Shown here one piece after another: positions 1-64,000 of a stretch of 64,000 bases of DNA. The stretch is from Squalus acanthias (Eukaryota): assembly GCA_030390025.1 (NCBI GenBank), contig CM059428.1, positions 91,636,001-91,700,000 of the forward strand, in the 5' to 3' direction. The notes beneath the pieces are model-generated. The model was not told where the DNA came from, did no database searches, and worked only from the letters and a program-made list of their open reading frames with translations. Within the stretch, counting starts at the first letter, position 1; each line of letters begins with the position of its first letter. A program made the position numbers and the translations under genes.

Positions 1-312
1 ATTCACCTAGTTGCTGAACCCGGCACAATCAGCTGGCGTGTTTGTCGCACGACGGGCAACACGCTGAAAATTCTTAAAATGGGAAGAGCCAGTTAAAAAG
101 GGATTATGTGGGCAGTTAACAAGCTGTAAACTGCCTTAAGTGTCTCTCCTGCCGTTTGGTGTCGGGTCTGATCGGGACTCGCAGACCCGACACTTTGCAA
201 AGTTGCGTGGAGGCAGGATGGCGGCGGGTTAGCAACCTGCCGTCAATCATTTGGATTTTTACTCCTGCCCCGCCTCCAAACCCGCCCTCTGAGCGCCGGC
301 AAAATCGCGGCC
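1..312. mobile_element. End of a Harbinger-family element or MITE (runs off the window)
   Basis: Ends in AAAATCGCGGCC. Its reverse complement resembles the terminus of the Harbinger at 19241 (GGCC..GA.TTT TIR, shared GCGGGTTTGGAGGCGGG). Confidence 0.6.
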
Positions 313-469
313 AAAGACTTTGCTGTGTTCAGTGCAAGCAGCATTTCTGAAGGTCACGGAGTGAACTGAATTGGCTGGGCAGTGACATCTATGATTACAA
401 AAGTGAGTGGTTATACATGGACCTCCTATGTTAATGTCAGTCTAGATAGATGCTTCAAATCAATCCTCA

Positions 470-559
470 AAAGCAGAAAGTTATTTTTAAAAGATAAATC
501 AGAAGACAACTAAAGCAGAAAGTTATTTTTAAAAGATAAATCAGAAGACAACTAAAGCA
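470..559. repeat. Perfect 42-bp tandem duplication
   Basis: AAAGCAGAAAGTTATTTTTAAAAGATAAATCAGAAGACAACT twice, followed by AAAGCA. Confidence 0.9.
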
Positions 560-831
560 TAGTTCAGGATCTTTATTGTATGTAAAAGTAATTGAGCAAA
601 GCTTGCTTTTTTAATTATTGAAACAGGGAGTAAATTAATAAAATTCAGCTCTGGATTTGACTAAATATGTACAGTTTATGAATAAGTATTTACAAGCTGT
701 GCTAAATGTTTCTGTGGCTAGGTCTGGGCCTTGGTATAAACACTGGACCTGTTTTGCATCAATAAATGGGACATTGTACTTAGAACCTACCAAACACTTT
801 ATATTGTGTTAAGCATCCTACTGTTTCTAGC

Positions 832-1244
832 ATAAATAAAAACAGAAAATGATGTAAATACTCAGCAGGTCACCAGCATCTGTGGAGAGAGAAACAGAGT
901 TAACGTTTCAGGTCTTTATATTGTGGGCGTCGCTGGCATTTATTGCCCATCATGACTTTCTGTGATAGGGCGGAAGGCAGGAGTGATTAAATGACAAAAG
1001 GGATGCCTTCCAGCCTATCACAGACCTTCCCTTTTGTTCTTTCCTCCCCTCCCCCCTTTCCCTGCCTCTGTACTTGCTTAAAATCTGTTACATCTCTAAC
1101 ATTTTCCAGTTCTGATGAAAGGTCACTGACCTGAAACGTTAACTCTGTTTCTCTCTCCACAGATGCTGCCTGACCTGCTGAGTATTTCCAGCATTTTCTG
1201 TTTTTATTTTAGATTTCCAGCATCCGCAGTATTTTGCTTTTGTA
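832..1244 (+). mobile_element. Penelope-like element remnant: inverted partial pLTR plus pLTR, 14-bp TSD
   Basis: ~835-914 is the inverted copy of ~1128-1208. CTACTGTTTCTAGC flanks both sides (818-831, 1245-1258). Contains a hammerhead core. Confidence 0.75.
1108..1144 (+). ncRNA. Minimal type I hammerhead ribozyme motif
   Basis: AGTT-CTGATGA-A-AGGTCACTGACCT-GAAAC-GTT-AACT: intact CUGANGA/GAAA core, stem I AGTT/AACT, stem II AGGTC/GACCT, palindromic stem III AACGTT. Confidence 0.8.
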
Positions 1245-1362
1245 CTACTGTTTCTAGCTACTTGTTTCATTCAAACTTAATTTTTGAAAACTTTTATTTC
1301 ACGATGGATTCTTGTATTCACTGTATTATTGTTATATTCTTTAAAGTCTGCTGTTGAAGATT

Positions 1363-2031
1363 GGCCTGGAGTTTCCGCTAGGGTGCGCTAGTTTTTTCAG
1401 CGCAGTTCGCCCTAAATCAGCCAAAACCAGCGCAAAAGGTTGAAGAATTTCAAATGCAAATTACATCTAGCGCAAATCAAGTTTCCGTGATCTTTTGCGC
1501 TAGTTTAAAAAACATTGTGCTAGAAGCCGGCCACGCCCCCAGATCTAATTAATCACCATGGCGAGTTTCCGCTAATGCAGCCGTTTACGGGCCTTTGAGG
1601 AGGCTCTTAAATTAAGCTTTTTTTTAGGGGCATAGACACTATATTAGACACCTTTGAAAAGCTTTTAAATATTAAACATTTTTAATTTACTAGTAAATGG
1701 TTCTGTATAGTTTTTTTAAGTCATTTTCAGTTATTTAAAATCAGGTTACTCACAGGTGGTGGACTAGACACTCTGATTAAAAATGCTTATTTTTTGTGAT
1801 AAACCCATTTTCTGCTGTATTAATCAAACTGCACCAGGTTATTACTCTTAAATACATCAAGGAATATTTTTTAATGCTAAAAAAACTTTCTAAAACGCTG
1901 CCCAATTGTGCTGATTCATGGGAGATTTTACATTTGGCGATATGTAAATGAGTGAGTGGAAACTTGAGCAAAAAAACGAGTGCAATTAGCGTACAGATTG
2001 CTGATTTCGCCCAAAGTGGAAACTCTACCTC
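1363..2031. mobile_element. Harbinger-type MITE
   Basis: Imperfect TIR GGCCTGGAGTTTCC / GGAAACTCTACCTC, GCGC-rich subtermini, AT-rich core. Confidence 0.6.
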
Positions 2032-2145
2032 ACAGTATTCTGTTGTTTGGGCCTAAGCAAAGCTTATTTTTTTAGGTAGATATTTTAAACTATTTTATTG
2101 CTCAGAAATTACTATTGGTGATGTTAGTAATTAATAAATAGTTAA

Positions 2146-3470
2146 TTTTTTTTATTCGTTTATGGGATGTCGCTGGTAAGACAAGCATTTATTGCCCATC
2201 CCTAATTGCCCTTGAGAAGGTGGTGGTGAGCCGCCTTCATGAACTGCTGCAGTCCCTGTGGTGAAGGTACTCCCACAGTGCTGTTAGGTAGGGAGTTCCA
2301 GGATTTTGACCCAGCGACGATGAAGGAATGGCGATATACTTCTAAGTCAGGATGGTGTGTGACTTGGAGGGGAACTTGGAGGTGGTGGTGTTCCCATGCG
2401 CCTGCTGCCCTTGTCTTTCTAGGTGGAATAGGTCGCGGGTTTGGGAGGTACTGCGGAAGAAGCCTTGGCGAGTTGCTGCAGTGCATCTTGTAGATGGTAC
2501 ACACTGCAGCCAAGGTACGCAGGTGGTGGAGGGAGTGAATGTTAAAGGTGTTGGATGGGGTGCCAATCAAGCAGGTTGCTTTGTCCTGGATGGTGTCGAG
2601 CTTCTTGAGTGTTGCTGGAGCTACACTCGTCCAGGTAAGTGGAGAGTATTCCATCACACTCCTTACTTGTACCTTGTAGATGGTGGAAAAGCTTTGGGGA
2701 GCCAGGAGGTGAGACACTCGCCGCAGAATATTGAGCCTCTGACCTGCTCTTGTTGTCACAATATTTATGTGGCTGGTCCAGTTAAGTTTCTGGTCAATGG
2801 TGACCTGCAGGATGTTGATGGTGGGGGATTCGGTGATGGTAATGCCGTTGAATGTCAAGGGGAGGTGGTTAGACTCTCACTTGTTGGAGATAGTCATTGC
2901 CCGGCACTTCTGTGGCACGAATGTTACCTGCCACTTATCAGCCCAAGCCTGAACGCTGCATGCAGGCATGGACTGCTTCATTATCTGAGGAAATGTGAAT
3001 GGCACTGGACATAGCAGTCATCAGCGAACATCCCCATTTCAGCCCTTATGTTGGAGGGAAGGTCATTGATGAAGCAGCTGAAGATGGTTGGGCCTAGGAC
3101 ACTGCCCTGAGGAACTCCTGCAGCGATGTCCTGGGGCTGTGATGTTTGACCTCCAACCACCACAACCATCTTGCTTTGTGCTAGGTATGACTCCAGCCAG
3201 TGAAGAGTTTTCCCTCCGATTCCCATTGACTTCAGTTTTACTCGGGCTCCTTGATGCCACACTCGGTCAAATGCTGCCTTAATGTCAAGGGCAGTCACTC
3301 TCACCTCACCTCTGGAATTCAGCTCCTTTGTCCAAGTTTGGACCAAGGCTGTAATGAGGTCAGGAGCTGAGTGGTCAGTGAGCAGGTTTTTGGTGATTAA
3401 TTGCTGCTTGATAGCACTGTTGATGACACCTTCCATCACTTTGCTGATGATTGAGAGTAGACTGATTGAG
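2146..3470 (-). mobile_element. 5'-truncated non-LTR retrotransposon (CR1/Jockey-group family A), RT and 3' end
   Basis: ORFs 2981-3493 and 2202-2858 give DIKAAFDRVWH, VPQGSVLGP and MFADD RT motifs; internal deletions. Same family as 28129-30662 and 62060-63835. Confidence 0.9.
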
Positions 3471-4076
3471 CAAGTTTTCCATTTCTGCACCAATGTAATT
3501 TACTATCATATTAATATGATATTCTTGTATCTACAGTACTAGTAATGCAGGCATTAATCCCTTTACTTAGTATGGGTTAATGTCACCACTAAAATAGTAG
3601 ACAAAGGGATTTGCACAAGCATGTAATTCCCCCCCCCCTCCCCCCTCCCGACAGAATATAAAAAGTCAAATAGCACTTAGCTTCTTAAATGCATTCATAT
3701 GGATGCCTAGGGACCATGGGGGGAAAATTAGGTCGCGCCCCATTTGGGGCGCAAATATCGTCTGGACGCAAATATTAGCGCCTGGCGCTAATTATCGCCA
3801 CTGACTGGAAACTTCACTTTTACCGCCCCGGGAGGTGAGTGGAGCGCTAAATGAGGCGCTGCACACCTGTCTTAAGGCGCAAAGGCCGAGCAGTGAGGCG
3901 CTAACTCAGCGCGCGAGCGCAGCGCAGCTGGTGCCAGTTAGCGAGGGAACACAGACACACTGGCGCCGGCCACTTCTTAAAGCGGGGGGGGCCAACTTGC
4001 TCCCCAGCCACACCCTGCTCATTGCAGCCTTGAATCTCGGCCTGGAGAGACCTGTGAATCCATTTTGCTGCCAAGG

Positions 4077-4313
4077 ATGGAGAGGGTGAGAGAACGAGCT
4101 CATCGCTTCACCGAGCGGGCCTTGGATGCTCTGGTTGGCGCGGTGGAGCGCAGAAGATGTATACTCTTCCCTGAGAGTGGCAGGAGGCCTTTGCCACGCG
4201 AGTACAGAAGAGTGTGGAGGGAGGTGGCTCAGAGCGTCTCCTCCAGGAGCATGGTGCCCAGGACCCATACTCAATGCCGCAAAAAGTTCAACGACCTCAC
4301 TCGGGTCGTCAGA
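4077..4313 (+). CDS. Harbinger Myb/SANT-like DNA-binding protein (NAIF1/MSANTD-like), exon 1
   Basis: ATG at 4077; RFTERALDALV...VWREVAQSVSS...RTHTQCRKKFNDL trihelix signature; GTGAGT donor at 4314 (phase 0). Confidence 0.88.
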
Positions 4314-4455
4314 GTGAGTGGCTTTTTCTCAATACCTCTCCATCCCTCCATCTCAACCTCACTCTATGGCCAGAGGGTCTTAAAACCCCAATGCACAACA
4401 CTCATCCAACACCTATGGCCCTTTCATGAAACACACACACACATTCCACACTTTG

Positions 4456-4617
4456 CATACAGTAAGGGCTATTCACCTATGGGAGGCACATCAGGCAAGA
4501 CCATGGCTACATACAGTAAGGGCTATTCACCTATGGGAGGCACATCAGGCAAGACCATGGCTGCATACAGTAAGGGCTATTCACCTATGGGAGGCACATC
4601 AGGCAAGACCATGGCTG
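4456..4617. repeat. 54-bp tandem repeat x3 in Myb intron 1
   Basis: CATACAGTAAGGGCTATTCACCTATGGGAGGCACATCAGGCAAGACCATGGCT(A/G), near-identical copies. Confidence 0.92.
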
Positions 4618-4651
4618 TATATTTACTCAGATGCTGTCCTTTTTCTTACAG

Positions 4652-4814
4652 GCCAAGCTGGCGCATAATCGGAGACAGCAGCAACGGACAGGTGGAGGGC
4701 GGCCTCAGCTGCAACCCCTCAGCGATCTTGAGGAGCGCGTCCACAGGATTGTGGCAAGCCGGGTGATCGGTCCCGTCGCCACTGGAGACGCCGACCCCGT
4801 TCTGGACAGCAATG
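4652..4814 (+). CDS. Harbinger Myb/SANT protein, exon 2
   Basis: TTTTTCTTACAG acceptor; AKLAHNRRQQQRTGGGRP...LSDLEERV (typical TGGG motif); GTAAGG donor, phase 1. Confidence 0.85.
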
Positions 4815-4973
4815 GTAAGGTCATCACCTTTTTGTCCTCTGTCCTTCCACTTGTCCCTCACAACACCAGCCTTTGACACTTTCAATCCAACTTGCTAACT
4901 CGCTGCACTTATTCCTCCCTTACTGCCACCCTGTCCTCACGCTAAAGCCACTCTTGTACCTCCCTGCTTTCAG

Positions 4974-5950
4974 ATGGTGATTCACCAGCTGAGGAGACGG
5001 GCCCTGAAGCTGCCACTGGGAGTGAAGCTGCAGCCGAGGAGGAAGAGGAAGCCGGAGCATCAGTGCCACCCTCTCCCGAGGAAGCCCATGCCCACACTGG
5101 GAACACGCCTTCCCTGGAGGGGAGCAGGGGGGAAGGGTCTGATGAGGGTGAAGCTCCAGGACCCAGCGGGCTGCAGCAACGCCATGGGGGTAGGGAAAAA
5201 CGGGGGCCTTCTCCCCAGAGGGAGAGTAGGCCAGAGACTCCTACTGCAATGGACGCAGAGGAGGAGCGGCTGATCGCAGAAATGAACACCCAGGCGGTGG
5301 GCATGCACACTGAGCTCATGGGTGCAGTGGGAAGGGTGCCCGAATGCATTGAGTCACTGGCAAGGAGTGTGGAGCACTTCGCTGTAGCACAGGCGGATGC
5401 CACACTAACGCTTAGTGCTGCAATTCAGTCACTGGCTGCCGTGATCCCATCTCTGACTGCTCTCATGCAGACTCAGATTGAGGCCACGCGAGCACAGACT
5501 GCTGCCAACCTCGATGGTTCGTTCACATGTCCCCGGGGCTGTCACCGCGCCGCAGCAGGCCAGCAATCTGTTCTCCAGCAGATTGCTCCGGATGCTGAAG
5601 TGCTGCCCCGTGGGAGTGCCAGTGTGTCGGGCGAGCAGGGAGTTGCTGTCCTCTCTCACGATGACAGCATTCCTGCTGCCAACACTGTCACTTCTCCACT
5701 GCACTTGCCACCGCCTGTAGGACAGACTGCTGCCGCCCATGCAGAGTTGGTGCAGTCTGCAGCCGGGCCCTCCAGGCCCAGAAGTGGTCGAGGCCGTCCT
5801 TCAGGGGCATCTGCAGTGTCAGGGTCTGACGAGCAGCAGCCTTCCACCAGCCTTGCTGCAGCCACTGAGGTCCCATTATGGAGGAGCAGTAGGGTTAGAA
5901 GGGGGGAAGTGCGCAAGGGAAGGAGATCACCCTCGAAGGGCAAAAAGTAG
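4974..5950 (+). CDS. Harbinger Myb/SANT protein, exon 3 (spliced product 458 aa)
   Basis: TGCTTTCAG acceptor; the phase-1 join runs in frame into ORF 5063-5950 (acidic tract, coiled-coil-like segment, basic tail). Exons 237+163+977 = 1377 nt. Confidence 0.8.
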
Positions 5951-6260
5951 GAGGTGTGACAAAATGCTGGTCATTTTTTTATTAAAGGTCGAGGTTCATG
6001 GTCCAACTTTTGTTTAGTGTTTTGGACATTATCTCCAGGTTGTGAGAACCAGTTATGTTATTGACTTTTTTTGTGTTTATTTCTATGAGTTTGTCATGAG
6101 GAATTGACACACACAGAGTTTGTAAAATAAATAAGTTTCTGTATTCAAAATATACATGGTTGGTGTTTGGAATTATTGGTGCCTTGGCCGGCTTAGGGGT
6201 TGCGTGCTGGGTTCATTGATGTTGTTAGCAATGGCAGAAGCCATTTCCACAGCAGGGGCC

Positions 6261-7421
6261 CTAGAAGCGGCTTGCTATTAGCCGTTGATGGACGGCCCTT
6301 GCAGTTTCACCATTGTGGGCCGCCCTCCCGCCTTGGTGCTGCTGATGATCATCCTCCTCGTCCTCTTCCTCCTCTTCCTCCTCCTCCTCTGGTGGTGCTC
6401 CAAGGCCTGGTGGCATTGGCTGGGTCCTGAGGATTGCCATGTTATGCAACATGCAGCACACGACTACGAAGTTGGATACTCGCTCAGGCGAGTACTGCAG
6501 GGCTCCTCCAGAATGGTCGAGACAGCGGAACCGTTGCTTCAGCACACCGATTGTGCGCTCAATTATGTTCCTGGTAACTTGATGGCTCTCATTGTACCGC
6601 AGCTCAGCAGGGGTGTTGGGCGTACGGAGCGGTGTCATCAGCCAGGTGCTCAATGCATACCCCTTGTCCCCGAGAAGCCAACCAACTGGCTGATGCGGTG
6701 CCTCGAAAAGTTCTGCCACAGTAGTCTGGCGCAGGATAAAAGCATCGTGGCAGCTGTCAGGATAGTGGGCATTGACAGCGAGTATCAGCTGTCTGTGGTC
6801 ACAGACCAACTGAACATTCAAGGAATGGAACCCCTTTCTGTTCCGGAATTCCTCGGCATTCTCATGCGGAGCACGCAAAGCCACATGCGTGCAGTCAATG
6901 GCGCCCTGCACCATGGGGAAGCCCGCTATCCTCGCAAAGCCCAGAGCGCGGTCACGCTGCTTGTCTGGGGTCATGGGGAAAGAGATGAACTCTCGTCTCC
7001 TTTTGAAGAGGGCATTTGTGACCTGCCGGATGCAGCAATGCACCGCGAACTGGGAGATATTGGCGAGGTCCCCAGCAGCAGCTTGAAATGAGCCAGTAGC
7101 GTAGAAGTTGAGAGCCACTGTGACCTTCACTGCCACCGACAGAGACGTCGTGGACCTCAGTTGAGGCTGCAGATCTGGCTGCAGCAGGTGGCAGAGCTCA
7201 GTGACCACCTCCTTGCTGAATCGCAGCCTTCGCAAACACAGCTCCTCAGACATATGAATGTAGGAGAGCTGTTCACGATATACCCTGGGAGAGTAAGCTC
7301 TCCTGTACATACGCCTGTTGGCCCTCCTCCGTCTGGCCATCATTGCCACTCTCTCTCTGCGTCTCTGTGTCCTCCGATTCAGCTGGAGCAGGACAACGCC
7401 CCCAATCAGTGCAGCCCCCAT
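6261..7421 (-). CDS. Harbinger DDE transposase (HARBI1-like, DDE_Tnp_4), 386 aa
   Basis: First ATG at 7421; motifs ALNFYATG, GAIDCTH, NRKGFHSLNVQ, LLGDKGY, IERTIGVLKQRF, CCMLHN; no stops. Confidence 0.95.
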   Translation of the reverse strand: MGAALIGGVVLLQLNRRTQRRRERVAMMARRRRANRRMYRRAYSPRVYREQLSYIHMSEELCLRRLRFSKEVVTELCHLLQPDLQPQLRSTTSLSVAVKVTVALNFYATGSFQAAAGDLANISQFAVHCCIRQVTNALFKRRREFISFPMTPDKQRDRALGFARIAGFPMVQGAIDCTHVALRAPHENAEEFRNRKGFHSLNVQLVCDHRQLILAVNAHYPDSCHDAFILRQTTVAELFEAPHQPVGWLLGDKGYALSTWLMTPLRTPNTPAELRYNESHQVTRNIIERTIGVLKQRFRCLDHSGGALQYSPERVSNFVVVCCMLHNMAILRTQPMPPGLGAPPEEEEEEEEEDEEDDHQQHQGGRAAHNGETARAVHQRLIASRF

Positions 7422-7615
7422 AGTCTCTTTGCAAGCAAAGTAATGAAGGACAGCAACTAAAGTACTAGCGAAGTTAGGATCAGTAGGCAAAACTACCTCA
7501 CAAAGCGTTGAGTCAATGCAGAAGTCTCTCTTTCTCTCTCTCCGAATCTCTCTCTCTCTCTCAGAACGAGTGGTGCAAAAATGTCAACCACAGAAAAAGA
7601 CAGGAAGAGGCCCCC

Positions 7616-7755
7616 TTTAAATAGCGCCCAGCCCCACAGCGATTGATAGCGTTCCAGTCTTCCGGTCGTTGGATGCGCCAGGCGGTATGGCAGGGGGCGC
7701 CACTCAATTTCCGCTCCGGGGCGCCACAAGGGCGTTGCACCATGGAATGACGTCA
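7616..7755 (-). promoter_or_regulatory. Putative transposase promoter (TATTTAAA box and CRE TGACGTCA)
   Basis: TATTTAAA at 7616-7623 (-) and TGACGTCA at 7748-7755 upstream of the ATG. The TATA-like box is conserved in the 58458 derivative. Confidence 0.45.
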
Positions 7756-8716
7756 CAATCTGCGCGCGCAGGTGGTCGCAGCGGTAAAGTTTAGCGCCGC
7801 CGCACAATCTCTAGTTAAGTTCCCGAGCGGTGCAAACATCGCTGCGCCCGGGCGTTAGCGGCTTTGCGCCCCATTAGCGCCCTCTTAAGGCGCTAACAGG
7901 AGGCGCAACCAACTGAATTTTTACCCCCAAATATTTAAGCTGTTTGGGAAGGTACAGTAATTGACCCCACCTACTAGTTCAAAAATAACCAGGCTCTCCT
8001 AGCATTCCCAGCAATAGTTGAGGAGCGAACTATAACTCTTAGTTCTCAAAAGTTTGATTGCTGCCAAATAACTCTGGCTGGAAAATGGTCAGATTTGATT
8101 TTATCCTAATCATCCCAAGTCCTTTATTAATTAAATAGCCTGGCTCACGTATCAAGAATGACCACTTGTGCAAGCTACTAGAAGTCTGTCAGAACTTGTT
8201 ACCCAGCACAAGATACCAACTTTAAAAATGGGAGATGATGATGGGGGATAAAAAGGCAGCTGGGTTCGGATGCGCATAAGTTTCCCATGGAATTTGGAAT
8301 GTTCCAAGGTGAAAATGGTAACAATAGGTGCCAGATACGATTGCTCGTCCTGAGTCCAGATAGTATGGATCCTCCATCACCCTGCCTTTGCCCATACTTA
8401 AAACTTCCTTCTGTCTCCATACTGGTAGTGTGGACTTTAGATTGGAAAGTGTGCACGCATTGTTTGCAGCTGTATCCTTGTTAAAATAAAGTCCTCGTAT
8501 CTCTGCAGGTACACTTCAAATTGAAGAAATAGAATTGAAATTCAGTTGGACTGATCCTAATCATGAGAAGTAATGGTACCAAGATAACAAGCATTACACT
8601 TTTGGGACATTTAGGAGGAAAGTGTTGGTTGGAACTTCACTTTGAGCAGAAAGGACACCCTTCGATTGAAAACTACCCAAGTCCCTTATTAATTAAAACT
8701 GTTTCATTTTTTTCAG

Positions 8717-8833
8717 ATTAGCGGAAAGGAGATTCCACACAATCCCAAAATCCCCGTGTGGCTTCAGTGGTATGCAGTGCTGCATTTTATCTTCATTCTG
8801 GGTGTTTACATGAACTTACTTACCAATAAGTCC
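8717..8833 (+). CDS. AGMO: Alkylglycerol monooxygenase exon (ISGKEIPHNPKIPVWLQWYAVLHFIFILGVYMNLLTNKS)
   Basis: TTTTTTCAG acceptor, GTAAGT donor, 117 nt phase 0/0; matches recalled human AGMO segment VTGKEVP...YTVVQFALML. Confidence 0.85.
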
Positions 8834-9000
8834 GTAAGTATTTGTGCTTTAATGTAATACTGTTCTTTGTTCACTTTAAGGAACACAAAGCTCTAGATCA
8901 GTTCATGATTAGGGTCAATGGAACCCCAAAAAATAGTTGTACCGACCAATGTTTGGAAATAGATCTGAAAATGGTTGTCGAGCTGACTTTCAAAGATTAA

Positions 9001-9569
9001 GGGGCTGAATTTCCTGGCATTTACTCTCTGGGAATGCCCATTCCCTGAACACTAAGGTCAGGAGAAATCGGTTGAAGACCTGTGATCGTGGGTGTCTGTC
9101 CTCTTTATGTGGTCCTAGGATTTCTGGCGCTTTTTGAAATAGATAGACCTGGGCCTGTGCCTCCAATAGGTGCAGGTCCAGCATTGATAGATGAATGGAA
9201 AGTTCCCAACCCTCCCACCTTTGTATCCTGTTATAACGTTCGTGGGGTGCCTGAAGAAGCTGATGGTGGGATCCTCCTCAGGTTGGATGATGTGAGCAAG
9301 CAGAGACAGGCCCAACAGGCTTTTATTTTTCCTGCAGGTTGATTTTTTTTTTCCAAAACAGCAGCCAGGGGCGCTGAGGCCAACTAGCAGGCCCACTTCT
9401 CTTTCTGGCTATATTTCTCAACACAGGGTCCTGCGCTGAGGGTGTAACTGGGCTATGTAAAGGTCAAGCCCGTGTTAATGGCCCAGTAGCTCAGCCTGGA
9501 CAGGCACAGGGCAATTTTTGTCATGTTGCATCTCTCCAGCACCAGAGTAGGGGCAGGAAAATCAGCACC
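9001..9569. mobile_element. Degenerate Harbinger-type MITE
   Basis: GGGGCTGAATTTCCTG ... CAGGAAAATCAGCACC terminal inverted repeat. Confidence 0.45.
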
Positions 9570-10284
9570 AACCATTATTTAAAAGCCGGTCTGGCTGACT
9601 GTCAGACTTACTTTTAACATTATCATTCATCTTTATTATGAGACACATATAGTTTTCATTTATAAAATGTGAGGAACCTAGATAACTGACAGACAGGAAT
9701 AATGAATTACCAGAAAACCACTGATGAATCAGCCAAGATAAATAAAAGCTGTGTAAGCATCAAAATGGGTACCTAGCAGGTATCATCAGGGTCTCAATAA
9801 AGCTAAGAGGAGGTTATCAACATGCCTACTAAATTAGTCACTACAATGACAAGATACTTATTTTAACACACCATGGAATGTTGCCATAGTGCTGACCATT
9901 GAAGAGCTCTGCCAATTATAATGTGCTGGTTTTATGGCTGCTAATTTTCCCTTTTAATATTGAAAATTCCCAACCGTGGAACTTGCATCATGCTTTGATA
10001 ATTGAATGCATCAGTATTGTAGTTTTTTCAGTGAAAAGATGTGTAAGTATAATAAAATTATAATTTTTTCTTCATGGGAAGGATTTTGGGATTGAGTTAT
10101 GTTTAAAGGTTGTGTTTAAAAAGCAAATTAACTTGCGCAAGTTAAGAAAGGCCACAGACTGAAAGCATTGAACATGTGTATTGAAGCCAGACTGGCTGGT
10201 TTGTGGAATTCACAACTACAGGGCCTACTGTCTCATTCCAGTCGCATTAGTTATGATGACCCCCATTCATCAGCAAGAGATGTC

Positions 10285-10469
10285 AGGGTAGAAGTTAGTC
10301 TTGGGCGGTAGCGAAAAACAGGTGTTATCGCATCAGCCGCCTGTTGTACTCCCTGTCCGATATTCATTCCATTGAAGTTAATAGAACTGAATATTGGGCG
10401 CGGCGAGTAAGGGGTGGCCGATACGATGCCGCCCGCTTTATGTTACCGCCCAGGACGAATTCGTACCCC
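10285..10469. mobile_element. 185-bp palindromic Harbinger MITE, TSD GTC
   Basis: AGGGTAGAAGTTAGTCTTGGGCGGTA / TACCGCCCAGGACGAATTCGTACCCC; central TTCCATTGAAGTTAATAGAA quasi-palindrome. Confidence 0.7.
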
Positions 10470-11258
10470 GTCCTTTCTACCTCTCATCCCAAGGCAGGAG
10501 CAGAGGAAACCGGTTTTATTGACAAGTCCCTTGGCTCGGATACAAAGGGACACATTGGCAGTCAGGTTTTGAGTAGAGGACTGTCAGACACGACTCTTGG
10601 CCTGGAGCTGGAAGCTATAAAATGCTGGAGGGCAGTTTTTGCAGTTAGAAATAATCTGAAAGAAAGGTAATGTAAAAAAGAAGTAAGGCGTCCCACAAAA
10701 GGGACAGTGTGTGTGTGGTTTATTATTTTTTAACACGTTTTCAAGAAGAGAATTGAAATTGAGCTAAGCAAGTGGAATTTGCTTCGACTGTTACTCTGTG
10801 ATATCCGGCCTTGCCTCGCCCAAATGTTTAAGTCTTCCTACAGGACGATTGGAGAAATGCATGTGCGGGCACGATATGCAGTTTGTATTAAAAGGGGGGG
10901 TTCCTATTGTTACATTTTGGCGTTATGTCATTGTATAATTAGTTATTGGGCAGGACGGGCACACACTTCAACATAAGATGCTTAGTGTTACGGGAGTGAC
11001 TGGCAAAGCTGTACCTGAGAGAATATCTCAAGCAGTCCTGAAACTTGTAACAAATGACTTTTACTTTAGTTATTCTAATTCACTTAAGTTTCTTTTATCT
11101 AATTATCGCTTTGGTGTTCCTAACATTGTATTAGTTACCATTCAGTTCACTAATGTATTTAAAATGGGTCACCCAGCTAGTACTGCAGCCCCTGCCGACA
11201 CATAGCTGAGTTTACCTTTTTATTTCCTGCTATAGAAGTGAAACTCTGTTAATACATT

Positions 11259-11912
11259 GGGGGAAATTTTCAACTCCCCACGAGGGGCGGAAGAGAGTCT
11301 GAGGGGTGGGTTAAATCAGCAAATATACAAACCCGACCCAAACTCGCCGCGAACGCACCTACTTTCATTTTAACGGCAGTGGGTATGGGAGGGTCTGAGG
11401 AACCCGCTCTGGAGAGGCGGGTCTGTAATTATAATATGTTAATGAGGTTCCATTCCTGAGATTTTGGCAGTCATTTGAATTTAACGCTGGCCAGCTGGGT
11501 TTCCCTGCACTTGGTACACCCGACAGCTAAGGGAGGCGGGGGCAGCCGGATCCAGCAGGTAAGCGCTTCGTATGGCACTGCTTTTGGGCTACTAGGAGCA
11601 GGAGTGCTTCCCCTGGCCCCTCGAGCAGATCTTCTGCCGCGATTGTCCAATCCCCGGTCGCCCCTCCTTCTCGATTGCCGATCCGACTCTTATCACCATC
11701 CCCCCCCCACCCTACCAACTTGTGCCTTCTACCGCTTGCTTTCCCGCCCAGATACTAGCCAGTGTGTCAATCTGGCTGGCTGCTTGGCGGGAGACGGAAT
11801 TAAAAAATGATAGAGGTCCTGCCGTTAAATTTAGTCATACCGCTGCGTTCCCAGCATTTACAGATTAACCCCTCCACAAACACGCCCCCACCTCTCTGTA
11901 AATAACGGGGCC
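11259..11912. mobile_element. Harbinger-type MITE, TSD ATT
   Basis: GGGGGAAATTTT start, GGGGCC end, ATT on both sides; related to 50157-50960. Confidence 0.55.
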
Positions 11913-11935
11913 ATTGTATCTTTGGGAAGACTTTT

Positions 11936-12350
11936 GAGTGTCAGCTTTGCTCAGTGGTAGTCCTCTCACCACTAAATCAGAAAAGTTCAAGATCCATTCC
12001 AGGACTTGATCAAATAATCGAGGCTGACAATTCAGTGTAGTACTGAAGCAGTGCTGCATTGTCAGTGGTGCCATCTTCCAGATGGAACTTTAAACCAATG
12101 CACTGTATGTCTGTTTAGGTGGATGTAAAACATGCTTTTCAAAGAAAAGTAGGGAGTTCTCGGCCAACATCACAAACAATCAGATTAGTTGCTCTTCTCA
12201 TTTGTTTTTGTGGGACCTTGCTCTGCGCAATTTGGTTGTTGTATTTGTCTGCATAATATCAGAGTAATTTATTGGTTGTGAAGTGCTTTGGAATGCTCTG
12301 AGGATGTGATAACAACATGCAATATAAATGCAAGCCCTTTCTTTTCTTTT
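11936..12350 (+). mobile_element. tRNA-derived DeuSINE (SacSINE1-like), old copy
   Basis: GCTCAGTGGTAG A-box head, CAGTGTAGTACTGAAGCAGTGCTGCATTGTC Deu-like core, ATATAAATGCAAG tail. Confidence 0.7.
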
Positions 12351-12764
12351 CCTTTGATCAGCAGGTTCCCGCTACTACACTGACACACTAGGATATTTTA
12401 TTTAACTTCTTCACGGCTCATTGTGCAACATTAGCATCTTGAAGCATAATGGAAATGAATTGAAATGATTCTACTTACCCATAGAAAACAAAGTAAAATC
12501 AAAATGTAACATTAATTTGCATATTCAATGTGCAGGATTGTAGAATGAAATAACATTAATATTTAGTTTAAATGTTCTAAATGGACATCATACTGTCATG
12601 GCCTGATGATCTACTCCATACTCTATCTGTTAAATTGACACACCATTTTGCATTAACCTTGTTTCTAAATCTGTTTAAATCCTTTAATCCAATACTCTTA
12701 ACCTCAGTTGTTCACAGTAAGTTTCCTTTTGCAGATTGATTTTTGTTTTTGCTTGGTTAAACAG

Positions 12765-12847
12765 GCTCTATCAGAAATAACAATCCTCTTCGGAATTGGA
12801 TATGTTATCCTGACGCTGACTTCTGTTGGATTGATGATGGAGAACAG
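12765..12847 (+). CDS. AGMO: AGMO exon (ALSEITILFGIGYVILTLTSVGLMMENR), GC donor
   Basis: AAACAG acceptor; matches recalled human ALSQVTLLLRVCFIILTLTSIGFLLDQR; 83 nt, ends CAG|GCAAGA, phase 2. Confidence 0.88.
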
Positions 12848-13177
12848 GCAAGAGTTATTCTTTTGCATTACCAAAATAATTGGTTCCTCTTTCTTTTTGT
12901 CCTTCTCCCTTGCTTCCCTTAATTCATCATTTTCTTTCTGTTTATCACTTCTTTCCTCATTTCCAATAAATTGGAGTTGATTTTCGTCTCTGTTGCACTC
13001 CAAAAGCAGCTGCGGAGGGGCTGTGGTGTTACACTAAATTAAATTAGGTGGAAATCAGCTCTGCTGGATTTTCACCGATTTTCACCCCTGCACAAGTTCC
13101 CAGTTGGATCTGGAGTTGGCGGTACAGCCCGAATCTGAAGTAGGTGGGAGCTTCATTAAAGTAATGCATTGAAGTGT

Positions 13178-13272
13178 CAGCCTAGATTATGTGCACAAAT
13201 CTCTAGAGGGTGACTTGAACCCACGACCTTCTGACTCAGAGGCAAGAGTGCTAACACTGAGCCAAGGCTAAC
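13178..13272 (-). mobile_element. DeuSINE head fragment
   Basis: Reverse complement has GGCTCAGTGTTAGC and GGGTTCAAGTC pol III boxes. Confidence 0.6.
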
Positions 13273-14506
13273 ATCTGAAGAGAAAGAACCATGGAGGGAT
13301 GCCATACAGGCAGGATGTCCAAGATTTGCGCTATGCCCTCTAACTGATACCTATGTAATTCATCTACTGACAGATGTGAAATCACCTCACATTTGCACAC
13401 TATTAGTGAAGGCTCCTCTTCCTAAGGGAAACTGCAACAGCAGACCCCCTATGGTGTCACTAACATATGTGAATTCCTGACTAGCCATTATCATGCCTGG
13501 TTTAGAAGCACTCTAATTACAGAATGTCATGCATTATGTGATACTGTATGAAAGAAGGCATACCAGGATAATCAAGAGCCAGTATTGCCTGATAGACTGT
13601 ACCTGTCATGATGCCACCAACCATTTCTGCAAGCCCTGGTACACCGACCTGGCCAAGATTCTGTGAACCTGTCTTCTCAGAATCTTGCTCAGCAAAAAAG
13701 GCAGATGCAGAACGGTGCCATCTTCTGCGAGGCCTGTAAGGACAGCTGCAACTGCAATGAAGCCTAGGGCTCTCAGGTGCAGGGACAGTAATGGTCAGCT
13801 GTAACATGAAACTTGGCTGTATCTCCTGATGGAGTGCTGACCCATGGAGATAACACCATGGAATGACATAGAGCGTTCTCCTTGACTTCAGCAGCCATAA
13901 AATGAAGTGCTGTGCTGTTTTGTCTGGTCTGCAGACTTATCCCTGCTCATGGGTCCTCTTTCTCCTTTTGTCTGGCAGTTCTTAATTCCCTACCCTTTGA
14001 ACCTGGACAAAAATAGCTAATGGGTTGAGATGTCTTTTGAGACACTCCATAGGCTTTCTGAATTTTTATTGCTTTCGTGTGACTTACTCCTTTAGTTGAT
14101 TCCATCCCTTTCAAATTTGACTGACACAATTTTCTTCTCCTGTAATTAATACCCTTCATAGACTGTCTGAGTTTACACCTGGTGATGTGAATAATTATGA
14201 AAATAACCTCAGACCATAGCAGTAAGTGCAATTACCACTTGACCTTTCAGTTGGCATTTGTATTAGTTCTTAACCATTTAGAAATGACTTAGACCTGTAG
14301 TTGAAAGTTGGCCTCACTACATTAGTCTTCCATTGTTTTTCTCAGTCTCGCATGCTTTGCATCTTTTTTCTGTTTCCAATATCAGATCATTTTTACACCT
14401 TTATCTTTCTCCATTATGAGTAAAGCTGCATGTTTCTGCTCATTTCTGCAATTTAGTTTTGTTAATGTTCACCAATCATTAATTGTGTTGCTTCCAATGT
14501 CAACAG

Positions 14507-14603
14507 ATCGGGAGCAGCTATTCTGGAGACCATCCGATGCTGTGTTTTCTTTTTTGTTCCTGAACTGGGTTTCTTGACTGGTCCTTTAAAACTAGCAACT
14601 GAA
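14507..14603 (+). CDS. AGMO: AGMO exon ((R)SGAAILETIRCCVFFFVPELGFLTGPLKLATE)
   Basis: CAACAG acceptor, phase 2 compatible with the previous exon, GTAAGT donor; matches recalled human PKAAIMETLRC. Confidence 0.88.
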
Positions 14604-16058
14604 GTAAGTGATTTTTTTCATTTAACTGAGTACAGTAATAGAAAAAAAAACCTGTTAAAATGTATCTGTGGCAGAATTTGTAAAATGGCTTGTAATAGAG
14701 ATTATAAAGTTGCATTACTGTCCTTGCATGCTGAAATTATTTCACACAGGTTCCCACTGGTTAGAGTATTATAGTTTTGGATACCCCATTATAGAAAGGG
14801 TAAAGCAATGGCAAAGGTGCAGCATAGATTCACTAGGAAATTACAAAAGATAAAGGGTTGGATTTTCTCAGTAGTGGGCTTACCACTGAAATTGCACCAT
14901 AACAGCAGTTCCGCCTGTCAGTGTAACTTTGCTGAGAACTAGCCCAATTTCCTCAGTGTACCCTCAATACATATTCATGGTGGACTCTTGGCACTATTAA
15001 TACCATTTATTGGCAGACTGCCTCTGGGGAGGGGAGGAAAATCCAGTGCTGCTACAGCTGAAATGGTCAAAGTGGACAATTTGTGCCTCTAAACAATGTG
15101 GCTCACTGCAATACTGGAGGATGGTGCTTCTTCAGGCACTGAGCCCACAAAGACTCTTTAGTAGACACCAATGGGGGCGCAAGATGGTCTTAAACAGTGG
15201 AAAGGTTGTCAGATTTGTTGTAAATGACATGTTTCAGCTGCAAATTGACAATGTGGGGAATTATCACATGAAAAACAGGCAGGGTGGGGGAGCGGGGAGT
15301 GAAAGTTGTACAAATCTAAAACCCAAGCTCACTTAGCAGCAGCCCGCCCCTGCCCGGGCTTGAAACCACCCCGCCCACAGACTCAGCACCTACCTGTTGC
15401 TGCGGCATCCTGGTGAGCCAGCATTCCCTGGCCATTTCATCACACGCATGCTGTGGAGTTAAAACTACCGCGGACTATTGCCCCCGCCCCCCGCTCTGTG
15501 CGGGTGAGAAAGGGGAAAATCCTGGCCAATGAGTAGGGGCAAGGTAGGGGAATGCATGTGCTAAAGAGCAGAAGAATGAACTCCAAATGGAAGCCTTGGT
15601 AGTTGAGGGAAGAGCTCAAAGTCAGTAAGCGAGTGATCTGACTTTATTGTGAAAGGGGAACCCGGATGGCGGGAGTCATTTGGCAACAGGTTCAGGTCTT
15701 AGTCAGCTGAGGATTTCCTTTGAGTTGTGCCTACATCTGTCACAATTGCTTCATGACGATAGCGCAGCCTTCTGAAATATTGCCAAAAGGTCCAACGCCT
15801 GTTTTAGGTGGTTGCCCGGGACACCTTAAAAAAAAAAAGAAATGGGCCTAATGAATTTAGTAGTGGCTCGAATACACATGCAGATTGGGTGCAGATCGTC
15901 CTGCTGCTAAATTTGTGATTATGCCCAATAAACGGGTGCAACACATATCAATTTCTGCCTCTATTTCATCTGAGTGGTGTGTCAATGACAAAGAGTCATT
16001 AATTTAAAATTGTCAGTAAGAGACGGAGGAGAGAAATTAGGAGAAATTTCTTTACATT

Positions 16059-16822
16059 GGGCCAGAAATTCGGCTCTCCGGCTTCCCGCGGGTGCAAGGA
16101 TCGCGCGCATACTTACATACCGCGCCTGCCGTTGTGCTTCGGGCCTGCGTGGAATTCGGCTCCTGGGCCTCCTGCAGCTGCCGGTGTGCAGTGCTTGCGT
16201 ATCCCAGGGGCGCAGTTAGTTCGAAGCGTCCCCTGGGATCACGTGGGCCATGGAGAGCCAATCGGAGCAGGGAATCTTCATTCATAGATTTTGATAGGAA
16301 GACCTGTCAAATCTATGAATAGAGAACGGCCCCAAAACTTCACTAAAACTTCAAATACATTTTTTTTTAAAAATCACATTTTTGAAATAACTATAAATTA
16401 CATAAATTAACTACTTTAAACAAAAATTTAAATTTTTGAAAAAATTAATTACACTTTTTAACGGTGCTAAAAATAAACTTACCTTTCTTTAAAGTATGTA
16501 AAAAAATAAACCTGTTGAAAAAATGTTTAAATTGTACTTAATTCACCACTTACCTTGTTAAAAGCAGGCCTTGCACCTCCTTTTTTCCTGCGCAGCTTCT
16601 CCATACTTACCCTCACGGAGAAACCTGAAAAAAAAACGAAGTTCGCTGCGTGCGCGCTGCCTCTCCGGCGCACGCATTCGACCTCTGAACCCCTTCCTTC
16701 AGGGGAACGGAAGTTCCGGTTTCCAGCGCATGCGCAGTGCATGCACGATACCGGCACTTTCGTTGGGTTTACGGGTGAGTACACAGCGCGTACTCACCCG
16801 TGGAGACCCGAATTTCTGGCCC
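16059..16822. mobile_element. Harbinger MITE family H, copy 1
   Basis: Perfect 15-bp TIR GGGCCAGAAATTCGG; internal hairpins; inverted homologue of 42079-42839. Confidence 0.85.
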
Positions 16823-18159
16823 AAATTGTGTGTTGGAATATTTTGCCACGTGGAGTGGTTCGTTTAAAGGAAAATTGAGTAAATATTTGAAACAGAGTAA
16901 GATACAAGGCTATAGGGAGAGAGTGGGATTAGATTCAGATTGCGCTCTCAAAGCTGGCACGGATATGATGCGCTAAGTGACCTCCTTCTGTGCTGCAAAC
17001 TGCTGTGGTTCTATGTCCAGAAATTTGGATTGAAATTGCACAAAGATGTTCGTAATGGACAAATTAATATACTTGTATGAAATACCTCTGTTCACTAATT
17101 TAAAGGAGGCATTAGCAGGTTTAAAATAGACAGGTTAATGCCCTTGTTAAGAGAATGTACAGAGGAATTTCATACGAATGCATTAATGTATTTGATACTA
17201 ATAACGTATGGCACAGTTGCAATCCTATAGAGACTAAAATGGCAGGTGATCCCAGGGTTTTAAAGGATTTTTAATTTATTAAGTGGGAAGTTTTACTTTG
17301 GCCACCAACAGTTAAATGAAACAACATGGATCTAGGATGTAGCGCATGAATGGTTTTGTACCCTTCAAAGGGTTTTGTGTCCAACAGTGATTTCCGTTCT
17401 GGGTTAATTTCAATAGTACTTTATATATAAATTCAGTTTTAAATGGATTAGCTGTCACACCAGTTAGCTTGTTCCATTTGCACTTCAAAACTTCAGGCCA
17501 TGAGAATAAAATGTAAAAGTTTTACGAAAAACATAAGATTGAGGATCTCCCCTGTGCCGTTCCCACCACTTCCCCGTGGCAGTGGATATGTGAAATAGAC
17601 TTCTAGTTAATGCCATGTTAACACCTTTAAAAAAAAAAAAAAAATGCACAGGATGAATATCTGGTTTGGAATAGGATTAAAGGTCTTAAATACAAATAGA
17701 TATAGTGAAATGCTTTGTGGAATATTGAGTTTTTTTGGTATCTAATACCTGGGGTTTGAGATTTGTTGGGATATATTCTGATGACCTCAAGTTTTGCTCC
17801 GATCCAGATTTGTACAAGTTTGTCATGCCAAGGAAGGCAATCAGTCAGGGAACAGTGCACGATGGCACAGGTACAGTGCGTCGAATGACCTCCTTCTGTG
17901 CTGTATCATTCAATGATTCGATGATATGGACATTCCGGAGTTTCTATTGGAAGGAGAAATGTGGCACAGGTGGACTTGTAGAATAAATGGGTCAGGTAGA
18001 GTTCAAAATAGTGATTGTAAGTAATCTGTGGACGAAACAGATGGTAAAATTTCATGTGTAGCATTCCCCATGAAGAGCTTCATGTGTGGGAAGTGCATAA
18101 GGGGATTTCAGCTGCTCAGATATTTGTGGTCCATGGTTTTTCATCACAGACTCGCCCTT

Positions 18160-18295
18160 TTAAAGACGGTGATTGTAGGCCGCCTTCTTGAACTGCTGCA
18201 GTCCTTGTGCTGATGGTGCTCCCACAATAGTGTTAGGTGGGTATTGCAACATATTGACCTCGCGATGATGAAGGAACGGTAATATATGTCCAAGT
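18160..18295 (-). mobile_element. Old LINE (family A-like) 3' fragment, continued at 19197-19240 and 23154-23310
   Basis: Collinear with 2220-2520 once the nested inserts are removed. Confidence 0.65.
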
Positions 18296-19196
18296 ATGAA
18301 CAATGAGGAGGATGCTAGGAGGCTACAGAGTGACTTGGACAGGTTGGGTGAATGGGCAAATGTATGGCAGATGAAGTACAATGTGGATAAATGTGAGGTT
18401 ATCCACTTTGGTGGTAAAAATAGCGAGGCGGACTATTACCTGAATGGTGGCAGATTAGGGAAAGGGGACGTGCAACGAGACCTGGGCGTCATGGTACATC
18501 AGTCACTGAAGGTGGGAATGCAAGTGCAGCAGGCAGTCAAGAAAGCAAACGGAATGATGGCCTTCATAGCAAGGGGATTTGAGTACAGGAGTAGGGAGGT
18601 GATGCTACAGTTGTACAGGGCCTTGGTGAGGCCACACCTGGAGTATTGTGCGCAGTTTTGGTCTCCTAACTTAAGGAAGGACATTCTTGCTATTGAGGGA
18701 GTGCAGCGAAGGTTCACTAGATTGATTCCTGGGATGGCCGGACTGACATATCAAGAAAGATTGGGTCAACTGAACTTGTATCCTCTGGAGTTCAGAAGAA
18801 TGAGGGGGGATCTTATAGAGACATTTAAAATCCTGACTGGTTTAGACAAATTAGATGCGGGCAGAATGTTCCCAATGGTAGGGAAAACTAGAACCAGGGG
18901 TCACAGTCTAAGGATTAAGGGGAAGCCATTTAGGACTGAGCTGAGGAGGAACTTCTTCACCCAGAGAGTGGTGAATCTATGGAATTCTCTTCCACAGAAG
19001 GTTGTTGAGGCCAGTTCGCTAAATATATTCAAAAGGGAGTTAGATATAACACTCACAACTAAGGGGATCAAGGGGTATGGCGAGAAAGCAGGAATGGGGT
19101 ACTGAGGTAGCATGTTCAGCCATGAACGCATTGAATGGCGGTGCAGGCTCGAAGGACCGAATGGTCTACTCCTGTACCTATTTTCTATGTTTCTAT
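18296..19196 (+). mobile_element. Young 5'-truncated CR1 LINE (open ORF2 C-terminus to 19105), TSD AAGT
   Basis: LYRALVRPHLEYC and FFTQRVVNLWNSLP motifs; CR1 3' stem-loop and TTCTAT tail. Confidence 0.92.
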
Positions 19197-19785
19197 AAGT
19201 CATGATGCTGTGTGACTTGGAGAGGAACGTAGAGGTGATTGGCCAGAATTTCCCCAGTGCCGAGCGTGCGGGTTTGGAGGCGGGTCGGCAGTTAAAAGTG
19301 CAGAAATTGACCGCATCAGGAACTCGCCGTCATCCCGCCTACTTCCGCATTTAACTCGGGCGCGTTGCGAGGTGCGCCACGGTCACGCTCGAGAGAGGCG
19401 GGCAACCTCATTGAGGTACTTAACTGCTCGTAGAGAGACCCTTAACTGTCTTTTTAACCTCAGGTTTGAACTTTAACTGGTTGTGCACAGGATTCACGCA
19501 CCTCGGGAACCTCGCCTGTGAAGGAGGCGGAAGCTCAGTGGCAATTGTGTGAGTCCATTAAGTGACAACTGGAAAAAACACACAAATACTTCCACATTAC
19601 ATCTACTTCCTTGCCTAAGGGAGAGGCTTTGGCTGACACCATTTTGTGCAGAGATTTAGCTGACAGGAGTTTACAGGTCATTTCTGCAACTTCGGAAACC
19701 ATTCTCACCAAATTGCTAGACACTAGCAGTACATTGCAGGATTGTGCCTCTGATCTCCACTTTACCTTCCATCTATTAGATCAGC

Positions 19786-20357
19786 ATGGGTGCCACTTCT
19801 GCTGTCTCACCTTAGACCTCAGAATCGGACCAAGATGAGCCCCAGCACCAACAACACCAGCCACACCAGCAGCAGCAACCACAACAGCAGCCTTCTGCTC
19901 AATGACCTGATGCTCCACAAGAGAGAGGGGGGTCAGCACAGGGCTGCACCGCGCCGGAGGCGATACCCCCAACACAGGTATACAGGCAGAAGATGAGCTT
20001 CCTGGACATGATTGAACAGCAGTGCCTCAGGAGACTCAAGCTATCGCGCCAGGTCGTGGCAGACATTTGTAGCTTGCTGGAACAAGACCTGGTGGTCAGA
20101 GGACCGGGTGGACATGCCTTACCAGTGGCTGTCATAGTCACCACCGCCCTCAACTTCTTCACCTCAGGCTCCTTCCAGGGATCTGCATCAAACATTTGCA
20201 GGACCTCGCAGTCTGCTGCCCACTGATGCATCACCCAGGTGACCGATGCCATGTTTGACAAGTCAGCCAATTATGTAAACTTTGCCACTGATGAAGCCAG
20301 TGTTATTGAGTGAGCGCTCGGCTTTGCGGCTCTGGCTGGCTTCCCACAGGTGCAGGG
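19786..20357 (+). pseudogene. Harbinger transposase pseudogene, 5' half
   Basis: [12 protein letters not shown]...[11 protein letters not shown]...AGFPQVQG with stops; truncated before the first catalytic Asp. Confidence 0.85.
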
Positions 20358-20509
20358 AAGTTGTGCAAAGCCATTTCCCAGGTAGCGGGCAAAAATGGAC
20401 AAGACTGAAAAGTTGTGCAAAGAAATACATTTATGTGCGTCATAAATATAACTAAAACATAACTAACATTTTGTCATATACCCATGTGCATATCCTTATG
20501 TATCTAGGA

Positions 20510-22851
20510 TTGTGTCTTTTTTTGTTTCCGTGTGCTTCTACGAGGTGCAACCCCTGTGGCTTCAGCAAAGGTAGAGGCAGGCTGCTCACTTCCCTGCTGC
20601 GACTGCTTAGACACTTTGGTGGATGCCCTCCTGTATGCCTCAGAGACATGGACCATGTACAGCAGGCACCTCAAAGCACTGGAGAGGTACCACCAACGCT
20701 GCCTCCGCAAGATCCTGCAAATCCATTGGCAGGATAGGCACACCAATGTCAGTGTTCTTGCTCAGGCCAACATCCCCAGCATCGAAGCTTTGACCACGCT
20801 CGATCAGCTCCGATGGACGGGTCACATTGTCCGCATGCCCGATACAAGACTCCCAAAACAAGCGCTCTATTCGGAGCGCCGGCACGGCAAAAGAGCCCCA
20901 GGTGGGCAGAGGAAACGCTTCAAGGACAGCCTCAAAGCCTCCTTCAAAAAGTGTAACATCCCCACCGACACCTGGGAATCCCTGGCCCAAGACCACACAA
21001 AGTGGAGGAGAAGCATCCGGGAAGGCGCCGAACACCTCGAGTCTCTTTGCCGGGAGCAAGCAGAAGCCAAGCACAGGCAGCGCAAGGAGCGCACGTCAAC
21101 CCAAGCACCCAACCCACCTGCCCCTTCAACCACCGTCTGCTCCACCTGTGACAGAGACTGTAGGTCCCGCATTGGACTCATCAGTCACCTGCGAACTCAT
21201 TTTTAATGTGGAAGCAAGTCATCCTCGGTTCCGAGGGACTGCCTAAGAAGAAGAAGGATGTCCTCTGGGTTTTGGAGCCTGTGAGGGCACCGCCAAAGAC
21301 TGCTCCTCCTGCAGCTGTGCAGGGACAGACTCGGCCATCGGGATCTGAGGCAACATGTGGGGCTCTGACTGAGGGGGAGGCAACAGGGGAGAAGTGGGGG
21401 CGCGTTGAGTAGTCCCCTCTCACCATGATCCCTCTCATGGGCCACCTGCACTTCCCTGCTAGCAAGGAGCTGGAGAGCACCTTGCTGCACATCAGTGGGG
21501 CGATGAAAGCCCAAGTCTAGGTTAATATCCCTCCTTGAGATGAGGTCAATGAGTGTCTACAATCTGTTGCTCACAGCAAGCATGTTCTCCTTGGACTGGC
21601 GCATTTGCTGCTCAATGCAGGTGGCCATCCTTTCCATGGGAACAGCACATCGTCGCCATGGCCTACGAGATGGTGGTGCTCATGTTGGAGATGGACTCCT
21701 CCATTCTCTGAACAGTCGCACACATCGCGGCTGCAAAAGCTGCTAGGGTCTCGCGCATTGTTGCTGCTCCTCCAAGATCACCCTCTTTCTCGATGGCCCC
21801 TGAGGTTCAGCATCTCAGACCCACCGAGGTTTGCATATCTGCACTGGTGCTGGGTGCGCATGGGTCTGCTGACGGTGCACCCTCAGACTGGAGCTTCCTC
21901 TGAGGAGTCGTCTTCCTCCTCCGGCTGGACAGTGGCTGGGGGAGGGGTGGGGGGGGGCACTTGATGGACCTTTGGGAGAGTAAAGAGATGAATTAGAAGT
22001 CTTGTGATAAGAATGGGTAATGTTACCATTATGCACATGATGACATTTCACTGGCTGCTGACATCAGTCAACCATAGGGATGACTGTTGTATGCCATGTC
22101 GCTGTATGAGATTTAATCCTGTCACCAGATTGCTGGGATGTCCCCTCTCCGTCACCCACCGCCAGCAGCTCCAGAACTCCAGAGATTTCTAGAGTCTCCT
22201 CCTCTGCTGGAGTCAAATTTGTGAATATTGGAGGGCCACCTCCAGTTCTCTGCCTCTTCCTGTTGTTGTGGGCTCTCTTCTCCTGCAAGGAAGGAAAGGA
22301 GAGAACTTTGAGTGAGAGCGATGGAATGAGTGTAAGGAATGGATGTGCTACATCTGTAGAGGGTGACTATGATGGAGTAGCGTGACATTGCCAAATGGCC
22401 TCCTTCTGTGGTATTATTTGCTATGATTGCATTAGGATGAGGGTGAGTGTCAGTGGCGGTTAGTCAGATGGGGATGTGAATAGGTGCATAGACAGAGAGG
22501 GATGGGTGCACCTGCCAGGTAGGTTGGTGTGAGAAGTGATGTGCAAAAATAGGCTTGAGAAGGCAGTGTGATGGCGTTGGGGTGACACGCACATCAGGAT
22601 GTAGGTGAGTGTGGCATTGCACTCTCCTTTCCTGACCTCATGAGATCATTAAATCTTTTGCAGCACTGGATTCACGTCCTCCTCACCACATCCCTGCTGC
22701 TGACCTCCTCTGTGATCTCTAGCCAGGCCCTCTTAGTGTCTCTGGCTGGTCTTTTTCAGCTATCCGCAGGGAAGAGGACTTCCCTGCGTGCTCCGACTCC
22801 CAGGGAGACATCTGGGAATCTTGGCACAGCCTTCTCCCTGTGTGTCTCCAT
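20510..22851 (-). pseudogene. Harbinger Myb/SANT pseudogene (3 exons)
   Basis: Exon 1 ~22628-22851 (AWLEITEEVSSRDVVRRT*IQCCKRFNDL), exon 2 ~22120-22283 (EKRAHNNRKRQRTGGGPP), exon 3 split by the RTE. Confidence 0.75.
20625..21255 (+). mobile_element. 5'-truncated RTE-clade LINE inserted in Myb exon 3
   Basis: LLYASETWT, QLRWTGHIVRM and C-terminal CSTCDRDCRSRIGLISHLRTH; (AAG)n tail; GGATG(C/T)CCTC on both sides. Confidence 0.9.
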
Positions 22852-23310
22852 GACCCACAGAAATCTCAATTATGCAGCAATTTGTAGCTCTTCAAAACAC
22901 TTTGATCTCTCCTACTGCAACCTTCAAATGAGATGTGTGCAAGGCTGCTTTAAATATCCACGCTGAAAACGAGTCATCGGTGACATCATCAGACCCTCTC
23001 CATTTAATTGGGCCGGGATCCCCACATGAATCTTTCAATTGATGCAATTGAGTTAAACGCGCAGTACTGAACGCGCTGTTGAAAAGCTTGGGATGGCGAG
23101 CCGCTACACGGCCTGCAGGCACCCGCCCCGACGCTCAGGTCAAGATTCCGGCCATGGTGCTCCCATGACATTGCTGCTTTTATTCTTTTCCGTCGTAAAG
23201 CTTGCAGGGTGGGAGGTGCTGTCAGTGTAAGCTTGGTGAGTTGCTGCAGTGCGTCCTGTAATACCATACATACTCCAGCCACACTGTGCTGTTGATGGAA
23301 GGGGTAGGTA

Positions 23311-23753
23311 CTGATACAATAGCAAAATACTGTGGATGCTGGAAAACTGAAATAACAACAGAAAGCGCTGGAAAGACTCTGCAGGCCCGGCAACATCCGT
23401 GGAGAGAGAAACAGAGTTAACGTTTCAGGTCTGTGACCCTTCGTCAGAACTGAGAAAAAAGCAGGAAATGAAACAGATGAAAAAGCAAGTTTGGAGGCTG
23501 GGGGAGGGAATAAAAGAACAAAAGGGGAGGTCTGTGAGAAGAAGAGACATTAAGAGATACTCAAGGCGAGACGAGATGGTAATAGGACAGGTTAAGAAAC
23601 AAAAGATGGTACAAGGTTGAAGAGCCAAACGGAGCTCCCGTCGAAGAGAAGAGCAGAACTTCTTCAGGGTGGGCATTCCCAGAAGAGAAGTGGCAGTGAA
23701 CCAAACACTGATACAATAGCAAAATACTGCGGATGCTGGAAAACTGAAATAAC
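23311..23753 (-). mobile_element. Internally deleted Penelope-like element with tandem pLTR ends
   Basis: 46-bp direct repeat at 23311-23356 and 23708-23753; pLTR homologous to 1100-1244. Confidence 0.7.
23415..23451 (-). ncRNA. Minimal hammerhead ribozyme motif
   Basis: Reverse complement AGTT-CTGACGA-A-GGGTC-ACA-GACCT-GAAAC-GTT-AACT. Confidence 0.78.
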
Positions 23754-23829
23754 TTGATACTGACTTCAGTGGCAGGAGTACCAATAAAACCGACTGCTCT
23801 GTCTTCGTTGGTGTAGAATGTCGAGTGGT

Positions 23830-24200
23830 ATAAATATTCCATCGCACTCCTGACTTGAGCTTCGTAGATAGGGAAGCAGCTTTGAGAGGTCAGGAGGTGA
23901 GCCACTGGTCAGAGTACCCAGCCAGTGCCCTGCTCTTGTTGCCATGGTTCGGTTCAGCTTCTAGTCAATAATTACCTCCAAATAGTTGATAGTGGGGAAC
24001 TCATTGGTGCCATTGAAGATAAATGGGAAATGGCTGGGCCTTTTCTTTTTCAAGATGGTAATTGCCTGGCCCTTGTCAGCCCAAGCCTGGATGTTATCCA
24101 GGTCTTGCAGTAGCCTGGTATGAACTGTTTCATTATTGAAGAAGCTGTGGATGGAGCTGAGCACTGGAATTGTTAGCAAACAACCCACTCTGACCCATTA
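23830..24200 (-). mobile_element. Degenerate LINE family A-like fragment
   Basis: QDLDNIQAWADK and IYEAQVRS remnants. Confidence 0.6.
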
Positions 24201-24527
24201 AGAGATATATTTAAAAAATGATGGATGGTGAAGTTAGTAATAAGGCTTTAATTTAACTCAAGAGTTTCATAGCATAAACAATTTAAACATTTATGTTTTA
24301 TGGTTAATGAGGTCCCCCAGAGTAAATTACGGTCTTATTACAATACCCAACCATCCATAACTCTCCATCACCAGGTTGCTCTGTGCACTTACATTTTTCA
24401 ATATTCTTTTGGATCATTTCTTTTACATTGTTAAACAGACTTCAAGTAGCTAAAACTTATAGCAGCAGAACTGTAATAAATTATCCAAGATTTTTTTTTA
24501 ATTTTTACAACTTTGGAGATATGCCTG

Positions 24528-24606
24528 ATGCTGCCTGACCTGCTGAGTATTTCCAGAATTTTCAGTTTTTATTACAGATTTCCAGCATCTGCAGTATTTT
24601 GCTTCT
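24528..24606 (+). mobile_element. Penelope pLTR 3' fragment (no ribozyme core)
   Basis: ATGCTGCCTGACCTGCTGAGTATTTCCAG...GCAGTATTTTGCTT. Confidence 0.65.
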
Positions 24607-25865
24607 GAACTTTGAACAGTCTTGCCAGTGAGGGACAAAACTGGCAGGGTACATGAATAAAGGAATAGCTTTAATGAAGCCCTGTCGCCTCATTGGTTAA
24701 AGTGAGAGAAATACAGAACCAACCGTACAGCAAATTTTAGCTTTATTGCCACCCTTGTAATCTGTATCTTAGACCATGGAAATGTAAATAAAAGTGAACT
24801 CTCTGAAGCTCCAGTTAGCTTGAGGAATTCAGAAGACAGCAGGGTTGCAGAGAGCTATTGCTGTATCATATAAATATTAGGGAAAAAGCAAAACAGATGG
24901 AAGTATAGGTGCGATTGAGCTGTTTGTCTTCTAAATTTAGGAAGAAGTAGCTCAGAGCATTTGCCAAACTACCAAAACCAAATTGGATGTTGGATATGAA
25001 GAATTTGAGCCACTAAATCACTATTTGGACTAGAAGCCGAACGAGATTGCAAATTACACAACTTAGTGATTTTCCTATTACATCATGTATTAGCTAAGGC
25101 TTTGGCCCAACAGACAGCAGAGCTACTTATAAGTAGTCTTTTAGTTATTTTTATTAAACAGAAAGTCTGTTACTTAACCAATAATGACTGACAAAATGGG
25201 AAATTTACTATGCCAAGAACATTTTTGGCTTGAGGCCAAAACGATGGTAAGCATGATTGAGAAACCTGATTTTTGCATGAATTGTGCTCATTATTGTCAC
25301 TAAACCATTGTGCCTCTCCATTTTTTTAAATAAAGGAAACACACAAACCAGATTGGGGTGGGGGGGAACTAAAAATGACAATTACACCATCAAAGAACAA
25401 TGAAAATTCATGATGAGCATTGTGAATGTTGGTTTTACAATGATCTGTCAGGTACTTACAGCTTCCTAGTGTTTCAGCAGTGATTTAATATTCACTTCAG
25501 ATTTGTAGAAAATAGAAATTTGATTGTAACCTTCCAGGATGACATGTCATGCATTTTAATCAATGGTGATTAATTTAGACATCATCCTCATCAATTACTA
25601 TGGAAAATGAGAACTAGGCCTGTATATTAGGGACAATGAACTTCATTTTCAAAGAATGTAAACACATTTATGACTCATACTTGGGATCCTCACAAAGCTC
25701 ATTAGCATTATTTTCAAATCCCAGCAGATCTTTTGGAATTTTTGTATACTTATCGATTTTATTCTATGAAATTAATGTTTAACAATACAGACTCCATTAG
25801 TGGTCATTACTTACACTACTGCCAATGAGGAAAAGTCTCTCAAAACTCATAATTTTGTTAATTTT

Positions 25866-27950
25866 AACAACAATAACATATTTATATAGTGCCTTTAATG
25901 TAATAAAATGTCCCAAGGTGCTTCACAGGAGTGTTATCAAAAAAACCACAATTTGACACCAAGCCATACAAGATTATGTTAGGGCAGATGACCAAAAGCT
26001 TGATCAAAGAGGTAAGTTTTAAGGACCGTCATAAAGGAGAAAGAGAAGTGGAGAGGCGGAGGGAATTCCAGAGCTTAGGACCTAGGCAGCTGAAAGCACA
26101 ACCACCAATGGTGGAGCATTTAAAATCGGGGATGTTCAAAAGGCCAGAATAGGCGGAGCAGAGGTCTAGGGGGATTATAGGGCTGGAGGAGATTACAGAG
26201 ATAAGATGGGCCGAGGATGAGAATTTTAAAATCGAGGCATTGCTTAACTGGGAGCCAGTGTAGGTCAGCAAGCACAGGGGTGATGGGTGAACGGGACTTG
26301 ATGCGAGTTAGGACACGGGCAGACGAGTTTTAGATGACCTCAAGTTTAAGGAGGGCAGAATACGGTTGGAATAGTCAAGTCCAGAGGTGGTAAAGGCATG
26401 AATGAGAGTTTTGGCAGCAGATAAGTTGAGGTAAGGGCGAAGACGGGCGATATTACGAAGGTGGAAATGGGCAGCCTTAATAATGGAACGGATATGAGGT
26501 AGGAAGCTCAATTCGTGATCAAATATGACACCAAGGTTGCGAACTGACTTGGTCAGCCTTAGACAGCTGCCAGGGAAAGAGATCGAATCAGTGGAAAGGG
26601 AATGGAGTTAGTGGTGTGAACCGAAGACAATGGCTTTGGTCGTCACAATATTTAATTGGAGGAGATTTCTACTCATCCAGTGCTGAATGTCGGACAAGCC
26701 GTCTGATAGTATAGAGGCGGTGGAGGGTTCGAGAGAGGTGGAGGAGAATTAGAACTGGCTATTATCAGCGTACATGTGAAAAGTCACGTTGTGTTGCCGG
26801 ATGATGTCACTGAGGGGTAGCATGTAGATGAGAAATAGGAGGATAGATCCTTGGGATACACCAGAGATGACAGTGCGGGATCGGGAAGAGAATCCATTGC
26901 AGGTGATTCTATGGTTACGGCTGGAAAGATGGGAATGAAACCAGGCGAGGTCAGTCCCATCCATCTGGACGATGGTGGAGAGGCTTTGGAGCAGAATTTT
27001 GTGGTCAACAGTGTCAAAGGCTGCAGACAGGTCCAGAAGGAGTGGAAGAGATAGATTACCTTTGTCGCAGCCAATTAGGATGTCATTTGTGACTTTGGTA
27101 AGAGCAGTTTCTGGCAGGGGCGGAAGTCTGATTTGGAGGGATTCAAACAAGGAGTTCTGGGAAAGATGGGCACGGATTTGGGAGGCGACAACACGTTCAA
27201 GAACTTTGGAGAGGAAAGGGAGATTGGAGATGGGGCGGTAGTTTGTAAGGACAGAGGGGTCATGGGTTGGTTTTTGAGGAGAGGGGTGATGATAGCAGAT
27301 TTGAAGGAAAGGGGGACAATACCTGAGGAGAGCGAACCGTTAACAATATCTGCTAACATGGGAGCCTGGAAGGAATGTTAGGTAGTCAGCAATTTAGTAA
27401 AAATAGGGTCGAGAGCAGGAGGTCAGTCTCATTGACAAAATGAGCTTTGAAAGGGCAAGAGGGGAGATAGGAGAGAAATTAGAGAAACATGCAAATTTAG
27501 AGTTAGGGCAGGGGGAAAATGGAGATGAAGTAAAACTCGGTGGGCTAGGGGGAGGGAGGGAATTGAAAGCAGAACAGTTGAATGGATATTGTCGATCATT
27601 TTAACAAAGAAGTCCATGAGCTCCTCACATTTATTGTTGGAGGTGAGGGATGGGGAGGCAGGTTTGAGAAGACGGTTAGTAAAGGAAAAGAGAAGCCTGG
27701 TGTTATTTTTGCCATCCTGGATGATCTTAGAATAGTGGGCGGTTTTAGTGATGGAGAGCAGGACCCAGTAGTGCTTTATATGATTGAGCCAAATCTGGTG
27801 ATTGATGATTAGACCAGTTGTCCACCAAAGATGTTCAAGTCTGCGTCCCTTGGACTTAAGGCAGCGGAGTTGAGGGGTAAACTAGGCGAATCGACTAGGG
27901 TGAGTGTAACGAATTTAGAGGGGACAAGGGCATCAAAATTAAACAGTGAC
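25866..27950 (-). mobile_element. L2-clade LINE, degenerate RT and 3' end
   Basis: ETALTKVTNDIL, LLLDLSAAFDTVDH, HMYADNSQ and FHLRNIARLRP motifs; GTT-type tail; frameshifted. Confidence 0.85.
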
Positions 27951-28128
27951 CCCATGTATTTCATCTATTTTTCTGTTATTGTGGCTCATTTAAAAAAAAA
28001 AAAAAATTCTTGACACTCTACCTATCATAATTTCTGAGATTTTGATTTCAGACCTGGAACTACTGGAAGAAAAACAAATAGGAATTCCAACTCCAATAAT
28101 TGGACTCTATGTACTTTTAAAAAAAAAA

Positions 28129-30662
28129 TCATTCTTGGGATGTGGGCGTCGCTGGAAAGGCCAGCATTTATTGCCCATCCCTAATTGCCGTGGAGAAGGT
28201 GGTGGTGAGCCGCCTTCAGTCCGTGTGGTGAAGGTACTCCCACAGTGCTGTTAGGGAGGGAGTTCCAGGATCTTGACCCAGCGACGGTGAAGGAACGGTG
28301 ACAGACTTCCAAGTCAGGATGGTGTGTGACTTGGAGGGGAACTTGAAGGTAGTGGTGTTCCCATGCACCTGCTGCCCTTGTCCTTCTATGTGGTAGAGGT
28401 TGTGGGTTTGGGAGGTGCTGCCGAAGAAGCCTTGGCGAGTTGCTGCAGTGCATCTTGTAGATGGTACACACTGCAGCCACAGTACGCCATTGGTGAAGGG
28501 AGTGAATGTTTAAGGTAGTGGATGGGGTGCCAATCAAGCGGGCTGCTTTGTCCTGGACTTCTTGAGTGTTGTTGGAGCTGCACTCATCCAGGCAAGTGGA
28601 GAGTATTCCATCACGCTCCTGACTTGTGCCTTGTAGATGGTGGAAAGGCTTTGGGGAGTCAGGAGGCGAGACACTCGCCGCAGAATACCTAGCCTCTGAC
28701 CTGCTCTTGTTGCCACAGTATTTATGTGGCTGGTCCAGTTAGGCTTCTGGTCAATGGTGACCCCCAGGATATTGATGGTGGGCGATTTGGCGATGGTAAT
28801 GCCGTTGAATGTCAAGGGGTGGTGGTTAGATGCTCGCTTGTTGGAGATAGTCATTGGCTGGCACTTGTGTGGCGCGAATGTTACCTGCCATTTATCAGCC
28901 CAAGCCTGAATGTTGTCCAGATCTTGCTGCATGCGAGCATGGACTGCTTCATTATCTGAGGAGTTGCGAATGGCACTGAACACTCTGCAGTCATCAGCGA
29001 ACATCCCCACTTCTGACCTTATGATGGAGGGAAGGTCATTGATGAAGCAACTGAAGATGGTTGGACCTAGGACACTGGCCTGAGGAACTCCTGCAGCGAT
29101 GTCCTGGGGCTGTGATGATTGACCTCCAACCACCACAGCCTTTGTGCTAGGTATGACTCCAGCCAGTGGAGAGTTTTCCCCCTGATTCCCATTGACTTCA
29201 GTTTTACTAGGGCTCCTTGATGGCTCACTCGGTCAAATGCTGCCTTGATGTCAAGGGCAGTCACTCTCACCTCACCTCTGGAATTCAGCTCTTTTGTCCA
29301 TGTTTGTACCAAGGCTGTAATGAGGTCGGGAGCTGAGTGGTCTTGGCGGAATCCAAACTGGGCATAAGTGAGCAGGTTATTGGTGAGTAAGTGCTGCTTG
29401 ATAGCACTGTCAACGACACCTTCCATCACTTTGCTGATGATTGAGAGTAGACTGATGGGGCGGTAATTAGTCAGATTGGATTTGTTCTGCTTTTTGTGGA
29501 CAGGACATACCTGGGCAGTTTTCCAAATTGTCGGATAGATGACAGTGTTATAGCTGTACTAGAACAGCTTGGCTAGAGGCGCGACTAGTTCTGGAGCACA
29601 AGTCTTCAGCACGACAGCCGGGATGTTGTCGGGGCCCATAGCCTTTGCTGTATCCAGTGCACTCAGCCATTTCTTAATATCACGAGGAGTGAATTGAATT
29701 TGCTGAAGACTGGCTTCTGTGATGGTGGGGACCTCAGGAGGAGGCCGATATGGATCATCCACTCGGCACCTCTGGCTGAAGATGGTTGCAAATGCTTCAG
29801 CTTTGTCTTTTGCACTCACGTGCTGGGCTCCACCATCATTGAGGATGGGGATATTCATGGCACCTCCTCCTCCCATTAGTTGCTTAATTATCCACCACCA
29901 TTCACGACTGGATGTGGCAGAACTGCAGAGCTTTGATCTGATCCATTGATTGTGGGATCCCTTAGCTCTGTCTATAGCATGCTGCTTCCGCTTTTTAGCA
30001 TGCATGTAGTCCTGTGTTGCAGTTTCCCCAGATTGGCACCTCATTTTTAGGTACGCCTGGTGCTGCTCCTGGCATGCTCTTCTACACTCCTTATTGAACC
30101 AGGGTTGGCCCCCTGGCTTGATGGTAATGTTAGTGAGGGATATGCCGAGCCATGAGGTTACAGATTGTGGTGGAGTACAATTCTGTTGCTGCTGATAGCC
30201 CACAGCACCTCATGGATGCCCAGTTTTGAGCTGCTAGATCTGTTCTGAATCTATCCCATGTAACATGGTGGAAGTGCCACACAACACAATGGAGGGTGTC
30301 CTCAGTGTGAAGACGGGACTTCGTCTCCACAATGACTGTGCGGTGGTCACTGCTACCAATGCTGTCATGGACAGATGCATCTGCGACAGGTAGATTGGTG
30401 AGGACGAGGTCAAGTAGGTTTTTCCCTCGTGTTGGTTCTCTCACCACCTGTCGCAGGCCCAAACTGGCAGCTATGTCCTTCAGGACTCGGCCAGCTCAGT
30501 CAGTAGTGGTGCTACCGAGCCACTCTTGGTGATGGACATTGAAGTCCCCCACCCAGAGTACATTCTGTGCCCTTGCTACTCTCAGTGCTTCTTCCAAGTG
30601 GTGTTCAACATGGAGGAGTACTGATTCGTCAGCTGAGGGAGGGCGGTAGGTGATAATCAGCA
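28129..30662 (-). mobile_element. LINE family A, 5'-truncated (end of endonuclease, RT, 3' end)
   Basis: QVVREPTRGKNLLDLVLTN..SDHR endonuclease end; KAMGPDNIP; MFADD; frameshifts. Confidence 0.92.
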
Positions 30663-30679
30663 GTTTCTGATGTTGGCAA

Positions 30680-31040
30680 AGCCATATTGCCTGTTGGCCT
30701 GAGGAGGTGGTGGCGGGCCTTCCCTTTGCACTGCTGCAGTCCTTGTGCTGATGGTGCTCCCATAATGGTGTTGGGTAGCGAATTCCAACTATGAAGGAAC
30801 AGCAGTATATGTCAAGTCAGGATATTGCGTGATCTGGAGGCAATGTGGAGTTGGTGTTCTCATGATCTTGCTGCTCTTTTTTTGTGGTAGAGGCCACAGA
30901 TCTAGAAGGTGCTGTTGAAGTTAGCTTGATTGAGTTCGAGAGTATCAGTAGAGAAGATTGTAGGCAGGGCAGGGAGGTTGTGGAATAGACGTCTGCCATT
31001 AGAAGCGATGGAATAAGGGAGGAGTGCCAAGTGACAGAAA
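30680..31040 (-). mobile_element. Old LINE 3' fragment
   Basis: Similar to 18160-18295 and 23154-23310. Confidence 0.5.
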
Positions 31041-34000
31041 CAGGGCAATATAGAGCCACTGAGGTTATCCACAATCTGAGGCAGTGGGAATTGGAACGTG
31101 GGAAAGTGAAGAAAGCAGAGCTGGAGGCATGAATGATCTGAGAAATGGTAGAAGAAGAAAAAAGGAGAAATGAAAAAAAGAAACAAAAACATCAGAGGAG
31201 TGAAGCAGAATCAGAAAATGAAGCTATTGAGGACGCAAAGACTGAAAAGAGAGTGTGAAAACCTGTGAAATAAAGTCCAGGAACAATTGCAAAGTTTCCA
31301 GAAATTAGTGGCATTTGGACTTGAATTTGTGAAGGGGAAAATGTCTGAACAGGAAAAATCTGATCTGGATATGGGCATACTGCATTTACTGCCACAAAAA
31401 CAAACCAGAGGGCTCTGAGGCTGCAATGGTTTCAAAGCCAGCTGCATTGTGAACAATGGTATTAAAATATCTGCCAGCTCACTTATCGTTTCTATCGTTG
31501 GCCTGCATTCTAAGGTTAGAGTAAAAGTTCATAAAATATGCTTTCATTAATAATAAACATGACACTTTTTGTTTAACTTGTGCAAGTTTGAAACTGCTCT
31601 GCCTCCAACAAGATCTCACTGAGGTATTCAATATTAGAATCTGTAAAGTGGCAGAGTAGAGTTTGGGGCAAACTTTTGGGCAGCTAATTCTGAATGCTCT
31701 CCTGCCGTGTTGGATATTCATTCTGCCGCAGACCTTTGTTGATTTTTGGCATAATTAAAATTGGTTGCGAAGTAAGTGAATAGATGGTGATTTTGTGACA
31801 ACAGCGCTGTTATACTGGGATCCCAGCAGTGCTCTACCCTGTCTAGAATTCCCCTCCAGGATACTTTACATCTGGTAGAAAGAGAGCTACAGAATATGAC
31901 AGCAGTTCACAAGACCCATGAAAAGCGGGGTCTCTAGTGCAGCTGATAGAGAGAATGGAATCTGTGCCAATGGCTGCAGTTTTGTATTGTTAAAGTACCC
32001 GTTGTCACTCCTAAAGACTGAGGGGCCAAATTTTCAATGTCACAGCTCTGTTGGCAGAAGTGCAGCAGAATGGAGCACAAGTCTGCTGACTTCCAAGAAT
32101 GCTGACCCTGTCGCAGATTGTGGGAATTGACTCCTTAACATTGTCGGAGTGGGTGTATTGCACTTGTAAGGTGGCGGACTGGGCAGACTTTCCTAAGGAA
32201 GCCAGGGAACGATCCCAGACACACTCAATTGACATTGGAGAGGAGTGGAAGATCTGCCCCCCCCCGCCCCCCCAAACCGCCGGGTTCCTCACTGGAATTT
32301 TTCAACCGCCTCACCACTTGGTGGAATCCTGACGGAACCAAATTTCACTCCATTTTACAGGCCTTGTTCAGGAGTTACACTGGAGATGTGCTCAGGCCCA
32401 GGGTGGAATTTCTTGCTGAGACTTGACAGGTCTGAATATTTATTAATTTCTGCAGCACATTCAGTACTGCAGTACCATGAATCATATTCAGCAATTATTC
32501 ATTTCTGCTTAATGCTGTCCTCGAAAATACTGCTAATAATTCTCAGCAATTCCACAGCTCATGAAATTCACAAGACACCTTTTGTTCTCTTAGGGGTACA
32601 CTTAACACAGCAATTTAACATACTAAGCAATATCATTCTCAGTGGGAGGGGTGCATATCCATAGTAAATTTATGTGGGAATGTGCTGTAGGGTACACTAC
32701 TCATAGAAGGGATTTACAACTACTAGATGTTTACATGTGTTGGAAAGTGACTGTTAGACCACACAAAATAGTGCTAGCTATTTTTTTTTGTAAATCCCCA
32801 AGATTGCAATGGTTTAGACTTGGATTTGTAAATGTGGAGTTTTTTGCACTGTGTGCGAGCTTCATCGCCTTCCATTACCTTACTCTGCAATATACAATTC
32901 CAGATGCTCAAACCAATTGACCGTAAAATTGCTTTTTATTTCTACCAATGTAACTAGCTGTTGCTCACAGCCACCTCCTGTTTAAAAAGTTGCTCATTAT
33001 CAGCTTCCTCTCCTCCTCCTTCAGTGGAAGCAAAACTTCTGGAACCAATTAGGAATGTCTGCTTTTAACTTAATAGACTGATGAGATTTGCACGTAAGTG
33101 GTATTCTGGTTGGGAAGGCAAGCTCTTTCTACTACATGTTAGGTTGCAATCATTGTACAATCATCGCCTATTAAAAGGGTAATGCTCATTCTTAAATCTT
33201 AGTCCTTTGTTTGAATTTAGGATGCATAAAGTAACAGTCTTCCAGACTTGCTTGGTGTTGTTTTATTATACTGTCAATTACAGAGCATTACATGTTATTA
33301 CATTTTAACGTATCTAACCAATTTCTATTAACTTTTTATTTAAAGAATTCCCAGATCAAGCAAATGGTAAAATCAATTCTCAAACGGTCCTAAAATAACT
33401 AGTTTTTACAGTTTGTTTCCATATTCAGTAAGCCAGTTCCAGTTTTGGAGAAGGGTGTGCAGTTATGGTAGCTGCTTGACGATAGTAACAGCAATGTGGT
33501 AGCATCCAACATAGTAAACTGTGAGTGATCTTCTGAACATTAGGTTGTATTTTCTTCCTTCTATTGGCTAATGTTAGAAAAATGTCAGCATGAGTATAAA
33601 GTCCACTTTACAAGCATGACAAATGTTTCATTACCAGTGACTGGAAGAAAATATACCCCATTGTTTTTAAGGAGTTCAAATAGTATTGTTTACATCAAAG
33701 TTTGTGTTTGAGGTATTTTGGAGGATACATTTCTCTCTTAAAAGCCAGAAGGTTTGAAACAATATATATTTTTTCCTTTTTTATCATCCCTCAAAGTAGC
33801 TGACTAACCTTTTTTGTGATGTTTTGTAAAAATGTAACATGATATAATGTGCCACACTAATGTTACCACTAGTTCAATGTTTATTAAAGTGAACAGCCCA
33901 AAAATTCAGGAGCCAGAAAAGGCCTGTAGCAGATGGATTGCCTACCAGGCTCACAATTTGAACAAAATGCAGATCCAGCAGGTTCCCACCCTATGTAACA

Positions 34001-34789
34001 AACAGCCCAAATTCAATTTCAGGGGACGATTCTTCCGCCTGCCCTAACTGCATGCTACTTAGTGGTGTCTCTGGGGAGTTCCCAAACTAAATTGGAAATT
34101 CCACCCATGAAGCACTCCCTACGTCCAATGGAACATTTGCCAGCTGAAAGCTGGTTTGAGTTCTACTATGGGTCTAGTAAAGGCCCCAAGACTGCCCAAG
34201 AGAAAGATGATTGATCCCAGAGGTGATGGATTAATTTTAGAATCTTGCAGAAGACAATTTGCTTATTTTATTTCTTCCTGGGCCTCAGCGTCCCCCTATC
34301 GGATGGTTGGGTGCTGCTGCAAGTTCTGATGCCACAATGGTCAGGCACCTCTAATTTGCCTGTATAGATATGGGCCACCCACCCTGATTGTGGAAATGTT
34401 GTTGTCATTACAATTTAGGATGGAGTCTATGTCGGTGGCTATGGGCAGCTGGAAGTTTCGCTCCGCTGCACTTCCAGTAGGGACTCTGGAAATTTGGGGC
34501 CAACATGCAAAAATAGTAAACAATCCTCATTCAAATGAGGGATCACACTTGTCCTGCATCAAAACTGACACAGGAAATTACAGCCCAATGAGTTTTATGC
34601 CCAGTGTTGCATGACTGGACTGGAGTGTAAAAAAAGGCATCAGGATGGCAAATAAAAAATTCAAATGGAATATGGCAAAAATACCAAATAAGTTTTTTTG
34701 TCTCAGATTTTACCAAGCGAATAGGTAACATTTAATCTTGAAAGGGGTCTGAAGGGTGCTGTGGAGGTAAGTTGTGACACTATATTACT

Positions 34790-35420
34790 ACCAGTATGGT
34801 CGCTGAACAGCTGTGCAAACTTGAGGTGAATAAATCTCAGGGGCCGGATAAGATGCATCCGAGGATTCTTAAAGAAATAAGGAAGGAAATTGCAGGAACT
34901 CTGGCACGAATCTTCCAGAAATCACCTAAATACTGGACAGGTGCCTTGGGACTGGCGAAAGGCAGATGTTACTCCTATTTTCAAAAAAGGTAGCAAAAGT
35001 GACCCAGGAAACTACTGACCAGTGAGTTTGATGTCCATTGTGGGTAAAGTTATGAAAATTCTTATTAAAGATGAGATCATGGATAGAAATAAAATCCTAA
35101 AAGATAGCCAATATGGGTTCATGAAGGGGCTATCTTGCTGATCTAACTTACTGGTTTTCTTTGAGGGTATGACAAAGGAGCTTTATAGGGTTAAGGCAGT
35201 GGATATGGTGTACTTGGACTTCAGTAAGGCCTTTGATACACAATTTGTTGACCAATAGAAACCAGGGATTGTCATCAACCTGGGAGAATGTTACCAGTGG
35301 GGTCCACAGGTGTCTGTTTTGGAATCTTTTTTGTTTAATATCTTTATAAATGACATGGAGGTAGGAGTCAAAAGCGCAGTGGATAACTTTGCACATGATG
35401 CAAAGCTAATCAACATGGTA
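34790..35420 (+). mobile_element. Degenerate CR1 RT fragment
   Basis: KSQGPDKMHPRILKE, YLDFSKAFD and LFNIFIND remnants. Confidence 0.75.
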
Positions 35421-35422
35421 GA

Positions 35423-37042
35423 CTGCCAAGCTAAACAGGATAAGCCCACCCAGCGTGTTTCCCGGCCAATTAGAGGAAGCAGGTCTGGTGACATCATTTG
35501 ATGACGCATCATCAGCCGGTTTCCTTAAGGGACCAAGTCCAAATTTATTTTGACATTTGTGTTGTCAGTGTTCTACAGCATTGAGGTGCTGCAAACACTG
35601 ACAAGCACTGCACAGAGGTGCACGGCTGCACCCAGGCTCTCCCACAGCACACAGGGAGGTCCTCTTCCCTTCCCATGAGCGGAAGAGACCTCTCCAGGAG
35701 ATCAACACAGCCTGGTTGCACATTGCAGAGGAGGGCACAAGCAGGGATGTCGTTAGGAGGACCGGGCTGCAGTGTCGCAAACATTTCAATGATCTCAGTA
35801 GATCAAGAAACGTTAGTACAAAGCACACTCAACCTCATCCTGCTGTGCCTCTCATCACATCCCCATCACTCTGCCTTCCCTACCCTACTCCTGCACATCC
35901 TTACTCACACCAACTTACCTTGCACCTCCACCTAGCCCTCTCTATCTATATTATCACATCCCCATCTCATGAGCCACCCCTCACACTCATCCTCATCCTA
36001 GTCCAATCATACCAACTAACAACACACAAAGGTAGCCACTTGGTTGTTTTATGCAATGTTCATGTGAAGTTTCTGTTAATGTGGTGTCAAACATTGAAAC
36101 CTTTATTTTCAACACTTTGCGTCCTTGGACAGATTTGTGTGCACTTTTGGAAGTGGCTTAGTGAGTTGCAGTGAATGGTGAGACATAACGGTATCCCCCG
36201 CAATGGTGATGAGTGTGAAAGGAATGGCTTGGGCATTGTAGGGATGCTTCATAGTGTTGGTGTGGGGTGGTGCCAACCTGGCGCATCATGTGGCAGCCAG
36301 GGTGTACAGCATCAAGTGAAGTCAATCTGGCCATGGTGAGGCCATCTCCTGGGCAGCAATGTGGTCTGGTGCTGATGCCCTCTGTCCTGTGCAGCATCCG
36401 TTGATTGCGGAGAAGCTTGGTGTTGTTGTTGGTGCTGCTGGTGTGCCTGGTGCTGCTGGTGTTGGGGCTGATCGTGGTGGGATTCTGAGGATCAAGGTGA
36501 GAGAGTATAAAGGGCACCCATACTGATGGAATAGATGGCAGGTGAAGTAGAGATGACAATGGTGAGAGAGGTAATGAGGTCAGACTGGATGGGGACTTGT
36601 GTAAAGACTTGCAGCATGGTGAATCTGTTGTGGAAATGCAGCGAGGAAGAGCACGTGGCTGAAGGAAGATATCTCTGTAAGGTGGGAGCTTTTACTTTAC
36701 ATTTGAAGCTGTCAACTCAACAGCTGATTCAATGGCCAATGAACTCCCGCCTCAGCTTAACAGACATGATCCCTGAGCAGCGAGGACCCCGTGGGCGAGC
36801 ACATAAAATCAAAAGCTGAGCTCAAATGTAGTCATAATGATCTCTAATCAAGGTCATAATGACCTGAATTGGGTCTCCCGCCGCTGCCTGTCTGGTTTGC
36901 TCAGCGCTGACAGACCCGACATCGGGGAAAGGCGCGTGGTGGTGGGTTCACAGCAGAGTCCCGACCCGCTGGGGGGAAAAAAACACTTTCCCACCCGACC
37001 CACCACCGATCGCGCCCGCTGACCCCCCGGAAAATCTCGGCC
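35423..37042. mobile_element. Decayed, deleted Harbinger (Myb exon 1 +, transposase 5' remnant -)
   Basis: AWLHIAEEGTSRDVVRRTGLQCRKHFNDLSRS at ~35710-35810; right TIR AAAATCTCGGCC; left TIR not found. Confidence 0.75.
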
Positions 37043-37153
37043 GTTAACTCTATTTCTCTCTCTAGAGATGCTGCCTGACCTGCGGAGTATTTCCAGCATT
37101 TTCTGTTTTTTTTTTTACAGATTTCCAGCATCTGCAGTATTTTGCTTTTGTAT
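37043..37153 (+). mobile_element. Penelope pLTR 3' half
   Basis: Homologous to 1138-1244; begins at GTTAACTC. Confidence 0.75.
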
Positions 37154-37213
37154 GTAGATAAAAGAGATCATTGAAGAGCTGACCTTTACCATGGTAAAGC
37201 TAAATTTTCTTGC

Positions 37214-38030
37214 ATTTGTTTTAGACAGACGTTAGGCAGAGTCAGTATGGTTTTATGAAAGGGGAAATCGTGTTTGACAAATCTATGAGAGTTTTTTGAG
37301 GTTGTAACTAGCAGGGTAGATAAGGGGGAACCATAGTATATTTGGATTTTCAAAAGGCATTCGCTAAGATGCCACACAAGAGGTTGTTGCACAAGATTAG
37401 GGCTCACGGGATTGGGGCTCACGGGATTGGGGTAAATATATTAGCTTGGCTTAAAGATTGGTTAGTGGACAGAAAACAGAGTAGGAATAAATACGTAATT
37501 TTCGGGTTGGCTGGCTGTAACTAGGGGAGTGCCGCAAGGATCAGTGCTTGGGCCTCAGCTATTTACAATCTGTATCAATGACTTACATGAGTGGACCGAC
37601 TGTAATGTATCTAAGTTTACTGATGACACAAAGCTAGGTGAGAAAGTAAACTGTGAGGAGGACGCAAAGATGCTGCAAAGGAATGCAGACAGGTTAAGTG
37701 AGTGGGCAATAAGGTGGCAGATGGAGAGTCTAGAACTAGGGGTCATAGACTCAGGATAAGGGATTGGCCATTTAGGACTGAGATGAGAAATTTCTTCACT
37801 CAGAGGGTTGTGAATCTTTGGAATTCTCTACCCCAGAGGGTTGTGGATGCTCAGTCGTTAATATATTCAAGACTGAAAGCGATAGATTTTTGGACACTAA
37901 GGGAATCAAGGGATATGGAGATAGGGCAGCAAAGTGGATTTGAGGTAGAAGATCAGCCATGATCTTATTGAATGGCGGAGCAGGCTTGAGTGGCCGTATG
38001 GCTTACTCTTGCTCCTATTTCTTATGTTCG
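37214..38030 (+). mobile_element. CR1 LINE, deleted and degenerate
   Basis: DFQKAF, PQGSVLGPQLF and FFTQRVVNLWNSLP; CR1 3' UTR. Confidence 0.85.
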
Positions 38031-39949
38031 TAACAAAAAATCGTTATGTTAGTCCCTGCTAAATTATCATGAGATCATATGATTGGTTCGGATGAAGATG
38101 TCATCCTTTCAAAATACAAACCCTACCATCTCCCTATTGCTGCATCTAACTTTGTCTTAAATGAGTGATTATCCGATCCTCAGCCACTTAGTCCGGAAAA
38201 TCTGTTCCAGTTGTATGCAGAAATTGGGGGAGATTTAGGCATGTTTTCGGTTGCAAAGTGGTCAACGTGCTCTGAGCGCGCGTCAGAAGGCAGAGGCCCA
38301 AGGTTGGGCCTTGGGCATCAACGACATATATCCAGTGAGCGGCAGACTCAATCGGACATCCTAATGCAGCTTGGCAGTTTCAAGGACACCAATTTGGGCT
38401 GGGCACAATGCCAATAGCAGTCCTCGCATCGGTCCTGGGAGGGGGCGAGCATGGGACGGCTGCAGCCTCTGGTAGTGATGTGCAGGCAGGAGGAGCTCAC
38501 CTACTCCCTTGCCAAGGTTTTACTGTGGACATGGAGCACGCACTCAGTTCCATAGAGAAGCGCAGTAAATGCAATATTTTGCAAATTATTATTTTAACTT
38601 AAAAATAACTAGTTACCTGGGACATAGCAGCAGGAAGTACTTATTCCAAGAGTTTTCTTATCCTTTAAGACTCCTTTGTACGTAGCAGTGCAACACTATT
38701 TCTCTTCCTTACTGTTTTTTGAGGAATAGACAAAAATAGAACATGACAGAGCAATTTGAGGGACCAATGAGCAAGTGTAATGGAGTGGACAGTAATTATT
38801 GTTGATTATTTGTATTCATTGTGCAGTGTCATTGAATGTTTTGGTCATTTGTGCTCAGCATGTTGCATTTGGGATTAATGAAGGTCATCTTTGGATTGTT
38901 CTGTGTCCCTCACATAGATATCAGCTCTGCCTATTGCATTTATTGGCTTCTGAAGATGATACTGGACCATTTTAGTCCCATGCACAATTGCTGTGATGTG
39001 ATATAATTTAAATGCACGTTGGTTGACTGAGCGATTCAGCATTAATAAGTAATCACTTCCACTTTGTGAAAATCTCCATCGCACACTCTTGTGAACTAAA
39101 TCAACTTTTTTTATTCAGATTCTTATAAATTCATTTTTTCCCCCTTTTTTCTTTCACTGAACTCGGTTCCCTTCATACGTCATAGAAAAAATGTTTTGGC
39201 ATCCGTATTTCTCCAGTGTCAACACTGTTCACAATGTACAGTCCGAGTGGAACGAATTAGGTGCTTCTCCTTTTCATTTGCCTGAAATTAGCCACTCCTC
39301 TCAGCCACCTAGCTGAGCGAAAGTAACCTAGCCAAGGTAAGCAGGTTCAAGTAATAGGTAGCCCTGGGATCAAAATTTATGTTCTGCTTGTTGAACGTGA
39401 AGCATTTAATTTTGTTTTAACCAAGCCAGCAGAAATTGGTGCATATATGAACAGACTGAGGTTGCATAATCCTGTCCTGCTCACACCTGAGTGAATAGTT
39501 TCATACGTCTATCTAAAAACCTTCAGGATAATTATAACTGAACTTGCCCAGTGAGAAACTACATGATTAGATTAATCCCCTGTTTTATACCCCGCCTGAT
39601 TTCACTTTCCATTGAAGTTGATGGGCGTTTCCCTTCTGCCAAACTCAAATTTGTTTGTGACCTTTTTCTTTTAAGTATAAAAAAACACAATCAATTGAAT
39701 GTGCAGAGAAACTCTCTAGGAATAGAAAATACTGCAGACCACTTATTGCAACCTTTTATTTGAGTTTTCACACTTAAAAAAAAAAGACAGACAAAGGCAG
39801 GATCCTGATCTGCCTGAATAGAAATTAAATTATGAATGAACTTACCCAATGTGTACTTAACTGCAATTAATCTTTGTGGCTTTAAAAGAATAAACCTTCA
39901 ACCTATGGCCTTAAAAGGAGATGGCTTAATCTAGCAGCAGAATAAAAAC

Positions 39950-40810
39950 ATGGCTGATCTGTACCCCAACTCTTTTTACACACCTTTGATCCACATCCCT
40001 TGATACCTTTATCGTACAAAAATCTATCGATCTCAGTCTTGCAAATTTCAATTGACCCCAGCATCCACAGCCTTTTGGGGGAGAGAGTTCCAGATTTCCA
40101 CTACCCTGTGAAAATGTGCTTCCTGATTTCACTCCTCAATGGCTTAGCTCTAATTTTAAGATTGTGCCCCCTTGTTCTGTATTCCCCCACCAGAAAGAAA
40201 CACTTGCATTTATATAGCGCCTTTCATGACTTCAGGACGTCCCATAGTGCTTTACAGCCAATGAAGTACGTTGAAGTGTAGTCACTGTTGTAATGTAGGA
40301 GATGTGGCAGCCAATTTGCGCACAGCAATGTCCCACAAACAGAAATGTGATAATGACCAGATAATCTGTTTTAGCAGTGTTGGTTGAGGAATAAATATTG
40401 GTCAGGACACCGGGGATAACTCCCCTGCTCTTCTTCAAAATAGCGCCATGGGATCTTTTACATCCACCTGAGAGGGCAGACGGGGCGTCGTCTCATCTGA
40501 AAGACAGCACCTCCGACAGTGTAGCACTTCCTCAGTACTGCACTGGAGTGTCAGCGTGGATTTTGTGATCAAGTCTCCGGAGGCGAGAGCGCTACCAACT
40601 GAGCCACTGCAGACACTAAAGTAAACAGTTTCTCTGTATCTACTCTATCAAATCCCTTTATCACTTTAAACACCACAATTAGATCACCTTCTAAACTCAA
40701 GTGAATGCAAATCAAGTTTATGCAGCCTGTCCTCATCATTTAACCTTTTAAACCTGGTATAATTCTGGTGAATCTGCACTGTACTCTCTCTTGGCCAATA
40801 TATCCTTCCT
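39950..40810 (-). mobile_element. CR1 3' fragment interrupted by a SINE
   Basis: CR1 3' sequence at 39950-40195 and 40620-40810. Confidence 0.7.
40196..40616 (-). mobile_element. DeuSINE (SacSINE1-like)
   Basis: Reverse complement has GTGGCTCAGTTGGTAGCGCTCTCGCC head, Deu core and TATATAAATGCAAG tail. Confidence 0.8.
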
Positions 40811-41564
40811 ACGATATGGTGGTGGTTGGGGGCGGTGGGGGTGAGAAGAATGCGAGAAGAAGCTGGTTGAGTACCTTGCGGTTTCCCGACAGCAGCCAAC
40901 CACTCCATGATTAACTGCTACAGAGAAACTAGCCTTTTCAATTATTCATAGCTCCTCTTCCAGCAAGATTAGATCCTGCCAAGCAAGTCCTCCTGCTTTA
41001 TAGAGATGTACGTTGTAACTGGGGCAAATGAGGCAGGACTGCTGGGAATTTGGACGGATGGTGTTATCCTGCTAGTCTCACTTCTTACTGACATCCGCAC
41101 GGAAGGGAGCAGGTGCAAGCAGTGCCCACCCTCAATTTGGCAGAAATTTCAGTGGTCAGCAAAATGGGCAAAGTGCTGGTGTAATCAGGTTGTGCTTTGA
41201 TTTCCTCACCGCCAGCCCCGAATATGAAAAAGCAAAAGAAAGACTTGCATTTCTATAGAGCCTTTCATGACCACCGGACGTCCCAAAGCGCTTTACAGCC
41301 AATGAAGTACTTCTTGAAGTGTAGTCGCTGTTGGCACATATGGCACTATTACACTGAAAAATATCAGGAAATTCAGAGCCAATTTAATTTATTTTCCAGG
41401 AACCAATCTGGACAGAAGTCTTAGTCGAAATCTTTTGCACCCCTACCTCCCATCCACACCCTGGCACAGTTCCCCTCGCAGCAGCACAACCTGTGACTCA
41501 TTGCGAGCAACTTTGCATACTAGATGTCACACTTCGTTACAGGTGCAAAACTGTCTTTAAAAAG

Positions 41565-41737
41565 ACAAAAATGAGAAGTCGCACAACACCAGGTTATAGT
41601 CCAACAGTTTTATTTGAACTCACGAGCTTTTGGAGCGCTGCTCCTTTGGCAGGTAAAGTAACTGTTAGACTATAACCTGGTGTTGTGCGACTTCTCATTT
41701 TTGTCCACCCCAGTCCAACACCGGGATCTCCGCATCA
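41565..41737. mobile_element. Second Penelope-like family: inverted pLTR insertion, 13-bp TSD, degenerate hammerhead (-, 41620-41656)
   Basis: Inverted repeat 41565-41607 / 41662-41704; TTAAAAAGACAAA at 41557 and 41738; core mutated to CTGCCAA / AAAA. Confidence 0.75.
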
Positions 41738-42078
41738 TTAAAAAGACAAAGAAAGCCAATCATTGACTGAGACGTTGAAATTTACAAGGAGTTGGAACTG
41801 TCTCTGGTTGACCCCAGAGTGGCTACAATTGTCTGAATTGGCCTGTAAAGAGTAAGCAGGCAGCTAAACATCACAGTCATGCTTCAACCCCCACCATATA
41901 AATGTAACACTTCCTTTCAACAAGAATTCTTCGCAATCCCGTTTGATGTCATCCCTGGTCATTTCTTGCTGTGGCCGTAGCCATAGGGTTTCTTACCCAA
42001 TGTAACTAAAACAAACCTTTATGTAAACTAATTCATTTTCAAATTCTCAGTGTGTGTGTGTGTGTGTATATATATAAT

Positions 42079-42839
42079 GGCCCGAAAATTAGACCTAATA
42101 CGCGAGAGTACGCACTGTGTACTCTCGCGTTTTAGGTCTCCAATTGCCGGTTTCCTGCATGCACTGCGCATGCGCGGGAAACCGGCACTTCGTGAATTCA
42201 AAAGGGGGCGGTTCCTAAGTGAACCGCGTGCGCGCTACAGGCTGCGCGCACGCAGTGCACTTAGTTATTTTTGCAGCTTTGAACGTGCAGGTAAGTGTTG
42301 AAGATTTTACACATAAAGAAAGGAGGCGTAAGACCCCCTTTTAACAAGGTAAGTAGTTAATTAAGTATTTTAAATTTTTTTCAACAGGTTTATCTTTTTT
42401 AGAGACTTTAAAGAAAGGTAAGTTTATTTTTATAACTTTTAAAAAGATTTAAAAAATTTTCAAAAATTTAATTTTTTGTTTAAAGTGGTTAATTTATTTA
42501 ACTATACTTATTTTATTAATGTGATGGCTTTTTTTAAAATTTAATTGAGGTTTAGCTGTTCTTTTGGGGGTTTGTAGGATTCATAGCTTTGACAGCTCTT
42601 GCTGTCAAAACTATGAATGAAAGATGGTGTGCTGCCATTGGCTCTAACTGAATCACGTGATCCCAGAGCTCGCACGAACTAATTGCGCCTCTGAGTCACG
42701 CAAGCACTGCACAGCTGCATGTGGGACTGGCCTTGAAACTAAAGTTCGTATGGGCCCGGAGGAAAAAGGTAGGTGCGGAGTGAGATATCGCGGGGAAGCC
42801 TTACCCCCGTGGGAACACTCACTCTTTAATTTCTGTGCC
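42079..42839. mobile_element. Harbinger MITE family H, copy 2 (inverted relative to copy 1)
   Basis: GGCCCGAAAATTA / TAATTTCTGTGCC TIR, flanks AAT/ATT; same motif order as 16059-16822. Confidence 0.8.
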
Positions 42840-43822
42840 ATTATATATAAAAAGAAACTGCACACAGGTACTCTAATCTGTCTCTTTGAGCTACTGACGT
42901 CCAAATGGAAGGGGGCAGTTGCAAGAAATGCATCTCTTTCTGAAGTTAAAAGTCTCCTGAAACTTTAACGCATGAAAGCTTTTAATATTTATTAAATTCT
43001 TTATTACATTATGCAGTACTTGTTTAGTGCTGTGTTGTCGCTAGGGAGGGAATAATTAATGTTGTGTTCAGTATCTCATTTGTGTAGTTCTTGGTGTGTG
43101 TATTTCAAGGATGATAATGCTGCACACAGGAAACACTTCCTCTGAGAGCTACATTTAATGACATTGTAAACCCATTAAAAAGGAGTTTGCAATTTTTTTT
43201 ACAAATAGTGCACAGAGGAAATCTTCCCAACCCTAACCAAAGTGCAAGTTGGTGTGTCACATGTAATAAAACCTCAGTATGATTGGTTTTGATGAAAAAG
43301 TTGACTTGGACTAAGTTAAAACATTAAAAAACAGTACAGCTTCCTGATTTATGATCGATTAGTGAATTATGGACTCATTACCAAGGCAGGAGGTGCAAAG
43401 GGACTGGATGGATTCTGTACATGGACCTGAACCGTGAGAGAAGCCAGCTTTTTTCTGTCCTCAAGAGGATATTGTATAGGATGCAAAGATCTGTATTGTT
43501 TTCTGAACACAGTTTAAAAACTACAATATAATACTCTGCACATAATTATTCTATCTGAAGATTGATTGGTTCAATATAGAATACTACTCTTTGCAAAGAG
43601 CTGTGGGCAACTTCTTTAATGATCGTTGACAAGAACTTCAAGTTCGTCAGCTCATTTTGCAGCCAAACTAATTGAGATGCCTGTGATGCCTGTGGATATA
43701 TCTTAGTTAAGCAATTCCTGATCCAGTGATTGGTATGCAGAAATAGTTTCCTGTTTTGAATTAAACAATATTTCAGACTAGAAGTCCATAATTCTCTCTC
43801 TCTCTTATCCTCTATTGCTAAC

Positions 43823-43860
43823 TTACCTGACGAAGGAGCGATAGCTCCGAAAGCTTGTAA
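43823..43860 (+). ncRNA. Minimal hammerhead ribozyme motif in a pLTR fragment (~43820-43913)
   Basis: TTAC-CTGACGA-A-GGAGC-GATA-GCTCC-GAAAG-CTT-GTAA; palindromic stem III AAGCTT. Confidence 0.82.
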
Positions 43861-44075
43861 AATTAAATAAATCTGTTGGACTATAACCTGGTGTTGTGCG
43901 ACTTCTCATTTTTCTCTTATCCAGTGTTGACTATACTCCCACACATGTTAATATGTGTTTTGTGCAATTAGTTTCTTTGATTCTTAATTCCCTTAAAAGC
44001 TCCACTGCATTATAAAATCCCATCTGAAGGCTAAAGTTACGGCTAAGTAATGTAATGATGAATTTTTAATAATTT

Positions 44076-45150
44076 CAGCCTTGGTTCAGTGGTAGTACTC
44101 AACAACAACATCAACTTGTATTTATATAGCGCCTTTAACGTAGTAAAACATCCCAAGGCACTGCACAGGAGTATTTTAAGACAAAAAATTTGACACCGAG
44201 CCACATAAGGATAAATTAGGGCAGGTGACCAAAAGCTTGGTCAAAGAGGTAGGTTTTAAGGAGCGTCTTAAAGAAGGAAAGAGAGGTAGAGAGACGAACA
44301 GGTTTAGGCAGGGAATTCCAGAGCTCAGGGCCTAGGCAACAGAAGGCACGACCACCAAAGGTTGAGCAATTATAATCAGGGATGCTCAAGAGGGCAGAAT
44401 TAGAGGAGCGCAGATATCTCGGGGGGGGGGGGGGGGGGGGGGTTGTGGGGCTGAAGGAGATTACAGAGATGGGAAAGGGGCGAGGCCATGGAGGGATTTG
44501 GAAACAAGGATAAGAATTTTGAAATCGAGGCGCTGCTTCACCTCTAGGTTGGAAGGTTGTGGCTTCAACCTGCACTCTAGAGACTTTAGCACATATTCTG
44601 GCCTGACATTTAAGTGCAGTACTGAGAGAGTGCTGCACTGTCAGAGGTGCTGTCTTTTCGATGAGACATTAAAACAAGGGCCCATTTGCCCTCAGATACA
44701 TATAAAAGAATCCTATGATAGTATTCGAAGAAGAGTAGGGGCGTTCTCCTGATGCACTGGAATTCCCTCTCTTAACCTCTCCGCTTCAGTACCTCTCTCT
44801 CCTTTAAAACGCTAATTAAAACCTACCTGCTATCCTAATATCTCATTGTGTGGCTCGGTGTCAAATTTTGTTTGATAACACTCCTGTGAAGTGCCTTGGG
44901 TCAGTTTATTATGTTAAATGTGCTATATAAATGCAAGTTGTTGTCGTTGAAGTCCTAGTCAATATTTATTCCTCAATTAATGTTACAAAATACAGATTAT
45001 CTGGTAATTTATCTCATTGCTGCATGCAAATTAATTGCTGCATTTCCCTACAATACAACTGTGACTACATTTTAAAGCTGGTTGTGATTGGTTTGGGACA
45101 CTCTGAGGTCATGAAATATGCTATATAAATACAAGTTTTTTTTCTTTCTT
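44076..45150 (+). mobile_element. DeuSINE interrupted by two L2 3' fragments (44101-44535 -, ~44756-44945 +)
   Basis: SINE head 44076-44100 resumes at ~44536; L2 tails match 25866-26240. Confidence 0.7.
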
Positions 45151-45859
45151 TCAGCCACATTCACTTAATAATGTTCATCCATTAAGCTTGCATAGCTGAT
45201 TACAAATTTTCCAATTTCCTCCATAGACTTTTTTTTAAGTCAACAAAGTTTTATCTGCTGCTTGGAGTCGATTCCATTTCCCTTTTGCACATTTTTCAGA
45301 GTCAAATTAACAAGGTTACTGTTTCAAATTAAATTTATATCTTTAATTAACTTTGATTGGATTTTAAATGGTGAAACAATCTGGTAAGCTCAGTTTACCC
45401 ATATTGCTTTCCTATTAAATCTTTCAGCTTCAGTCCCTTTTTAGCTTTCAAATATTTGGGAGTTTAAAGGCCCAGATTCCACTTAATCATCTTCTTCCAT
45501 AAAACTTTTCTAGCTGTAAGCTCCTGTTGTCCACACAGACCTCCATACACAGCAGTTCCCCTCCCCAACCCTCCCTGCCACCTTTCACAAACCTGTTCCT
45601 TTGGCTACCTGGTCGGTGGTCTAATTTGTTGAAATCACATGCTTTAATAGTTTGTGTGGCAGCTTGGAGTCAAAAAGTAGCACACTGGGGAAATCCAAAG
45701 GTTATCTCCTTGGTAGTGCCTTATGATCAATATTTAAGTAAGGATGTAAAGGTTCTCTTGTAAATGTCCCTAAGTAAAAGCAGATTTGAGATGGGAAGAA
45801 TAAAGCTGTTTCTCGAGTTCTCAGATTTTACTTTCTATTTTCGGATAAAATGGAAAAGC

Positions 45860-46250
45860 AAGAGCTTGCATTTATATAGCACCTTTGCTCATAACCAGGT
45901 CAAAATATAGTCATAGAGTCATACTTTATGTACGATTAATTAATTTGAAGTATAGCTGTTGTTGTTATGTTAGCAAATACAGCAGCCAACATGCACTCAA
46001 GATCCCAAAGATAGCCATGAAATAAAAGGCCAGTTAATCTGTTCTTGGTTATGTTTTTTTGAGGGAAGAATGGTTGTGAGAACACTACGAGAACTTCCTC
46101 GTACTTTGAACTATCAGTCCAAGTTGACAGCCTCTTTTTAATGTCTCAGCCGAAGGAGAACAACTTTGAGAATGCAGTCCTCCCCGAGTCCTACACTCCG
46201 GTATCGACATAGATTATGTACCCAATTTCAAGTAGGGCTTGAAATTGTGG
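45860..46250 (-). mobile_element. Old DeuSINE
   Basis: CTTGCATTTATATAGC tail; collinear with 40196-40616. Confidence 0.55.
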
Positions 46251-46550
46251 AGCCAAAATCTCTAGAGACACAAAATGTGCTTGTTGACTGTGAAAGGATG
46301 TTGACCTCCCAAATCCCGTGGACAGGGTCATTTTAGTAGTCGGAGTGGGTGGCCCCATTGGAATTTCTGATGAAAGGCAATGGGGCAGAAAGCCCATAGC
46401 TCTGGTATCCAACCCAAATTCCTGCACCCCCATTGACAATCTGCTTGAATTGTGCCTGCCTGCATCCCAGAAATGTTGTTCCCTGTAAGTTTCTTATTCA
46501 GAGGCAAGAGTGGAACCAATCGAGCCAAGCTGGCACTATCTTTGTAGATT

Positions 46551-47312
46551 GGCCCGGAATTTGCGGTCAGGAAGACGGCGAACTAACAGCATTCGCCGTC
46601 ATTCCGCCTTTGAAACTGACTGCAACTTCTGGATTTGGCGCATGCGGAAATCCCGAAGTTGCGATTAGTCATTGACAGCTCTGAAACAGACTGCACTGTG
46701 CGCCCCCCCCCCCAGAACTGGCAATCTGTGTAATCAGCCAAATCATTGAAACGGACAAAAACTTTGGCTCTTCCGAATGTACACTGTTAAATTCCCCACT
46801 AAAAGTTAGACCCAAAGGGTTTGGGTGAAACTGGGATTTTGACAGCGTTATTACTGCTAAACAAATGTTAAGGGCCTGGAAAACTAATTTTAATTTTGTG
46901 CCGTGTGAAAGTTGTCCATTTTTAATAAAAATTACATTTTTTAAGAAACTTTTTAAAGTTTAAAAAAAAATGTAAAGTTTGTCCATCTTTATTTCAGGTT
47001 TGCCTTTTCCCCCTGTGCGAGCCCCAATTTTTGTTTGCTCTCTGACATTTTTAAGAAGTTTTTCATTTTAAGAGCTTACCCACTTTTTTGTTTGCTATCT
47101 GAGAGAATTACGCATTTTGATTGGCTGCTTAGACAGCTTGTTGACGTCACAGCAGTTCACACAAGGGAATCCCCACTAACTTCCGTTGATTTGAATTGAC
47201 GATTGGAAAACCTGAAGTTCTCGACATAGGGATCGCGAGATTCTTGTGCAAAGCATACTTCGGGGCAAGCAGCGACTGCCTTTGCTTCGCTGCTGACCGG
47301 AAATTCCGGGCC
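46551..47312. mobile_element. Harbinger MITE, 20-bp TIR, TSD ATT
   Basis: GGCCCGGAATTTGCGGTCAG / CTGACCGGAAATTCCGGGCC with ATT on both sides. Confidence 0.88.
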
Positions 47313-47548
47313 ATTATGTTAAAATCTTGTTAATGTATGCACTTCCTGTCCACAATCTTCACTTCCTGTTGTCATGATTTTTTTTTGTCACACATTTAAC
47401 ATTGAAATTCCTTATTAATTAAGTGTAATTAAATTTTCCAATATAAACAGTTGCCCATCATTATTTGTTGATGAACTGAATAAATCACTGAAAATGCTTT
47501 TTTAAAAAAAAATGTTGTCTTCCTTTTTTTCTTCAACATAAGATTTTA

Positions 47549-47777
47549 CTCAACCAGAATGATTGAGGGGATGGAGGGATTGGAATATGACGAACAATTA
47601 TGTAAGATGGGCATGTGCTCACTGGCAAAGAGAAGTTTGAGAGGTGATATAATTGCTGTTTTTAGGATTCTAATGTAGACCATGACGAGCTGTTTCACCT
47701 TGTCCAGAACGGTAAAACCAGAGGACATGGCTTGTACTTAAAGGGGGAAAAATTCAACACTAATCTGAGGGAACACT
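47549..47777 (+). mobile_element. Old CR1 3' fragment, resumes at 49961-50070
   Basis: RSLRGDIIAVFRI before the insert and FSERVINLWN after it. Confidence 0.65.
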
Positions 47778-49960
47778 GGCCTAGAAATTCGTGAAATTCG
47801 TGTTATTCGGTGTTAACGGCCGCCGAAAATGGTGGCGCTGGCAGGACGGAAAATTGGCGCTAGGGACTAATTATCATTAGCCCAGCGCTAAACTCACAGT
47901 GTAACGCCATCCTGGTGGTGTTGGTCCTGGCAGCAGGCCCCAATGTGACGTGCCCAAGCAGCATTGCTGCTTCAACAGCCTCTGAAAGTGAGGCTGTGAT
48001 TTCACAAAGCATTGTGGGATCTTAAAAGGGGAATGCATTGTCGTTTTCTTAAAAGGACGGTGCCTTCTGAAATGATAAAAATAAAAATGATGTAAAAATA
48101 TGCAGTTTTTAACCCTTACAGCTCAACTTCCTTCTTAAAAAGAATTCCCAACTGGGAGTCTTTAGCTCTGAAAGCTGAATTGCCTTCTGCACTTAAAAAA
48201 AATGGTAAAAGTGCTTCAGCACGAACACAAATTGCTGAGCAAGCCAGGGAAGGGGCACCCAGGGTCTCACACACTGCACTCCAGAAAGGTCCTCTACCCA
48301 CGGGCCAGGAGGCCCTCCAGAAAGAACGATGGGGGACCAGATCACCAAGGCCAGCAGTGTCGCCCCTCCACCACCTGGCTCCAGTGCCCAAAGAAGCTTC
48401 ATGACCTCAGACCAGTGGTCAAGGTCAGTGAATGCATCTTCAAAAGCCGTCTCCTACCAACTGCATCACTAGCCTCACACAGTTCTTGATGCATGACTCC
48501 CCCCCCCGTCCCCCACCCCCCCCCCCCCCCCAATCACTCACCTACCAACAATCTGTACCAATCACAAGGCACAGATCCCATTCGGGCTTCACCTCACCCC
48601 CTTGGAGGAGATGGTGCTGGCCATTTTTAGCTGGGGCATGGCTGAGCCCTTGGCCAGCGGCGCGGCTGAAAGGATACAAGATGCTGGTATCCTCATACGT
48701 TATCCTCCTTCTCGCATACACCTCTTGCTTTCCCACCCTCTCCTCACCACAACTCCACCCTTGTGCCTTCCTCATTTCACACACCCAAGAAATCCAGCCT
48801 GCTCAACCAGTGATTGACTAAGAAGAGGGAGAGGAGAGTGAAGAAGAAGAAGAAACACAGTCACTCGATTTCACACTCTCAGCCACCAGCTCCTCAAGGT
48901 CGACCAGCAAAGCCATTTGCAGTGTCCCCACTGAAAGTCAGCGGCCTTCTACCAGCCATGCTGCAGCCACTGAGGTAGCACTGCGTGACATCTGTAGAAC
49001 AGGCAAAGGCACACACAAGACAGTCACTAAGGGAATGCATAAGGGTGATGAGTTTATTTCTTGATGTCATATTGGATGGATAGATGTATAAAGTTGGATT
49101 GGAAAGTTTGCTTTGTGGTGGCTTTTATTTCAGCATTGTGGCCAAGAGGATGCTGTGATGGTCAGTATCAGAGGAAGGTAAGGTGTGGGACAAATGTTGA
49201 AAGGGGAATTGGGGTTGTGGTCACTGGGACCGCAGGCTGATGATTCCATCCTGGATATCCCGGCCAGAAAGGGGCTCTCTGGATTGCATCCTTCCTTCTG
49301 CTTCTTCCTCTTCTGTGTCTTCCTCTTCTGCGTCTTCCTCTTCCCTCTGCGAGTGGATGCTGGAAATCTGAAATAAAAGCATAAAATGCTGGAAATACTC
49401 AGCAGGTCAGGCAGCATCTCAACCTAAGACGCGAACTTTGTTTCTCTCTCCAGGGATGTTGCCTGACCTACTCAGTATTTGCAGCATTATCTGTCTTCTC
49501 AGAGGCCTTCCTTTACCATCCGAGGCCTTGCAAGCGTCCAGCAGCACTCCCTGCATACTTAAAAAAAAACTTTTAACATGTATTACACCAAGCCACTACT
49601 TAAATAAAATTTTAAAAAGTCCAAAAGCATAAATGCAAACTTACCTGCAAGATGTGTGTGTCCCTTTGAGAGGTGGTGACAGCGTCTGTCAGATTGCTGA
49701 ATGCTGGGTTTTCATGGCGAGCTTAGGACTCAGCACTGAACTCGGCACTGAGGTCCAAGTTTGCTGAGGTGACATTAAGACTGACATCCTCTTAATTTAC
49801 ATTTCCTGGGCCAGCGCTGCTATTGGCAACGCCAAGGCCCTCACCAAAATGGCAGCCGGCAAGTCCCGCTCCAAAGAAGGGCACTAGAGTGGCGGCCGCC
49901 ATTTTTCGACCAGAATCACAGGCGAAAACCCGTGGCGGTAAGTGGGCCAATGTCTAGGCC
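47778..49960. mobile_element. Decayed Harbinger derivative inserted in CR1
   Basis: GGCCTAGAAATT / AATGTCTAGGCC, flanks ACT/ATT; Myb exon 1 remnant (QCPKKLHDLRPVVK|GTCAGT), Myb C-terminal remnant, transposase acidic tail (-); pLTR fragments at ~49355-49495. Confidence 0.8.
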
Positions 49961-50156
49961 ATTATTTCAGTGAGCGAGTGATAAATCTATGGAACAAGCT
50001 GGCTACGGAGAGGTTGGAAGCAGATAGGGATCATTCATTCAAATGCAATTTGGATAGATTAATTTCAGAAAAGAGAGACTTGCATTTATATAGTGCCTTT
50101 CAGGACGTCAGGCGTCCCAAAGCACTTTACAACCAATGAAGTACTTTTGAAGTATA

Positions 50157-50960
50157 GGGAGGAATTTTAACCTAAAAAAAGTGTGAATTGGGAGCATGGG
50201 ATAGTTAAAGTGTTAAAAATGTGAATCTCGACCTGAACCCGCCCACTTCCAGTTTTAATGGAGGCAGGATGGGGGACGTGCAGCCATCCCTCTGTCAGGA
50301 CGCAGGCTGTCTATTTAAATATTATAATGAGGCTGGAAGTCTCTTCCTTAACCTCCATTTTGTGTTTAACTAGCTGGTTGGGATTTGCACACCTCGTGAC
50401 ACCCGCCAGCTACAGCAAGGCGAGAACTGCTGCACCCAGGAGATAAGTGCTTTTACACTTACCTCATGAATCCAGGGTCCCTACCTAACCTGCCTCCCCC
50501 GATCAGAGAATCCCCACACCTCTCCCATCCACCCTCCCCATCAGGCCTCAGATCACCTCCCCCAGGCCTCCAATTCCCACCCCCACCCACCACCACCATT
50601 CCCATGCCACTCCTGGCTGCCGATTCTCACCCGAACCCACCTCCCGTGCTGGTCCCGGCCCGCAATCACGATCTTTTCAGACCCGCCTGCTCCTCTGGCC
50701 TGCCCCCGGCCCCTTCACGATCCCTCCCTCACTCCTCTGTGCGGCTTAGTGCCGCAGACTTACCCGCCCGGAGCCAGCCAGCCTCTCAATCTGACTGGCT
50801 GCGGGTGGGAAACAGAGGCTTCCCATTTAAATAAAAAGGAATCATTTGCCTTAATGCAATTCTTAAAAAAATTCCCCAACTGCCCCTGCCCAGCATCCTG
50901 GGCCTGGAACCCCTGCAATACCTGAACCTGCCCTCAACCTGCCTTTGGGCTTGTTAAAAG
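50157..50960. mobile_element. Harbinger-type MITE related to 11259-11912
   Basis: GGGAGGAATTTTAAC start and shared internal blocks; right TIR unclear. Confidence 0.5.
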
Positions 50961-50969
50961 GTATCAGAT

Positions 50970-51390
50970 AGAATCATACAGCATAGGAGGAGGCCATTTG
51001 GCCCATTATGCCTGCGCCGGCTCTTTGGTAGAGCTATCCAATTAGCCCAAATGCCCTGCTCTTTCGCCATAACCCTGCAAATTTTTCCTTTTCAAATATT
51101 TATCCAATTCCCTTTTGAAAGTTAATATTGAATCTGCTTCCGCAGCCCTTTCAGGCAGTGCATTCCAGATCACAACAACTTGCTGCATAAAAATGTTTTT
51201 CCTCATCTCTGGTCACCGACCCTCCTGCCAGCGGAAACAGTTTGTCCTTATTTGCTCTATCAAAACCCCTTAAAATTTTGAACACCTCTATTAAATCTCC
51301 TCTTAACCTTCTCTGCTCTGAGGAGAACAATCCCAGCTTCTTTAATCTCTCCAGATAACTGAAGTCCCCCATCTCTGGTAAAATTCTAGT
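50970..51390 (-). mobile_element. CR1 3' fragment
   Basis: YLERLKKLGLFSSEQRRLRGDLIEVFKI. Confidence 0.85.
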
Positions 51391-51420
51391 AAATTAATTT
51401 GCGCAATGAACAAAAATAAT

Positions 51421-51739
51421 NNNNNNNNNNNNNNNNNNNNNNNNNNNNNNNNNNNNNNNNNNNNNNNNNNNNNNNNNNNNNNNNNNNNNNNNNNNNNNNN
51501 NNNNNNNNNNNNNNNNNNNNNNNNNNNNNNNNNNNNNNNNNNNNNNNNNNNNNNNNNNNNNNNNNNNNNNNNNNNNNNNNNNNNNNNNNNNNNNNNNNNN
51601 NNNNNNNNNNNNNNNNNNNNNNNNNNNNNNNNNNNNNNNNNNNNNNNNNNNNNNNNNNNNNNNNNNNNNNNNNNNNNNNNNNNNNNNNNNNNNNNNNNNN
51701 NNNNNNNNNNNNNNNNNNNNNNNNNNNNNNNNNNNNNNN
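51421..51739. other. Assembly gap (319 N)
   Basis: Run of N. Confidence 1.
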
Positions 51740-51801
51740 AATGTCGCGCTCAGAGGAGTTTGTCGCCCACCCGGTACAAATAAAAATTAGAGGGAACATT
51801 G
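51740..51801. mobile_element. Terminus of a probable hAT-type MITE at the gap edge
   Basis: TTAGAGGGAACATTG is the reverse complement of CAATGTTCCCTCTAA, a hAT-like TIR; partner end not visible. Confidence 0.45.
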
Positions 51802-53667
51802 CTTGTAATGATCCTGATTAAATATCTGCTTCGTTAAGTTCTTTACTGCCCAGGTTCCCTTTATTTCTGACTGATTCTTACAAAAATTGGGTAAATTTAA
51901 ACCCTTTCTGTTCTGTCCATAGCAACACTGGATGCTGGAAACAGAATGGCGTTCCTTTTACCAGTGTTGTCACGGTGCAATTGATGGGAAATATATCATC
52001 TGATGTTATCCCCACTATTTGCATCTAATTATAATACACATAAACATGTACTATATGCCGAACTTCACTTGTGGAAGAAAATTCCAGAAGTGGTGCTGGG
52101 TTGTGGGGAGCTGCCGGAATGGCTTCCCGCCAGATTCTTCTCCTCTGCCTTCCCCCAAAATCAGAAGAGAATGCCAAAGGAAAGACTGCTGCTGTGTCTC
52201 TCTAACTAGTTCTAGTGCTTAAAAAAGCATGCGACCGACCTATTTAACAGCTAGACAGAACATAACAATCACAGCAAATAATGATTTCTATTCTGTACAT
52301 TATACAGATATTGCAACAGTCACTACTTTTAGAAAATGGAAGGCCAAATCAGGGGAAAGAAAAAAAAATCATCAGATACTTTGGTTTTTGACAAGTTGCT
52401 GAAATAAGTGATTCCCAAATATTTATCTATTCTGTTTTTAAATACTTTCTTACAGAATCAAGGTACATAGAAAAAATTACATTGGTTCATCCCTGAAATG
52501 AATGTCATGAATAAGGAGATAGGGTCATTGAAGAGGCTGAATAAGGGAAAAATAGTCAGTTTACACTTCCTTGGGGATTAATAAATCTATGCTTGTGCTC
52601 TTTGGAATTTCATTGAACTGATTTACAGAAAAGCTAAGGAGACAAAGGTCTGATGGTTTTAACTTTCCCTTTTGCACCATCAAAGTGAAGTTAGTTTGAG
52701 TTTGTAAGTCAGATGTCTGCTTCAGTTGGTTATGTCGCATACAGTGGATGAACCTGGCCTGTTGTTTTAAAGGTTTAAAATACACCCTGCATTAATGGTT
52801 TATATAAACAGATTGGCAAATTATTCTGTTTATTACAAAACAGAGTTTTATTGCTGCTATATCATTTTTATAGTCGCCAGTAAACGTTTTAGCAATTAAA
52901 TACTTCTACATTTGTCAGTCAGAGGCCTAGATTATCCTTCCATTTACTGCCTATTTTGTGGCAGAATCTGGGTGGGCGATGAAAGAGAATGTGGCAGTAA
53001 AGTTAAGATCTGAATCCATGCTGATATGGGCAGCCTGAAGCACCACAATCCCAACCATCACCTTTAAATCCAGTGTAAGTGAATGTGAGACATGCAACAC
53101 TATTTCTCATCCCTGTGGACTGTGCAGTGCCTCCCAAAAGTAGTGCCACTGTAAAAGAAGCACTGCAGGTTGCCATGTGGAAGTAGCCAGGTGGCAATAC
53201 TGCAGGAGGCCATTTTGATTGCTGTTTTTTTTACTCTAGTCTAAACTTTGCAGATCCAGTGGTTTTCTGGTCCTCTAACAAGCTAATAGCTGCAGTATAA
53301 CTCCAGGGTTGTCTTCCTTATTTTTAACCTCTGCTGCTATTGTCTTTACACACATGCCAATCCCTACAATACTCAATAGCTGATGAACAGCTTTAAAAAA
53401 AGCTGGCACAGCTCCAAAACAGCTCACCACTCAAAAAGCAACATTCAACTGAAAAACAGCCCCGAATAAAAGTCTATGACCAAGGACACTGCCTCAAGGC
53501 AATGGAGTAAGGTAAACTCCTTTTAATTAAATACAATTAAGGAAAACTGAAACTCGGTGACCTCACACATGACAGACAAGAAGAATTAGTTACAATGGGA
53601 GTTTGTTATATAGAGTAGTTGTTCTGAGTCACCATTGACGCTTTTTGCACCATCAGGAGGTAATACT

Positions 53668-53837
53668 CAGTCTTCAGTAATTTCCACGGGGTTTCTCTTG
53701 ATTTCCTGCCGTAACTTTGACGGAAGATCAGCGGATACCCCGGAGAAATGGCGAAAATAGCCATTTATGCCATCTCTCTGGGCTTTCTGCCGAAGTTACA
53801 GCGGCAAATCAGGGAACCCGGTGGAAATACTAACTCC
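53668..53837. mobile_element. Short palindromic MITE
   Basis: AGTAATTTCCACGGGGTTTC ... GGAACCCGGTGGAAATACT; internal CCGTAACTT / AAGTTACAG. Confidence 0.55.
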
Positions 53838-55199
53838 TTGAGTGTAACATAGCAGGCCTATACGTGCACAGGTGCATATATACCAACCATCCATTTTTCA
53901 ACAAAGAGTCAGCTTCTTTAGCCACATCATCTATTTTATGGAAATCAGCTGTTTTCCAGCACCCAGCAAACAGTTCAAATGTACAGGACGAGTAATAAAG
54001 ATCTGTTTCATAGCACTAAACGTTCTCTGCTAGCCCCAGCCGTTATCTCACCCACCTGAAATCTCCAACAAAATTTTCACTGTAAATTACCGGGGCGGTT
54101 TCGCCTGTAGTATGATTCCATAATCCACTAAAACTAGGACCTGCCAGCAGTGCAGAAAAGCTGCTAGGACAGTGTCAGTGCTGGCCCAGCAAATCGCTGA
54201 GGCAGCCCGCTGACCAGAAGAAAAAGAGAGCCACAGGTGTTTGCAATTAGAAAGTGTGTCTACTTACAGAAACATGCTGGGTGTGTGGAACAGACTCCTG
54301 GAATGAAAGAAGGATATGCAGCAATTTGAACTGCACCTAGACTTTATAACATCCTCCAGCCATGCTTCCTATCTGCAACCAGCCATGCCAGTGGAAAATG
54401 AGGTGCCTTGTAATCAGTCAGACTGGATTTCCACTATGCATTGCAAAACTGCAATAAATGAAGAGATCCTAGAGTTCACTACAATAACAAGAAAAATAGA
54501 AATACATTAATGATTTAATATTTTAAAAAGGTGAAGCATGGTTGCCAACTGGCTTCCTTTCTCAGGGGTTGGAAAAACTCCAAAAGTGGCTGGGCAACAA
54601 TTCTATTTACAGGTTATTAAAAATTTGTTGCCTGTCCGTTACCTTAGGTTGATGAACGCTGATAACAATGAGGGCTGGTAGGGTTTCTTTAGAATAGTGG
54701 ATCTGAATTCTAGTTAGAAGTACAATTCAAAAGTAATAATTACATTTATTGATTGAAAAAGTATAAATAAAAATAAAATGTTTTTTCCTGAGGTTTTTTA
54801 AACTGGGTGGCAGCAGAATGTGCCTCCGATGCAAATGTGTGAAAATAAAATGATGGCCAGTGTACTCCATGCATGACAGGGGCCTTGGGCACTCCTGTTT
54901 CTGTTCAATTTATTTATTTATCACCCCATCCAGCATTATCCACTCCAATCTCAAATGGATCACAAAAAAATAAGTTTCTACTCAGCAATTTGGACTTTCA
55001 GTCATGGTTCTCTTGCCCAAAATGCCCCGTGCAGTAGAATACACCCTATCCAAACTACAGGAGCTTAAAGGAGAGAATCAAGCAAGAAGAGGTGCTGGGA
55101 AAATTAAATGTGTTCTCATTGGAAGAAGGACGATGGAGCACTGAGATGCAAGTGGGAAAAATTATTTGTGCTGAACCATCAGAAGAGCAAAAGAGCAGG

Positions 55200-55362
55200 G
55201 CTAAAAGGGTTAAATTGTGAGGACAGGTTGCATAGACTAGGCTTGTATTATAGAAGATTTAAGGGGTGATCTAATTGAGGTGTTTAAGATGATTCAAGGA
55301 TTTGGTCGGGTGGTAGAGAGAAACTATTTCCTCTGGTGGGAGAGTCCAGAACAAGGGGGCTT
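55200..55362 (+). mobile_element. CR1 fragment
   Basis: GGTGATCTAATTGAGGTGTTTAAGATG (GDLIEVFKM). Confidence 0.6.
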
Positions 55363-56029
55363 TCTAGTAGACGACACAAAAAACTCTGCCGCTTTAAATC
55401 CTTGCTGCCTCAGTTCATGCACAACATAGAACTTCAGAAGGTTTTTGCTGAAGTTTTATTTCCTCCCAACCTTGCCACCAGCCTCTGGATGCCTGATGGA
55501 AACAGCCAGACTCCTGTCTAGATTTAACAATACATGGGGTATTTGAGGTTCACAGTAGACTAATCATTCAAATATTCCGTACTGTTCACAAAGGTAGAGG
55601 TATCTTCCTGCTTCCTGCTCCTAATTACTGTTGTTGTTGGAGCCATGCAATCTTCCTGTATAACACCCTATTTACCAGGGTTGCTATGTGAACAGTCGAG
55701 GATTGTGCACACGGGGGAATTCAAACTTGCAGAATGTCTTTTTTTTCCTCTCCACAGCTTTTTGATTTCCCTTTACTGTTGTTATCAAACCCCTAGCCAC
55801 AGGTCGTTTACCTCTGGGAACTAGGATTCAGAGCCATTTCGAGAACTAATGATGAAAATTTCCTGTCATTGATGATTGTTGAAGCTTATGAAAGCAGAGT
55901 CTCAATTTAGCCTCCAGAGGTTGTGAATCTTCAACAAAAGAATGCTGCTGGTATATTTAAAGAGACAATAATAGCACTTCTTATTAACGATAAAGTCAGC
56001 GTGACATATTGATAGGTAGACCTGTTTCT

Positions 56030-57950
56030 GGGGGAAAATTGTCTTAAAGAATACTTCAGGATAAGGCCTGTTTTTAATTTTAAAGCGCAAAGTAGATGAC
56101 CTTCTGACTGGGGCCACCATGTTCAAATATTTCCAAGGCTTGGCACAGAAGCATGAACTGATCGTACCTTGCCTCGCCTCACAAATGCAAAGATTGCGTC
56201 CCCAATTGAACAGTCGGCCAATTCATGCTGAATTCAAAAATATATATTTTACTTTGATTTTTCTAAAAATATTTTTTATAATTACTCGCACAAATAAAAA
56301 CATTGGAGGGTCATATTCTGGAGTATTCCTTTACAATTGTAAGGATATTTCTTCAGGATTTCCAGCACCGACATGATTGAAGATGGCAGGTATAAATTCA
56401 AATTGTAAACTAAGGTTACACACGAACACTTTGTTGACAGCGTTCCAGTAATATCCAGAGCTCATAAACTGTGAACAGACATTGAGAGACAAAATGCTGT
56501 CCAATACCCCATCAGTATGTCCAAACAAATCTCTGAGCAGCAATGAGATTTGTAAATCTCTATGCACTGGGGCCATTGGTTGCCTGAGGCCTACGATGGC
56601 CTAAGGTACAGACAGTGAGTGCAAAGAAAGCTGGGACAAGTCTCATTCGACCCCTGAATTTCATCCAAATTACGCAGCTACTTTGTGATGTAGCAGGAGT
56701 GCCTGAGCAGCACTCCAGCTACACAGCATCTATTTGCAATGGAACTGAAGACTGGCTGCTGACACATAACAATCCTGCCCTGGTGCTCCTGGCACATCAT
56801 GCACAATGTGCCTGTAGCACCAGAAAATTATGTAAATGAGCTGACTTTGTCTTAACTGGCAAAGTAATTTCTACACAGAGGCATGCCGCGCCACTGCCTA
56901 GTGGGGGCTATGTTCGTGGCTCTCAAACCGATCCCCCAGCATGTGTAAGTCAGCAAGAGAAGCTTGTTGTATGTTTGAGCCCAAATATGAAATGTATCAG
57001 CAGTCCGAGCATTCATGAGAGATACTCTAACTGGACTGAGGACCTGTGTTACTGGGGCATCAGCTGCCGATTCATTGTGGAGTTGCCACACATTTTATGT
57101 TGAATTGCAGTTACAATAAATGGTTGTGAATGACTTTACAGATGTGGCTAGTGGACTTCTCCGCGGTGATTGCCAGTCCTTACCGGTTGTTGTGCATAAT
57201 ATGAAATGTCTCCGGAAGACCATTGTGCTCAGATAGCAGCCTTCTTTGAAATGCAGGCCCGTCCAAGTCCCTGAGGTTTGCAGCTGAAGAAAGATATGAG
57301 CTGGCCCTCCACGAGCTGGTTCCTGCTCCTGCACTGCCATCATCACATGCTCCTTCTCACTAATGTTCTGTGATTCATTCAGTGCTACTTCCTCAAACTG
57401 GCTATCTAAAGGTGGATGTATCTCTCCTGGTGCTTTTGACAGATGGAGGGAATGACACGAACGTCTATGCCACTGAGAGATGTAGCTGGTTCTTGACGAT
57501 TACCTACAGAAATAGAAAATACTTAGGTCAAAATGCTGACTGCATTCAAATAATATTTACGTAGCAATATACAGGTAGTGTGTTCCTGGTGTTCTTGAGT
57601 GTGAGAGTGAGTGAGAATGGAGAGAAAAATTAACAAGAAAAGGATGGTACTAGCCTTAACTTGGAAAAGGACTCTGGATACATCCATCACCACTCCTTTT
57701 TCTTGCCTCATCTCCAAAAAGTTCAGAAGCTGCCTTTTCAGATGCACACAAGGACCCTCCTCCTTCTGTTCCTTCCTATTATGTGCCAACTTATCCTACA
57801 AACAGAGAAGCATATTGGAAGAGTACATGCAGGGAGCAATTACATGATCCCGCACACTTCACTAGACATGCCACATTGTGGAATCACCCCTGCAGTCACC
57901 CCCAAGTTTCCATCCTCTATCCCAATATGTACATGAGTAAATGAACAAGC
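56030..57950. pseudogene. Very old Harbinger remnant
   Basis: GGGGGAAAATT TIR-like start; minus strand TTGTAG|DKLAHNRKEQ at ~57760-57800 resembles Myb exon 2; boundaries uncertain. Confidence 0.35.
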
Positions 57951-58457
57951 ATTATGCAACTAGGTTTTGTTGGGAGATTTTTTTTTCCAGGTTACATCTG
58001 TAAAGGTTAAATGTGACAAGATTTTCAATTCCAATTTCCAGATGGGAAGCATGGCAGTATGGACATGCATGTTAACTAATGAAAGAGCTGTGTGACTGTC
58101 TGAATATTTAGGAAGCAGCCACAGTCAACTGTAAAGAGAGGAAACTCTTTGATGTGCATACCTTGCCCATTTTCTTGGTATCAGGAAAAGTTGGGTAGCC
58201 TCGCTGTCATGGTTTAAGATTTGTTGACCATATTCTACAGAAGGGATTTGGAAAAGAGAATTACTTTTAAGTGCTTTTTTTTAAGCAAAGTGCATTCAAA
58301 CAGGTTTTATAAAAAAAAGGGCACTGAGATGATAGTTGATTAAAATGCTAATGAGTTGAGCTTTGAAATTGTTTCCCTTGAGACTGTAAGTAATCAATTT
58401 GTTCGCCTGTCTCAGCTATCAATAAACAGCCCACATCCATTGTTTTCCAAAGACTTT

Positions 58458-59341
58458 GGGGGAAAAATTCAGTATCGCCCCGTTTGGGGCGCAATTATCG
58501 GCCGGGCACAAAAATTAGCGCCTGCCGCTAATTATCGCCTCCGACTGCAAACTTGACTTTTATCGCCCCTGGAGGTGATTGGAGCACTAAATCAGGCGCT
58601 ACACATCTGTCTTAAGGCGCAAAGGCCGAGGAGCGAGGCGCTAACTCAGAGCGCTGGCGAAGCTCATGTGATGTCAGTCAGCAATGGAACACAGACACAA
58701 TGGCGCCAGCCAGTTCTTAAAGGGGTGGGTTGATCTTGCTATCCATCCACATCTGCTCATTGCAGCCTTGAATCTCGGCCTGGAGAGACCTGTACATCAA
58801 ATCTGCTGGAAAGAACAATGGAGAGAACCAGGGAAAGAGCTCAGAGTGCAACCCCCACAGTCTCTTCTAAATCGATACAAGGAAGGGAAAATCAAAATGA
58901 ACCTGCAAAGTGCTGCTCAGTACCCAAAACTCCTTCACACAGCATTGAATCTCTCCAGAAGTCTCTCTCTCAGAATGCGTGGTTCAAAAATGTCACCAAC
59001 AAAAAAAGGCAGGAAGCGGTCGCCTTTAAATAGCGCTCTCCCAGTCCCTTCCTGACTGCAAAACGCTCCCCTCAACCTGTCGTTCCTAGCGGCAGGTGGT
59101 AAGGCAGGGGGCGCCACTCAATATCCGCTCCGGGGCGATACCGGGACGTTGCACACTCGACTGACTTCACGATCTGCCGGCGCAGGAGATCGTGGCGGTA
59201 GTGTTTAGCGCTGCCACAAAATGTCTAGTTAATTTCGCGAGCGGCGCAAACATAGCCACGCCCGGGCGCTAGTTGCTTTGCGCCCCATTAGTGCCCTCTT
59301 AAGGCGCTAACGGGAGGCGCAACCAACTGAATTTTTCCCCC
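58458..59341. mobile_element. Non-autonomous deletion derivative (884 bp) of the 3718-7927 Harbinger family
   Basis: Perfect 16-bp TIR GGGGGAAAAATTCAGT, TSD TTT; arms collinear with 3718-4102 and ~7408-7927. Confidence 0.93.
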
Positions 59342-60296
59342 TTTTCTTTCTGGTTGTAACCACAGAGAGATTAAAAAAACTTTACCCAACCTGCCTGGCG
59401 ATAATCGGGGCACATGAGCAATTAAAATAGCAAAACGTGGCTTACCACCACAAGGGTAAACTGTGGCCAGCCTTCGAAGGCGAATGCAGGAGGGTAGCTA
59501 CGAGTTAGTTTGTTTCATTCATGAAAGATGACCCAGTGACATGAGGAAGCCTAGTGTGTTCATTATTTTGTATTATTACGCAAAAATACACTGTACAGAT
59601 TAAACTAAGTGAGTCCCATCATAATTGCTTCTCTGTTCGCTTGCTGTGAAATAAAACAACTTAATGATTCATATTGGGCCTCATCTTGCCAAGTGTTTTT
59701 TTGGTCTGCCTTCAAAAGACTGAAAAAGCAAATGTGCAAACAAGGGAATAGATACTATTGTATAGTTAGTTATTGGGTAGTATGGGCATACTCCCAAATG
59801 TAAGATAGTCAGACCGCTTACTAGCACCACTGTACGTGAGAGAATATTTAAGGCAAGGCCCAAAACTTATGGTACTTACATTGACAGTTTTTTGATGGCT
59901 GAAAATCTCTTGCATATCCACCTCCATGTGCAGTACATGGTGTTGTTGTCATTTCCAAGGCTGCCACTTCCTTCCAGGCACTCTGTACTCCTCTCTTGTG
60001 GGGAGGATCCCCTGGACTGCGAATAGGACAACTTTCCGATGGCCGACCTCTTGCTTCAGCAGTTCCACTTCTAAATCTATAGTTTATCCTTGATGTGGCT
60101 CTTCACTGCTTCATTGTAAATGCATGTACATCCTTTAATTATGCAGCATATAAATTTATTTCTATATGTGCAGGAAATCTCTCCCAAATGTGTGAGTTGC
60201 TCATGCTAGGCTCAAATCACGCAGGTAGCTCACTCTAATACACCATAAACTCCAGCTGGAAGCTAGGGCTCAGTGAATGTATCTAATTCAGGTGTA

Positions 60297-62059
60297 AGAA
60301 CATAAGAATTAGGAGCAGGAGTAGGACATAGGGCCCCTCAATTAGATCATGGCTGATCTTCGACCTCAACTCCACTTTCCTGCCCGATCCCCATATCCCT
60401 TGATTCCCCTAGAGTCCAAAAATCTATCTATCTCAGCCTTGAATATACACAATGACTCAGCATCCACAGTCCTTTGGGGTAGAGAATTGCAAAGATTCAC
60501 AACCCTCTGAGTGAAGAAATTCCTCCTCATCTCAGTCTTAAATGGCCGACCCGTTATCCTGAGACTATGCCCCTAGTTCTAGCTCCAGCCAGAGGAAACA
60601 ACCTCTCTATATCTACCCTGTCAATCTCCCTCAGAATATGTTTCAATGAGATCACCTCTCATTTTCTAAACTCCAGAGAGTATAGACTCAATCTCTCCTC
60701 ATAGGACAACCCTCTCATCCCAGGAATCAATCTAGTGAACCTTTGTTGCACTGCCTCTAAGGCAAGTGTATCCTTCCGCAGATAAGGAGACCAAAACTGT
60801 GCACAGTACTCCAGGTGTGGTCTCACCAAAAGCCCTGTACAATTCTGGCAAGATTTCCTTACTCTTGTATTCCAACCCCCTTGCAATAAAGGCCAACATG
60901 CCATTTGCCTTCCTAATTGCTTACTGTACCTGCATGCTAATTCTGTTTCTTGTACTAGGACACCTAAATCACACTGAAAGCCAACATTTAATAGTTTCTC
61001 ACCATATAAAAAATATTCTGTTTTTCTATTCTTCCTACCAAAGTGAATAACCTCACATTTCCCCACATTATACTCCATCTGCCATCTTATTGCCCACTCA
61101 CTTAACCTGTCCATCTCCCTTTGTATCCTACTCACAGCTTACTTTCCCACCTAGCTTTGTATCGTCAGCAAACATAGATATATTACACTCTGTCCCTTCA
61201 TCTAAGTCATTAGTATCGATTGTAAATAGCTGAGGCCCAACCACTGATCCTTGTGGCACCCCACTAGTTACAGCCTGCTAACCAGAAAATGACCCGTTTA
61301 TCCCTGCTCTCTGTTTTCTGTCCGTTAACCAAGCCCATGAACCCTTATCTTGCGTAACAACCTTTTATGTGGCACCTTATCGAATGCCTTTGGAAAACAA
61401 ATATACTACATCCACTGGTTCCCCTTTATCTACCTTGCTAGTTACATCCTCAAAAAAACTCTAATAAATTTGTCAAACACGATTTCCCTTTCATAAAACC
61501 ATCTTGACTCTGCCTAATCATATTATGATTTTCTAATTGCCCTGTTTTCACTTCCGTACAAATTCCAGCATTTTCCTGATGATTGATGTCAGGCTAACTG
61601 GCCTGTAGTTTCCTGTTTTCTCTCTCCCTCCTTTCTTGAATAGTGGTGTTACATTTGCTACCTTCCAATCTGCTGGGACCGTTCTAGAATCTAGGGATTT
61701 TTGGAAGATCAAAACCAATCCACCCACTATCTCTGTAGCCACGTCTTTTAGAACCCTAGGATGTAGGCCGTCAGGTCCAGGGGATTTGTCAGCTTTTAGT
61801 CCCATTAGTTTATCAAGTACTTTTTCTCAACTGATATTAATTACTTAAAGTTCCTCACTCTTATTAGCCCCTTGTTTACCCACTATTCGTGGTATGCTTT
61901 TTGTGTCTTCTACTGTGAAGACAGATACAAAATACTTTCTTTAAAGTCTCTGCCATTTCGTTATTCCCCATTATAATTTCTCCTGTCTCAGCCTCTAAGA
62001 GACCAATGCTTACTTGTGCTAATCTCTTCTTTTTACATACTTGTAGAAGCTCTTGCAAT
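60297..62059 (-). mobile_element. CR1 LINE, resumes at 63836-64000
   Basis: KSPGPDGLHPRVLK, NYRPVSLTS and LVRPHLEYC motifs; TTCTTATG tail. Confidence 0.9.
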
Positions 62060-63835
62060 TGTGCTGTCCACAAAAAGCAGGACAAATCCAATCCGGCCAA
62101 TTACCGCTCCATCAGTCTACTCTCAATCATCAGCTAAGTGATGGAAGGTGTCATCGACAGTGCTATTAAGCAGCACTTATTCACCAATAACCTGCTCACT
62201 GATGCCCAGTTTGGGTTCCGCCAAGACCACTCGGCTCCTGACCTCATTACAGCCTTGGTCCAAACATGGACAAAGGAGCTGAATTCCAGAGGTGAGAGTG
62301 ACTGCCCTTGACATCAAGGCAGCATTTGACCGAGTCTGGCATCAAGGAGCCCCAGTAAAACTGAAGTCAATGGGAATCAGGGGGAAAACTCTCCACTGGC
62401 TGGAGTCATACCTAGCACAAAGGAAGATGGTTGGAGGTCAATCATCACAGCCCCAGGACATCGCTGCAGGAGTTCCTCAGGGCAATGTCCTAGGCCCAAC
62501 CATCTTCAGCTGCTTCATCAATGACCTTCCCTCCAACATAAGGGCTGAAATGGGGATGTTCGCTGATGACTGCACAGTGTTCAGTGCCATTCACAACTCC
62601 TCAGATAATGAAGCAGTCCATGCCCACATGCAACAAGACTTGGACGACGTTCAGGCTTGGGCTGATAAGTGGCAGGTTACATTCGCACCGCACAAGTGCC
62701 AGGAAATGACTATCTCCAACAAGCGAGAGTCCAACCACCTCCCCTTGACATTCAACGGCATTAGCATCGCCGAATACCCCACCATCAACATCATGGGGGT
62801 CACCATTGACCAGAAACTTAACTGGACCAGCCACAAAAATACCGTGGCTACAAGAGCAGGTCAGAGGCTAGGTATTCTGCGGCGAGTGTTTCACCTCCTG
62901 ACTCCCCAAAGCCTTTCCACCATCTACAAGGCACAAGTAAGGAGTGTGATGGAATACTCTCACTTGCCTGGATGAGTGCAGCTCCAACAACACTCAAGAA
63001 GCTCAACACCATCCAGGACAAAGCAGCCCGCTTGATTGGCACCCCATCCACCACTTTAAACATTCACTCCCTCCACCACCAGCGTACCGTGGCTGCAGTG
63101 TGTACCATCTACAAGATGCACTGCAGCAACTCGTCAAGACTTCTTCGGCAGCACCTCCCAAACCCGCGACCTCTTCCACCTAGAAGGACAAGGGCAGCAG
63201 GCGCATGGGAACACCACCACCTCCAAGTTCCCCTCCAAGTCACACACCACCCTGACTTGGAAGTATATCGCCATTCCTTCATCGTCGCTGGGTCAAAATT
63301 GTGAACTCCCTCCCTAACAGCGCTGTGGGAATACCAGCACCACACGGACTGCAGCGGTTCAAGAAGGCGGCTCACCACCACCTTTCATTAGAGCATAGGA
63401 GGTTGAAGGGTGATTTGATAGAGGTGTACAAGATTATGACAGGTTTGGATAGGCTAGACGGGGAAAGGCTGTTCCCACTAGTTGATTGTACAAGGACGAG
63501 AGGACACAGATTTAAGATTTTGGGCAAGAGATACAGGAGGGATATGAGCAAAAAAAAATTTATGCAGCGAGTGGTGGAAACGGAGACACTCAATGTTTTC
63601 AAGGGGAGACTGGATAGGCACTTGAGGGAAATAAACTTGCAGGGCTATGGGGATAGAAGTGGGAAATGGGACTGACTGGATTGATCTACAGAGAGCTGGC
63701 ATGGACTCGATGGGCTGAATGGCCTCCTTCTGTGCCATTATGACTCTATGACCTTCTCAAGGGCAATTAGGGATGGGCAATAAAATGCTGGCCTTGCCAG
63801 CGACGCCCACATCCCATGAATGAATTTTTTAAAAA
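62060..63835 (+). mobile_element. LINE family A nested in CR1
   Basis: RT ORFs 62292-62975 and 62972-63304; ATGAATGAAT tail. Confidence 0.9.
63385..63750 (+). mobile_element. CR1 3' fragment nested in LINE A, TSD ACCTT
   Basis: LEHRRLKGDLIEVYKI; ACCTT at 63380 and 63751. Confidence 0.85.
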
Positions 63836-64000
63836 TCTGTTTTTATATTTCTTGCTATTATACTCTCATTCTATTTTCTCCCTTGTTTCATCAATTTTTT
63901 GTTCATTCTTGCTGGTTTCTAAAGCTCTCACAATCCTCGTGCTTGCTACTATTCTTCGCAACATTATAAGCCTCTTTTAATGTAATGCTATCCTTAACTT

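Follow-up and report, generated by a model that had tools for sequence, protein, structure and literature searches.

A full-length two-gene Harbinger transposon in Squalus acanthias: a probably decaying copy within a large family that has a younger sister lineage

A Harbinger transposon lies at positions 3718 to 7927 of the 64,000-nucleotide stretch of Squalus acanthias DNA analysed here (the window; assembly GCA_030390025.1, contig CM059428.1). It was first described, from its letters, as a young and possibly still mobile two-gene element, and the question that the locus raises is whether this copy is a candidate for activity or an ageing member of its family. The element is full-length (4,210 bp) and carries two genes, a DDE transposase and a Myb/SANT gene. 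We think it quite probable that it belongs to a large Harbinger family (about 3,000 copies of its subfamily, A) whose wave ended long ago, and that it is now decaying neutrally with an impaired transposase. The label of candidate active element suits a sister subfamily, B, better, because B copies are younger, near-identical and in many cases have both genes open.

Structure of the element and its two genes

The features of the element are as follows (window positions).

3718..7927, no strand: Harbinger (PHIS) DNA transposon, subfamily A; boundaries common with other copies, internal 24-mer in at least 3,053 copies
3715..3717, no strand: left target-site copy CAT, mismatched with right copy CAA
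7928..7930, no strand: right target-site copy CAA, two of three bases matching the left copy
3718..3729, plus strand: left terminal inverted repeat (TIR), 12 bp; base 3723 is G, in the family A
7916..7927, minus strand: right TIR, 12 bp, of the family type
3718..4000, no strand: CpG-rich left subterminal region, CpG o/e 0.96
7620..7927, no strand: CpG-rich right subterminal region, CpG o/e 1.12
4077..4313, plus strand: Myb/SANT coding exon 1 with the Myb domain, Myb_DNA-bind_5 (PF13873), E 8.1e-10
4454..4621, plus strand: tandem repeat of 54-bp units within intron 1, with three units in this copy
4652..4814, plus strand: Myb/SANT coding exon 2; acceptor 4652 used in run X3, donor 4814 spliced to 4974 in both X1 and X3
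4974..5950, plus strand: Myb/SANT coding exon 3, low-complexity with a basic C-terminus and no Pfam match; its junction with exon 2 occurs in X1 and X3
7421-6261, minus strand: DDE transposase, 386 aa, stop-free ORF, DDE_Tnp_4 (PF13359), E 2.7e-37
6894-6896, 6744-6746 and 6558-6560, minus strand: catalytic residues D176, D226 and E288, all three present

The boundaries 3718 and 7927 hold to the base: element bases 1-4210 align in 27 of the 29 other best-matching loci, and the remaining two (L026 and L028) are cut at one end. The preliminary description had recognized a two-gene Harbinger by its two TIRs, an uninterrupted transposase with D-D-E motifs, a three-exon Myb/SANT gene encoding 458 aa with canonical splice sites, and CpG-rich subtermini, and had contrasted it with decayed Harbingers elsewhere in the window. 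All of this structural reading holds. The TIR pair, GGGGGGAAAATT on the left and GGGGTAAAAATT on the right, is imperfect, with 10 of 12 bases matching here and 11 of 12 in the family. At TIR position 6 (base 3723), A is present in 73/77, 20/20 and 55/55 other aligned copies of three partly overlapping sets. The subtermini stand out from the remaining window, where CpG o/e is 0.40-0.44. As an age marker, CpG richness proved weak, CpG transitions accounting for only 3 of the 12 singleton changes in this copy. A run of C following position 7626 is 3-5 nt shorter here than in all 28 other aligned copies, and the deletion shows again in comparisons with contigs of other organisms. We found no empty paralogous site that would settle the original target-site duplication (TSD) of this copy; its right flank is near-unique in the genome.

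The catalytic residues of the transposase are the commonest at their positions among 120 homologues, and nearly all named entries among the best 120 protein matches are annotated as ‘putative nuclease HARBI1’. This copy carries five private or rare transposase changes: P44S, R91T, G222D (base 6757), A282V and R378H. Residue 222 sits in a YPGSCHD motif near the second catalytic aspartate (D226), and in a structure model with a pLDDT of 89.8 it falls in a loop that links strand 213-221 to a helix whose first residue is D226. A single-sequence fold reached a pLDDT of only 38.8, and a fold search with the better model returned no match at E <=0.001, its top rows being DDE transposases and integrases at E 0.01-0.1. 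Position 222 is Gly in 104 of 113 homologues, and the base responsible for G222D is common to only 17 places genome-wide. Judged from these comparisons, the transposase of this copy is likely impaired through G222D. As a counterweight, both ORFs and the three catalytic residues are intact, and Asp occurs at position 222 in 5 of the 113 homologues, although many of the homologues have decayed.

The Myb/SANT gene (4077-4313/4652-4814/4974-5950) has GT-AG borders at both introns, and the length of intron 1 differs among family copies by 54-bp steps. The last base of exon 1, at the splice donor (4313), is A in this copy and G in nearly all others of the family. Both junctions had been proposed as a check on splicing, and they fared differently: intron 2 (4814/4974) is joined GT..AG in RNA-like contigs of two studies (runs X1 and X3), while the intron 1 junction 4313/4652 was not seen in the RNA-like contigs examined. 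Those two runs come from other organisms, their RNA nature is guessed, and their contigs cannot be assigned to the 3718..7927 copy. One contig of X3 has a GT..AG joint 3834/4652. The donor at 3834/3835, in the context GGAG/GTGAGT, is conserved in 66/77 and 54/56 aligned copies and likely closes a non-coding first exon within the left subterminal region.

Divergence and age of the copy and of subfamily A

Exact genome matches to an internal 24-mer give at least 3,053 transposase-bearing copies of subfamily A. All 60 consecutive matches fetched on one contig (C1) cover 3,354-4,210 of the 4,210 element bases, with both ends present in 53, and a family of few autonomous copies plus MITEs is ruled out by these near-full-length loci together with the number of internal matches. 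Left ends occur 12,352 times in the genome, against about 6,500-6,600 long copies; by extrapolation, about 6,500 long copies make up roughly 0.7% of the genome.

The 3718..7927 copy is about 99% identical to its family and differs by 24 substitutions from the majority of its subclade, within the 15-29 found for its sisters. The near-identical copies that a young element was expected to have did not appear: the nearest copy is 0.70% away, and the best genome-wide matches are at least 0.88% away. The same holds across the A copies examined. In the alignment of 49 from C1, which leaves out 11 of the 60 loci (seven without both ends, four outside 3.9-4.7 kb), no copy has a neighbour closer than 0.38%, apart from a single pair whose flanks are shared. 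For the least-diverged A copy, the 19 best matches fetched genome-wide are each at least 19 substitutions from any other, and one A locus, L114, lies only 6 substitutions from its group majority. Among 98 aligned A copies, out of at least 3,053, there is no near-identical pair at independent sites; a sample of this size could miss a very young A subclade. Both genes are open, with catalytic motifs, in 10 of the 49.

At a shark mutation rate, the private divergence of A copies (0.35-0.5%) corresponds to millions of generations; the rate is that of another shark (7e-10 per generation, 95% CI 1.4-14.1e-10), and assembly errors inflate private differences. Private transposase changes in A copies are compatible with neutrality (93/132 non-synonymous or stop, p 0.12). 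Transposase differences between A and B carry the mark of purifying selection (dN/dS 0.26, core 0.17, p 6e-9), as do those of the Myb/SANT gene (dN/dS 0.19). For Myb exon 3, a dN/dS of about 1.9 hinted at positive selection but was not significant (30:6, p 0.26).

It is quite unlikely, in our view, that the 3718..7927 copy is a working autonomous element that is still transposing. Its open ORFs, D-D-E residues, canonical splice sites, family identity and confident structure model all speak for activity. Youth and mobility fit poorly with its 24 substitutions from the subclade majority, a number like that of its sisters, and with the mismatched TSD, G222D and the TIR and donor changes; nor is there any sign of daughters, since no copy closer than 0.70% was found. 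Relative to its family, the copy probably carries private inactivating substitutions, the candidates being G222D, TIR position 6 and base 4313.

A younger sister lineage and matches in other organisms

Sister subfamily B is ~95% identical to A and has at least 1,451 copies. The median nearest-neighbour distance is 0.38% among 17 B copies against 1.15% among 48 A copies (p 1e-8). Between B copies at independent sites the difference can be as small as 2 of ~4,200 bases: L195, for example, is 2 substitutions from each of L156, L166, L191 and L201. A set of the 17 youngest B copies, 15 of which were fetched as best matches to a single locus (L156), lies a median of 4 substitutions from its majority, and 15 of the 17 have a perfect TSD; loci L154, L169, L176, L177, L193 and L198, where no two-ended element is present, do not enter this set. 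Both frames are open in L166, L191, L192, L194, L195, L197, L200, L201, L204, L205 and L209. With near-identical copies at independent sites and both genes open, lineage B has the sequence profile expected of a currently active element, and it is the likeliest latest source of working proteins. Since the ends of B are nearly the same, it could in principle move the 3718..7927 copy in trans.

We consider it very unlikely that the near-identity of B copies is an assembly artefact of collapsed or polished reads, with no part of the family especially recent. Repeats of 4.2 kb at thousands of copies do invite mis-polishing, the Myb frame is shortened to 218-262 aa in several B copies, and an exceptionally small distance separates one A copy from its group majority. 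Against this, A copies of the same assembly have not been homogenised, shared changes build up stepwise through the B tree like a ladder, and the young B copies have distinct flanks and mostly perfect TSDs.

Sequence about 99% identical to the element is also present in other organisms, which may reflect horizontal transfer, kinship or contamination. Fourteen runs from eight organisms and eight studies contain 51-62% of the sampled words (runs X9-X11, with a share of 0.05-0.07, are not taken as evidence), and contig pieces reach 878 nt with 5 differences (X12), 508 nt with 2 (X16) and 286 nt with none (X17). That these organisms carry a haplotype foreign to this genome is ruled out, as this genome has the marker bases itself, at 1,451 and 3,532 places, in B and in intermediates. 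When window positions 1200-16200 were compared with contigs of X12, X13, X16 and X17, the longest pieces listed fell only in the element and in a CR1-like LINE. The near-unique bin 8214-8714 is uncovered in these four runs; missing contig cover is not informative, so we do not count it for transfer. Depth ratios among ends, interior and LINE, set beside the counts of left ends and long copies in this genome, were likewise left aside: trace DNA and a low copy number would explain them equally well, and depth does not measure copy number.

If the family, A and B together, had recently passed from species to species through horizontal transfer, both its size and these matches would be explained. 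We regard this as possible but somewhat unlikely. The word content of the 14 runs and the long near-identical pieces favour it, as do the best annotated protein match, only 71% identical, and reports of Harbinger transfer in fish and sea kraits. On the other hand, sharks evolve slowly, and most differences in those runs are also found between A and B copies within this genome. X16 has A-like and B-like pieces side by side, as expected of trace DNA from a similar genome, and a family present thousands of times per genome needs only a minute amount of contamination to be picked up. Poly(A) raw reads of X18 (same sample as X17; about 12% of the run) have essentially nothing on the element except a microsatellite.

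Target site, proposed mechanism and known Harbinger systems

A perfect 3-bp TSD flanks 118 of 142 family insertions, counted without MITE loci and without L004, L072, L121, L181 and L188 (loci that have shared flanks or repeat another). Their flanks define a 15-bp palindromic target, A(A/G)A(C/G)WC-WWW-GW(G/C)T(T/C)T, whose central 3 bp are duplicated. Its arms have A at -7 in 90% and C at -4 in 66%, and the motif persists without hotspot and tail sites. Among the 118 perfect TSDs the core is WWW in 84, TNA in 33, TWA in 29 and CWG in 1; C before and G after the TSD occur together in 54 and at least one of them in 103, with the full C-TNA-G in 6.

By analogy with zebrafish Harbinger3_DR, the spliced Myb/SANT protein would bind the element ends, take the DDE transposase to the nucleus and recruit it to the TIRs, and the pair would then excise the element and insert it at the preferred palindrome, where the central 3 bp would be duplicated. 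Transposition of Harbinger3N_DR requires both proteins according to PMC2836001, and the purifying selection seen between A and B in each of the two genes is consistent with a two-protein need.

The element has the features of the PHIS / PIF-Harbinger superfamily, namely a DDE_Tnp_4 transposase, a Myb/SANT ORF, 12-bp TIRs and a 3-bp TSD. None of the group-defining targets of Han et al. 2015 (PMC4482050) characterizes this family: the TWA duplication of the strict PIF/Harbinger group is found here in 29/118 cases, the CWG of NuwaI in 1/118 and the C-TNA-G of NuwaII in 6/118. Two ORFs (DDE and Myb/SANT), TIRs starting GG/GGG and a similar length (4.2 kb against 4.5-4.7 kb) are shared with NuwaI and NuwaII, the GGG start and a length of about 4.5 kb being those of NuwaI in particular, and C before and G after the TSD agree with NuwaII. 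In this comparison by features, the element lacks their defining TSDs. The same paper found no PHIS element in sharks.

Parallels also come from Harbinger3_DR and Harbinger3N_DR, which, according to PMC2836001 and PMC3016246, likewise have separate transposase and Myb-like genes, a 3-bp TSD and an extended 15-bp palindromic target. The arms here, of AAACAC/AGACAC type, equal the left arm of the Harbinger3_DR target AAACACCWGGTCTTT, whereas the three duplicated bases are A/T-rich and only loosely constrained (WWW 84/118, CWG 1/118). Harbinger3_DR had to be reconstructed, and in the reviews consulted this zebrafish element is the vertebrate Harbinger shown to transpose; here there are thousands of full-length copies, some natural ones with both genes open. 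We entertain, as a rather unlikely reading, that lineage B is a naturally working vertebrate Harbinger with hundreds of full-length two-gene copies, which would still insert at the 15-bp target with a free A/T core, jump in cells without reconstruction, swap segments with A and have recently crossed into several marine species.

Two surveys report no Harbinger in sharks or the elephant shark, though Harbinger is among the common elements in a reef-shark annotation of 2025. We found no description of this family in the literature searched, which was the main text of openly accessible papers. The family offers natural, unreconstructed protein pairs, with thousands of full-length copies, a very young branch and >100 mapped target sites, and it opens a direct route to the question of how recognition of the arms of the 15-bp target is separated from that of its 3-bp core; the 3718..7927 copy, an ordinary ageing member, is of value mainly as a pointer to it. 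Large recent vertebrate expansions that combine two-gene copies with expression and with non-autonomous derivatives are likewise described for Harbinger-Snek of sea kraits (PMC8437027) and for Harbinger bursts in newts (PMC5741667). Those reach 8-12% of the genome, against roughly 0.7% here, while the full-length fraction is high here (both genes open in 10/49 A copies), compared with 269 intact copies in L. colubrina (PMC8437027).

Structure and age of the window copy

The two-gene Harbinger element of the window is, in our judgement, a real, ordinary, ageing member of a known transposon kind. Its architecture agrees with the preliminary description: 27 of the 29 other best loci in its own genome align from end to end over the full 4210 bases, and both terminal inverted repeats (TIRs) are present at 12 bp, with imperfect match. 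The transposase is uninterrupted and retains catalytic residues D176, D226 and E288, the Myb/SANT gene has GT-AG sites at both introns, and the subtermini are CpG-rich (observed/expected 0.96 and 1.12 vs 0.40–0.44 elsewhere). The annotated features are:

3718–7927, Harbinger element, ends shared with other copies in this genome
7421–6261, minus strand, transposase ORF of 386 aa, DDE_Tnp_4 match (E 2.7e-37)
4077 (start), three-exon Myb/SANT gene, introns 4313/4652 and 4814/4974, predicted splice product of 458 aa

The target site duplication (TSD) is mismatched (CAT/CAA). Among the best 120 protein matches the closest has 71% identity, and those naming a species are mostly from cartilaginous fishes, which makes a shark or ray the likely host.

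The description of the element as an intact, candidate active one stands in part, since both frames are open and the D-D-E residues are kept, but the transposase, a TIR and the end of exon 1 are altered. Compared with its family, the copy differs at TIR position 6 (G for A) and where Myb exon 1 ends (A for G at its last base), its C run at 7626 is shortened, and its transposase carries the changes P44S, R91T, G222D, A282V and R378H. Glycine occupies position 222 in 104 of 113 homologues and aspartate in five, making this residue more constant than D226 (80 of 113, in a partly decayed homologue set). A confident alignment-based structure model (pLDDT 89.8) places it in a short loop running into D226, and only 17 places in the genome have the window copy's base at this site. 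We infer that its transposase would be impaired.

The suggestion that the copy is young and possibly still mobile is only partly borne out by the genome search for near-identical copies. Of 77 other copies aligned with it, the closest differs by 0.70%, and it has 24 substitutions relative to the majority of its seven-member subclade (members' range 15–29). Even for the least-diverged copy of its lineage, A, the 19 best genome-wide matches fetched come no closer than 19 substitutions to another copy in the set. Among the copies examined, no near-identical lineage A pairs lie at independent sites; L003/L004 and L071/L072, the only such pairs, share flanks. At the epaulette-shark mutation rate of 7e-10 per base per generation (upper limit 14.1e-10; PMC10587355), divergence of 0.35–0.5% corresponds to about 2.5–7 million generations, a rough upper-side estimate because it borrows another species' rate and because divergence is inflated by assembly errors. 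One lineage A locus, L114 (= L121), has just six substitutions from its group majority vs 14–25 in 19 relatives, pointing either to late insertion or to a polishing artefact.

Family size and target choice

The family has two genes, defined ends, a 3-bp duplication and a target preference, and we found no description of it in the literature searched. Harbinger bursts are reported in sea kraits (PMC8437027) and newts (PMC5741667), expression and one transfer in teleosts (PMC9179366), and in a reef shark Harbingers are listed among the common DNA transposons (PMC12498223), counter to earlier statements of absence. The size of the family, its young branch (lineage B) and the looseness of its target core make it a Harbinger variant deserving moderate attention.

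A 24-mer from inside the lineage A transposase occurs 3053 times in this genome and the left end 3571 times. The first 60 internal matches on contig C1 all belong to long copies (3354–4210 of 4210 bases covered), 53 with both ends. In 49 aligned copies from this contig, the transposase is open in 25, the spliced Myb gene in 28, and both, with catalytic motifs, in 10. Among 30 left-end matches, 17 are MITEs (closing within 1.5 kb). Thirteen, about 893 bp long, are related to an element more distant from this one; the other four measure 726–745 bp, and three of them are internal deletions of the window copy's family. The window also holds an 884-bp MITE (58458–59341; ends 80–82% identical to those of the Harbinger, TTT duplication), decayed Harbinger pieces comprising one transposase and two Myb fragments (19894–20361, 22627–22851, 35635–35826), and LINE-type reverse-transcriptase fragments (2202–3499, 26749–30209, 62283–62975), one about 220 bases left of the Harbinger.

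Perfect 3-bp TSDs flank 118 of 142 independent full-length insertions. Their classes (WWW 84, TNA 33, TWA 29, CWG 1) differ from the definitions given in PMC4482050 for PIF/Harbinger (TWA), NuwaI (CWG) and NuwaII (C|TNA|G). In folded target arms, position −7 is A in 90% and position −4 is C in 66%; of the 118 sites, 74 left arms and 64 right arms combine the two (background 5.6% per site). The pattern persists when two recurrent targets are excluded, which leaves 98 sites. This arm is the one found on the left of AAACACCWGGTCTTT, the Harbinger3_DR consensus quoted in PMC3016246, whereas the core is unlike its core. The recurrent targets are:

A single base close to where the second (endonuclease) ORF of a CR1-like LINE begins, in LINE sequence fitting one target arm well: 10 of 142 insertions, both orientations (L005, L027, L071, L076, L081, L093, L098, L116, L130, L136)
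An 8-base repeat of ATAGAGTC type: 16 of 142 insertions (L010, L021, L024, L030, L068, L073 and ten others)

Lineage B and sequences in other organisms

Of 18 listed sequencing runs, 14, which come from eight organisms and eight studies, contain 51–62% of the words sampled from the element. In the six of these 14 that were aligned, long pieces are mostly 98–100% identical, some being 95% identical with B-type bases, and most differences also segregate within this genome. Horizontal transfer, kinship and contamination could each account for this near-identity, because sharks evolve slowly and, with thousands of copies per genome, even trace contaminating DNA shows up.

Probes for bases seen in those organisms hit 1451 and 3532 places in this genome, belonging to lineage B, intermediates and A/B mosaics. 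The family has a copying history of successive lineages. Lineage B lies about 5% from the window copy, and its left end, GGGGTAGAAATT, has 8781 matches. Purifying selection acts on both genes between A and B (dN/dS 0.26 for the transposase, 0.17 for its core and 0.19 for Myb exons 1–2), whereas the changes private to single A copies look neutral. Judged by median nearest-neighbour distance, B is the younger lineage (0.38% in 17 copies on C1 vs 1.15% in 48 A copies, p 1e-8).

With 1.5 kb of one B copy, L156, as query, 39 other loci match at 99–100%, and the whole element was recovered from 18 of 20 fetched. L156, L166 and 15 of these differ from their own majority by a median of four substitutions (0.09%); selected by likeness, these 17 represent the young tip of B, not its average. 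Perfect TSDs flank 15 of the 17, and in at least 11 both genes have open frames. Their divergence is below the epaulette-shark diversity quoted as 0.2% (PMC10587355), so the youngest B insertions could still be polymorphic. Any recent movement was probably B-driven.

Many copies are intermediate between A and B (L159, L160, L165, L170–L190), and the lineages differ by only 1–2% over window 5518–6118 vs 5–9% over the transposase; together these are signs of recombination between A and B. B copies differ in how many times an 87-nt unit is present in Myb exon 3 (equivalent to window 5119–5206), so that their proteins have 459, 488, 517 or 575 aa.

Splicing and expression

In Harbinger3N_DR, transposition requires the transposase together with the Myb protein, which binds the TIRs and takes its partner into the nucleus (PMC2836001); by analogy, the Myb protein here would do the same, and both proteins would be needed. 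Intron 2 is spliced in related organisms, being joined exactly at GT..AG in contigs of X1 and X3, runs on organisms A and B from two studies, which are guessed to be RNA and whose contigs are not assignable to the window copy. Of the junctions predicted in the preliminary description, 4814/4974 was thus recovered, but 4313/4652 is not among the joints listed. Contigs of X17 leave intron 2 unjoined. In X18 (organism I, poly(A) raw reads, about 12% of the run) no reads fall on either gene, and nearly all of the 117 aligned reads lie in a microsatellite bin.

In X3 a conserved donor at 3834 is joined to the exon 2 acceptor at 4652, skipping the Myb-domain exon; this joint suggests that a non-coding exon lies upstream. 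The normal acceptor for this donor could be a pyrimidine-rich CAG at about 4026–4028. Both X1 and X3 also have a non-canonical joint, 6939–7314, that omits 374 transposase bases and is probably a deletion derivative.
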